A stretch of 63,747 bases of DNA, counting the filler, from Klebsormidium nitens (lineage: Eukaryota > Plantae > Klebsormidiophyceae): the NCBI GenBank assembly GCA_000708835.1. It is 5 parts of 5 records of this genome, joined end to end, with 100 filler letters (N's around TTAATTAATTAA, not from the genome) between each part and the next. Parts side by side here need not be neighbours in the genome. Positions count along the whole stretch, not along the records: positions 50,374 to 62,558 come from DF238101.1; 4 more parts are not named here. One strand, 5' to 3'. Of the stretch, positions 1-63,747 are shown piece after piece. The first letter of the stretch is position 1; each line of letters begins with the position of its first letter. The notes under the pieces were generated by a model. That model was not told the DNA's origin and searched no databases. It worked only from the letters and a program-made list of their open reading frames with translations. The translations under genes were made by a program, and so were the position numbers.

Positions 1-682
1 AAAGATTATCTCTGAGTATCATGATACTTACTACGCGGGACACTATGGGATACTCAAAACCAAACAGGGAGTTGGTCGTTTGTTTTGGTGGCCCTCTTTG
101 ACAGAGGATGTTACCAAATATATCTCCTGCTGTATCATTTTGTGCCAAAGAGGGAAGGCCCGGCGTCACAGGCCGTTTGGTGCATTGCAGCCTCTTCCCG
201 TTCCTGAGAAAGCTTGGAAGACTGTCAAGTTTGACTTTATTGTTAAGTTGCCTAAGACTGCTCGTGGGAACGACAGTATTTGTGTCTTTGTTGATAAGCT
301 GACAAAAATGGTGCATTTTGTAGCTTGTCGAGAAGACTTGTCTGCGAAGATTTTGCAGAGCTCTATATTGATCAAATCTGGCGTCTCCATGGCCTGAGCA
401 AAGAATTTAAACTACAGATCGTGATACGCGGTTCACGAGTGCGTTTTGAAAAGGGGTGACGGAGCTTATTGGTACTAGGCACGTTACGTTCTCGTCTTTC
501 CATCCGCAGACTGACGGTCAAACAGAAAGGACGTGTGAATCAAATGCTAGAAACGTATCTTCGTCATTTTATTTCTACGCAGCTAAATGACTGGGACACT
601 CTGTTGTCACGAGCGGAGTTTGCCCAAAACTCAGCGTTTCACTCTTCTGTAGGTGAGACACCTTTTTTCCTCCGGCTCTAAC
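1..682 (+). pseudogene. Ty3/Gypsy (chromovirus-type) integrase, N-terminal part: H2C2 zinc finger and rve core, degenerate
   Basis: Translates as HDTYYAGHYG..FWWPSL..C..CQRGK..GALQPLPVPEKAWKTVKFDFIVKLPKTARGNDSICVFVDKLTKMVHF, then ..NQMLETYLRHF..DWDTLLSRAEFAQNSAFHSSVGETPFFL. Several frameshifts. Confidence 0.92.
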
Positions 683-1840
683 TGTAGCGTGCTGGTAAAG
701 CCCCGAGCCTGCGATGCTCAGAACCCCCAACACAGAGTTTAGCGGAAGCTTGAATTGTACGTTGCGGGAGCTCAACACTTGGGAGAATTGCGAACCTCGC
801 TTCTGGCTAGAAGCCAGCGTGTTGAATGAGCAACTTTCGTCCGACCTGTGCTCCAATTCAAGAGCCAGCAGAATGTTAGTCGCTCCATCCATCCTAGAGG
901 TCTGCAGCGTCCTGCAGCACTCTATAACGTAAGATGAATTCGCTTCTGCACTCTAGGTTATGCAACTGGCGTGCACCTGGTTATGCAACCTTTTGCCAGC
1001 TAGAGAGCGTCCAGGTTCCCTGCACAGCCTGTCGCTGTCGCGCCTAGAAACCTCCAATGACGCCGCGCGTATGTCGCCGCCGTCCCAAAACACCGCCTGC
1101 AAGGCATTCCAAAGGAAGCTGCTTTGTGATTGGTTGAGCTAAGGAAAATGGCCTCCTTAGTTTTAACGCCTGCTTTCTGAAAGTGACTCAGGTCGCTTTC
1201 AGCTGGCTTTGAGCTTGAGGAAGGCGAGCGCCCTAAACGCGCTTGGCGGCGCGCGCGTCGCGCCATCAAAGTCGTGCTCATTATTGCCAACGCGATCCGG
1301 GATTTAAGTCGCGTGACTTGTACCGGTTTGAAGTCGATTTGTACCAGCTCGCGAGGTACGGATTTCGGTTAATTTAAAGTCTAACCGGCCGTCGATATTT
1401 TCGGCGGATTTTCCGGCTGCAGACCTTAAATGAAAAGCGACTTATTTCGTACAGCCGTCGCTAGATTCGAGTGCAATAATTGACTCGACGATTCGCATAA
1501 TGACGCGTGCGATCTACGATCAAAAAGAGAGCCAAGGCAATGTTGAACCTGTGGATCAATTTGGGCCGTCAAAACAAATCAAATATAAGAAATTCCGAAC
1601 GCAATTTCAATATTTATAGAGCCGTCGATTTGCGAGAAGAGCTCAAATGCACCGTCGATAAAGCAACGACTTATAGACTCGATTGAATTCACTTGAAGCC
1701 GCATTCAAGCCTTCAAGTCTAAAGCCTAGCTTAAATGTACACTCGCTACTAGGTACATTGTACCCAGAGATAGGGGTTTCGCTTTGAGTAACTAACTGTA
1801 ACGATTTTAAAGGAGACCGGTAGAAGCGCAGATCGTTACA
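683..1840. mobile_element. Insertion splitting the Gypsy integrase; solo-LTR-like or composite
   Basis: Termini TGTAGCG(683)..CGTTACA(1840), flanked by 5-bp direct repeat CTAAC (678-682 and 1841-1845). Removing it rejoins ETPFFL..NPRTPPGE. Confidence 0.75.
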
Positions 1841-2428
1841 CTAACCCAAGGACTCCACCGGGTGAAACGTTGGAAGATGTGCACCCTGCGTTTGTTGCTT
1901 TCGTTGAGCGTTGGCATTCTGCTCTCACCTTTGCTCGCAAGTGTTTGATTGCAGCTCAACAGAGACAGAAAGCGTATGCAGACCAGCGTCATACAGAGAA
2001 GACGTTCGCTGTGGAAGATACGGTTCTTTTGAGTGCAAAGTACCTTAACATTAAGTATGCCATCGAAAGATCTCGCAAGCTTCTCCCCAAATGGATTGGT
2101 CCATTTGAAGTCGAGCAGGTTGTGGGTCTCGTAGCGTACAAGCTAAAGATGAATCCAGGCTGGCGTGTTCATCATGTATTTCCTGTATCTTTGCTTGAGC
2201 CTTACAGGTCAAACGGACGGGTACAACGTACCCCCACCACCACCAATTGAATTGGAAGGTGCTCTGGAGTATGAGGTGGATTCGATATAGAGTCATCGAT
2301 TCTGAGGACGACGTCATCCTTGCGCCTCTTATCTCGTATCCTGGAAGGGTTATGGTCCAGAACATAATCCGTGGGAGCGAGAGAAATATGTCGTGAACGC
2401 GCCCGAGGCGGTAGCAGATTATTGACTT
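1841..2428 (+). pseudogene. Gypsy integrase C-terminus (GPF/GPY module) plus chromodomain, degenerate
   Basis: AAQQRQKAYAD..KLLPKWIGPFEVEQVVGLVAYKLKMNPGWRVHHVFPVSLLEPY, then EYEVDSI..SWKGYGPEHNPWERE..VNAPEAVADY*. Confidence 0.9.
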
Positions 2429-2674
2429 GAAGAACGGCTAGAAGGGCTTGGGGCGTCCTTATTGTTTAGTATTCAGTCAGAGCCGTATAGTTACTTGTAG
2501 TAACTAAGCTCCCACACAACGCCGTATCCGAGTTGGTTGTTTTGAGACGGAGTAGTTAGTAGGTCCGACAAAATTAATGATAGTAAGTGTTGTCTCTTCG
2601 TGACAAGTAAATGTCCCGTCAATTGTTCTATACTCGGAGGACGTAAAACAAGCCGAGGAGTGGCAACGGGGCAT

Positions 2675-3262
2675 TGTGACGATTGGGCTATGGTTAAGTC
2701 TAACCGCACAATCGTACAAGTGTTAACCTTCGGGTTTTGCCAGTTTGCCGACGTGTTGGCATGTGGCCAGTATTGATGTGACATAATTAATTGTAATTAT
2801 GCCACCAAGGCTAAGATGTATGGTAGGGCAATCATTGTGTTTAGTTCTCTTCAGTCCTAAACAATTCGTTAGTCACTGTCAGTCGCTGTCATGACCAGGA
2901 TTGCTTGGCGTGGCGCACTGTGCTCTACTATGCGGTCGTAAGTAAGCTACCTCAACAGCTGAAAGAAGGACTTGGAAATGATTGGATGCAGACCTCGAGT
3001 GTGCTCGAGACTGCCCCTCCCTGATTCAGGTCGTCTTTCTCTGAATGCGAGCGAGGAACAGGGCTTGGTTCAACTTGCGTGGATCATTCGAGGTGCAAAT
3101 TCCAAACCAGCAAGCAGAACTGTCTTGAGCTGAAAGACAACATTTTTACAGAGCAAGCGCCTTCGTCCGGGAATGCCTGCAACCATGGTTTCCGCACATG
3201 GCTGCCGTTAGTGTTTCGTAATTATCTCGCCAGCACTACGCTTAAGCTGGCCAACCGTCACA
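2675..3262 (+). mobile_element. Solo LTR, same family as the LTRs at 7969-8960
   Basis: TGTGACG..CGTCACA termini. Shares blocks TTGGGCTATGGTTAAGTCTAACCGC, CATGACCAGGATTGCTTGGC, ACCATGGTTTCCGCACATGG and GCTGGCCAACCGT with 7969-8526. No matching TSD seen. Confidence 0.85.
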
Positions 3263-3799
3263 CGCTGCCGCAATATCAAGTGGTAAGCGCCGCCGCAGCG
3301 CTTCCCGAAGAGTGCGGGATGATTTGGCCGAGCGTATCAACGGCAAATTTAAGACCGTAAATTCATCGATGGTCAACTCGATTATATTATTCGTACGGTA
3401 TTCCTTCTTGCTGACATCAAGGCCCGTTGCCCAAGAAAGTGGTAAGCGGCAAAATTTACACTGCCGCAACGGCGCGGCGACACTGCCGCATCTCTGCCCG
3501 GGGATCTTGGGAAGTGGCCGGTTTGCCGCAGCCGCTTCGGCGGCACTGCGGAAGCCTAGGCTCAACCTTCCAATGTTCGCATTGGAGCGGAATTTATCAA
3601 TTTCCTCGGTTGGACGGAAACTTAATGGCGTGTCAGGATTGCGCCCGAGACATTGCGTTCCAGTGCGTTTGCGGGAGTATTTCTTCTCTGCGCGTTTTCG
3701 TTCGCGCTTCTTAGTGACGATGGCGGGTTCACGGCTGGATAGCTTATGATGCACCTCTTTGCGCCTCGCGGCTTTTGCTTGAGCTTGATCATGTAACTT

Positions 3800-4290
3800 C
3801 CGGGGCGGCTTCTTCTGGTACTTATGGGGGTACGGCTTCTTCTGGTACTGCGGGTACTTGGGGAACAGCGACAGAGGGGCGGTACGGGGCAGGCTGGTAA
3901 CGGCCCTGGTACGGGCTTGCTGTCCAGCCGGCAAGGTGCGGGCTGGTGCTGGTACGCTTGTCCCTGGTGCAATCTTGCCGAAGGGGCAAAATGCACGCGC
4001 CGGTTTTGTTCGAAGCCTGGGGGCCTGGGAGTGTCGGCACGGTGCTGCTTACGCCAAGTGGTGTTGCGGGCCACCGGGGCAAGGCAGCGCGCGGAACCCG
4101 TGTAGGAGGTGGGTGACGCGGGGCGTTGGCTGGAGCGGCGGGAGGGCCGGTCCGGTGCTGACGCCGTGGCTTGGGGTGACGGGCCGCAGGGACGATCTTG
4201 ATGGCTTCGTACACGCCGTGATGCTTGGTGGTGACGTAGCGATGATGAAGGTTGGCCTTCCGAGCTGCCAAGCGATGAAGCTCCACAACA
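3800..4290 (-). pseudogene. Pro/Tyr/Gln-rich, possibly gag-like fragment, antisense to the adjacent pol
   Basis: Minus frames give ELHRLAARKANLHHRYVTTKHHGVYEAIKIV followed by a Pro-rich tract and PKYPQYQKKPYPHKYQKKPP repeats. Family not confidently recognised. Confidence 0.3.
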
Positions 4291-4294
4291 CTCT

Positions 4295-6540
4295 GAACGG
4301 CCAAAGCCACCAACAAGGGGCACGTTCTCGGCACAGCTGGCTACTATCGGCGCTGTGTTCGGAACTACTCCAGCATCGCCGCCCCTCCGAACAGGCTACT
4401 GCAGAAGGACGTGCCATGGGGATGGACGGCCAAAGCTTAGCATGCCTTTGAGCCGCTCAAAGCCAAGCTGACCGAAGCTCCTATCTTGAGGAGACCCAAC
4501 TTCGCCCTGCCGTTCGAGCTCCACACTGACTGGAGTGCCAAAAGCCTAGGCGCCGTTCTTGCTCAGAGAGACGAGGAGAACACGGAGTTCGTAGTTGCAT
4601 ACGCCTCTCGGAGTAACAACCGGACTGAGCGCAACTACTCGAGCTACCAGGGACAGTGTCTTGCGGCTGTCTGGGGAGTCTAGATCTTCCGCGTGTACCT
4701 CTAGGGAAGACACTTCACCCTGATTACGGATCACAAGCCTCTAAAGTGGCTCATGACCAACATGCGACTCGGGGATGCACGCCCGCTGGGCTAACATCCT
4801 CCAGGAGTACGACTTCGAGATCGTGCACCGAAGCGGTCTCAAGAATTTGGATGCGGACGGGCTCTCGCGGAACCCTCTCCCATCAGATCACGACTTAACA
4901 GACGCCCGAATGGACCACGTTTCTGAACCTGAAGCTGGTGCCATTTCTGCTTGCCTGGCAAGATTGGTCAGCCCCACGGCTGACGAGGACTCAGTCGTTT
5001 CGAGCCATGCCCGCCGCGCTGCCCGTCGCACCGCCGCGTGACCAGCCAATCGACCCAGAGTTGCCAGTTGACCGCGATATCTGGAACGATGAGCTAGTAA
5101 TGACCTACGTGAGGCACGGCACCTATCCTGATGTTGCCACGGCTCTTGCAAAGGACCGCATCTGGCACCGTGCCTACTAAGGGCTACCACTTCCAGGAAG
5201 ACGTGCTTTGCAAGCGCCTCTCTTCTGGCGAAGTCAAGATTGTACCCAAACCAGAGCAGCGCGTGAACCTCATTCGCCGCGTGCACCTGGATGTGGGACA
5301 CTACGGCGTCAAGAAAACGTACTCCTTGCTCGAGCCCATATACTGGTGGGTCGGGATGTATGGAGACGTCCAGAAGGAGGTCAGCACTTGTGTGGTCTGC
5401 GACCGCGTTAAGGCCACCTTCGAGGTGAAGGACCCTGAACTAAAACCTCTGCCAATCATGGGCATGTTTTACCGTTGGGGGATCGATCTTTTCAAGATGC
5501 CCTTCCCCTCTACCGCTGGCAACCAGTACGTGATTGTCATGATCGAGCATTTTTCGAAGTGGATCGAAATTGCCGCAATTTCTGCAAAGACTGCAGAGAA
5601 CGTGAAAGCCGCGTTCATCAAGATCTTGGCACGCTACGGCGCGCCCGCAGAGGTCTTGACACACCAGGGAACGGAGTTCGAGGGCCTTTTTGCCGAACTC
5701 CTTCTTGCGGTGTACATCGACCACCGCATCACGTCCAGAGACCATGCCCAATCCAACGGCTTGGCCGAGAGGATCGTCCAGATGTTCGAGAAGGCACTGC
5801 GCAAATACTGCGTGCTGTACGACCACGACCACTGGGACGAATTCCTCCATTGGATTGCGATGGGGTACCGGTTCAGCCGCCACCACTCGCTGGGGGGATA
5901 CTCCCCCTACTACTTGCTCTACGGCCGCCACCCAATCGTGGGTGCAAGTATCAAGGACGTCGTTGATGAGCCCATCAACCTGGACTCACCCCTGCTCAGC
6001 GCAGATCCTGCGAGATCGCGCCCTGCTGTTCAAGGAGGCTATGCCCATGGCGTTCAACAACCTAGCCATAGCCCACCCGCGACACGCTGCGCTACGCGTA
6101 CACTCGCTCTGGCAACTTCAAGCCGAAGCTCAAGCGCTTCGAAGTCGGAGACCTGGTCTACCTGCGCCGCGAGTCCACCAACTCCATGGAGCCTGACACA
6201 GGCCGGATCATCCTCAGAGTCAAGCAGCTGCTCGGCACAGGCCGCTTGCTCTTGGAGGGCCGTGATCAGAAGACCATCAGAGAGCATGTTGAGAACTGTG
6301 CGCCTTGCCACCATCCCAACATCGACCTCTACCAGGATCCCGCTCTGGCAGACAACCAAGAGAAGGACCAGGCATGCGAGGTTTGCGGACTCGTTGATGT
6401 CACCCGGAGAACTGGTCCCATGCCGCTCTGCGACAACTGCGACTCCGGCTGGCACATGAAGTGCTTAACTTCATGAAGACACGTCCTAAGGGCGACTGGT
6501 TTTGCCCGAACTGTCCTCTCGCTGCGTCAAAAACGTAGGC
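4295..6540 (+). pseudogene. Ty3/Gypsy pol fragment: RT thumb/connection, RNase H, integrase, C-terminal PHD finger
   Basis: FLGTAGYYRRCVRNYSSIAAP..LLQKDVPWGW; LKAKLTEAPILRRPNFALPFELHTDWSAKSLGAVLAQ..VVAYASRSNN; H..VGHYGVKKTY..C..C; WGIDLF..VMIEHFSKW..QSNGLAER; CEVCG..LCDNCDSGWHMKCL..GDWFCPNC. Stops and frameshifts present. Confidence 0.93.
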
Positions 6541-6602
6541 GATTTGGAACGGCTATCTCTGTTGATTTTTACTGACGCTCCGTCGGGACGACTCCGCCAG
6601 CT

Positions 6603-7616
6603 TGGGGGGAGGGATCACGAATGATATGATATGCCGTATGAGTGACATGTAATCACGTATGTTTTTCGCTTTCGCCGTTCAATCAAGGCACTTCGACTGT
6701 GCACCGACATGATATCGCACCGACCCATGACCGCATGATAGCTGTCATGCCGTGTGCTGTCGTTGCCGTGAAGGCTCGGCTATAGGGCTTTATGCCCATG
6801 CTAGTTGCTAGATGCCGCCACTTGGCCGCCCATGCAAGTTATAGATCCCACTTGGGGCTCGCCAATCCCAGAGAGATCCCCGCATAGATTGCCGCATCTT
6901 AGTGCACAACCGCCGTCACTAACGGCCGGGGCATGCGCTTAGCGCCATCGCCACATGTGCGCAACGCAAGTACCGCGCTCGGTGCAAACAACCAGGCACT
7001 CATACGTTTGCCGTTCTTCCCCTACGGCACTTACCTTGGTTGCGTATTGTGCGCTGGGTACTCGGACCTGTACGCCGTACATCCGCACCCTATTTTTACC
7101 ACGTTCGTGCGACTCCGCAACGCATATTCCGCCGACCGAATCATATACGAGGATCGCCATCCTATTTTCGACCAAAGCGCCATCGACTCCGCCTTATTGT
7201 TTGCACCACTAGGGGTAGTTTGTACTTCGATTAGACTTTGAACACACTTATACATCGACGTAGACCCTTAGAGACTAGACTTTCGATCGTAGGCTAGGAT
7301 ATTCCGCCGTAGCCTATAAAACTTGCGAACAGACACTAATTCCCCAACTTAGTGCAAGTTGGGAATTGGACTTTCGACGTTCCGGTGATAGAGCAGCCCT
7401 ACGCTCTTGACACTGACCCGACTTAGCCATTATCTTCTTCACGCTTCCCTCGCTCCACTCGCCTCAGCCTGTGTCAAGTACTTTTGTAGGGATCACAGCT
7501 GATATGATATGCCGTATGAGTGACATGTATTCACGTATGTTTTTCGCTTTCGACGTTCAATCAAGGCACTTCGACTGTGCACCGACATGATATCGCACCC
7601 ACCCATGACCGCATGA
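6603..7616 (+). mobile_element. Polypurine tract and 3' LTR-like region of the PHD-Gypsy element, with a ~128-bp terminal direct repeat
   Basis: GGGGGGAGGGA lies just after the pol end. 6610-6738 is repeated almost exactly at 7488-7616. Confidence 0.65.
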
Positions 7617-7968
7617 AGAGGAGCCTGCTCAAGATAGCTGATGCACATTCATGAGCTTTCTTCCCTGCTTCCTAGCTTGCCCTCCTCCCCCAGCAAACGT
7701 ACGCAGGTAACTCCCGCTAGACAGCAAAAGTTGCTGCAAGGAGCATCTGCAAGTTATGGAGGCAATTTCCTTAAAGGAGAATCGTGCTGCCAAGCCTTAA
7801 TTCAGATTCAAAGAATTCTCACAGGAAACTTGCTGACGGAAGAAGCCCCACCGTCACTCTTACTCTAAGAGAGCAGCACCATTCTTTGCTCTATACATGA
7901 CTTGTTAAAGGCGCAGAGGGAAAGAGATAAGCAAGGGAGCTGTGGTTGACTGGCTGTTAGAGCAGACT

Positions 7969-8960
7969 TGTGACGTTTGGGCTATGGTTAAGTCTAACCG
8001 CTCTAACGCACGAGGTTAAGTCCGCAGTCACGTGGTGACATGTGGCAAGTAAAGTCCACTGTCGTTTGTGACACGTGGCAGGTGTCGAAGTAATGTTCGA
8101 TAATAATTATTGTTGAACATGTCGACAGTAGTATAAGTAGAGCTACTAGACTAGCATGTCTTTTGCATGACCAGGATTGCTTGGCATGGCGCATGACGCT
8201 CTACTTTGGAGTCAGAAGTATGCTGTTTGCCATGCTGGAAGGACGTCATTGAGATGACTAGACGCAGCCATGGGCACTGCCCAAGACTGCCTCTCTACGA
8301 TTCGTGACTGACTGAACGCAGGCAGAAACAAGACTCTAAAATCTTGAGGGATGTCCTGAGGGACTTGTCCAACGAGAGGACAGAAGTTGTCTTGAGCAGA
8401 AAGACGACAATTTTTCTGAGCTGCGCCATCGCTTGAGAACGCTTGCTACCATGGTTTCCGCACATGGTTGCTGAACGTGTGTAGTTATCCTGCCAGCTCT
8501 TCGCATTCAGCTGGCCAACCGTTACAGTGGTATCAGAGGTTTGTGTTCTGATCTCTTNNNNNNNNNNNNNNNNNNNNTACTAGACTAGCATGCTTTTTGC
8601 ATGACCAGGATTGCTTGGCATGGCGCAGGACGCTCTACTTTGGAGTCAGAAGTATACTGTTTGCCATGCTGGAAGGACGTCATTGAGAAGACTAGATGCA
8701 GCCATGGGCAGTGCCCAAGACTGCCTCTCTACGATTCGTGACTGACTGAACGCAGGCAGAAACAAGACTCTAAAATCTTGAGGGATGTCCTGAGGGACTT
8801 GTCCAACGAGAGGACAGAAGTTGTCTTGAGCAGAAAGACGACAATTTTTCTGAGCTGCACCATCGCTTGAGAACGCCTGCTACCATGGTTTCCGCACATG
8901 GTTGCTGAACGTGTGTAGTTATCCTGCCAGCTCTTCGCATATAGCTGGCCAACCGTGACA
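7969..8960 (+). mobile_element. LTR retrotransposon: two LTRs, internal region lost in the assembly gap
   Basis: 5' LTR 7969-8526 (TGTGACG..CGTTACA). Partial 3' LTR 8578-8960, near identical, ending CGTGACA. Perfect 5-bp TSD AGACT (7964-7968 and 8961-8965). Confidence 0.95.
8528..8538 (+). promoter_or_regulatory. Primer binding site complementary to initiator tRNA-Met
   Basis: TGGTATCAGAG begins one base after the LTR terminal CA. Confidence 0.92.
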
Positions 8961-10649
8961 AGACTGCACCTCAGATTGCAGACCTGCAAACTGCTATAAG
9001 ATCAGCTGCTGAGGCCGGGCCTGTTGAAAAGCCAAGGCACTTTGCAACTCCTTAAAAGCTACCAAGAAATAACCTTGAGCAGATTGGAGGGCACAATTGG
9101 CCCGTCCCAAGAATACTTTCAGATGTAAGCCCTGGCAGATTTTCAACTAGTGAGAAAGCGGGAGCCTTTGGATTACGATGAGGAGCTAGGCTAGCCGGAT
9201 TTAGAGGATGAGCTAGAATTCCTGGAAGACTTTGGGGAGGAAGAAGAGTCAGAGGAAGACGCTCCTCGGAAAGATTACCCCCAGCAAGGTGCAGGCCCAA
9301 ACAAAGCAAAGCCTGAGCCAGAGACTTTCTTCACAGAAGTTGCTAAGCTCAAAGAGTGTTTGAACTTTTCCCCCCAATTTGCCTTTGCGAGGGCTGGTAG
9401 GCGCATGGTCTGTCCACAAATTGCCCCCATTCACCAGACAGCGAGCGTGCGTCTCGTTTGTTCAACAGAGCACTCCTATGTCTGGCAGTCAGCAGAAGAA
9501 GCCAATCAGAGTCACATTCCAGCTGTTTTATAGAAGGCATGTCACGCGGCGCTGAGCGCATGCTGGGGTATCCAAGGGTTCGCAGAGTTTGCGGAGGCAA
9601 TGGGGCTGAAGACTCCCTCAAAAATAAAGTCCCGGTACGACTTCCAAGAGGGGAAGGGGGAGAGACGGGGTCGGAGTGCGGTGGTAGAAGAAGTGAGTGC
9701 AGAGGACATGGCAACAAACAGGAAGGAAGCAATTGAGAGGGACGGAGCAGACGGAACGGTTGTGTATCTTGATGCCCGTTTCGACAGCAGGACCGGGATG
9801 GGTTTCATGGGACGGTGTCAGTGTTAGACATGAAGAATGGAAAGGTGTTGGCGCTTGTCACGATGACGCAGAAGGAACTGGGAGCAGCTGGAAGACGGAG
9901 GATGCGGCGGTGCGGCAGGCGCTTGAAGAGCTCAAGGAGGCAGGGGTTGATGTTGTAGAGGGAGTGCACGATGACAAATCTTCCGTAGATGGCATTCTGG
10001 CAGAGTTCGGTATTTGGAGCAGCAAAGACCTCTAGCATAAGTGCAAAAAGCTCATCATCAAGTTCAGAGCTGATGTGGGGCGAGCGAAGAGAGAGGGGCT
10101 GAAGTTGGTGGACAAGGCAAGGGCAGCGTGCGACTTGAAGGGTTTGACTGTGAAACAGCTCAAAGAGCACCTGCAAGCGGCCGGGCTGTCAATAAAAGGA
10201 AGGAAATACACGCTGGTGGTGAGGGTTTAGGCAAGTTTGGACCGGGAGGAGGCCCGGGAGAGCGTTGAGGAGGATGCCAGGTTGCAGAAGTTTCCGGAGG
10301 TGGGCAAGCATGATCTGGTTGGGAGGTTGAAAACCCACGTCTACACAGTGTGCCGAGCAAGAGCAAAAGCAGGGGATGAAAATGCTGAGCTGCTTGTGTT
10401 TGACATCAGGAACGCAGCTGATCACCATGGGCCGGCTTGCATGAGGGATGCGAAATGCTTGATTGCAACCGGGTTTGTGTTAAAGAAAAGTGGGGAAAAG
10501 AGCGGGCCTTTTACACGGCAGGCGGGGCAACCACGCAGCAATCGCGCGGCTGACTGAGTGAAGGGAAAGATTACTGTAAATAAGACACGAAGCACCAATG
10601 GAGTTGTAAGTATTACAACTTTAGCCTCCATTTTCATATTCATCATTTC

Positions 10650-11670
10650 ATCCTTCACTAGGATGAAAAGCTTCATTTTCCTCACTATTTCCCGGATTCC
10701 GTTCATTATTTTCACATTTATTGAAGAGCCGGAAGATTGTGAGGGGAAGGAAGTGCATACATCCCTTTTTTGCCTCAGCAGCTGAGGGTGGTTCACGCTC
10801 GTCCTCATCATCCCTCGGGCCCCCTATACCCTCCCTTTCATCGCCTTCATCACCCTCATTCTCCTCACTGAAGATGAGGAGGATGAGGATGAGGATGAAG
10901 GATGAGGAAGAAGCTGAGGCTGTAATATCCTTTCTTTCTTGAAATTGGGGGCCCTTTACCCCTTTCATTCTCCTCCTCATCCTCTTCATTTTCACTGAAG
11001 ATGATGAGGATGATGAAGATGCGGAGATGGGTGGAGGACGAAAAAAGGGGGCCAGGGGGGGGCTGCCTTTGCCACAGAATTACGAACAAAAGCCGAAGGT
11101 GCAATTTTCATCCTCTTTATTATATTCAGTGAATACAATGAGGCAGAAGAGAACAATGAATGGGGGGTTAGAGGGGGGCCGGGCCTTGGAAGAAAGAGAA
11201 GCCCAAGCCGGGCTGTTCCGGCTCGTCCTCCTCATTATATTCAGTAGATGTAATGAGCCGGAAGAGACCAATGAAACGGGGGTTAGAGGGGGGCCGGGCC
11301 GTGGAGAGAGGAGGGCCCCTTGAAAGGGAGGTTCCGGCTCATCCTCCTCATTATATTCGATGAGTATAATGAGGCAGAGGAGACCGGTGAAGCGGGGGGT
11401 AGAGGGCCCTCTAGAGCCGGGCCGGGGGACTTGGAGAGTGAATCAAAAAGCGGGTCGTTCTCAGCCTCCTCAATCTTTTCAATGAGAATAATGAGGCGGA
11501 GGAGGGCAGTGAAGCCGGGGGTAGAAATAAGGGGGCCAGGACTGAGAAAATGAGGCGGAGGAGGGCAGTGAAGCGGGGGGTAGAGGGGGGCCGGGAGTGA
11601 AGAAAATGAGGCGGAGGAGGGCAGTGAAGCGGGGGGTTAGAGGGGGAGAAGGGAGGATGAGGATGAAGGG
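10650..11670. repeat. Degenerate ~115-bp fold-back minisatellite plus ~57-bp G-rich tandem repeats
   Basis: Recurrent CCTCATTATATTC..GAGTATAATGAGG and GGGGGTTAGAGGGGGGCCGGG near 11110, 11230, 11345 and 11465. ATGAGGCGGAGGAGGGCAGTGAAGC occurs at ~11490, 11550 and 11606. Confidence 0.8.
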
Positions 11671-12492
11671 GTATCTTTATAGGTGTTCGTTACTTTCAAT
11701 GAGGAGAAAATTAGGTTGAAGTGGGAAAGTTGTAATTATTACAAGCCCATTCGTACTTTCTCAAATATGATGAAAGTAGAGCTAGAGAAAAGTTCTTGTC
11801 AGAAATTCCTTTCACAGTCTGCTCAACAAGTATGCAAGCAACCGCATTCATTATATGAAGAGCTACAGTGCTCGTGTAGCAGCTGCCGGTTTGGATTGGT
11901 CTGAGAATAGGGACCGACAGGTGTTAGAACAGAAGATCAGGATAGCGGCAAGCACCACAATAAGAAAACAATCAGCAAATAGGAATGTGCTTGCTCCAAA
12001 GACCTTTTGCTGGAAGAGCACTGTCTGGAGTAGGCTTGCATTGATCTAATTGCTTCTTGTGCAAATCGTAAATATTCATGAGACCGTCGGCTGGAGCCGC
12101 AAGTTATTCTGTCCTTGAAGGACGTCCCATCCTATTGGGTTGTTCTGAACTTGTTCAATTCCAATTACTGTCATGGCACGTTCAGCGTGGATCTCGGGGG
12201 GCCTAGACAGCGGCAATGCATTGTGGAAGCAGAAAAGGTGAGCTACCAGAACTGATGGCACATTCAGGTAGCACATTTTAGGTCTTAATACATTTGTTTG
12301 TGGTACGCTTTTCTTTGTGCACCGGACAAAGCTTTCTTAAAGTGCGCTCAACAATGTAATGGTCAAGTTTGTTAAGGCTGGACAAGTTGCGGCACAGGTT
12401 GGGCATGGTTGCGCTTGTCCAGTGTTTGACAACCTTGGCTGCACTGCAATTGGGGCAACGAAAGAATATAGTTCTTAAGCTGGTCACTGATT

Positions 12493-12517
12493 GGGGAGGG
12501 GGGTGTGACGGTTGGAC
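12493..12517 (+). mobile_element. Purine tract plus start of an LTR, truncated by a gap
   Basis: GGGGAGGGGGG followed by TGTGACGGTTGGAC. The same 14-mer starts the LTR at 62538. Confidence 0.6.
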
Positions 12518-13241
12518 NNNNNNNNNNNNNNNNNNNNNNNNNNNNNNNNNNNNNNNNNNNNTTAATTAATTAANNNNNNNNNNNNNNNNNNNNNNNNNNN
12601 NNNNNNNNNNNNNNNNNCCTCCTTTGCGAGCGTCATACAAGATCTGCTGCTCCAAAAAGGTGAGCTTGGTTTGTGATCAAGAGCATGTCACAAAATCCTT
12701 GAAGGTAGAATTCACAAGTGCAACTAGTATATAGTGCAAGCAAAGCAATTGCATGACGATCCATGCCTGCGCGTGCGCAACTCAGCTCAATGAGGGTACC
12801 TTTTGCATCTGCCAAAGCTTCAACACCGGACTGCGTATTTCGCAGCGCATCCGGGTGCCCGTAACCTTTAGCGCATGAGGTATTGCATGGAGACACTTCT
12901 GATCGAGTTCAACTCATCAGCATCTCCGCGCCTTGTTATGTCTCTTGGATAGATGTGCTCGTCAAAAGGAGCGGCGCTCTAGTATTGCTGCTAACAGTGT
13001 AGACTTCAAGCAGATTCTTATCATAGGCCTTCATGTCTTCAGCATGATTTGAGATCGAGAGTAAAGAGTCATTAAATCGTTGCTGCTCGTTACCCTAGCA
13101 TGCTTTTTCCTAGGACCCAGCTTCCGCAAACTCAGTTTGCAATTTATCACTTGTTCACAAGAGACGCTTCTTTTCTCTTTTAAATCACCTAGACGCTAGG
13201 AATGCCCTCGAGGCAGACTGGGGGCGCTACATATGCGCTTA

Positions 13242-13798
13242 TGTTGAGAAACGGAGTTGATTGACGGCCAAATTGTTGAGTTAGGCTCGATAGATTTGAG
13301 CCGTAGGATAGTGAGTTTTGTCGTGTGATATCGACCGTAGGATTGTGTTTGTCGCGAGTAATATCGACGGTAGAATTGGAAGTTTGTGTCGTTGAGTATC
13401 CGATTGCGTGTTGCTCGGTGTTTGGATCGTTAGATGTGAGTCGACTCGAGTAGTATAGTAACCCGACCACTAGTAGTACGGCACTACCGACCACTAGTAG
13501 TATAGTGCCCCGGTCACAAGTCCGAATGGAATATAGGCCGTATTGTGAGTAGTAGAGTGACCGGTTGATGGAAAGGAGTCCATATAGTTGAACCGACTAG
13601 TGGGTGGTGGAAGATATCCGACCTAGGCTAGAGTACATGTAGCTACGGGATTGGAGTGACTTGGACTATTGTGATGTGATGGATATTTCATTCTGTTAGA
13701 GATGCTTGAAGAGAGGAAGGCGCTTCTTTGTGAAGGCGCTTATGTTTGAGGGTGGTTGGACCCTAGCTTGTGACAAGCATGAGTGAATGATTTCAACA
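13242..13798. mobile_element. Solo LTR inserted in the satellite
   Basis: TGTTGAGAA..TTTCAACA termini. TSD GCTTA/GCTCA (1 mismatch). Removal restores the satellite consensus ATATGCGCTCATGCC. Confidence 0.88.
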
Positions 13799-14391
13799 GC
13801 TCATGCCTGACACTGTGCGCATGAATGCCCCTTTGTCGCATGACAGCCGCATCTGGCGCCCTTCATTTCCAATTTCCAACTCACCAAACCTTGTAAGCAT
13901 TGTCGATGAGCCTTGGGGAACCCACGTTTTGGCTTGGATTGCTCGCAATGCCCTCGAGGCAAAACTTGCGGCGCTACATATACGCTCATGACTCACACTG
14001 CGCGCTTGCGCAGAATGCCCCCTCGTCGCATCACAGCCGCACCTGGAACCCTCTATTTCCACATTCGAGAACAAACCCCTGGGACGTACATCACGTTCTG
14101 CAGAGTTACCAGACAGTCTCCCGTCGGTGTCGCACACAGCAGCTCAACCGAGCCGCTCCCCTCTGCCCACAAGGTTCCCTTGTCCCCGAACGTGAACTCT
14201 CGGCCACTTCATATACATTGTCACCAAAACTTGCACGAGTTGCATATGGGCCTCGAGGGACCCACGAGTTGGCTTGATCGCTCGGAGTGCCCTCGAGGCA
14301 AAACTTGGGGCGCTACATATGCGCTCATGCCTCACATCGCGCGCTTGCGCGGAATGCCTCTTTGTCGCACCACAGCCGCAGCTGGCACCCT

Positions 14392-15456
14392 CACGGAACA
14401 GCTACGGTGCAAATTAGATTGCGGCGGATGTGCGCCGTCGAGCGGGGACATTTGGCAGGAGTTCCGTACCAATCGATTTTGGTGATCGGGCCATTTCCGG
14501 TCACCCGCCGGGGCAGACAAATTTCACCGGCGCGGTACTTTGGTAGGAATTTACGGCAAATTATCCCCAAATTGGAGTTTTTAGAATTTGCTCGGAAGTG
14601 GTTTCAGCGGGTAACTTGGAACGTAACGCTCATAGTAGCTGAAGCATGTATTAGCTACGGCCGGCTCATTTCATGGAGCGACCGGTGTATGCTTGTTTAC
14701 ATTACCCTAAGTCAGCACCGCCCCAAGTTTTACCTCGTGTACTGATCGGTCTCCTTTCTAGCGGCTGCATGCCTGGCGGTACTGTAACGGTACAGACTTC
14801 TCTGACACCAGGTCCCGGTACTCGGGATCAGTTGCGGTAGCATCTTTAGTTACCGGTAGATCCTTAAGCCGTACATACTTCTACCGGTCTATCGTACGTA
14901 AAATGCTGCCCCGAGCAGAGCAAAGGCTCAGAAAATGACCGGTTGGTGGGAACTCCAGGAGGTGCCAGAGCATTGTAGTGGTCATGACGTTGAAGATCCA
15001 AATTTGAAATGTGGATGTGAAATTCTCTCCTTGAACTTCAAGATTTGTATTCTCAAAGACGCTCCTCCTTTGCCTACCTTCACCTCATTTCTAACATAGA
15101 TTCAAGTAAAAAAGGTAACTTCTGGCTCAGAAATTTACCCCATGCTCTACAGGACATCAAGCATGAACACCCAGTCAACGTAGCATCTCTGTATCTCTCC
15201 TAGAACTCCTGTAGTAGTCAAGCTATGACACCCCAATTTTACTGGCAAATTTGGACAATCTGGGGCAATATCGCCGCAGACCGTCAAAAGTTCGGGGAAA
15301 ATTGGTATGATCGACCGACGAGTTACCTACCAAGTACCTAGAATTGACCCGTCGAAAATCGACCGTACGGTCGCAATATCCTACGGAGTCTGCCGGCGAT
15401 AAAATCAATTCCGCGCGATTTGCCACGGCCGCATTTTGCACCGTAGCGGTCCCGTG
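14392..15456. mobile_element. Non-autonomous TIR DNA transposon, CAC..GTG termini, CMC/EnSpm-like
   Basis: TIR CACGGAACAGCTACGGTGCAAATT pairs with ATTTTGCACCGTAGCGGTCCCGTG. 2-bp TSD CT. Removal restores satellite GGCACCCTCCATTTCCAAC. No long ORF. Confidence 0.88.
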
Positions 15457-17699
15457 CTCCATTTCCAACTTCCAACTCACTAAACCTTGTAAGCATTGTC
15501 AATGAGCCTTGGGGGTCCCAAGCATCGGCTTGGATTACTTGGAATGCCCTCGAGGCAAAACTTGGGGCGCTACATACGCGGGCATGCCTCACATCGCGCG
15601 CTTGCGCGGAATGCCCCTTTGTAGCATCACAGCCGCACCAGGAACCCTCAATTTCCACATTCGAGCTCACCAATCTTGCACGCATTGCGTACGATCCTCG
15701 AGTGACCCAAGAATTGGCTTGGATCGCTCGGAAATGCCCTCAAGGCAAAACTTGTGGCGCTACATATGCGCTCATGCCTCACACTGCGCTTTTGCGCAGA
15801 ATGCCCCTTGAGTCACATCACAATTGCACCTGAAACCCTCTATTTCAACATTTGAGGTCATAAAATCTTGCACGCATTGCATATGGGCCTCGAGGGGCCC
15901 ACGGATTGGCTTGAAGCGCTCGAAATGCATTTGAGGCAAAACTTGGGGTGCTACATATGCGCTCCTGCCTCACAGGGCGCCCTTGCGCAAAATGCCCCTT
16001 TGTCACATCACAGCCGCACCTGGCGCCCTTCATGTTCAATTTCTAAGCCACTAAACCTTGTATGCATTGCATATGGGCCTTGAGGGACCCAAGAAGGGGC
16101 TTGGATCGCTCGTAAAGCCCTCCAGGCTAAACTTAGGGCGCTACATATGCGGTCATGCCTCATACCGCGCGCTTGCGCAGAATGCCTATTTGTAGCATCA
16201 CAGTCGCACCAAGAACTTTCTATTTCCACATTCGAGCTTACTAAATCTTGCACGCATCGCATATGGGCCTCGAGGGACCCACGAGTTGGCTTGGATCGCT
16301 CGGAGTGCCCTCGAGGCAAACCTTGGGGCGCTTCATATGCGCTCTTGCCTCACAACGCGCGCTTGCGCAGAATGCCCCTTTGTGGCATCAAAGCGGCACT
16401 TGGCGCCCTCCATTTTCAACTTCCAATCCACCCTCAACCTTGTAAGCATTTTGAATGAGCCTTTGAGGACCCACGACTCGGCTTGGATCGCTTGGAATGC
16501 CCTCGAGGCAAAACTTGGGGCGCAACATATGCGGTCATGCCTCAACACCGCGCGCTTCTGCATGATGCTCCCTCATCGCATCAGAGCCGCACCTGGAACC
16601 GACTATTTCCACGTTCGAGCTTACTGATTCTTGCACGCATTGCATATTGGCCTCGAGGGACCTACGAATTAGCTTCGACCGCTCAGAATGCCCGCGACGC
16701 AAAACCTGGGCCGCTTCATATGCGCTCATGCCTCACACCGCTGCATCTGCGCATAATGCCCCTCGTCGCATCCGACGCAACCGCACTTGGTGCCCTCTAA
16801 TGCCAAATTCAAACGAGCTCACCGAACCTTGTACGCATTGCATATGAGGCTCGAGGGATCCACAAAGCAACTTGGATCGCTTGGAGCGCTCCGCACTACG
16901 GAACATCAAAAATCAACTTCAGAGAAACAATGATCTATTCCGAAGCTCGTCACACGATCCATGAGTGCTGCAGCGCCGCATGCAATTTAGGACGAGAAGG
17001 CTCTGACGGAGCTCAGCCTAGCAGCTTAGTGGGCTGCACATGCGCGACTCGCGATCCACAAGGGCGGCTGCCCGCGCAGCGTTTCAACTGCTGAGTGTCG
17101 TTTGGTTTTTAATTGGGCCCGTCATCAAATTGAAAGCGGAACCTTGCCGGCGATAAAGCCTACAGAATGCAAGCGTGCAAAAACACATGACCTCCACCGC
17201 CATCGCAAAAAGTACATGTTTATTTGCATGGCGCGACGGTGGTACACTGAACCAACGTACGCGCTTGATCTGCGCGAGCGTTGCAAGCATGGTTCTCCAT
17301 TCACATCAGCAACAATTGTAAGAACTTGCGCAGAAATGCGCTTTATCGGTATGTGACGGTGCCAGCTCTTTGTGCAATGATTTCACCTCTGCCAGAACGT
17401 ACGCGGCATGCTGAGGCTGAATTCAATTTCTATGTAATTACAAGCAATGGCGTCATGGCGGCCCCACATCCATTTGTGAGCACCTTTCCGGCCCAAGCGA
17501 CTTGCGCCGCGCGGCCTTTTAAGCCACGTCCACCAATTTCAATTTAGGTCATGATGGCGCTGGATGGGCCAGAGGCTTACAGCATTCAGCTAGAGCTTTG
17601 TAGCAGTATATGCTTTTGTGGTCAATCGCCCGCCGCTACCCTCATCGCCGTGGCATGATTTTTTTATCTAAGTGCGATTCATTGCATTGGTTCATGTCA

Positions 17700-19875
17700 T
17701 GCATACCCGAGTGGCAACGGCAATGGTTATGATGCGGCAAGTCGTCGTAATATCGATAACTTGATATGCTTGGCATGACAAAGGACTCCTACACAGGATC
17801 TTCCATTGGATATGGTGAGCAATACCGAAGAGGCCTTAAGGAGGATTCAAGAACACTCGTTCGCGCTCGAAGCGAATGCCAAGTCCTTGCTCATTGCTAC
17901 TTTGGGAAAACATTGATCACTCAATCTTCCCGCGCAGCAAGTCGATGATAATTTGTCGCCTCAATGCAGGCATGTCGGCCTGCATAAGAAGCAGGTTGGG
18001 GCTATAATCGAGAGCGGTGTCAACGTACATAGGTTGATTTAACCCGCTTTGCTCAGTGTCACATCCCGGGCGTATCAAGGCTTCACTATAGCAAGAACAA
18101 GGTCAATGACGGCTTTGTGAAAGCAAGTAGGCATATTTCCTTTCCTATTTTGTGCCAGACTCAAGAACATTGTTTCGTGATTGCAAGATTGGATTGGGCA
18201 TGCCTCACCTGTTTAAGGTCAATGACAGCGTCCTTGCTCACGTATTTAGCAAACTTCAGCATGAAGATGCCACAATCGTACCTTTAAACAGCCCAATAGA
18301 AACAACTTGTCGAAGCGGCCCCTCTTACAGACGAGTTGCCTTGCAAACAAGACAATCCTGAACGAGCCGAATATGCCTATCAAAGCTCCACAATGCGGAT
18401 GAGTTCAACCTTTTCATGCATAAAGAACAAGCAAGCTGGGAACGAGAACAGTACGCGACAGAAAAGGTGACGTTGAGCTGCACGAATCCGCGGCTTACTG
18501 GTTCCGTTGTTTTGGGATATCTTTGCAGTATACACGTTCCCACCCTGTCGCGTTTACTTCGGGCCCTCTGTGAGCCTTTGACTCGTTAGCGATGTACCTT
18601 GCTTGCAGTTGAAATCAAGCGTTTGTCAACGCCCTTCGCATTCATTCGAGCTGGCAACCTATACGCTGAAATGGAGATAAGAGCATTGGGATCAGAATCG
18701 GGAACGTTGATATAAGCGTCAACGCCTGTGTCTGCTTATTCATGGTTGTAGACATAGTTATAGACAAGCTGAGTCAATGATTTAAACCTTAATGCTACAC
18801 CGTGTTGATAGTGTGTGCGGTTTGCTTACCAAGTCGCTGAGTACGACCCTCGGCTGAGTTGCTGAATATAGATACCGCTTTCCGGCAGTGTTTTTAAAAA
18901 CGGGATCGAAGTACTCGAGAATCTGGTCTCGCAGATTGATCATGCCGAGCGCGACGTGCGACGATTGGAAGACTGGGACGATGATCTGCGGTTGATAACA
19001 AATCTGAAAAGTGCGAGCCTTTGCATGAAGAAGGATTGCTAGGCATTCAGCAGGAGCACTTTTGTCCGAGTAAGATGTTGGAGCAGATTGAAAATAGTGT
19101 CAAAATTGGTTGATCATTCTTCGCCTAGCCCGCAAGTAGCATGTCCCTTTCCCTTGTCAAAGTCGGTTACTTTCTGTCCTGGTTGCCGCCAATTGTTTCC
19201 CTACCGCTTTTAACCTCGTTGTAATCGTACACCTTGCCCAACGGATGGAGTTGTGCATAAAAACGAAGAGTCGAGATTCTGCTAGCAATCTATACTTAAA
19301 AATGCGGTTACTCAAGCTCTGACGAGCTTCTTTGCGGTTCTGTTGAAGATTGGACAAGCTCATCATGTACAGCTCCCACTTGCCTTCACTCACACCTAAG
19401 CATTATTTACTACAGCATTGCACCTAACTCCGACCCACTCGAAGCTATGGACATATTGTTATAAAGCTTACCTTCGTGTAGAAGAGAATTTTCAGAAATT
19501 GGCACGTCTACGCAAGTGGGGACCCGGATTGCCTAGCGCGTTCTTGGCGCTCCCCTAGGAGCGTCATGTACACAGCGATGACCTGCAAAATGAGGCAAGA
19601 TTCGAAAGCTCAAGGTCTGAAAAAGCCTTAGAGCATCGAAAGAACATCATCGAGTGCTTAGAGCGAGGTGCTCGGCAGTGGCGCGTCCAAACTTCCTGCC
19701 TGTGTGGACGGTGAATGTCCGACCGCTTGGTCGGCCAAGACCGCGCCCGCCCAATTGCCTCAAACTGTTTGAAGCTGTAGCTAGCTTTAAAAACGCTTCG
19801 AACCCTCACGGCTTTGCCACTGGAGGCAAGGCCAGCACAGGAGCAGCTAATTCGTAGTTTGCTTCGACGACACTA
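17700..19875 (-). pseudogene. Highly degenerate Ty1/Copia gag-protease-integrase
   Basis: Minus-strand remnants: zinc-knuckle-like NCKQG..IANE (~18600), protease-like IDLKQVRH (~18200), CDQC and LSI.DD integrase start (~17750-17910). Lies directly downstream of the PBS. Many stops and indels. Confidence 0.55.
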
Positions 19876-20416
19876 GCAACCTGATACCATGAGAGTAAAG
19901 GTTGGAATAAGAACCTGATCCCCAAGCCACTGCTTTGGGCCTGAATCGAAGGAGATACTTTTTATCAAGGACCCACCCGCTGGCCAAGTCAATTCGCCTG
20001 CAGTAAAACGTTATGCTCAATTAAAGCGGGATCGAGTACATCTAGAGTTCACAATTACCGTCTGGATCAATGAACTCTTCGATGAAGGAAGCCTTATCCG
20101 TCACCGACTTCCAGGTCCGATGACTTCTAGGTCGGACAGACTAGGCCGGCTTGCAGGAACATGGTTCTAAAGCAACCTTTGGGAAGTGAGGTTCTTAGGC
20201 GATCCACGAGCAAACTCACCGGCACTTACCTTCCATGATCTCCTTGACTGTTTTGACTTCCTCTTGAGTTAGATCCGTTCCAAACTCCGTCGCCTGTACG
20301 AACTATAACACTAGGGTTTAAAAATACAAAATCTAACGTCTTCAAGGCCAAAGACTACCAACCGACTTGCGAGAGTAAATTTGTGTAGTACGTTGACCAA
20401 CGGAACCTATCGCACA
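19876..20416 (-). mobile_element. 5' LTR (19890-20416) with tRNA-iMet-type PBS on the minus strand
   Basis: Plus strand TG(19890)..CA(20416). The adjacent CTGATACCA (19881-19889) reads TGGTATCAG on the minus strand. Confidence 0.75.
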
Positions 20417-20779
20417 CGAACCTCGTGAGGAGTAGGTAGCCCGAGTTGCCTTCGAGAGCTCCTCCTCGCTAGAAGAGACTCCCCCGTGGGTTGTACGCCT
20501 TGGCTTGTGGTGTCAGCGGCGGATGGCGGCGCACTAGTGTCTACTCCGCCGCTACTTGGATTGTCGCTAGAGCTGCTACTTGCACGGGTGTCAAAGCTGG
20601 GCGCGGCGGCGTTCTTTTTCAGACCATAATACATACCCCTAGCTCTTACAGGATTCTTTCTCCCGTAGTGCTCGCGCTTCAATTGCAAGGCGTTCTTGAG
20701 AACGTCCTTTGAAAGCTGTTGCACTTCAAGCGAGCATGTAGACTTTCCGGGCAAAGCAAACCGATGGTGCTCTTCTCTG

Positions 20780-21022
20780 ACTGTTGTTGGAATTCGGTGA
20801 TTATAGTCAGCCGAATTACTGTGATTAGGGTTCGGCCCGAGTTAGGGTTTGGACTAGTGAGAACGCCGACGTGCGTGTACGGCGGTTGGACGGTTAAACC
20901 GTTAGGCGGTTTGGAGGTTAGGCGGTTGAGAGCGGCCGTAGATGAGGATATCGAAGGCTAAGATTGAGTGTGACTGTGAGCTAGGCTAGTGAGCCTAGTA
21001 GTGTGATTTATGCTAGTGAGCC
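20780..21022. mobile_element. LTR-like fragment truncated by a gap
   Basis: Composition and short CTAG/TAGT iterations resemble the other LTRs here (e.g. 13242-13798). No TSD or second copy visible. Confidence 0.3.
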
Positions 21023-22869
21023 TAGTGGAACGGGAGAGACCCGTAAGACTTATGGTGGTGGAAACCACTATTGTGATACATCNNNNNNNNNNNNNNNNNN
21101 NNNNNNNNNNNNNNNNNNNNNNNNNNTTAATTAATTAANNNNNNNNNNNNNNNNNNNNNNNNNNNNNNNNNNNNNNNNNNNNAGAGCCTCGAGCCCCAAC
21201 TATCGAACGCCTTGAGATTCACACCCAGTGTGCTGACTCTTTATTGCCAGAACATCAAGAATGGTCGCGGGGACACCGTCTGCGGAAGGTAAACCCAGTC
21301 CAGAAGTTGTGAAGCGGGATTGAGTTGAAATTCTGCTTACGTTAATTGCATCAGGATATTTTGCGAGTAACCTTTTGCAAATATGAAGCTGATTAGAAGT
21401 TGATCACGGAGCAAACCTGCCACTCTTTCAGTAGCAACCGGCAGGCTTCAGATCTGGCAGCGGTTGAGGGTGAAGCCTCAACGTTTTCCTATCATCGCCA
21501 AGTGCTCGAGCAGGATCGAGGCCGTTGCTGTTTTCAGACGATTTACAGGTTGATCCTTTCCTGAACTTAAAGGATACATTGAAGAAGGGGGTGTTTTTGC
21601 ATAGACGAGCATGCGGCAAGTCACAGTGCTTGAGCAATTGTGAAAACCAATACATTCCAAATTCAAGATCGGCTCCACGTGCGTCTGCACACCAGGATTT
21701 TAACAATCACTAGACAAGTCCGTCTCGCACTTGCTTCCAATCGCGGTCGTGTTTAGCGAGATTCCCGAACGTGCCAGATGCGGACACTCTGAGCCGCTGT
21801 CAAATGGTCTGTACATGGACGAGAAAAGGCGAGCACTCTTCACGACGCGCGCGCGGCCCAGAGAATCGGCATACTCTCCCAGCTTATCGCTTTTCCGCTT
21901 TGAAGGCTCCGCTCATCCCCAGTCCGCCAGGGACTCTCTCTGTTCCGTTCCGTCTGCCTTTGGGCTTCCTTTGTTTGGTTCAGGTTCCTTCCGACGTCGT
22001 TGCTTTCTTTCGCGCTTTTCAGACGGCCCTAGCTTGTTCCGCCGCTCCAGGTATCAGGTACAATTTTTCCGTACACCTTGCTTCGTCTGCACCTCCGTTC
22101 CGCTCTCGCCCACCGGGCCGGATCATTCCGTTCTGCAGGCGAATACTTGACCTGCCGTGGACGCGCGCCAAATCGCGCAAGCAACGGCTTGAGACAACAT
22201 CGACGCTGTACCATGCGCACAAATTATCAAATACATAGTGTCTGTGAACAACGTTTCGACATATTGCAAAGCATCTAGCTAGATCCCGAGACCCAAATCC
22301 ACAACCAGAATGCCATGCTCTGATGCAGAGGTCGAAGGCTCAGACTTCATGCATGATCCACCCCTGCAATGAGGCGCACCTCACTTAATGTCGGTCGTCG
22401 TAGCCATATGTACAGCACAGTCGTTATAAGGACAACGAAGTCAAGTTATAAACTAAGGTAAGCAGGGCGGGTGCAATTGACCAAGTGTTTTAAAAAGCCT
22501 AGGATACACCACCCTCTTTTTATCTGGCCCTAATTCGAACGAAAGATGGCCCTGACGACTGATTCCCGTTCTGACCTCAAGCACTTGGCATAACCATCTT
22601 GGACATCAAAGAATGGTTGTGGTGTTTGACAGTCAATGGCCTGATCACCTCAGTACTTCTGATCAAAATATAAATATTGGCAAACGCCCATATGCATCAG
22701 TGTTGGAAAAAGCGTTGGGGCGCCGACACAACCAAACCTTGCACCCTCCCCGCGCTCTAAAAGCAATCGAAGTTTCTACAATTGTCTGGGAATTCAGCAA
22801 TGTATCGGAGACAACGCTCGGCAGACTGTCTCCTGAGTTCCAAAGGAATCCTTCCGCCACAGCCTCAAC

Positions 22870-25800
22870 CACCGTTCAATCGTTTTGACCGGCGGGAGAA
22901 AAACTCGAAGGTAAATGTCAAAAATCATGATGGTGGCAATCATCCACTGTTCACTCAATTTTATGCTGTCTGAGGTAGAAACACGCACCATTGAGTGGAC
23001 TACGAAAGGGCCGCGGCCAGTCGAACGATCGGTGCAGATCGCGAGAGCGCATGGGAAGAGCCAAGTTTTATCAGAAATTGCGAGCAAAATTTTATCAGGA
23101 ATTGCAATTAAGCTTAGCTAGATCTGCTCTGCGTGCCCAAATGGCCTCAGTTTACAGGGGATCCCCTTCCCTTCTCTCAACCGGGCAGGAGAGAAGTGCG
23201 CAGACCATCATAGCCAGCTGTGACGTAGCGGGGAATCAATGGACACTTCTCTTATAGCCCGTGCGCATCAAAGGCATGGGGCGGTGTGCATGTACAGGCG
23301 CATTGTGAATGCGAAGTTCGCATGGACATGTTCTTGCAACGATATTCGACAGCCTAGAACCGAACGAAGAAACGACCTATTCTGCATTGCACTAGCCGCG
23401 CTGCCACGAAGTGGCCAGCAGGCGCTATTCTAGGGTCTAAGAACTACGCCTGCCTAGAAACGACTAATGCTCGTGCTGAATTGATCGAATGTCCACAATT
23501 CGGTCCTCCGGTCGAAGCGTCGCCAGTCGCTGTCCCTGCTAGTACCGTGAGCGGCAGCATCAATCGAGGGAATACGAGTGGGTATATGGTCGATCGACGC
23601 AGGCCCCGGACCAAGGACTGCAACGACGTCCGAAACACTATTCTTGTCACTCGATAGCGCCCCTTAGTTTTTGGGGTCTCATAACGGCTTTCGTATCAAG
23701 AAAATGGGAGTCCGGCCTACTGGCGTCAGAAGTGCGATAGCCCGCGCCAACCGGAACTTGCATCTGAAAACACACTGACCGAAGTTGGTAACGCAGACCG
23801 CTACAATGAGAATTCCTCTTGCTATGAGAGTTCCAGGGGTTCGTTTGCGCATGCTAAAGCAGAGCATTAAAGGCGCCACCGTCCAGATGACCACGTGGCA
23901 CGATCTGGGGTTGACCGACGCCGTCATGAGGCTACGTACTGTTCCGCCGGGTGGCGAGTCGCAGTACGCCCCGCTAGAGTGCACTGAACGGCCTCAACTT
24001 TGAACGGCAACGGTGGGCCAGATTGTACTGACGCTCAGGGACTTAGTATCATAGCCGGCGTTGAAACAGGACCTTGACTCACCAGATCGATCAAGCACCT
24101 TCATCAGGGAACGGACCTTTAAGGTTGAAAGGAGAAAGGAAGGTTGAAGCTTTTTGAAAAAGGTTGACCTTACGTTGAAGACGCTCCGTCGTGCAGCAAA
24201 AACTTAAAAGGAACTGCACTCAGAGCGGGCGTGCAATCGTACGTGGTGAGTCAACAATTTGCAGCAGAGAATGATTCGGACGGTTGGGCGAAGGGGAAGA
24301 GGAAGAATTAGAAAGCAGACCGTAATGGAAAAATGGCGTCAGAGCAAACACCCGAAGAGGAAGAGTGGGGTTCACACCCCGAGGCACCGCTCTTCATAGC
24401 CACTATTTTACGTGATTTCACCGGGATGACGAGGAATACCGACTGTCAAAAGACTCTGCTGTCGCGAAGGCGTCAGAGGAAAATCCACAGAGTGGGGCTC
24501 ATACGTCCCCGGTGCACAGCTTATCATAACCACTCGTTCGCGTGGTGATTGGCACGCGTCAAGGTGTTGAATTAATAGCCCAAGTCTAAGCACCTTGCTG
24601 ATGAATACCGCTCTGCGCGAAATCACGCTTTGCCATAGCCACGGGTTCCCATGTTCAGAAAGCGACCGAAACCTAAGAATCCCGATTGGGCTGATTGTCT
24701 TAATGTTTTGGCGTTAGAGCAGACGAAGTACAAATGGGGCTCATCCCCCGAGACACGGCTTGTCATAGCCAACTGTTCGCGTCAACCGAAAGCTGCCTCG
24801 GTAGTAAGAAAGCGACCTACTCTATTTGCAAGGAAAACAAATATGCGTGGCAAGGCCGGAGCCTTTACAGACGGCCCCCTCCTTGTCAGATTCGGCACTT
24901 TTCTATGACAAAATAGAAACGAAGAGAACCTAATTCGGATTGATCGCTTTCGGACTTGCGTACATGCTGAAAATTCTTGATCGGGGCTGCTTGTTTCTAT
25001 CCTCGAGGGGCAAGATACAACTCTGATGCAGAAGTGATGCTGACGACACCACTTTTCGAAGCTCGCGCTCGTGACGTGGCGCCATCATGGTCACTGAGGC
25101 CCTTTGAACTTGAGATCTAGTAAATGAAGAACGAATTACAATCGATTGACTAAAAGAGAAGCTCACCTACCGCCCACCTCCGAAGACGTCAAAGATTGAA
25201 CTGCGGATGAGCGGTTCACAACTTCCTTTTCATCCGGACATGTTGAAGTGGAGTTAGTAACGCAGGTGGCTGCAACGAGGCTAACGCGCGCGCGCCTCCA
25301 AGACCTTGCTCAACTTGGGCTGGCGTTGCTTCGAGCCGTTATATGTAAGCGTTCAGTTGGGTAGTTTTATTCCGTGGTTCTCGGCTTGCGCGGACCTGCC
25401 AACAGAACAACAAAGGCGTCGGGGAGTTGACCACGTGGCAGGATTGGAGTGGTCGACGAATCACCTCCAAGAGGGTGGCGAATAGCAGTACAACCTCAAA
25501 AGGCAATGAACGGCTCCCAATCGGCCAGCTTCAACAGTGGACCACATTAAAATGAAGCCCACTGGACGTTTTGCATCATAGCCGATATTCAGAAGGATCT
25601 TGTTTCTCCAGATGAGCGAACGGCTCCATCGATGTACAAGAAACGCTGGGGATTTGAAATGGCACCAGTGTTGCTGTGTTGATTTAAGCATTTCACCTGT
25701 TTTACTGCGACAAGCCACAAAAGAACTTGCAGCTGCCAGAGCGGAAGACGGAGGCCTAAAGAGACGAGTGGGTGAAAGAAGAAGACGCAATTGAGCAAAA

Positions 25801-28800
25801 CTTACTGGACAAGAGGCGTCATGGTAAACGAGACAAAGAGGCTTGGCGCTCACCCCCGGAAGCACCGCTTGTCACAGCCTACTTGCTTGCGGGTTCAAGG
25901 CTTATAAGAATGAACTACTTAGTAGCCCGTTTCTGAGCAAGAAAATGCTGATCAAGCGGCGTCAGACCATTTTCGTGATCGAACGGTTCGGGGCTCTGCT
26001 TACCCCGACTCTTGTACGCGCGCTTAATTCGTCGTAGCCACGGGGTTACGTGATTTCGGAACTAGAAAGACATCAAGTCCTTGACAGTTTGGCTCATTGA
26101 AATGGCGTCAAATGACGGCTGATACCCTGAGGCATGGCTTCAATCGTAGCACGTATCATCACGTAAACAAAAAGCATCTGGTAAGGAGCGACGGATCGAA
26201 ATATTAGTGAAATAGCGTCAGAAAAAAAACCTTCCAAGACCCTGATTTCTTAAACCAGGGACCGTGTCTAAAACCTGGCTCGTTTAAGACACCGGCCGTC
26301 TTAAAGCGGGTGTCCAAATCGGCCCTGTCGTTTCTAGAGCTAGAGTCAAATGGCGTCAGAAAAACACCCTTCCAAGACGGCTACGATCACAGGCACAGCT
26401 TGTCAGAGAAAACTGGCGACTCAGCCAAAAGGAGGTAGAAATTTGAAAACTCAGACCGTGCTGGGAAGGTGGCGTCAGAGTCAATGGACCGAGTGAAATG
26501 TGGGCGCTCACCCTGAAGCACCGCTCGTCACAGCCAATTGGTCTGCGTGATTTTGGAAATCTAAAACGACGAAGAATACGTCCAAGTCTGAACTGACCGT
26601 ACTGTTGCGATGGCGTCAGAGACTCACTGAACAGAATACTGTAGCAGGAGAATACTGGGGCTTGTACCCCAAAGCACAGCTTATCATAGCCACTTGTTCC
26701 GCGAGATGAACAAGAGTCAGAATAACCGGATTTGCTTGATCCTAAGCAGACCTTGCTGGTGAATTGATTACATAGCAACTTTTGCCTGAGGACCGGGCTC
26801 ACAAACCAAGGCACGGATTGTCATAGCTACGGGTTCATGTGGTCAGAAAGCGAGCAGAACGTAAGAAGACAGGATGGGGTTAATGTATGACGGTGCTGAG
26901 AATTTGGCGTCAGAGCAAGCAAGTACAAATGGGGCTCAACTCCAACCCCAACACACGGTGTTGTCATAGCCACTTGAGTCACGTTAACCAAAAGCTGCCT
27001 CCGTAATCGAAAAAAGACGGACCCTGCATGCAAGGAAAAAATATGCGCGACAAGGCGGGAGCTTTTAAAAGACCGGCCCGCTCCTTGTCAGATTCGATAT
27101 TCTGCTACGCGATATTCGGCTAGACAAGTATAGAGAAAGAGAACCCAATCCGGACGTATCGCTATCAGACCCACTTCCTATATATCGACCATCCGCTTGA
27201 TCGGGGCTGCTTGAAGTTGAACCTCCAAGTGGCAAGAATTGAACGAAAGCAGAAGTCATGCTGACGGAACCAGTATTCGATAGTGGCGCCTGTTGCGTGG
27301 CGACATCATGGTCTATGAAACGAGCTGATGATGAACCTCAGGGTCAATACAGTAGTTTTACTGACTCTGGAATTGAGTGACTCGAAATCAGAGCGATTCG
27401 CGGGCTTTGCCGCCCACCTTCGAAGACGTCAAAAGCAGCAGTGCGGATGAGCGGCGAACCCGGCCGCATTCGCGGTTCAGCGACTTCTGTTCATAAGCTG
27501 CGTCATTCATCCGTAAGTTCGTTAATAAATGGTAACGAGCCTTGGTTTTCCGGCCTTCTGAGACAAAGTGCATAGCCGGATTCTACGAGGCAGAATTTAC
27601 GGACTATATCGGACGCTTTATCAAGCCGCTCACGGGCTGCTTCAATAACTGAGATAGAGATGCAAGTTTCGAAGCTTTGCCAAGCCTCTGGAAAGCGTAG
27701 GTCGTGCGGACAAGGAGCATTCTCACAACTTACTCTCATCCTTGGCAGGAAGACCCGTGCAGGCTATCAAGGCCGTTGTAGAGAATATTATGCGGGCTGT
27801 TCAACAATATGAATCGGGCGTCAGAGCGACGGAAAAGCGGATCTCCTTCCGACAAGGATTGCAGAGCGCTCCTCAATGCCTGATCCTCACACCCAGCCCG
27901 TTAGCGCTGCGGTCTTCATTCAAGCGTGAATCATCTAACAGCTAAGTAGTCAACAAACAAGAAGAGCAGCTACGGCCCCCACCGGCCTCTGTTCGGCAGC
28001 TTGCAAAGAAGGACCCGCGTAAGGGAGCAAGACCCTCAGCATGTGCCTCATTTCTTTCTGGCCCTTGCGAGAGTGGAGAACGTGGAGACATGAGTGCAAG
28101 GCCTGACTTGACCGTTCGACTTATAGGCCACGATGGCGAACAATGCCGCTTGGCTCTTGGCCGTGGTAAACGGTGCGGAACAAAAAGGAGGAGCGAAGGC
28201 CTCGAGTCCGTTGATAATGCGATTCGCAAGCGCCCAATTGAAGCAGTGCCGGGGCCGGAAAAAAAGTGCTGGGCGGCCCGGTATATGACCACATTCAAAT
28301 GCACCTTCGTCGTGCTCGAAGATCCATTGAACCCCCCATAATCCAATTGCGTTTCTCGGAAACCTTCTCGAAGAAGAACGCTTGGTACTAAGAACCTCTT
28401 CTGAGTTTTCGAAGGAGTATCCCCCTACAGGTCTCAACCACCGTGCACTCGTTCCGGCCCGGCTGACAGAAAGCTTGAAAAGAGCAGCCAACCAGTACCA
28501 TGACGACAACCGTTCACCAATTGTTCACTCAAGTTATGCTGCCTGAGGTAGAAGCACGCACCGATTGAGTGCTGTACAAAAGGGCCGCGGCCGGTTCGAC
28601 GGTTGACTGCAGATCGCAAGAGCGCATGGGAAGAACCAACTTTGTCAAGAATTGCAAGTAAACCTTTCTAGAAGTTGTCTGCGTGCCTAAATGGCCTCTG
28701 GTTACAAGGAGTTCTCTCCCCTCAGCCGGGCAGTAAAGAGGTGCCCTGGCAAAGCATCATAGCAGGCCGTTTCTCGTACCAGAATATGCTGTGACGTAGT

Positions 28801-31800
28801 GGGGAATCGAACTACAGATTGCGACTGGGCTTATGGTCGACGGGGGCTTTGGATCAACTTGAAGGACTGCCACGACGTCTGAAGCATCTGCCTTTGTCCC
28901 TTGATAGCGCCCCTCTTTATGGTTGCATCACAAGGTGTTTTCAAAACCCTTGATAATGTGGATCAATGTACTTAAAGCGCGATAGCCCGCGCCAAGAGAA
29001 TTCGCATCTGCAAACACACTAGCCCAATTCGGAAACGGAGACCATTAAAGTATGAGGGATATATACACTTGCTTTTCAGAACGTTGACGACACGGGGCGT
29101 TCGACTTCCTGCAAACCTTCATAAAGTTGAGCGTTGGACGGGTTCGTCTTACTACGTACGTGGCTTCCAAGGCCCCGTTTGCGCATGCAAAAGCAAAGCA
29201 GCAAAGGCGCCGCCATGTAGTTGACCACGTGGCACGATTGGGGTAATCGACGACGTCATGGTACTATAAGAGTGGCGAGTCGCAGTACGCTCTAGAAAGC
29301 ACTGATTGAACGGCTTCAATCTGGGCAGCAACGGTGGGCCACAATATTGGACTGAAGCCCAGGCGAGCTTGGCATCATAGCCGGATTCGAAGAGAAACCT
29401 TTGTTCACCAGTTCGAACGAAAATCCGTTTATTCAGCGGGCTCATGCCCCGAAGCACCGCTAGTCACATCCACTTGTGCGCGTGACATGTAAGTTTCAGA
29501 ATAACCAAGAATACCGACTCTCAAATGACCGTGCTGATGCAAAGGCGTCAGAGGACAAGCCCCACTCACGACAGATTGGGGCTCACACCCCAAAGCACAG
29601 CTTATCATAGCCGCTCGTTCGCATGATTGGCAAGCGTCAAGATAACGAAGTTAGCTTGACTCTAAGAAGACCTTCCTGGTGAATCAGTTCAAAGCAACTT
29701 TCAACCGAGGTTCTGACTCACCCCAGATCAGAGCAAAATTTTTCAGAGCCACATGTTCAATTCACATGGTCAGAAAGCGCCCAAAACGCAAGAAGACCGG
29801 ATGGGCTGATCGTGTTACTGTTTTGGCGTCAAACCAGATGAAACACAAATGGGCTTATAGCCCAACTTTACACGCCTTGTCATAGCCACTTGTTCAGGTC
29901 AACCCAAAGCTGCCTCCGTAGTATTATAGAGAAAGACCGACTTTGCAATCAGGGAGAAGTGTGCGCCGCAAGGCCTAGCTGGAGCCTTCGACGACCGGCG
30001 CGCTCCTTGTGAAGTTCGGCACTCTGCTATGACCAATCAAAGAGAAAGAAAACCCAAATCCGGACCTATCGCTTGCGGACTCATTTCTATGTCGACACGC
30101 TTCTTGCTCGGGGCTGCTCGATGTTCATCTAGAAGCCAAAAGCTGACGTAGTGTTGACGGTACCAGTTGTCCAGCTCGCGCTTGTTGATCAGTGGCGCCA
30201 TCATGATCTCCCGCCAAACCTGAGGACTAGAAGACGAAGGACTCCAGAATTGAGTGAGTCAACGAAAGCGATCTGTGAGCTCTGCTGCCCAGCTTTGAAG
30301 CCCTGAACACTAGAATTGCGGATGAGCCGACTCGTGCTCCCGGTTTAGCGGTATTGTACGCAATGATGGGCCAGTTTTCCTTCTTCTTCGACACCAAATT
30401 CCGAGGCAGGAATGAAAATTATTTAGCAGTATGCCAACGGACTGCTCCAATGGACAGAAAACAGAGTTGAATACTGAAGCTTTGCCCACTTTCAAAATCC
30501 TAAGGTGGTGACAAAAGCTTACCCGCAACGTATTCTCAGAAAAGGCACGACGCAAGACCCGTGCAGGCTATTCAAAAGTACGGAAACAGTATTGCTCCAG
30601 CAGTTTCTTGGTCGGGCGTCAGAGCCTTGACGAACTAATCTCCGATCCTCACGACAAATTTGGCAAGACGCTCATCAATGCCCGACATTCATTGCAAGCA
30701 TCGTTAGTACAGTCCTTCCATGCAAGTCTTCCAATGCAGGCCTGGTTCGATGATCACCGATTTAACGGTCAACAAACGAGAGGGAAAGCTACGCTCGAGA
30801 GCGGCCTCTGTTTGACAGCATACACGGAAATCTGCGTGAGGGATCGCGGCCCTCAGCACATGAATCTTTTCGTCCTGGCCATTGTACTTGATATTCAGCA
30901 CGTGGCAACTCGAAGTGATCATACGGTTAACCTGACCAGTCGGGCCGCTTTCAGCCTAGCTTCTCAAGCATGATGGCTTGCTAGTCAAGTCGGCCGCAGT
31001 CAGCGCGACATAATGTGCGTCAGTGGGGAGCAAAGCCTTGACAACAAGCTCCCATCCAGGTCGAAAACGCCCGAGATGAGGAACACGGCATTTGGGCACG
31101 GAGTGAACAACTCTTGGGCTTTGTAAAAGCGGAGTGTCCTGCAAGGGACGATCCGTTCCTGCGTTAGACGAAGATTCCAGGGCAGATCAGGGGTAGAACC
31201 GATTCTCTCAAACGACGGCGAAGGAGATCAGGCTTGCCGGGGCTTTTTGGCCAGACGTAGGCCACACAGACATTTCGAACGGTCGTTCCTCTGAGTATTT
31301 CATGATCATGCCACTCGGAAACGTGCCAGTAAGATATGTGGATGAAAGGGATGCTGCAAAGAAAGGCGTAACAAGTGGAAGCGTCGAAAAAGGAGTGCCG
31401 CCCAATACAAGAAAGCGGCGCGCGCGGCGTGGCAAGGGATGCTGGACGCGCGCGCAGTAGGGCACACGCCCGCAGCTTACTCTCGTCAGCGCGCGTGTAT
31501 GGCGCAGGACCTAGGAAACATCCTTAATGTTATTCAGGCCTGCGGCTCAGGATTAAGAATAGCCTGATCAGCCTTCTTGTATCCTGTATTCGCATGCTCA
31601 CTTCAATCGAATAATCTTCCCATCTTTCTCGAGTATAGAGGTCGCTCGATGTTGTTGATTAAGTTTGCATGCGAGTAGCCGAGATGGGCAATAATTGAAG
31701 TACTGGAGGACATCAGCTGCTCTTATTTCCTGTTGGCATCAACGAGATTCACCCTCAGCTTGAGAACGAGTTCTCAATCTTACGTGTCTCATCACAGCCA

Positions 31801-34800
31801 CCCGGGATTTTGACGTCAGAAAAAGGACGTTGTAAAACATGGGAAGCAGCCCAGCGCCCAATTTAGAACGCTCACAAGATATTTCCGTCGCACAATTCGT
31901 TCCGAGTGCAGTAGCATAGATCTCGCAAAACTTCTACCAAACCTATCCCCGAACGTAAAGAAGAGCTGATCGAGTTGTCCAGATTAAGATTACCGTCCAT
32001 TAGCCCAGACTTCACTTCCGCTAGTCCAGTGGTTCGGGCGCACACGAGTCCGCCTCTTTTTCAACACTTTACAAAGTACGGGGGCGCTCCTGAAGGTCTC
32101 CTCAGACACCATGAGACCAGGACTTGTGGCTTGCAACGCCCATTGCACACAGCAAAAGGGTTTTGGCAGGTTGCTGGTCGCTCCGTCCAAAAATTACATC
32201 CAGCGATCTGTCAAGCTCACCGGGGTTGCGAAACGGGTCGAGTCGTAACGGGCTCGGTTCGAGATCTTACAACAAGAGTGACCCTGTTGAAAAACAACAT
32301 CAGGTGGGCGCCTCGTCAAAGCCAAGTCATCTAACCTACAAGCTCTACAAGCTCGTTTTCGTATGACACATTATAGAGAATTGCGAATCCACTTTCGACT
32401 CGCTATGTTAGCACTGTTTTGCAGGCACACGCGCGTTACTCGCTGACATATTTAACCAATAGATGGAAGCTTTGAAACCAAAAAATCTCAGTAAAATCGT
32501 CCAGAGTAGCGCGAAGTACAGCATAGCATGCGACGAGAAGCGCCACGTCTCTGAACGCCGTAGCAAAACTTGGTAAACTGAACAGCAACGAGGCATACGT
32601 GCTTCACATGACATAAGCTCGAAACGGGCTGGACTTTGTGATACAAGCCCTCAGAATGCTTTGAATCACTGTGTGTTCTTACCAAGGCTTTTCCGGCGTT
32701 TGCGCCCCCCAAAGAATCAACGTCGAAAGCGCCTCTCAGATGACCACGTGGCACCAACGAAGCGATTGACCGAGACACTAACGGTTTGTCAAGCCTGGTT
32801 ACCAATCCCAGTACGCCCAGCACGGGCTTCAGACTGTGGGACACGTTTTCTGAGCTGGCCACTCAACTAAGCCCAGAGCCACACCACATCATAGCCGATT
32901 ATATCGGAACGAACCAGGTACTTGAGTCACCAGGACGAGGAAAACGGTCTTACACGAAAAAACAGTGGTTTCGGAAAATATGAGTAGAAGAACCGCAACC
33001 CGTGCTCTAAGGTGAACACCTTTGACCTTTTTTGAGGGCCACGTCCACGTCGTGCCCCACTTATTGGGTGCAACTCGAGAGCGAGTAAAGACGCGAAGAG
33101 CCGATAATATGCCGCAAAGAAAGACTGATTGGCAAGAGAAGAGGGAGGATCGGATGAGAACGAGTTGATGGGATAGTATCGACCTAGGGAATTAGGCATC
33201 ACATGCTAAAGCACCGCTTGTCATACTAGCCACTGGCTCTTGTTCTGTGAATCAAAACCTTCTGAACCAAAGTTGTTTATCCTTCTGACCAGATTGTTTG
33301 AAAAACGTGGCGTCAGAGCCGACGACAATCAGGACCTGGGCACCATACCCCAAAGAACGACTTGTCATAGCCACGCATGAATGTCGACCTTATGAAAGCT
33401 TCCGGAAAAGAAGAGGAGGAGTTTGCCGCTGCAAACACCATTGTGCACCAGAAGGGCTGGAGCCTTCACGACCGGCCTGATCGATCGAAAGCAGATGTGG
33501 CTCTCTCCCCTGACAACGTGGAGCAAAGATTATAATCCGACAGGGCGCCTTGGATATGAACTAGGGCCGAACCGGATGTTCATGTTGTATGCGAACCGGC
33601 CTTGATCGTCCGCCACTTTTCCGGAGCGAGAGCTTAAAGTCGGCCCGGTCTGGCTCCTATGGAAAGAAGACGCACCCTGTGAACAGTCCTGATTTCAGTA
33701 TCGTTTTTGGGCTCTCAGGTGACGGTTCGAAATGTTGCTAGCGCTTTGGACTGCTTGATGCGGACCCTTGAAAAGTGAATGATAAGAAAAAGCAAAGGTT
33801 GAACCTACTGGTTTCACAAAGCTCGCGCTATATCAAGCGCCGGCATCATAATGTGCATCTTTAGAAAGAGATGCTCTCGAACCTGAACCGGGGCCCACAG
33901 GCAGGTTCTTGAAAACTCAATAACGCAGGCTTTGCGACGCGAGCGGTACCGCCCAGCTTCAAAAAGTCATGCCTTGTCAACAAAAAGCGGATAAGTCGAC
34001 CTGCAAACTGCGGCTCACAGGGCGGCTTCCATTTGTGCGCCTCGTCCTTCCCAGCTCATGGAGGTATTGGCCAGTACTGGGCACTGCCTTTGCCTTCTTT
34101 AAACTCCAAAAGATAGTCAAATCGCGAGGGACCAGAAGTTTTAAACCTTACCTAACAACTGCTTTAGGAAAAGCATACGAGCCTGCTGTTTAAACTTTAT
34201 CGCTGAGCAACAACTTGGTTTTCTTCAAAAATCGTTGCTTCACATTGCTTCACGTTGCTTCCTTTTATATGGGGTTGCTAAATCACCAAACGCTTTGAAA
34301 CCATCACCTTCGACTGGTCCAGATCGGTTCCATCTGGAGCGCAGATGTATAGCAATATAGCCAGGAGTCAAAAGGATTTGACTTGTCAAACTGAAAACAC
34401 AACTTAACACCAGATACAGGAGAAACTGCAAGGAATGTAAGGTTCTGAGACAGTGCAAAATGCAACGACGTGCCCCAAGCTATAGGAGAGAAATTGCAGC
34501 GAGAGCGGGTGGCGAGCTCTACATGAGACTCGATTGAAACAAAGAAGGAAGAACGAGCGAGGGAAGAGCGATGGACCAGAACAAGCGGACTATTTTGAAG
34601 GAATGGCGTCAGAGCTTCAACAGCTCAAGTGAGGCTTATACCCAAAAGCACCGTTTGTCATAGCCAATTGTTGACGTGATTGATCAAAGGGTCCGAATCG
34701 CGAAGGAAGCGGAATTATCAGATTGTGCGGACTGCAGAGCCTTGTCCGGAAGAATGGTGCTCATTTTCCAAAGGACCGTTTGTCATAGCCAGTCCGGTTC

Positions 34801-37800
34801 GCATGAAAAGCCCGAGATCAGTAACAAATAAAATGTCCGACTCTAAGCAGACCGCGCTGCTAAACAGCGTCAAAGCACTTTCCAGGATCGAGGACTGGCA
34901 TGGGGTCATACCCCAAAGCACGGATTGTCGTAGCCACGTGTTCACGTTACTGAAAAGCGTCCGGAACGGAAGAAGACCGAATTTTGAGCAGATTGTCTTG
35001 ATGAACGGCGTCAGAGCCAACTACTGTCAGCAGCGCCGTTTGGGACTCATCCCCGAGAAACGGCTTCTCATAGCCACTTGTTCTGTGATCCAAAAGCTTC
35101 CGAACTGAAGCAAAAGACGACGGCCAACTGTGCATCTCTGCAGGTTTGTGCACCATATGCGTAAAGCTAAAGCACAAGGCGGACCTGTTCGTTTTCTGGC
35201 GTGAGCTTTACCCTGACAACGGAGAGCAGAAAGTGGCTTTCTTTGGAGACGGTTATCGCCTTCAGGCTGACCGTTCAGCTTACATCTCTCCTTGCTCGGG
35301 GCTGGTATAATGTCGATCTCTCCGGGGTAAGAGAAAGGGCTGGAAGCAATCTCGTCGTTTACAGCGGGCGATTAGCACAGCAATTTATTTCACGACTCGA
35401 TCAGATTACCGACTTGGGTTTCAAGGAAACAGAGAAAGCTGAACATGCAGCGCGGACTCTGTGTTGCAGTATGAGACTCATCCGCTACGTGAGGCATTCT
35501 TCCTCAGCGCGTGCATCTACTCGTCCTGGCCCGCGTACTACATTTGCAGCTCAGAGAGACATGTGTATAAGGCCTGATTCCCCGTTCGACTTTTAAGCAA
35601 GGATTGCAAGACGTGCTTGGCTGTTGGACATGATTCGCGCGCGCAGATAAAATCGCGGAACGAAGTGGGGAGCCGCTCTGATGTGGAATCCACCCGCAAG
35701 AGGGAAGACAGATTTTGGGCACAGATTGAAGAATTCAATGGCCGCACCGTGACAGCTGAATGAAACACAGTACATTGACTTGCAGGCCATCTGCAATTGA
35801 AAAGCAGCCCTTTTATTTCCTTCGGACCGAAGGAGGGTCCCATCAACGGCTTTGGTACCCTGGAGAGCAAGCCCGTGATTCAAAGACGCCGCGCGAAGTT
35901 TCAAAACATGATGACAGAAAGATGGTGGGACGCGTCCGAATCGGTGACAAAAAGGGAAAAAAAAAGCATGAAAATTGCTTTCTGGAGATTGGTGTTTATG
36001 GGCGTTCTAAGTGGCGTGCATCAGGCTCGCCTGTGCGCGCTCGTGGCTCAGAACGTCGCACGATACACCGAGCCCTGGGGCCATTCGTACCCCATACTAG
36101 TTCGCTTCACCCGGCAGCTTCGTCTGCCGGATCTTCCTTGCCAACAGGCTTTGACAACAAAAGGCTGGTCATGGAAGGGATCGTACGCGTGGAAAGTAAG
36201 TCCAGATTGGAAATCGCCAACCGCAGGCGGTCCACCGGGCACTTGACCGCTGACACTGCCATGCCGTCTTCTTTGCAACACCGCGGCGCGGGGAGCGGCC
36301 GCGGGCCGCGCGGCGCCATGCTCACAACCGCAGGGCCCACGCGCGCCCCACGCTTCCGGCCGAAGCCGACTCCGCCAGGCGCTGGCCAGGCTAGCTCATA
36401 ACTCGACAGGACAAGAGCGAATGGGCGTCACCCAGAATGGAATCTGTTGCTTATCAAAGAGCTGATCTGGTGCACGGACAGAGCGACGAGGTTTCAGCCC
36501 GGTTTCAGTGGTTGACTGACCGTTAGAAGATGCAATCAACGTTATGAGAAAGGAGCGCCGTTGTTGTCAACTGAAATGGTCCTATGTACCAAATGGCATC
36601 AGGTATCCTGCAATGTCCGCATACTCTCGGCCGGGCAGGAGAGAAGCGCGGAAGCTCATCAGAGCCGCCCTTCTATCACTGTGAGAATCACAGTACGGTG
36701 TGATAAATATAACGTGGTGGCAATCTGATCATAAATTGATGAACCGCAGAAGGACGCGACTTATGCAAAGCTTATGAGGAGGGCTTGCATCTGTTTACGG
36801 TCGGGCTCTTGTGCTTCAGTGGCCTCACGAAACGTCTGTCAAACTACTCTCAATCCATGATTAGATCTGGTCAAACTAAGCTTTACCAAGGAATTTCATT
36901 CTCTGTTGAGAAGTGGCTGTACGATTCCGTCGAACTAGGTCAAGCAAGCAAACGAAAGAGCAGGAGCTTAATGGATTATTGTGGACCCAGACAGCGGTTC
37001 CTAATCCGTTCACATAAATCAAGGAAGTTTTCCTCGGAATTCTTTGCACTCAGATTTTTGCTTGGGGACTAGGTGCACCCAGACTTTCCTTTGGAATCTC
37101 GTCGCACAGTCAGACCTGTCGAGTGATCCTCTCTAGGTTTCCTTGTTAATGCTTTTTGTGTCTGGTGAAAATGGACGTAATGCAGAAGTTGCCACAAACT
37201 GCTGGTCACTCTCCTAATGGCATCGAGCCTTCCGCTTTTGCTGAGGACGATTCTGACGACAGTAACGATTGCGCTCATCACAGCCACCAGAACTTTAGTT
37301 GATGTCGCAAGTCTAGGCTTCTCTTGGAGATCAGCCCAGCGCCTGTATTGAGGATGTGAAAGCGGTGCCAGACCAGTTCCAATTCGCGATCCAATTCCAT
37401 CCTTGCTTGACGAACATCTGCAAGGAATTTTATCAAACCTTTGCCGCAAGCAATTATAGGAATTGAAGTACCCAATGGCCTGCACTTAGAAATTCTTTTG
37501 CACCTCTTACGCGAGGGCTGGATTCGGCCCGTGATGCAGACTCCATTGAACTTCACGTGTTTGATATTCTCAGCTCGACACCGCTGGCCTTCGTATGGAC
37601 CGCTACGACGTCAAGCATTTTGTTTGTGTTGGGGAATAATTAAGGTGCCCTTCTTGGCGTTTCGAACCCGCACAAAGGGCAACAAACGCCGAACAGATGA
37701 CCACCTGGCATGGTCGAGGGGATCGACGACTTGCTTCTATGAGAGTTGAGTAAGTCTCAAGGCAATAGACAGCTCAAAATTCTCAATAGACTTCTGGGCC

Positions 37801-40800
37801 AGATTTGATCACGAAGCCCAGTTTTAGCATCATAGCCGGCTTTTTAACGCGAGCTTGACTCATCAGGTCGACAAGACATCTACACCTGCTCCAGAAGAAA
37901 CACAAACGATCTGATATAGGCACCTATGTTGCTCCGTCGTGTATAAGCTATCACCTGAATCGGTTGAAGAAACTAGGACGTCTGAGATTATAGTCAGAGC
38001 GGCCCAAGGATCCTGTATGAGCAGTAGAGAATCCGTAAACTGTAGCAGAGGAAGACCAGTGGACGGAGTAAGAGCAAGCAAATGAGCACATCATGGCGAG
38101 TGAAAGGCGTCAAGAGGGACACGCGTGCAAATACTGGGGCTGATACCTCGAAGCACAGCTTCGTTATCGCCAAACTCTGACAAAATTCAACGGCGTGAAA
38201 GCCGACTCCGGTAATCCAGAATGTGTCAACGAAATGGCCAAAGCATCGAATTGAGGGACAAGGCCCATACTCTGAAGCAATCTCGTCAAAGCCACTCGTT
38301 CAAGCAATTTAAAAGATTCCGAATAGGATGAGAACGATTCTAGACAGTTCGAATAGAACGGCGTCAGAATTTCTCCTAAAACACGAGGATTGGTGCCTAA
38401 CCCCGAAGCATCGCTTGTCATAGCCTTTCGATCAAGCAGTTCACTAGTTTCCAAAGCAGAAGAACGACTCGATTCTAGACCATGGTGACTGTACGGCGTC
38501 AGAGCTTTTCTCAACCTAGAAGGTTGGGGCTTACATCCCAAAGTACCGCTTATCATAGCCACTCCGAGTCGATCGCGACATTTGGATATTAAAGAGTCAT
38601 ACGATGAGAAAAGGGTCTCTTCGTGCAATTTAAAGTATGCCCATAAAGCTGGAGCCTCCGCGATCGGCTTGATCTGGGCAAAAAGACGCCAGATCAACCG
38701 AGAATTCATGNNNNNNNNNNNNNNNNNNNNNNNNNNNNNNNNNNNNNNNNNNNNNNNNNNNNNNNNNNNNNNNNNNNNNNNNNNNNNNNNNNNNNNNNNN
38801 NNNNNNNNNNNNNNNNNNNNNNNNNNNNNNNNNNNNNNNNNNNNNNNNNNNNNNNNNNNNNNNNNNNNNNNNNNNNNNNNNNNNNNNNNNNNNNNNNNNN
38901 NNNNNNNNNNNNNNNNNNNNNNNNNNNNNNNNNNNNNNNNNNNNNNNNNNNNNNNNNNNNNNNNNNNNNNNNNNNNNNNNNNNNNNNNNNNNNNNNNNNN
39001 NNNNNNNNNNNNNNNNNNNNNNNNNNNNNNNNNNNNNNNNNNNNNNNNNNNNNNNNNNNNNNNNNNNNNNNNNNNNNNNNNNNNNNNNNNNNNNNNNNNN
39101 NNNNNNNNNNNNNNNNNNNNNNNNNNNNNNNNNNNNNNNNNNNNNNNNNNNNNNNNNNNNNNNNNNNNNNNNNNNNNNNNNNNNNNNNNNNNNNNNNNNN
39201 NNNNNNNNNNNNNNNNNNNNNNNNNNNNNNNNNNNNNNNNNNNNNNNNNNNNNNNNNNNNNNNNNNNNNNNNNNNNNNNNNNNNNNNNNNNNNNNNNNNN
39301 NNNNNNNNNNNNNNNNNNNNNNNNNNNNNNNNNNNNNNNNNNNNNNNNNNNNNNNNNNNNNNNNNNNNNNNNNNNNNNNNNNNNNNNNNNNNNNNNNNNN
39401 NNNNNNNNNNNNNNNNNNNNNNNNNNNNNNNNNNNNNNNNNNNNNNNNNNNNNNNNNNNNNNNNNNNNNNNNNNNNNNNNNNNNNNNNNNNNNNNNNNNC
39501 TTGTGTGGTCAAGCATCGGAGCCAAAGTTGGCGAGATTCCCCTTTATTCTGCAGAGGAAACGAAAACGCTCATCGATACCTGACGCTTACGGCAAGCACG
39601 ATAGCATTAGTCTATTCTTGTGTGTCTGGATCGATTGTCAAAAAAATTACACAAACGAAAGGAGAATTTAATTCTAAGTGGCCTCTGCGCGATCGCATTC
39701 AATAGCTTCATTTGAGGGTTGTCGCTCAGCGTGTGCATGGACTCGTCCTGGCCTTGAAACAACGGCAGCACGCAAAGACGTCATGATCAGGATAGCATTC
39801 TTGGATCATCGAATGTGAGCCACCATTACACGGCATGCTTGGCTCTTGAACTCGATTATGCGACTGGACTTAAATTTACGAAGAGTGTCTGCGCCCGATA
39901 CCCTAAAAACCAAAGTCGTGATCAGGGGAGTGCCCACGTTGAACAACAAAACAGGCAATACAATTCTGGAGCTTCCTAACAGAAGATTGCCCACAAAATG
40001 GAGTCTTGTAGCATGGAAAGCCGGATTGTACGGGGGAGAGAGAGTACGGATTTCCGGGCTTCCTGGGCAGAAGTGGCAACAGTTTTGCAGTCAATTATGG
40101 GTACCTGATGATTCTGCACAGAGAAGAGTGGGCGAGAGAAAGGAAAGCAGAATGAGCAGACCCTGATGATAAAATTGTGGCGTCATAGAAACCGACGGTT
40201 GGAGCTGATCAGACCCCAAATCCCAAATGTCGAAGCCAGGATTGAGTAGGTGATGACAAGAAGTACCCACTCCCGACCCGCGTACTACAATTGCAGCACG
40301 AGGTGACGTGAGGGCAACGCCGGCAGAAATTTTACCGGTACGTCGACTTGTAGCCAAGAATGCGAGAAGCGTTTGGGTCTCGGCCATAATAAACGAACAG
40401 AATTGCGGTACGAGTAGGGACCAAGGCTTCAATTATTCGCTTTTGGTTTAGTCACTGCCCACAAAGAGGGAACACAGATTTGGGCGCTGAGGGAACAACT
40501 CGAAGGCCGCAAAAGTGAAGGGAGATAGAGTATAACAACTTGCAGGCCATCTGCAATTGGAAAGCAACCTTTTTTATGTCGTGCCAAAGAAGGATTCGTA
40601 ACTCGCCGCCCACAGCTTTTAGTACCCTGGAGCGCACGCACGTACGTGATTCGAAGACGCCCCGCCAAGCTTCAAAACATGAAGGCAGAAACCACTGCTG
40701 GTGCGACGCGTCCAGATTACAGTTGGTGAAGAATAGGGATGAAAAGGGCATGAATACTGCTTTTTGGAGATTCCTATTAATGGGCGCTCTAAGTGGCGTG

Positions 40801-42850
40801 CATTCCGCGGGCCTGCGCGTGCTCGTGGCTTCAGAATGTCGAACGACACGCTCCGATCCATTATTGGGGCCAATTGAACCCCATACTAGTTCGCTTCACC
40901 TGGCAGCTTGGTCTGCCGATAATTCATCGCCACAGGTGCAGGTTTTGAGAACAGAAGGCTGCTGATCATGGGATGAAATAATTAGGGGACCGTAAGCGTG
41001 GAAAGAAGTCCGATTGCAGATTTACATCTGCAGACAGTCCACCGGGTACTTTACCGCTGACACGGCCATGCTCGGGCCTCTTCAACGCAAGGACATGCAC
41101 ATGTTGTTTCGACGGAGTGTTTGATACGTTCTGAAAAGGCATGCCGGTGGCGTCCAGTATATACCGTCGAAACCCACCAATTTTGCACCTAATGCATGCA
41201 GACGTACTGGTGCTGCAACATGTTGAACCTGTATTTAACGGGCCCGAGATGCCGTCTTCTTCGCAACTACCAGGGCCGCGCGCCAGCCTGCGGGCTGCAA
41301 ACTAGGCCGCTAGCGCGCCCACGAGTCCGTCCGCGGCCGCTACGGCCGAAGCCCATTCCGGCGGAAGCCAATTTCGCCAGGCGCTGGCCAGATTAGTTGA
41401 CTTGACAGGACAGAAGCGAATGGGGCGTCACCCAGAATGGACTCTGCTGCTCTCCGCAGAGCTGATTTAAAGCACGTACTGGCAATGATGTGGTTTGTTC
41501 TTCCTAATTGTCTTGCTTCACGATGGCTGACCGATCTACGATGCAAGCAACTCTGTGAGAAGGGGGGCGCCGCTGTTGTCAATTGTGATTGCCTAATAAG
41601 TACGTACCAAATGGCATCAGGATCTCTGCACATCTGTCCGCTCTGTCTCAGCCGGGCACGAGACAAGCGCGGAACCCATCAGAGCCAACCTTTTATCACC
41701 TTAAAATAGACAGGCTGTGATTTATACGTAGCACTGACAATCTGATCAAACAAAATGCAGGAGCATGTAGCGGACGCTTCCGAGACAGGTTGCATAGGAT
41801 TGCGACGGATGCGAAGCATATGAGAAAGGATTGCATTTGCCCACACCGCTGGCCTTCTTATGAACAGTTCATAACGTCGAGCTTTTTTGTTTGTGTGGGC
41901 AAACAATCCTACGTGCCTTCTTAGCGTGTCGGACCCACAGAAAGAGCAACAGACGCGGAACAGATGACCACCTGGCATGATCGGGGTGATCGACGAGTTG
42001 CTTCTCTGAGAGTGGCGGGTACGCCTCTCGAGGCACTAAACGGCTTCACAGACTGGTCAATAGACTTATGGGCCAAAATTGAAGCGCGAAACCCAGTTGC
42101 GTAGCATCATTGCCGACTTTAAACACGAGTTTGACTCAACGAATCAACAGAACAGCTCTATCTGCTGTATGAGAAGAAACACAAGGGATATGAGTTGGGC
42201 ACCAACGTTTGCTCAGTCTCAAATAGAGTGTAAGACAAAGCCCTCTGGTTGCAAAATCCGCGCCATTGGAGATCGTAGCTGGAGCGGGCAACCGATCCCA
42301 TATGTGCACCAGAGACTCGGTTAAATGCAGCAGATAGAGACGAGTTGCGTAATAAGGGCAAGGAAGTGAGCAGATGTTGATGGGGTAGACGGCTTCAGAG
42401 GAGACGGGTGGAAGAGAACTAGTGGGCCTAATGCCTCGGGGCACCGCTTCTTCGTAGCCAAACTCTCGTATGATTGAAAAGCGCAAACACAAAACAAGCC
42501 GACGCTTAGCAGATTCAGAACGTGTTAAGGAAATGGCACCACACCAAAGAAACATCTGACTGAGGGATAAGGCCCAAACTCCGAAGAACCGCTTGTCATA
42601 GCAATTCTCACATTTAAAAGCTTCGAAACCAGGAAGAAGAACGATTGTGGACCTTGCTAACTGAACGGCGTCAAAGATATCCTGGTAAGAGAGACTTGGG
42701 GCTTACACCCCGAAGCACCGCTTCTCATAGCCACTCGATCGGGAGATTTGAAAGCCTCCATGCAAAATGGAAGAGGGGACTCTCCATGCAAGCAAAAGTG
42801 TGCCCAGAAGGCCGGAGCCTCCACGACCGGCTTGACCTGGGCGACAAAGC
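22870..42850. repeat. Higher-order (kb-scale) diverged segmental duplications
   Basis: 22870-23260 ~ 28430-28820; 24620-25250 ~ 26820-27520 ~ 29740-30330; 35560-36700 ~ 40430-41750; 37690-37990 ~ 41960-42240. All in direct orientation and rich in indels. Confidence 0.85.
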
Positions 42851-45800
42851 CACATCAACTAACTGATTTAGGATGCCATTTCTGGCATCAGAGCTTAAAA
42901 CTTACCAAGAATCCCTCTTATTGGAGGAAACGAAAAGGGTCATCAATGCCTGACGTTCACAGCAAGCGCGATACCATCAGTGTATTCTTGTACGGCTGGA
43001 TTGACTTTTGACTTGGAAGTCATTGAACGAAGAAGGAAATTATGCAGGGCGGCCTCCGCGCGTTCGCATGAAACCTCATCTGAGTTGTCCCTCAGCACGC
43101 GCATCGAATCGTCTTGGCCAAGCCTGACACATCTGCCCGCAGGCCTAGCTGCTGCACAGCAGCGACCTGGCGGTGCGTCAGAAGGCCTCTAAGGCTGCCA
43201 GCGAGCTGCAGCTGGCCACTGCGGAGAGCAGGGCCGGTTGAGTGCAGCCGTCAACCTGCTGACTAGACCATTGACTTTGAGCCGTGATTGCAAGGCATGC
43301 TTGGCTCTTGTCTTGATCGACGCGGCTGGATATGCAAATCGCGCGATACCCAAAAGAACCACCTCCAACTTTTCAAAGAACTGCCCACAATCAGTAAGGG
43401 ACAAAGCAGCTCAGTGGGCAGCCAGTGAACAACTCTCAGGCTTCAAGGTGCAGAGTGCCCACTAAGGGGAGATTCCTTTCTATGAGTAGAATTTAAAGAC
43501 GCGCTGGCCTGCTCAGGAGTCAGCCATCTCGATAAATTGAGTTCCTGCGTGGCTTTTCATTGTTCGACGCGCCCGGCAAACCTGCAACAAAGGAGCCATG
43601 CAGATCGACGACCACGTGAGTGGATCAAGGCAGTTGACGAACCCGCCCAATGTAGCGAGTCCCTCGGTAAGCCATCTGGAACAAAGCACTGAACAGCTCC
43701 GGATACTGATCGCCTTTGATCATTGGGCAAAATCAATCGAAGCCCAGATGTATACCAAGCATGGCCAACTTTGACGCCGGAAGCTCGACTCACAAGATCG
43801 ATGAAATACTTCAATCATGCTGAAAAGTAACCTGGGGGATTTGCATGGCACTTGTGGTGCTTTAAAATCGTTGTTCAACTTGTGACTAAGTTTGTCGAAG
43901 ACGCTCCAACGTGCCCCAGCAAGAGATGGCAGCAGAGCGGGCGGGTCTTCGAAACGTGGAAAAGCAATAGGTTGCTCCAGAGAAAGACGAGTGGGAGTCG
44001 AGGACTGTGGAAGCAGATGAGCAGGCCAAGCTTGTGACATGGCGTCAGATAAAACGGTATCAGAGGCTTGGGGCTTACACCCCAAATCGCTCGTTCTAGC
44101 CAGAAAAACTGCGAATGAAAGGGTTATGAGAACAACGCGGACCGACTGTGGGCAGACCATGCTGATGACATAGTTTCAGAACTTGCTTTCTGACCAAACA
44201 CGGGCCTCGTAATTCACTGGCACTGCTCTTTATTGCCAAGTGATGACATTATTTGAAGCGTCGATGCAACAAAGAAGACAGACTCTGATAAAGACAAATG
44301 TCGACGTCACTGAGAGCAAATGTCGGCGTCACTGAGAGCGAACAGCTATTGGGCCTTAATCCCAAATTGATCTCATAGCCACTTGCTGGCGGGTGTCAGA
44401 AACCTGGAAACCCGACGAAAAGCAGACCGTGCTGATGAAACGGCTTCAAACTCTGATCTTCTAAATCTGGGCCAAAGCGATTAAAGCCCAGATCATGCAT
44501 AGCGTCATAGCCGACGTTGGAAACGAGCTTGACTGACCGGATCAACGAAACAGCTTCGTTAGCTCAAGGACCTCCAAGTCTTGAAACTAGCAGCTTTAAC
44601 GCTCTGTTATGAACATCTTACGCTCCACCTTGTTCTTTGTTGCAGACGCTGCAATGTGCCGCAAGGAGAAAGTGCTGCTAAATCGCAGGCGACGGATCCC
44701 GTACAAATGCGGAGACACCATCACTTACAACAGAGAATTCTAGTGATCGAGGAAAGAGGAAGCAAGTGAGCGGACTGCCGGTGCTAGCAAACGCGGCGTG
44801 CTGGGAAAAGGGCGTCAGAGCAGGGCGTCCAGCTTGTGGGGCTTATACCCGCCAGAGGTTTTTCATAGCCACATGTTCCCGTGATCAAAATAAGAACAAC
44901 TTAATTGGACAAAAAATAACGAGGAAGCCCAACTTTTCTAAGCAGACACTACTGAGGAGATGGTGTTACAGCAATCCTCTTTGACCGAAGAAAGGGCCTC
45001 ATACTCCGAAGCACGGTTTGTTGTCGCCACTTGTTTGCCCAATCAACAAGGCGTCAGAAAAACGAGGAAAGTCGGACTCTACGTAAGCAAACCTTGCCGA
45101 TGAAAGGTGCCAAAGCTTAACTTTCTGACCGCGGATCAATTGGGAGGCTCAATATTACCCGAGCACGGTTCGTCATGGAAAAGTTACTGCTTGCGCAATC
45201 AACACCCTCTGCGTCAACACAGCGAAAAAAGACGACTCCACCCTATATATTCTAGGCAGATCTTGCTGGTGACGTGACGTCCAAGGAGCAACTACGGGAT
45301 CGAGGCTCATATCCCGAAGCACGGTTTGTCATAGCCACCCTTTATGTGACTCTTCAAAACGGCCGAAAGAAACCGAAGACCAACTTCAAGTCAGTCGTGA
45401 TAATGGGACATGGGGTCGGAGGAGACGACAAACAATGGGTCTCATGAGCCTATGCACGGGCTTTTTACGGCCACTTGTACACGTGGAAAATCAAAGGCGT
45501 GCAAACAACGAACCGCGTCGACTTTGAGTGGAGAGCATGAAAAAATGGTGTCAGAACACCTCGCCGAATCTGAGGCTCATACCCCAAGCATCGCCTCTAA
45601 TAGCCACCGTTGCAACTTAATTCTAAGGCGTCAGAATAGCAAGTTACTAAAAGATGGGCCTCAGCCGGAAGCAAGAGTTCTCACAGCCATTCTCATATTA
45701 TTTCAGGCTTCAGAATAAAGGAGAGGACCGGCTTACCGAGCAGACTGTGCTTCGGAGATGGCGTCAGAGGAAGGGGGCTCATTACCCAAAGCACGGGTTG

Positions 45801-48800
45801 TCACAGCCCCTTGTTAACATTGTTAGAACGACAAAGAAGGTTGTTCAAAGTGACGAAGCAGACCGTGCAGGTAAAATGGCGTCAGAGCAGTGTTGGTACC
45901 CTGCGTCAGAGCGATGTATGTCCTTCGAGGCGCGGTTCAAATGTCATTGCCATATTTTCATCCAGATTCCAAGTTTTTGAGATGGAAAGAAGACCAGCTT
46001 CTAAGGCAGTTTGGGTCGATAGAGTGGCTTCAGACGAGGCAGGAGAAGTGCTCCTAATGCAGAGGCACGGCTGGTCATAGCCAAGTGTCTACGTCACTGA
46101 GAAGCGTCCAATCCAAGAAAAAACCAATCTTAAGCAGACCGCGGCGTTCAATGGCGTCAGAGCAAATCTACACCGAAAGATGGGGCTTATACCCCGAAGC
46201 AATTGCCGTCATTGCCCATTCGCCATGCAATCCAGAAGGGCGTCCAATGGAGAAGGAGAAAGAATTTGTGCAATCGTGCTACTGCATTCAATGGCGTCAG
46301 AGCTTTGAGAAAAAGAAGAAATTACTGGGGTATCAACCCGCAGCACCGTTCATCATAGCCACTTGTTCGCGTGAATTTGAAGCGTCCAAAAACGGAACAG
46401 GAGGATTATCCATGCAAGCAAAGTTGTGCACCAATTTAAGGTTGAAGTCGTCAGGAACGGCCTCCCCCTCGGGCGCTCTGCCGTGACACATCAGGACTGC
46501 TCTGCTTTGCCTTCAAGACTCGCTGTCGATCAAGCCAATAATCTGCTTGCTTGGGGCTGGCTCGACACCGATCCTTGACCAATTAGTCGTCAACAACCAG
46601 AGGGGCCGAAGTTTGACGCCGCCGGTTTCGTTAAGCTCGTGCTTGACGTTAGTGGCAAAGTGGTGATAGTAAACTGTGAAAAGACAACTCCTTTCGACCC
46701 TGCAAAGCTTCAGGGCTACAGGCATTGCGTTCGAAATGGTGTGCCTAGATCTTGTTCGGCAAGCAGTGCCGCTCAACTCTGTTATATTTGACGTCGTCTA
46801 GTTGGGGCGTATTGCAAGTCAGCAGACCGTCATCCGAGGTCATATGGTGGCTCCGTTTACCACCGGTGTCATATCTTCTTCATCCTGTGAAGATATTGTT
46901 GCCAGCTTGGTCATCGTCAATGCCTTCTTTCCTGGCCAAGAAGCATGCACTTCGCAAGGCAGCATCAATGGTTTGACAGACAATCACTGAGTTTGCTCGG
47001 GGACTGCTTCAACGTACAAGAAAAGAGCCGAGTGAGTCCAATCTTATCCCAGATTCAAAACCAAAGGTCGTAACGAGAAGGGACACCCACCACTTCTACC
47101 CGGGGTCTCAACGCGTGAATCCGCAGTGCGTAGGTTCCCCGAGTATCAGCAAGTATTGCAACCTTTGAAACTCTCCAAGGCGGGCATCAGAAAAAGCATA
47201 TCTTCTCTACTGAGGAGGATTGCAAAACGCTCGTCATTGCCTGACATACTCATATCCAGCGGTGACAAGCGGTTATATCAGAGAATCATCAAAGGGTCAC
47301 CCTCTTCCCACCTCCTAAATTCGACAAAAACAAAAGCAAAAGCGAGACGAAAGCAGAGGCGGCATCTGCACCAAGAACGCACTTTTGGAGGAACGTCCCT
47401 CAGCGCGCCACATTGAGTCGTCTTAGCCGTGTACTAGATTGAAGCACATGTGGAGACGGATTGATAGGGTCACCTGGAATTGGACCGGTCGACTCTCTCC
47501 TCTGTTGGAAGGTCTAAGCCCCAACTGATTCGAGTAAATTGGCCAGGAACAATCGAGTGAGCGCACAGCCTCAACGACTCGCTTACAATTTAGCAACGCC
47601 CCCGAAGAGGGAAGCAGACTCTGGGCAGGGATGACCGGCTCTTTAAGGAACACGTGTGCCGCGTGGATCAAGATCTGTTCCGGCTGCTTATTGTGGCTCT
47701 AGGGGCCTCACAGTACAGACAAGATGGAATCAAATTCTTGAAAAAGGGCGACAAGAAAACCAGGCGTGCCGGCTGTCTTTTGACTCACACAGGATCGGCA
47801 AAGGTCCTACGATTTACTTTCAAACAGCAAAGGAAAGGTACCACAGAGATGGCTTTCCGTCCTTCGGCCTCAGAAGACGAGAGCGCAAAATCGTCCTAGT
47901 TTCAAGAAACGCGAACGGATAAAATCCTTTCTTGTGTCAAAAGGGCTGCCTAACGTTAGCCTGGCCTTTCAGGCCTTCTCACCAGAGCCGATGATGAGGC
48001 AGAAATTGATTGCAATGACCTCAAATACGAAGGTCCTCGTCATGGCCACAGCATGTCCTTCCCGCAACTCTTGATAACGTTGAAAGAAAGGATCTCAAGC
48101 TCGCAAGCCGAGGTAGAAAGACAATAAATCACACGCAACCTTGAAGAACGGCAAAGACGTTCGTCTAATGTCAGCGAATTATCTTCCGGCACTTCAAATG
48201 CCGGCAGAAAAGTGGGACCTTGTCACGAGCAAAAGGAGACCGTTCGCGGCTTCGTTCGGAGTACCAGAAGCCGACAGGGAAGACCAACAGCTACTGTCTT
48301 GGCCTCCAGACTCAGCGTCCGACTCTTGACTCGCTGCTAGTCCGTCAGAATTGTCACGCACTACCTTATTGATTGCTAGTCCCACTAAACGAACAGCCCA
48401 GCTCAAACAGAGGTCATGGATGGCTCGACAGGTCATGATCAATCTGATGGCGTGAGTGGCATGTATATGTGCACTCGGAATGCCAAGCTGAGACGGACAA
48501 ACACGACGGTCTTCCACAATTTCGGGCCCCAGTCTTCAGAAAAGGGGAGATGAAACGTGGGCCACCGCATGCATTTCTGCGCAGCCATCCAAACTGCAGA
48601 CATATCTTCTTTCAAGTGTGTCCGCAGAGGGGACTCGACTCTCGAGTTGGACAATCGACGAAGTCTGATTCGATCCGATTTGACCCAGTACTGCTTGCTC
48701 CAAAGGCGTCGGTGCATGCAATGAAAGTTTACAGTAAAATTTACGTGGCCCACCGTCGGGTTTATTAGTTTCTAATCCATTCCCTCAGAGAAAACTCTGT

Positions 48801-50200
48801 GGATTCCAGATCGTAAAAGGTCCTTGCTTGTCTAGCGGCATCAACAGCGACGGCAATGCTGAGCTGAAGTCTGAGTGTTGTCGACATCATTGCCTTCATT
48901 CTTACAGCAATTTTCATACTTCACTAGTATGAGAAGACCACACCATACACTCGCATAAACTGAATTTCGCCTTGCGACTCAAACCCAAGGTCCATAAGAT
49001 GCACAGGCTCTCTAATTCCAAGCTGAGGGATGCGTCACGTTTATCCCTTGCATCAACAAGAAGCTCTTCTGCAAGGAGCCGCAACACTTCCCATGAGCGG
49101 GTAGAAGAAAAGGACGCCGCAAAAGAAACAACACAGTAAAACGGTTGCGATCGTGGGACAGAAACAGTATCTGAGGACACACCAATGCTTCTTGAGATGG
49201 TGAGACCCCAATGCAGGTTCTCGCATCTCATCCACGTCTCCTACTAAACCAGCTACTTGTAAGTTACAAAACAAAAGTGAGACCCTGCAAGCCGATCAGA
49301 AGTAGCGTGGTGTCTGTCAGAAGTTGCGGGAGCCGTATCAACCCTTGGTTGACAAACACAAAGAGGAAACACCTTACTTGAAGCACGTCACTGGCAATAC
49401 AAGACTTCCCACTCGGTGTCATCTAACCAGTGGCGGCGTCAGAAGATCGCACCTTCTCGGTTTCAGGGTGGCGAGCCTCACCGAGAGCAGTTCTCGTCAC
49501 AGCCGCACTCTCGCCCATAATTGCGTCTCAATCGAACGGCTGTTTTCGTCCAAAAAGAAGGCGAGAGAAGAAGAAAGAGGAACAGAACTTGCGTCAGACT
49601 GCACATGCTGGAACGCACAAACTCATTATACTCGAGTACGAATTCGGAGACCAAAAATGGGGAAGCGAGAACTTGGCCTTGACTTGCAGCAACATCAACT
49701 TTACAGCTTTACAATGTAAACGATCGAATCATAAGGCTTGCGCAATGGTTCTTGTATAATTAATCCTGCCGAAGTCAATAGAATCGTGCTTCCATGTCAT
49801 CTGATCTGCACATGATGACGTCAGCTGGCCCATCCACGTCGTCATCGTTTGCGTGGGTCATACTGTCATTGTGGGGCTCATACCCCGACGCTCGGCCTGA
49901 CATAGCCGATTGTTCACGTAACACAAAGCGTCAAAATAACGATGAAGACCGACTCTAAGCAGACCGTGCTGGTCGCGTGGCGTCAGCAGTCTTCTGGCCG
50001 AATTGGGGCTGATCAATATCTCGAAGCACGACTTGTCACAGCCACTACTTCACGCAACGAGGCGTCCGCTCGAGGCCGAGGACGGTAACCGTGAAAAGCT
50101 TGATGTTACAAAAGCGTCAGAGCTTTTTTGGAAAAGCAAGTCTGGGGCTCAAACCCCGGAGCACAGCTTCTCATAGCCACTTGTCCATGTGACTTCAAAG
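23190..50200. repeat. Clustered array of roughly 40-50 degenerate ~135-140-bp monomers
   Basis: Consensus AAGCAGACCGTGCTGATGAAATGGCGTCAGAG-N15-35-TGGGGCTCATACCCCGAAGCACCGCTTGTCATAGCCACTTGTTC. Examples of period: 24334/24469, 26472/26611, 38360/38496, 42534/42667, 46153/46292, 49979/50113. Clusters at 24.3-24.8, 25.8-27.0, 29.4-29.9, 33.2-33.4, 34.6-35.1, 38.1-38.6, 42.4-42.8, 44.0-46.4 and 49.4-50.2 kb. Confidence 0.9.
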
Positions 50201-50973
50201 CGACCAGAGTTGGAAGAAGCCGGAAAGAGGGTTCACGTCCATGCAAGCGAAGCGCTGCAACATCAGGCTGAATNNNNNNNNNNNNNNNNNNNNNNNNNNN
50301 NNNNNNNNNNNNNNNNNTTAATTAATTAANNNNNNNNNNNNNNNNNNNNNNNNNNNNNNNNNNNNNNNNNNNNCTGCTTCCACAAGCTACCTAGGGTGCC
50401 TACCGGGTGTATCGATATCGACAGAAACCGTCGGAAATTTGTTCGCGGTATGTTACGTCAATGTCGCGACGCGGCTATTTGAGTGACACCATTTGCCGGC
50501 AATTTGATACGTCGCGCGTGACGGCTGGTATCAAAACCGGCGATCCAATCGGTAACGATTGTGTCACAAACTGTAACGCACTTGGTGGAATGCTTCGATT
50601 CGTTACAGTCGGGTGAAGTGTATCGATCCCAGATCTATCGAATCCATTTCGAAACCTTAAAAGCATGGCTTCAAGCGAATGTGCGGTTTCGAATCGAATA
50701 GCCCAGTCTAGCTCGCTTTTGCAAGTTTTGGCGGGCTTCAGCTTCGAAATCAGTGAAGCCCGGAGCGGAGCATGAGCTAAAGCCTAAAAGACAGCTTGCT
50801 GTCCAGAACGTTAGAAGGGCGCCAAGCCTTCAGCTGCCAATCCCTTTTGAAGAGATTCGGAGCTGCAGGGCTTCCGCAACAATTGCTGAGCCTGGGTCCT
50901 TCCGTTGTGCAAAACGAATCCTGGTGAAGTCTGCCTTTTTACCAGTCCACCCTGACTTTCTGCTCTAGAAGCA

Positions 50974-53203
50974 ATGATCCAGCCAGGTTGGGCAGCGCCA
51001 ATGCAGAATCAGCGAGCTTCTCTCAGCACTGGTGGCTTCTCTAGCCAATCAGCGTTTCAAACGCCATCAAGACAGCAGACCTCCGTTTCAGAAGCAAACG
51101 TGGAGCAGGGGCCTGAGACGACGTCTCCATTGAAAAAGCGCACAGACATCTCGCCAAGGCACTACTTTGAGACGCTGCTTGCCAGCCCTATGTTCAAGAG
51201 AGCTAACCTGGACTCTGCTGCAAAAGAGGATCATGGGATCAAACAGTGGTTGTTGCATAACATTGTGTGGTTCTTCATTGTGAAGAAAGGCTTGGCAGAT
51301 TTGACCAATCTGTATGCGGGAAAGCAGGATGGCATCATCATCAACAAGCTCTTCAAGCCCAAAGAAGCGACTGGTAGGTTTACATCAGGATGCTTTTGAA
51401 AGCTCAAGTGCAAACATTGCACCCTATGCAAAAGCCTTCTCTGAGCCTTTATTCTCTTACGCCTAGCTTGGGCAGATGCTTATCTGTGCTTGTCTGGACC
51501 ACTGAGTACTCAGCTAGTAGGTGAAATTGAAAGCAGGATTTAGAGTAAGTGCTTGAAGAAGTGACGGTGTTGAGTGCTATCCTGAAACCTGTGTGTCTTT
51601 TGATGCATTGTGCAGACGTTGAACCCCAGCAGACAGGCGTGCGCAGCGCCAATGGTCTGGTCGTAGACGCCCCTACTCTGGAAAGACTGGCCAATGCATC
51701 AAGCAGTGGTCGCTCGATCCGCCAGCAGCACTCTCATATCGCTCAGCAGGTGCACGGAATCCTTGACAAGAAGCGGGCTAAGTCGGCGCAGCTGGCAAAC
51801 ACCTTCAGGGATGGTGATCCTGGAGACAAAGGACTGCGCAGGAGGTTTCTGGTTTTGAACGAGAGATTTCTCAGTCCCGACGAGCGGCAATTCAGTTTTG
51901 CAAAGGAGTGGGCCACAGTGCATGATCGCGGAGTTGACCCAGAAGCCAAAAGGCTTTTCGCTGTATTTGAAACTGAGAATATTGAGGAGTTCAACTTCCT
52001 CGTAGGGCCTATGCTTGAAGGAGAGTACGGCGTCGCCCCCTGGAGTGTAAGTCCTCTAGACCATCCTGTAATGTCTCTGGTTAGTGGAATGTCCCTTGAA
52101 GCAAGCTCAGCAGTGCTCATTAGTGCTCAGCAGTGCAGTGAGTTATGCAACAATCTTACATGATGCTATACTCACCAGTTCAATTCTCTTTTTGTGATCA
52201 CATGTATCAAGTGCAGAATCAGGTTGACCAGTGTTGGGCACAGCAAAGAGTGTTATCCTGCCTGAGCTGCATCAACCTGCGCTTGTGTGTCACTAACCGG
52301 AGTGACAGTCTTCTTACTCTTGACTGCCCCCCCTTCAATTGACGCGCAACATATCTGGTTTATTCGTCTTGCAGACTCAGATCAAGGTGCTGCCCCAAAC
52401 CCCTGCCTCACACAACTTCTCTTCAGAAGAAGAGGCTGCCGCACCCGCAGCCACTGAGCTTCCGTTCTGCACGTTCGACCTCGAGGATCGCGTGGAGGTA
52501 CGTGTCTCCAGGCCATTCTGCCCTTTTGAGACCAAGAAGGAGGTGACTCTTCAAGAGTGCGACGAGCTGGAGGACGCCATCCCGCCAAAGAATCTGTTGA
52601 TTCTGGGTGGGAAGATGCCGGAGTACCTTGACTACGACTTTGACAAATTTGAACAGGGGTAAGCGTGCGATTCTACTTCATGGGTGTGATCATTCAAAAC
52701 TTTTCCCCTCCTAACCCAGGCTAGCTGGCCTGATCTTATATATGCTGCAAGCAGGCAACTTGGCTTTGAGCAAAAACCACAAGAAAGTTGCACGTACCCA
52801 AGTGGACTGTAGAGTTGACTCTAACAAGGCATCTTGAATATGTGTCAGAAGCTTTACATACGGCTTCATTGGACTGCCTTCTTTTGAGTGCCATTTGATC
52901 GTCAAGCAGCTTACTAGCTTACAGTGCTCAGATTACGTTCTCTTTGACTCATCCTTCTCATGATTAACGAGCGTTTCTTTATCCTGCAGACTCCAGCACA
53001 AGCGGAAGTACGACGAGATATCCACCACAAACTTCCCCGTCAGTGACTGGCGCAATGAAATCTCGTTGCCCTACTCAATCGACAGGAGTGAGAGTAAGCG
53101 GTCCATCCAGGCAGGAGCCTTTGTCATCTCGTTCAAGAAACGCCCGCTTGCTGAGAAGAGAAAGCTGATTTTGAACGCGGATGATGACTCGGACAATGAT
53201 TGA
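50974..53203 (+). CDS. Intact 5-exon gene, 457 aa, unknown N-terminus, probable C-terminal HSP20/alpha-crystallin-like domain
   Basis: Exons 50974-51373, 51476-51520, 51616-52046, 52375-52658, 52990-53203. All introns GT-AG, phases 1,1,0,2 consistent, total 1374 nt with no internal stop. C-terminus FDLEDRVEVRVSRP..LLILGG..WRNEISLPYSIDRSESKRSIQAGAFVISFKKR. The true start could lie upstream. Confidence 0.8.
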
Positions 53204-53949
53204 GTGCTTCTGAAGTTGCTCGTAAATTGCCATCTACACTTACAAATTCATTGCGCCATGTGATCTTGAATAGATGCAGTGTGACCAAGTGTCTTCTATG
53301 TACAACTTAGTCAGCTGTTTTCAAAGCGAGCAGCATCTAACAATTGGCTTGCTAATTCGTTAACTGCGTGCTTGCCTTTAGTTCATATATTAAGCAAACG
53401 CTATGATTTGAAAACAACCATATGATTGTTAACATGCATTGCATGTGGATCTCCGATTCAATAAAGGCACATAGCTCCTCATTGTGCATTGAATGCTATC
53501 TAGTTGACTAAACATTCGAACATGTTGCTCATAAGAACATGCCACATGATGGCCATGCGAAGAGCACGATACTAATTGTGCGAGCAGAATGAAATCAAGA
53601 GACGTGCAATCAGTTCGACTTTGCAATCATATGCAATCAGTTCGACTTTGCAATAATCACAATCATTGAAGCTTTTCTTGGCAAAGTTCGGTGAATCATA
53701 ACGCGCAAGGATCTGCCGTCTGTCCAAACTTTACACTTCCTAGCCAACAATAGGTTACATAACACACTACTGTCATATATACAAGTATGAACGAGTTTCC
53801 TAGAGACACCTTGTAGTACTGTGACAGAGGCCTAGACAGGCACTCGGGCAAAAGCTTCGAAACATTGGCTCAGGTACGGGTCCCCGTTGCCACTAGATGC
53901 ATCCTTGGTGATCACTTGCTCTCCCTCAGCAGCAGAGTGATTTTGGGCG

Positions 53950-56900
53950 GACGCAGAGCTAGTGGTGGGGTGCATGTGGCGGCGTCCATGCAAGATTCCC
54001 CTTGCCTTTGAATCGAAGTCCTACCCGAGCACCTGCCTAGAGCTCTCCATCGCAGACTACGAGATACCTCTTTTCTTTGTTCTTGGATCCTCCTCCACAC
54101 CGAGACCACGGCTCTTCTTCACAGCCTGCCAAGCCTTAGTGATTGAGTTCACAAGGATATCTTTATTCACCTTATTCTGCATCCTCCGGATCTTCGGCTC
54201 CAGAACGCTCCAAATTTCCGTGGCTTGCTTGGCCGACTCTTTCGAAAATGGTTTGCCGAACAGATCTGCAGTAAGAAAAGCACGGTCAGGTTATGTCATC
54301 TTCCTCTCTCGCTCAAATTCGGAGCCTATTACAAGTCTGAATGGAACCACCTGTCCGAATTGAAGCCGTTCTAAACCGGACTTGTCGGAACCAATCACCT
54401 TTCAGACGAAACCAGTCGCTAAATCAGCCTACTGCCTCGACCGAGCCTGTGCAACAGGCTTTAGCCAGCCTGCACATTCGAAACGCATGTATTCGAAGCA
54501 CCAAGAAATACCCCGTCCAAATCTGCACTACCCTAGTGTCCGGACAGCGACGCAAAATCGGACGCAGGCACGTGCGGCCCCGCAGAATCTCGACTTCCAA
54601 GACTGCAAGACGCCAACAAAACAAACAGCCTCGAAATTCAGAAGAGCATCGAGAACGCCCCCTCATCCCCTCAGATTTTGCACGGCCCTAGATTGGGGAC
54701 AACACCATGCCACAGATGTCGAGCGCACCACTTCGCAACACTGCAAACCCAACATACCGTCCACATTTGCAGGACGTTAGACTCCGGACAGCCTTGCAAA
54801 CTCGGACGCAGCAGCCACGTGACGCAAAGTTTGACTCGTCCACCGTTCGAATGGCAGCCCGGAATCCTCGGACAGAATAAAGCGCTGAACCGTGAACCAC
54901 TTCATTCGAACCTGGCAGCATAACCTTAGGCGACCACGTACATCTGGAGAGAGCTGAGTGCAGTAAAACAATGGAAAATCGAACCACTTTGAAGGCGACT
55001 CTCTTGCGCCACAGTGAGTCTCTTTATCAAGATGCTCACCTAGTTCCGCTTGCCGGATGCCGTTCTTGTAATACCTCGCAAGCTGGGCTTGAACGAAAAT
55101 ATCAATCACTTCGGACGAGTCGGGGATGCTCGATTTCGCCCTCTGAACAGCGCCTGTAAGAGGAACTGAACGGTAGCTCAGTGGCCCGACTCATGTAAGT
55201 TCAGAAACCACCAACAAAAGCACTCGAAAAGAACCTCTCCCAAGAGGGAGAAGCCACCCTCCCAAAGCGCTGGCGCTCGCCCGAAAGGAAACACAAGGAA
55301 CGACAAACATTTTAACAAAGGCGCAAACGAAACCGCGAACAAACACTGTGAAGTTCTGCCCCAGACCAGGGACGTTCTTTAGTATTTCAACGTTGCTCAG
55401 ATTCCAACCAGACAAATGATTAACGGTCTCTTCGAAAAAGGCAAGAGCAGTCACGTAACGCAGACCACTGTTTGCACTGAAAAGATGCTAACCCGGACGA
55501 AGGGACTGCCGCGCGCACGGAACTTGAAAAGCTGCGGTCCGTTTTCAGCTTCCATATACAAACGCAGAGAATCTTACCTGCGTATGAGAAAGTGCAGCCG
55601 GCCTCTACCGTGGCATCAACTCACACGATTTGGACCCCGACGGCCAGGTTCGCCCCCGACCCTTGAGGAATCAGGGCCTCGATTTTTGAGTGGGGGCTAA
55701 GCAGGCTAACCCCGGTACAAGGCTTTCCCCCGATGGTCACTTGTATCCGAGCGTTCACTCCGGTCCCAAAGTGGCGTCCACTGACAGCGAAGTGCCCACC
55801 CGGCGCACCTGACTTTGTACACGCCAGGACGTGCGGTCGGGAATAGGGAATTGAGGTTTCAGGGTTGGTAAGGCTAGACAACCCGTCAAGGGACACTTGA
55901 ACGAGTGCGCGGCCCCCGGCGCCGGGAGGAACTCTCACGAGCAAGGACGTGTGCTCAGCGACCAGGCGAGCGGAGGCTGGGATACCTCCTGCGAGCACAA
56001 AATAGAGAAGGTTGCGTTATTTCCTTTCACGCAACTGCGAAAAGAAGTGCCAGCAATCAGGTACGACAAAAGCCTTCATGCACAAGGCTCCAAAACTTCA
56101 GGTATATAGAAAGCGCAAGTAATAGCGTCAAGTGCTTGTCAGATGAGGGAACGACGCACTTCACTGCCTGCTTGCCCATTTAACTCAATCTTGAAGCATT
56201 CCGTGAGCTTCGGGTTCTGCAGAAAGACGGGTCAGGCTCCAAGTGCAGAAAGTGCAGAAAGATGGGTCAGAATTCAAGTCACGAAGCTTAATCACACTCA
56301 CCTACGGTCACCCTCAGCAGATCTGCAGTATTGTGAGTGCCGAAATTCAGCCCGTTGATCGTGAAACTCTCGTTTCGAGTCCAGGTTGGGAAATCTGGAG
56401 CCCCGTCTATGTGAAGCTCGGTGACGACGGGGGCTGCACAAGCAGAAGCATTAAATCCTTCACTATTTCTTTGTCCTTTCAAGCTGAGCCAACGGGCTGT
56501 TGCTCTCCTGCGTCGCTCTCCTGCAAACTGGAACAGAGAAGAAAGAAAAGCGAGCGCTTACAAGGAAAACAGGTGTGTTGGTGGCATGATCTCGATGGGG
56601 CCAGACTGAGACGCTTTTCACCATCTAAACACGGCTCTTCCTCTCAAAACCGCCCGCCTGCGCGCCAGTCCATAGGAAGATGATCAAAGAGAAAAGAAGC
56701 AACGGCGTACCTGCATAGGAGAACGGTGCCTTTGACAAGCCGGAGCGGTTGCGGAGGGTGAGATGTTTCTCGGACCCGGATCCCGGCCCCACATCATCCA
56801 CGGCCACACGGTCGGCCTGGGCGCTCACGACAGTGCACTCGACCCCGTCTGAAGCCCGAACGGACACCTCTCCCACGCCGAGGCTGGCGCCATGGAGGGT

Positions 56901-57536
56901 CAACCTCCCTCCGCTAGTGGGAAGCTCCGTAGGAACCACCCGCTCGATGGTGGGACCTGGATTGAAAACCAGTTTTCAGAAAATGTCCTGCTGAAAACCA
57001 GGGCGAAACCTTCACTCTCACGGAGCAAGCACCTACTTCTGGTGACTCAAAACTACTCGAAAAAGCTCGCGCAATCAAGAAGAAGCAGGCTGACCGTCAC
57101 CGAAAGATCTCCTTGTCTCCTTGAGAAGCGTTGGTCTATGCAGATGCGTCAAATACAAAGAAGACCGTCAACGAAATCGAGACCAGAATTCGACCACAGC
57201 TCAAGCAATATGAGACATTCGCACCTTTGTAAGCGAATCCTGGCAGCACCAAAGGCGGCAACTTGATGTCAAACACCACAGGAGCGCGCGGACTGCCGTA
57301 GCTGATGTCGACAACCGGGGTGATGGCAACCGTGAGGCGAGACCCGGAACCAGGAGGGACGGTGCAGATCAGCACCGAGTCGGACTCGACTCGGACAGAC
57401 GGGCATAGCTTGCCGTCGACGCTGGCCTCAAAGTAGAGCCCCGGAACCGGTGTCACAAAGCCTTTTCCCGTAATCGTCAGAGTCGTGCCCCCTTCCGGAG
57501 GCGCGAGAGCAGGTCGGAAGCGGCTCATTGAGAAGC
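53950..57536 (-). CDS. Multi-exon IPT/TIG (Ig-like) repeat coding region, about four repeats, with one in-frame stop
   Basis: Exons 57536-57225, 56956-56711, 56433-56302, 55988-55578, then from 55429 onward, joined by phase-1 GT-AG introns. Motifs PPEGGTTLTITGKGF..VDGKLC..LICTVPPGSG, PTSGGRLTLHGASLG, FTINGLNFG..VTVGG..VRVPPGAGG, VSGRHFG..VTIGGKPC..IPQGSG. In-frame TGA at 55621-55623. Exons below ~55000 are tentative. Confidence 0.8.
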
Positions 57537-57792
57537 CTTGAAAGAAAATCCATTCGAAGTCAGCACACAAACCTCTCTTCCTCTCAGAAAAGCACCGTTG
57601 GAGACATAGAGAGAGACTCATCAGGGCTGCAAATGATGCCACCACAGTTTCTTTGCAAAGTCAGGTCCACCTCCTCCACAAGTACCCCAAACCCGAAATG
57701 ACCACACTCACGAGTAACCAGATTATGCCCGCGCCCTATGCACGACCGTGCCTTTTAGCGACAACTCTCATAGCCAGAAACAAACAACCTAC

Positions 57793-60190
57793 CTTTCTCA
57801 AGTGCCTCACGCGACAGCCTGGCTGCAGCAAGCAACTGGCGGAGACGGTACCGGAGGCGATATCGCTTGATGACGGCGACGCTCCGCCGCCTCAAGTAGT
57901 CACCACAGGGTTGTAGATCGATCCCCCGGACCTTGAACGCTGAGCAGTACGCAGTGTGGTTTCCTTCGGCGTCTCTGCAGGAACCCCGCTCCTCCGCAAA
58001 CTGCTCACACCAACTAATCGGAGAGATGTGGTCAGCAGGAAGCGGGGCCTCCTGAAGGTGGAAATTCGGATCTCCACCTTCACGAAAGCCATCCCCGCTC
58101 AAAAGGAAGAAGATCGGCTCCGCGAAGCATTGGCAAACCTCGGAGGGGACTTTGCAGGAGCACGTATCAAGGCATTTGCAATCGCACTTTGTCTTGCAAT
58201 CTTGGCATGTACAGAAGCAGCGACACGCGCAATCTGTGGCTCTCTTCACAAGACGAGGGAAATCTAGTTCTCTCCTTGCAGCATCACTCTCATACACGAA
58301 CAAAAACTTCGAAGCGAGCCCCTTCTGATGGATTGTGCGAAGCATCTGATTGAAGAGTCTGCGCATCACACTCGTCAAACCGAAGACACAAGCGAAGATG
58401 GCCAAATGGGGAATGACCGTGGGTCGAAACGAAGAGTCAAACTTTTTCCTGCCTACAAGATTCTGCTTGCTACTGTTGATGAAGTCACGAAGGACAATGT
58501 CATGTACAAGCTCGGAAGTGCGGGTAGTGTCAATGACGTTCAGATTCTTATCACTTCGCTTAGCGTCAGCTTTGACTTGCTGGTGAGCTGACTCGCCATC
58601 CTCTTCAGACACAACGGGGAGCGGAAGATCATGATTGCTGTAGAAATCAGGAATGTGACTTATGTACAGGTGAGGATGCAACGCACGCATTTTGGGTTTT
58701 CGCAACTTCTTCTCTTGTGCCCGCACCGAAGCATCCAGGTAGGCAGTCATTGAGAAAGTCAAATTGTTGACGACGTACAAAGTACAACGCAGCCGGTCAG
58801 TGGGAGGGGAAGATCTATATATAATACAAAATGAGATCTCTAAAGTTAGGAGCGGCATCATGCCGCGGCGATCAAGCAGGTTAGCAAAAAGCTCTTCGCG
58901 GCGATTGACCAAGCGACGAATCTTTGTTACATTGTGGGCAAGTCCAATGTGACTGCCTTCTTTTTCAGCATCTTTGACGGTGATATCGGTGTTTATCAAG
59001 GCCTTATATCTATGGACCAATTCCTGGGCTCCCCCCTTTCCATCCAAAACCTCTTCAGAGTCTTCCTCTTCACCAGCCATGCGCCCAATCTCTGATCTCT
59101 GAACAGTGCCTAGAACAGCCTTTCCCATAGTTCCCAAAGAGTGCATGATTACAGGGACTGGTTCTGGACATTTCAACCTGTTGGCAGTGCAAGCCTGACT
59201 ACCCCTAAACTCCATGGGGAGCCCGACTACATGGAAGCACAGCCTTTTGATAAGAGTCAACAACTTGGCCAACCGCGACTTAAAAATTGGATTGGTGTGA
59301 CGATTGCATGCATCCAACCAAGACTGCCCCTTTTCCCTCCAACCAAACCCAGAATTTTCATCTCCAAGAATTTGGACCAACTCTTCTTTTGTTACAGCAC
59401 CCGACAAAGCTTTCTGCAGCTCAGGAAGCTTTGTCAACAAAGACGTTCCTACTTCTAGAGCTGCTTTTGCATCATCCAGAACATCTCGTGCGGCTGATGC
59501 CGACTTGCAGGCTTGCAGAGAGTCAAACGAAACAGACATAGAAAGACCAGAAAGCAGCTCCAACTGGTCTTCAAAACTGAGTTCAAGCAAGAAGTTGCCG
59601 ACTCTTGATGGAAGAGCATCATTATTTTCAACAAAAGTAGTCAAGGCAGACGTGACATTGGGAAGTGAATCTTCTGGGCAGGTGGACTCGACTCCTTGCG
59701 GGACAACGGCTGTCAAGAAACTCAAAAACTCCTGGGAAAGAATGGCGGATGCATCTGGATTATCTGAAAGAAAAGCACTGGCTGCATCGCGAAGCTTGGG
59801 AAGCTCAAGTTGCGCCACAGTTGTTATTTTCGAAATGAGCTCAATGCGTGCTGTGAGAATCTCTACGCTTTCGACCTTTGGCAGTGACTTACAAAAATCC
59901 TCACTGCAATTAGCCAAAGCGATAATGGAAGCAATATGATTGAGAAAAGTTTTCCAACAGTCTTTGTGGAGCTCAGACGAGCGGGCCTGCCCATCGTACG
60001 CAGCAACATCAAGCAACGCATATTCTACTGTACAACACGGGCACAAGATGTCAATCCCTAGATAACCATCCAACCCTTTTGCATCACCGGTCACAAAATC
60101 CACCTCTGCTCTTAACTGGGTCTCTTGTCCATCAGGATGTGCAAAACGCAAACCCACAGTGCGAATGTATCTCTCAAAAATCAGCCTCAT
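57793..60190 (-). CDS. C-terminal part of a RAG1/Transib-like DDE transposase with a Cys-rich tail
   Basis: FVTGDAKGLDGYLG (second D, ~60083), LCPCC (CxxC), IGLAHN, PHLYISH (Hx4H), VVSEEDGESAHQ (E, ~58592), then CACRCFCTCQDCKTKCDCKCLDTCSC. ORF open for 811 codons. Confidence 0.75.
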
Positions 60191-60201
60191 GTCACCTACA
60201 G

Positions 60202-62115
60202 TCAGCCTGTTTGAAAGCCCTTCTCAGTTTCCAAGCGCAACCTTTCCTCATTGGTCAAGAAGACCTCAGCCCCAAAAGCTTTGGTCTCCGAGCCAAAAGC
60301 TTCAAAGACCCGCTCAAACTTCGTCACTCTGCCCACAATGGCATCGCTGATCAATCGGACGCGGTTGAAAGCTGCAGAATGCCCAGCAACTGGCGTAGCA
60401 TCATAGAACTCAACAGCCGAAGCATGCACTGGGCCAGCAGTTGGTTGTAACCGGCCCATGGCGGCCATATCTCCAAGCACTTTCTCACCCCAGAGCCAGG
60501 GCGCTGAAAACCTTCCACCTGGTGACTTCTTGCGCACCCGCTGGACAAAAAGAATCTGCTCAACAAGCGGAGGCACAACAAAAGGCTGTCCTGATAAAGC
60601 TAGGGCCCTTTCCACATCCACATAATCAATGCTCTCAAAATTGATCTCGCTCTCAGCAAACTCTACTATCCAGGATACAGATTCTTGAGATTGACCATTC
60701 AACGCCCTAGCATTTTTTATCTCATTGTCCTTGTGTACTTTGGAAGCGGGCAGACCCTTGGCAACAAACCACGCTTGGATGTCACCTTTGACAACAGAAG
60801 GGTGAAGATCAAGCAACCGAACACATCTTTCTGCAAGTACTCTCTGGCCGCGTGCGCAGAGGTACTCTGGAGGAGAAACATGATCAATGAAGAAGCCTCG
60901 AACCAGGGTTGACAATTCTCCAGCTTGCTTTTGGATGTCACTAACAATGGGCAGAAAGTTTGGGGCGGTTTCACCCTGACTGTACCGCTTCTTGACTCGC
61001 CGATTGACCACATAGACAATGCGCAAGGGCTGACCGTGCAAGTCAACCAACCTGATGCGCACAGCAGCAGCATCTGCTGGCGTATCAAACACAAGCAAAA
61101 ATGAATTGCCCCTACCATGACTTCCGACGGCTTTGACGAAAACAACAGCTCTTGGCTTTGGCAACAGGTTTTCTTCCAAGTAGTTCTCAAGGATTTCCGA
61201 CCACACAGTGATATCTCGACTGATCTCCCGCTGATTCTCAGGATTGTTCATGAAAGAGCGAGACCAGCGAAAGACACCAGCTGATGTGCCAACCAATGAT
61301 GCAGAAAGCACTCGTGAGCAGCAACTTGGTTCAACTTTGACCAACTCGCCAGTCCGCGGGTCAGCATACTGAAAGGGCTGCCGGGCTTCATACATGACCA
61401 TCAAGCGAAGTTGGTCGTAAACATTTAAAGACTTGCAGGTCGACCAGGCTATGTACACGGCCATCTTCTGCCATCCAGCAGCTACTTCCTCACGCATGTC
61501 TTTCCTGCCTAAAGCATATGCGGCTTTCACCAACAGAGTCACACGTTTCTCAGCATCCTTCTCAGAGTCAATATCCCGCATCACCTGCCGCGTCTCATCA
61601 TTCAAATTGTAAGCATCATAATCATCTTCAGCACCCAAGTCAAGAAACTCATCCTCATCGCATGTTCCGGCTGCTGGCTTGTCATCCTCCATGAAGAGGA
61701 GGGGCTCGTCACCAGCATCTAGAGAACTAGGTGGGCTCACAGATGTCGTGAAAAGGTTGGGCAGCTCATCATCTAAAGCATCCAAGAATTCATCCTGCAT
61801 CTCTGCAGGCTGCGTCTGCTCACAGTGGTCGTTTGCTTTAGGCAAATCAGCATTATCGTCTCCAACAGCATTATCACCTTCAACATGATCTTGAGAACCC
61901 GCCAGCAAGGGACCACACTGCCAGCACCCAGTCACACTTGGCGCAAACCACAGATCACAAACAGCATCAGGTTCAACCATGGAGTCCCTTGAAATTTGTT
62001 GGACAATGTTGCCTTTACATTTCTTGGCAGCTGAAACTCGAGCTAGAGCACGCCACAATGAGTCAGGCGTCTGATACTTGTGTGGTATGTCACCAGCACC
62101 CAGCACAAAATGCAT
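60202..62115 (-). CDS. N-terminal part of the same transposase gene: acidic linker, two RRM-like domains, first catalytic D
   Basis: GRGNSFLLVFDTPADAAAVRIRLVDLHGQPLRIVYV and CVRLLDLHPSVVKGDIQAWF..WIVEFA..VERALALSGQPF..ILFVQR are RRM-like. VEFYDATP (D, ~60400)..FGSETKAF. Needs a -1 shift or a short intron near 60200 to join the next ORF. Confidence 0.65.
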   Translation of the reverse strand: MHFVLGAGDIPHKYQTPDSLWRALARVSAAKKCKGNIVQQISRDSMVEPDAVCDLWFAPSVTGCWQCGPLLAGSQDHVEGDNAVGDDNADLPKANDHCEQTQPAEMQDEFLDALDDELPNLFTTSVSPPSSLDAGDEPLLFMEDDKPAAGTCDEDEFLDLGAEDDYDAYNLNDETRQVMRDIDSEKDAEKRVTLLVKAAYALGRKDMREEVAAGWQKMAVYIAWSTCKSLNVYDQLRLMVMYEARQPFQYADPRTGELVKVEPSCCSRVLSASLVGTSAGVFRWSRSFMNNPENQREISRDITVWSEILENYLEENLLPKPRAVVFVKAVGSHGRGNSFLLVFDTPADAAAVRIRLVDLHGQPLRIVYVVNRRVKKRYSQGETAPNFLPIVSDIQKQAGELSTLVRGFFIDHVSPPEYLCARGQRVLAERCVRLLDLHPSVVKGDIQAWFVAKGLPASKVHKDNEIKNARALNGQSQESVSWIVEFAESEINFESIDYVDVERALALSGQPFVVPPLVEQILFVQRVRKKSPGGRFSAPWLWGEKVLGDMAAMGRLQPTAGPVHASAVEFYDATPVAGHSAAFNRVRLISDAIVGRVTKFERVFEAFGSETKAFGAEVFLTNEERLRLETEKGFQTG

Positions 62116-62537
62116 ATCGATGCAAAAAGCAGCAAAAGCAAGCCTCTTCTCGCGGATTGTACTACGTCCTATTTCGTTCCTCTAGAAACTGCCGCCCATA
62201 GTAACACACCAAACAAACTCGACATCATAGCACGAAGGAAAAGTAACCAGAAAAATGGCTAGAGTTCCAACAACCCTCATCTCAGCAAGCGTCACCGGGG
62301 TTTCTGGGTACAGAAAACCATGAAAGTAGGCCTTTCGCGTAAAAGCAGGCTCCATGACCGTTGAGGTTCCGCTCAAGCAGAAAGTAATGACCACCAAAAG
62401 CGAGCACAAGAGAATAGTAGACAGCCTCATGTGGGCACCCGATAGCATGGAGGATTCTCACCCGAGTCTTCTGCTCCTCCTCACTCCCCTGTCCCCCAGC
62501 AATAGGAGCTAGATCCTCGCCCAAGTCTCCTGCTCCT

Positions 62538-62558
62538 TGTGACGGTTGGACAGGGTTC
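62538..62558 (+). mobile_element. End of an LTR, truncated by a gap
   Basis: TGTGACGGTTGGACAGGGTTC; first 14 nt identical to 12504-12517. Confidence 0.6.
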
Positions 62559-62789
62559 NNNNNNNNNNNNNNNNNNNNNNNNNNNNNNNNNNNNNNNNNN
62601 NNTTAATTAATTAANNNNNNNNNNNNNNNNNNNNNNNNNNNNNNNNNNNNNNNNNNNNGAAAGCCGCTTGTAGGCGCTTCGGTGTTCCTCTTAGGATGCA
62701 TGGCTGCCATCAACGTGTGATGAGCATGAGTGCCGGGCAACTACGATAAGACCCGATGACGAGTGAAACCACACAATTCTAGTCCCCTA

Positions 62790-63747
62790 CAAGGTGAATC
62801 TCAACAGGCTCGTTCCCCACGAACACACACCGCTCGCTCACCGGATTCAACTTCCGACGCCTCTGCTTCGGAACGTGTCTGTAGGCTCGCGCCCCAAACA
62901 CCCGCATGTGCCCCATTTTGGGCTTCTTGCCGTAGAACACCTCCAACGGGCTCCTCCCGTGTGCGCTCACTGGGGTCCGGTTCCGAGTATAGTTGGCCGT
63001 CACAACGGCCTCCGCCCACATCTCTTTGGGCAGCCCCGAATTTGTTAGATTTGGGCAGTACTGGCCTTGAGTATGCCCTAATATCCTATGATATATCCTC
63101 CATAGAATCGTCGGTTTGATGCATAAATCGGCCGTACGATTGTGAGCTTGCATGATTGGATATCCACCGTAGGATATGCGAAATGTAAGCCGTAGGATTG
63201 AGTCCATTGTGCATGGGTTCTTTCGTGATGTGTATTTCGGTGTAGCCATTCGATAGGTTCTTTTGTTGCCAACGTCGAATAGGGACCGTCGATTTGTCGA
63301 TTGAAACACCTAGGGTAATAGCTAGGCTTGAGCTAGGCTATAAGACTTGGACTCATGTAGCAAAAGAACCACACTCATTCCTAGTAGTTGTGCACTTGAA
63401 AGTCGCTTGCTTTCAATAGAATCCTCAAGCATCGCCCGGACCTCCTCCTCCAATTGCCGATTGAGCCGCTCTGCCGACCCATTCTCTGCTCGGCCATGTA
63501 GGAGGCGGTCTTCTCGTGCACCGTCCCCTTGCCCCCGAACACGTTCTTGAGGGCCTTGTTGACGTACTCCTTCCCCCGATCCGTCCGCACCGACCTGAGC
63601 TTCTTCTCCGATTGCAACTCCAACCGGTTAATCACGTGCTCGGTCACCTCGGCCACCTCGCTCTTCTGCTTCATGGGGACTACAACCGAGAGCTTGCTGT
63701 AGTCGTCCGGAAATATGGCGAAGTACCGGCTCCCCCCGACCGAGGGG
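62790..63747 (-). pseudogene. Ty1/Copia integrase core, split by a solo LTR
   Basis: GGSRYFAIFPDDYSKLSVVVPMKQKSEV..KKLRSVRTDRGKEY..VRAMLED|SGLPKEMWAEAVVTANYTRNRTP..VFGARAYRHVPKQRRRKLNPVSERCVFVG. Confidence 0.93.
63043..63418. mobile_element. Solo LTR (376 bp) in the Copia integrase
   Basis: TGTTAG..TCAATA termini (CA decayed to TA). TSD GAATT/GAATC. Removal restores AMLEDSGLPK. Confidence 0.85.

Follow-up and report, generated by a model that had tools for sequence, protein, structure and literature searches.

The 12-kb piece at positions 50374-62558 of the window (the whole stretch of 63,747 nucleotides that was analysed) is best explained as an almost complete but decayed copy of a DNA transposon. 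It is very probably a defective copy of a two-gene RAG1/Transib-type element with RRM and TIG modules from a Klebsormidium-like alga. The piece has a RAG1-like gene A with lesions and one terminal inverted repeat (TIR), and complete relatives have TIRs at both ends with target-site duplications; this places the defective copy in a new lineage within the CACTA/Mirage/Chapaev/Transib clade, and the two-gene transposon was previously undescribed. Direct support came from the domain folds (D1-D2 sheet excepted), motif conservation, the TIRs and target-site duplications, the lack of relation between flanks, and signs of purifying selection when copies were compared. Splicing into IPT/TIG repeats, a tail-to-tail second gene and the bounding TIRs are new beyond the earlier note on this DNA, as are the longer 5' part of gene A and the broken state of this copy. 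The features along the window were as follows.

50381-50402, plus strand: TIR at the gene-B end, reading inward, start CACAAGCTACCTAGGGTG, 7 nt from the left edge of the piece
50974-53203, plus strand: gene B, about four exons (ORFs 50974-51399, 51549-52163 and 52339-52662, the last about 52985-53203), stop TGA at 53201-53203
54057-62448, minus strand: gene A, about 2000 aa with both lesions read through; exon 1 (62448-57793), then six TIG-bearing exons; stop at 54059-54057
54057-57536, minus strand: six exons (about 57536-57214, 56957-56760, 56437-56300, 56007-55570, 55367-55041 and 54266-54057) that code for IPT/TIG repeats and for the C-terminal tail
57537-57792, minus strand: intron 1, GT..AG, 256 nt; donor GAGAAAG/GTAGGT, acceptor TTCTTTCAAG/GC
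57830-57874, minus strand: IQ-like basic helix VIKRYRLRYRLRQLL, a long helix (762-798) in the model
58124-58231, minus strand: cysteine-rich cluster, ORF2 aa 654-689, direct reading
58412-59206, minus strand: RAG1/Transib-like helical (ZnH2-type) domain, including HPHLYISH and SEEDGESAH (E533)
58609-58583, minus strand: candidate catalytic Glu motif SEEDGESAH, E530 and E533
58678-58655, minus strand: HPHLYISH, H507-x4-H512
59207-59983, minus strand: helical insert particular to this lineage, ORF2 aa about 70-328, modelled as helix with confidence
60046-60032, minus strand: CxxC zinc half-site LCPCC, ORF2 C50 and C53
60094-60074, minus strand: second catalytic Asp candidate VTGDAKG (D2), ORF2 D36
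60223/60224, minus strand: lesion 2, where 7 nt are deleted; in a DNA alignment with loci L001, L002 and L003 the window alone has a 7-column gap
60408-60391, minus strand: first catalytic Asp candidate FYDATP (D1), ORF1 D572
60526-60837, minus strand: RRM-fold domain 2, ORF1 aa 427-530
61006-61326, minus strand: RRM-fold domain 1, ORF1 aa 264-370
62182-62184, minus strand: lesion 1, in-frame TAG; L001, L005 and L002 have Cys, Phe or Tyr at this codon

Compared with the interval 57793-62115 flagged earlier, gene A extended 5' to 62448 and 3' through the TIG exons to 54057. Its upstream part was homologous to L001, L005 and L002, and the in-frame TAG separated a conserved N-terminal 88 aa (62448-62185) from ORF1. 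Lesion 2 lay between D1 and D2; because of this 7-nt deletion, ORF1 and ORF2 were out of frame in the window. The ORF1-tail and ORF2 parts shared a single frame in four related loci (L001, L002, L003 and L009), so that the two ORFs, which the earlier note had treated as one gene, do read as one gene broken in this copy. The ORF1/ORF2 junction was identical in Logan contigs from three runs of one sample, and none of the RNA runs contained the sequence. With the TAG and the deletion, the window copy cannot make the enzyme. Nor did it qualify as an autonomous copy, with its reading frame broken and its second terminus outside the piece. The intact product would carry, in order, the conserved N-terminal region, an acidic linker, two RRM-fold domains, the DDE core, the cysteine-rich cluster, the IQ-like helix and, after an intron, at least four IPT/TIG domains.

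All five motifs claimed for the core were located on the minus strand where stated, and they are no chance matches. The D1 aspartate was kept in all eight covering homologues, including the K. nitens protein P0008 and the distant locus L008, and D2 was kept in seven of seven. The CxxC pair (C50-x-x-C53), 14 aa after D2, was kept in 9/9 sequences. Among members spanning the region, H505 and H507 were invariant and the third position was H, E or C (H-x-H-x4-[H/E/C]); E-x-x-E was kept across spanning members, down to relatives with about 24-30% identity. The split zinc site was thus present, with CxxC after D2 and two His before the Glu. The predicted core would use D572 of ORF1 with D36, C50-x-x-C53, H507-x4-H512 and E533 of ORF2, the order D...D-CxxC...H..H-E of RAG1, ProtoRAG and Transib, and its E-x-x-E-S motif resembled the surroundings of RAG1 E962. 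D1 and D2 were 108 aa apart in P0042, a relative with an uninterrupted frame, like the D600-D708 spacing of mouse RAG1, also 108. The D2-to-E distance, estimated earlier at about 500 aa, measured 497 aa because a helical insert of about 260 aa lies inside the core, doubling the distance relative to RAG1 and Transib. This insert was the least conserved stretch (pN 0.35-0.46), and the RAG1 alignments jumped across it.

The AlphaFold model of ORF2 was compared with 48,161 solved chains using VIA, which is independent of Foldseek. The top six chains were all of the RAG family: the amphioxus RAG1-like protein BbRAGL (6b40_E, Z 9.1, aligned over model residues 329-568), HzTransib (6pqn_A, Z 7.8, residues 338-593) and RAG1 (Z 7.6-7.1). 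The pre-Glu helical domain was thereby matched best, among all these chains, to RAG1/ProtoRAG/Transib, and it was the most conserved part of the protein (pN 0.075). In a second VIA comparison the leading 14 rows were exclusively RAG1 or HzTransib (Z 10.1-5.9), and the Foldseek rows of highest probability were RAG1 (0.66) and HzTransib (0.60). Because Z scores of 7-10 are in the range reachable by chance for helical proteins, the RAG1-like case rests on RAG-family representatives all ranking first and on residue mapping: in 5zdz_C, model residues 343-533 paired with RAG1 788-962 and placed E533 opposite E962, and other chains agreed within one residue. Around D2 and CxxC, where pLDDT was low, VIA alignments began at model residues 47-50 against RAG1 722-734. 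Language-model (ESM) features of ORF2 fell in RAG1_ZnH2, RNase_H and ZnC2 clusters at 0.91; for P0042, whose single frame spans D1, D2 and CxxC, RAG1 RNase H/ZnC2 reached 0.95 with 176 shared features. For the RNase H sheet, the motifs were conserved, the spacing was 108 aa and the ESM RAG1_RNase_H score was 0.95, with the D1-D2 stretch itself modelled at pLDDT <50 because the gene was folded as two pieces. At the sequence level, Pfam transposase and RAG1 models and PDB chains gave zero matches, even with family profiles, and the Pfam RAG1 models PF12940 and PF26100-PF26105 gave nothing at E up to 5 among 41 family members searched; unlike the fold, sequence similarity to RAG1 and Transib was undetectable. 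The core is supported as a RAG1/Transib-type DDE nuclease with a putative triad. Together with the CAC-initiated TIRs and target-site duplications described below, the family-wide motifs, fold ranking and ESM features make four independent lines that bear out the earlier claim of a RAG1/Transib-like (CMC-related) cut-and-paste transposase in an algal genome.

The two upstream segments that had been called RRM-like did model as RRM/UHM folds, with pLDDT of about 66-88, values reached only there in the ORF1 model. Domain 1 matched the U2AF35 UHM (1jmt_A, Z 8.3, rmsd 3.1, 90 aligned). For domain 2, all 50 top matches among the 48,161 chains were RRMs (Z 8.1-9.5), with an rmsd of about 2-3 Å across 73-90 residues in single-domain matches; tandem-RRM chains spanned ORF1 258-534. 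Both segments resemble the RRM/UHM domains of RNA-binding proteins in the beta-alpha-beta-beta-alpha-beta fold (Z 8.3-9.5 over whole domains) and in RNP1- and RNP2-like strands (VRLLDL, SWIVEF). They differ in that neither matched Pfam RRM_1 at E up to 1, and in that helix 1 of the first copy was not clearly modelled. The expected co-occurrence with the core held, since RRM folds accompanied it even in the most distant relative. RRM folds may also bind protein or single-stranded DNA, and RNA binding or RNA-targeted transposition by this element is speculation.

Downstream of the core, the Cys columns of the cysteine-rich cluster were invariant among close relatives, and P0008 had a similar cluster. 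Pfam IQ matches to the IQ-like helix were weak (four family members, best E 0.012). Position 57793 is the final base of exon 1, with the GT donor at 57792, and the splice across intron 1 keeps the phase between ORF2 and the first TIG exon. This intron was bridged by the K. nitens protein P0014, which mapped spliced across 58102-54069, supplied the exon map and contained four TIG stretches. Pfam TIG (PF01833) matched window ORFs in the downstream exons at E 2e-8 and 1.5e-7, and ORF2-like parts were fused with TIG in Cymbomonas P0024 and P0038. Through these joins, the IPT/TIG repeats fall in the same polypeptide as ORF2. The two RRM folds upstream and the cysteine-rich cluster and IPT/TIG repeats downstream have no counterpart in RAG1 or Transib.

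In full, this DNA transposon of a Klebsormidium-like green alga would measure about 13 kb, its other end lying beyond 62558 and absent from the piece, with TIRs beginning 5'-CACAAGCTACCTA, a 2-bp target-site duplication and two tail-to-tail genes (A minus, B plus). Window positions 50381-50393 matched the TIR start exactly over 13 nt at the expected distance from gene B; this was the only TIR within the piece. L001 and L009 had the same start at either end and L011 had it at one end, all with equal spacing to gene B. TIRs in complete relatives measured 22/22 nt (L001), 35 nt (L009), 39 nt (L006, 95%) and 38 nt (L008, 84%). All four began with CAC (CACAAG.., CACGAG.., CACAAC..), as do the termini of RAG1 and Transib elements, and enclosed gene A and a convergent gene. 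Direct duplications of 2 bp (TG, CC, AA, CT) flanked all four complete copies; at these sites 5-mers mismatched, leaving only 2 bp. Homology began exactly at the TIR, with zero similarity outside the TIRs in any pair compared. The CMCT terminus, 5'-CA..TG-3' with a 2-5 bp duplication, was present in L001, L009, L006 and L008, with one TIR in the window. Transib proper makes a duplication of 5 bp; one of 2 bp agrees instead with the CACTA/Mirage/Chapaev/Transib clade as a whole.

Gene B was convergent with gene A and was kept in L001, L009 and L011 at 36-69% aa identity, inside the TIRs every time, with a pN/pS of 0.23-0.30. It gave no significant Pfam or PDB match and was domain-less by these searches. 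Only two metagenomic homologues were found, and comparison with the convergent ORFs of L006 and L008, which are distant elements, detected no similarity. RAG1L and RAG2L of ProtoRAG are likewise convergent (PMC7204232); unlike RAG2, gene B has no recognisable kelch or RAG2 feature.

By analogy with RAG1, Transib and CACTA-type elements, cut-and-paste movement would begin when the DDE core binds and nicks the CAC ends. Accessory binding of DNA, RNA or a partner would fall to gene B and to the RRM, Cys-rich and TIG modules. We infer catalysis and hairpin chemistry, and likewise what the RRM folds, the TIG repeats and gene B do.

Membership of the element in a lineage that already has a name (CACTA/Mirage-type CMC, or Lanisha), with a RAG1 likeness that is only clade-general, appears unlikely. 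The CMCT clade (EnSpm/CACTA, Mirage, Chapaev, Transib, Plavaka, ESTA, Lanisha) has CA(C)..(G)TG termini and duplications of 2-5 bp, 2 bp in PlavakaA, and ESTA has remote RAG1 similarity by HHpred (PMC12730594). CAC termini, a 2-bp duplication and a C(2)C with H..H are clade-wide traits (PMC12730594), and the present element shares them, with CPCC at 50-53 and H507-x4-H512 before E533 conserved family-wide, as well as a large size and more than one gene. ESM features of P0042 also included Transposase_21 (0.92) and Plavaka (0.90), the best shape match in the ESM Atlas was a Basidiomycota fragment (TM 0.75), and Lanisha was proposed as a superfamily from the moss Ceratodon, a streptophyte (PMC8245031). 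No CMC transposase structure was among the matches, so RAG1 and Transib would rank as the nearest solved structures either way. However, Pfam Transposase_21, Plavaka and KDZ were silent at E up to 5, and RAG1 clusters ranked above CMC clusters in both ESM searches. An exhaustive HMM search of 1.84 billion representatives returned only 35 relatives, none annotated as a CMC protein; the seven with species names were all Klebsormidium or Cymbomonas (K. nitens, Cymbomonas tetramitiformis). Unlike in CMC elements, the second and third His are variable (H-x-H-x4-[H/E/C]), and RRM-TIG architecture with a convergent second gene was not described for CMC or Lanisha lineages in the literature examined.

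A slightly less probable alternative is that a RAG1/Transib-like transposase was domesticated into gene A, which would then be an immobile host gene with one fixed, syntenic place in the genomes of Klebsormidium-like algae, recently pseudogenised here. Purifying selection between copies was strong (pN 0.19 against a saturated pS of 0.81), pN and pS equalled those of gene B, sequencing depth equalled that of other contigs, and the window, L001, L007 and L009 shared gene B as downstream neighbour. However, the TIRs enclose gene B, which means that the apparent synteny is the element itself, and beyond the TIRs the flanks were unrelated in every pair. Several distinct copies were found within single metagenome samples. 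Every examined copy, in several genomes, carried its own stops or frameshifts, which is what dead transposon copies, but not a conserved host gene, should show; stops fell at Arg codons in 5 of 12 cases (four TGA, one TAA), as CpG decay predicts. Since each copy had its own disabling lesions, no intact copy was found among those examined, and any present-day mobility is hypothetical.

It is scarcely credible that the DDE-like motifs and helical similarity are coincidental in a lineage-specific multidomain protein that is not a nuclease: no transposase model was matched significantly by sequence, Z scores were moderate, the D1-D2 region had no confident model, the gene A product had a hydrophobic, signal-like N-terminus, and surface proteins are the more usual carriers of TIG repeats, but three independent signals converged on RAG1/Transib, the candidate catalytic and zinc residues were kept family-wide, and in four complete elements the gene was bracketed by CAC-initiated inverted repeats and target duplications.

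Transib has been reported chiefly from animals and is absent from fungi (PMC5751038), whereas the host of this RAG1/Transib-type transposon is a green alga. Tentatively, and with some doubt, it may represent a superfamily-level new cut-and-paste lineage in green algae (the streptophyte Klebsormidium and the prasinophyte Cymbomonas), with a transposase structurally nearer RAG1/RAG1L/Transib than anything described outside animals, two genes that converge in the manner of RAG1L/RAG2L, CAC-ended repeats on either side of them, and RRM and IPT/TIG modules acquired by recruitment. If so, the lineage would provide an outgroup for reconstructing the origin of the RAG/Transib machinery, and its RRM and IPT/TIG modules could provide a link between transposition and RNA, or between transposition and a chromatin or protein partner.

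Two adjacent reading frames on the minus strand of the piece at window 50374-62558 lay within a single larger gene (gene A, 62448-54057), and direct reading recovered every motif that the earlier note had listed in them:

62115-60202, minus strand, ORF1, 637 aa
FYDATP in ORF1, with D572
60190-57755, minus strand, ORF2, 811 aa
VTGDAKG in ORF2, with D36
LCPCC in ORF2, with C50 and C53
HPHLYISH in ORF2, with H505, H507 and H512
SEEDGESAH in ORF2, with E530 and E533

From these motifs, D572 (D1), D36 (D2) and E533 (E) are a candidate catalytic triad on a putative RNase H sheet. The D2-to-E spacing, previously put at about 500 aa, was counted as 497 aa; the extra length comes from an insert at ORF2 residues ~70-328 that is helical and weakly conserved. 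Word-indexed searches returned only three close relatives for ORF2 and only one for ORF1, whose contigs were retrieved as L001-L005 and later also L009. The tail of ORF1 and the whole of ORF2 ran in a single frame in L001, L002, L003 and L009, bearing out the suggestion that the two ORFs are one gene.

The earlier note took this gene for that of a cut-and-paste transposon, and the element ends agree. When the inverted-repeat search range was widened to include gene B (plus strand, 50974-53203, convergent with gene A), CAC-started terminal inverted repeats (TIRs) and 2-bp duplications were found around gene A and a convergent gene in four complete relatives:

L001, TIR arms 5914-5935 / 19488-19509, 22 nt, perfect; element 13,596 bp
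L009, TIR arms 7187-7221 / 19891-19925, 35 nt, 83%; element 12,739 bp
L006 (K. nitens, locus of protein P0008), TIR arms 6874-6912 / 21669-21707, 39 nt, 95%; element 14,834 bp
L008 (distant relative), TIR arms 4775-4812 / 15624-15661, 38 nt, 84%; element 10,887 bp

The TIRs started with CACAAGCTACCTA in L001 and L009, CACGAGGTATCTACGGTG in L006 and CACAAC in L008. Direct duplications of 2 bp (TG, CC, AA and CT) flanked four of the four complete copies, with a probability by chance of ~(1/16)^4. Homology between copies started exactly at CAC, and the outside flanks showed no similarity in any pair of copies. In the window, an exact TIR 13-mer at 50381-50393 lay 7 nt from the edge of the piece and as far from gene B as expected; the related contig L011 carried the 13-mer at the same relative place. 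The opposite end of the window copy would lie some 1-1.5 kb past 62558, outside the piece. A metagenome scan with a TIR 18-mer gave eight matches, rejected as chance since similarity ended at the 18-mer, and a metagenome scan with a protein pattern gave no matches. Near or just outside the left end of the element, an inverted repeat with 26-nt arms (96% complementary, 777 nt apart) was observed at L002:4843-5671 and a 257-nt hairpin (97% complementary) at L009:4000-4596; these short structures may be other small mobile elements.

A domesticated host gene was the alternative favoured by downstream synteny and strong purifying selection. The window piece was colinear with L001 throughout, and the convergent gene B lay downstream in L001, L009 and, partly, L007 (K. 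nitens DF238197.1). Between gene A copies, pS was saturated at 0.65-0.85 and overall pN was 0.19, falling to 0.075 in the core, with the same values for gene B. However, the TIRs enclose both genes and the flanks are unrelated, so the apparent synteny is the element itself. Further, every copy examined had its own disabling stops or frameshifts and the upstream flanks were unrelated, which fits a domesticated gene poorly. Purifying selection among copies, each of which has lesions of its own, is what a transposon family usually shows. Among 12 in-frame stops, five (four TGA and one TAA) fell at Arg codons, a pattern that fits CpG decay. None of the RNA runs listed contained this sequence.

The transposon copy in the window is itself doubly disabled, because it carries an in-frame TAG and a 7-nt deletion. 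The deletion, at 60223/60224, was specific to the window in the DNA alignment with relatives, and the identical ORF1/ORF2 junction was recovered in Logan contigs from three runs of one sample. The gene A frame extended upstream of ORF1 into an 88-aa ORF (62448-62185) homologous to the N-termini of L001, L005 and L002; it was cut off by the TAG at 62182-62184, where relatives have Cys, Phe or Tyr. A programmed -1 frameshift at the junction was rejected, there being no slippery heptamer and 7 extra bases in the relatives. A variant genetic code or short introns as the source of the in-frame stops were also rejected: TAA, TAG and TGA were all used, at positions differing per copy, and the stops aligned to ordinary residues, often Arg codons, within ungapped conserved blocks. 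A faint APOBEC1 match at the ORF1 N-terminus was discarded because the L005 orthologue did not show it.

Frameshifts in L001 were limited to gene A (L001:7500-15620), which had at least five as well as one TGA; that copy's gene B had no detected lesion. The extreme N-terminus of gene A (window 62448-62380, with the corresponding stretch in L001, L002 and L005) was conserved, hydrophobic and signal-peptide-like, an unexpected feature in an enzyme that acts on nuclear DNA; Met followed the stretch in three of four lineages, so translation may in fact begin after it. A separate 1573-nt contig from the source sample matched window 60458-60553 at ~85% identity and similar depth, indicating at least one further diverged copy in the source genome. 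Run X5, of the same species label, differed from window 57700-62200 at 233 places, every one of them C>T or G>A, and thus looks like bisulfite-treated DNA; conversion was patchy in the X5 contigs, so no methylation was inferred from them.

ORF2 ended at a perfect donor (GAGAAAG|GTAGGT, last exon base 57793), and splicing to an acceptor at 57537/57536 carries its frame on into an ORF in which Pfam finds a TIG domain. The K. nitens protein GAQ93011.1 (P0014) mapped over that intron and six more exons to 54069, and the gene A stop codon was at 54059-54057. Two Cymbomonas proteins (P0024 and P0038) likewise combined an ORF2-like C-terminal part and TIG domains in one model. The gene A product would be ~2000 aa if the two lesions were read through, with two RRM folds, the DDE core, a Cys-rich cluster, an IQ-like helix and TIG repeats in that architecture. 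The Cys cluster after the core (window 58124-58231) was dense and of CxC type, with 17 Cys in 36 residues, and a similar cluster was present in K. nitens P0008. Gene B had no significant Pfam or PDB match and showed no similarity to the convergent ORFs of distant elements by tblastn or HMM.

No Pfam match was obtained for ORF1 or ORF2 across all pieces and 41 relatives, and no PDB sequence was matched by single sequence or profile. Among 1.84 billion representatives, a profile search found only 35 relatives; among the 20 whose sources were checked, the species-named ones came only from K. nitens and Cymbomonas tetramitiformis, and the others were metagenome or Logan proteins. Gene A was folded in AlphaFold as two pieces (ORF1 and ORF2), with pLDDT below 50 in the D1-D2 stretch of both. 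The ORF2 model (pLDDT 74) gave no Foldseek match to PDB with an E-value ≤0.001; the rows of highest probability were RAG1 (0.66) and HzTransib (0.60). In VIA-align over the Foldseek candidates, all top 14 rows were RAG1 or HzTransib (Z 10.1-5.9), and no unrelated chain scored above 5.5. A Foldseek-independent search of 48,161 chains had as its top six an amphioxus RAG1-like protein (Z 9.1), HzTransib (7.8) and four RAG1 entries (7.6-7.1). Both of these searches agreed with the Foldseek rows.

Model residue 533 was paired with RAG1 962 (5zdz_C; other chains within one residue), the position of the catalytic Glu, and residues 47-50 were paired in the aligned ranges with RAG1 722-734, the position of the CxxC zinc half-site. 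Independently, language-model features of ORF2 pointed to RAG1_ZnH2, RNase_H and ZnC2 clusters (0.91). P0042, an L009 protein whose single unbroken frame covers D1, D2 and CxxC, scored 0.95 for RAG1 clusters (176 shared features), followed by CACTA (Transposase_21, 0.92) and Plavaka (0.90); its D1-D2 spacing was 108 aa. D1, D2 and CxxC were kept in every covering homologue, and H-x-H-x4-[H/E/C] and E-x-x-E in the homologues spanning them, among which are K. nitens P0008 and the highly divergent L008.

The two RRM-like segments proposed upstream of the core held up as folds. The ORF1 model had a pLDDT of 45 overall and 70-88 at residues 264-370 and 427-530. For residues 427-530, the top 50 of 48,161 chains were all RRMs (Z up to 9.5, rmsd ~2-3 Å); residues 264-370 were matched by the U2AF35 UHM (Z 8.3), and tandem-RRM proteins spanned both segments. 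ORF1 had no Pfam RRM match, so we describe the segments as RRMs by predicted fold only. L008 likewise has both segments ahead of its core, showing that they belong to the family.

RAG1, which carries out vertebrate V(D)J recombination, derives from Transib-type transposases. To our knowledge, its deeper relatives are sparsely sampled, and the non-CACTA ones have been described almost entirely from animals and fungi. We file the element within the CACTA/Mirage/Chapaev/Transib clade, since it shows the motifs, termini and duplication length described for that clade. It has a RAG1-like helical/zinc core and the D-D spacing of RAG1; unlike Transib proper, which makes a 5-bp duplication, it makes one of 2 bp, and it lacks a match to Pfam RAG1 and to any Pfam model of CMC (CACTA/Mirage/Chapaev) elements. 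The RRM/TIG architecture of gene A is unusual. Like gene A and gene B, the two genes of RAG1L/RAG2L transposons are convergent (PMC7204232). Lanisha was proposed from the moss Ceratodon (PMC8245031), and one survey reported Transib absent from fungi (PMC5751038). Our literature search found no paper connecting Transib and Klebsormidium.

In the public annotation of L006:8001-17717 (DF236987.1), gene A is divided between two 'hypothetical' genes, one being GAQ79805.1 and the other coding for a TIG protein of 419 aa, and the exon that encodes D2 and CxxC is treated as intronic; an in-frame stop lies in that exon 8 aa past CxxC. At L007 3685-9527, a copy from the same subfamily, truncated at its 5' end and frameshifted (74-79% nucleotide identity to the window), is annotated as the IPT/TIG protein GAQ93011.1, with an unrelated DUF7081 gene at the expected place of the transposase core. 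GAQ79805.1 and GAQ93011.1, both labelled 'hypothetical protein', are element fragments and ought to be classed as genes of transposons. With its RAG1-like core, RAG1 D-D spacing, CAC termini, convergent genes, 2-bp duplication and ~2000-aa RRM and IPT/TIG transposase, this green-algal element extends the taxonomic and architectural range of the RAG1-like enzyme class, and it is a test case for the recruitment of accessory domains and a second protein to a DDE core.
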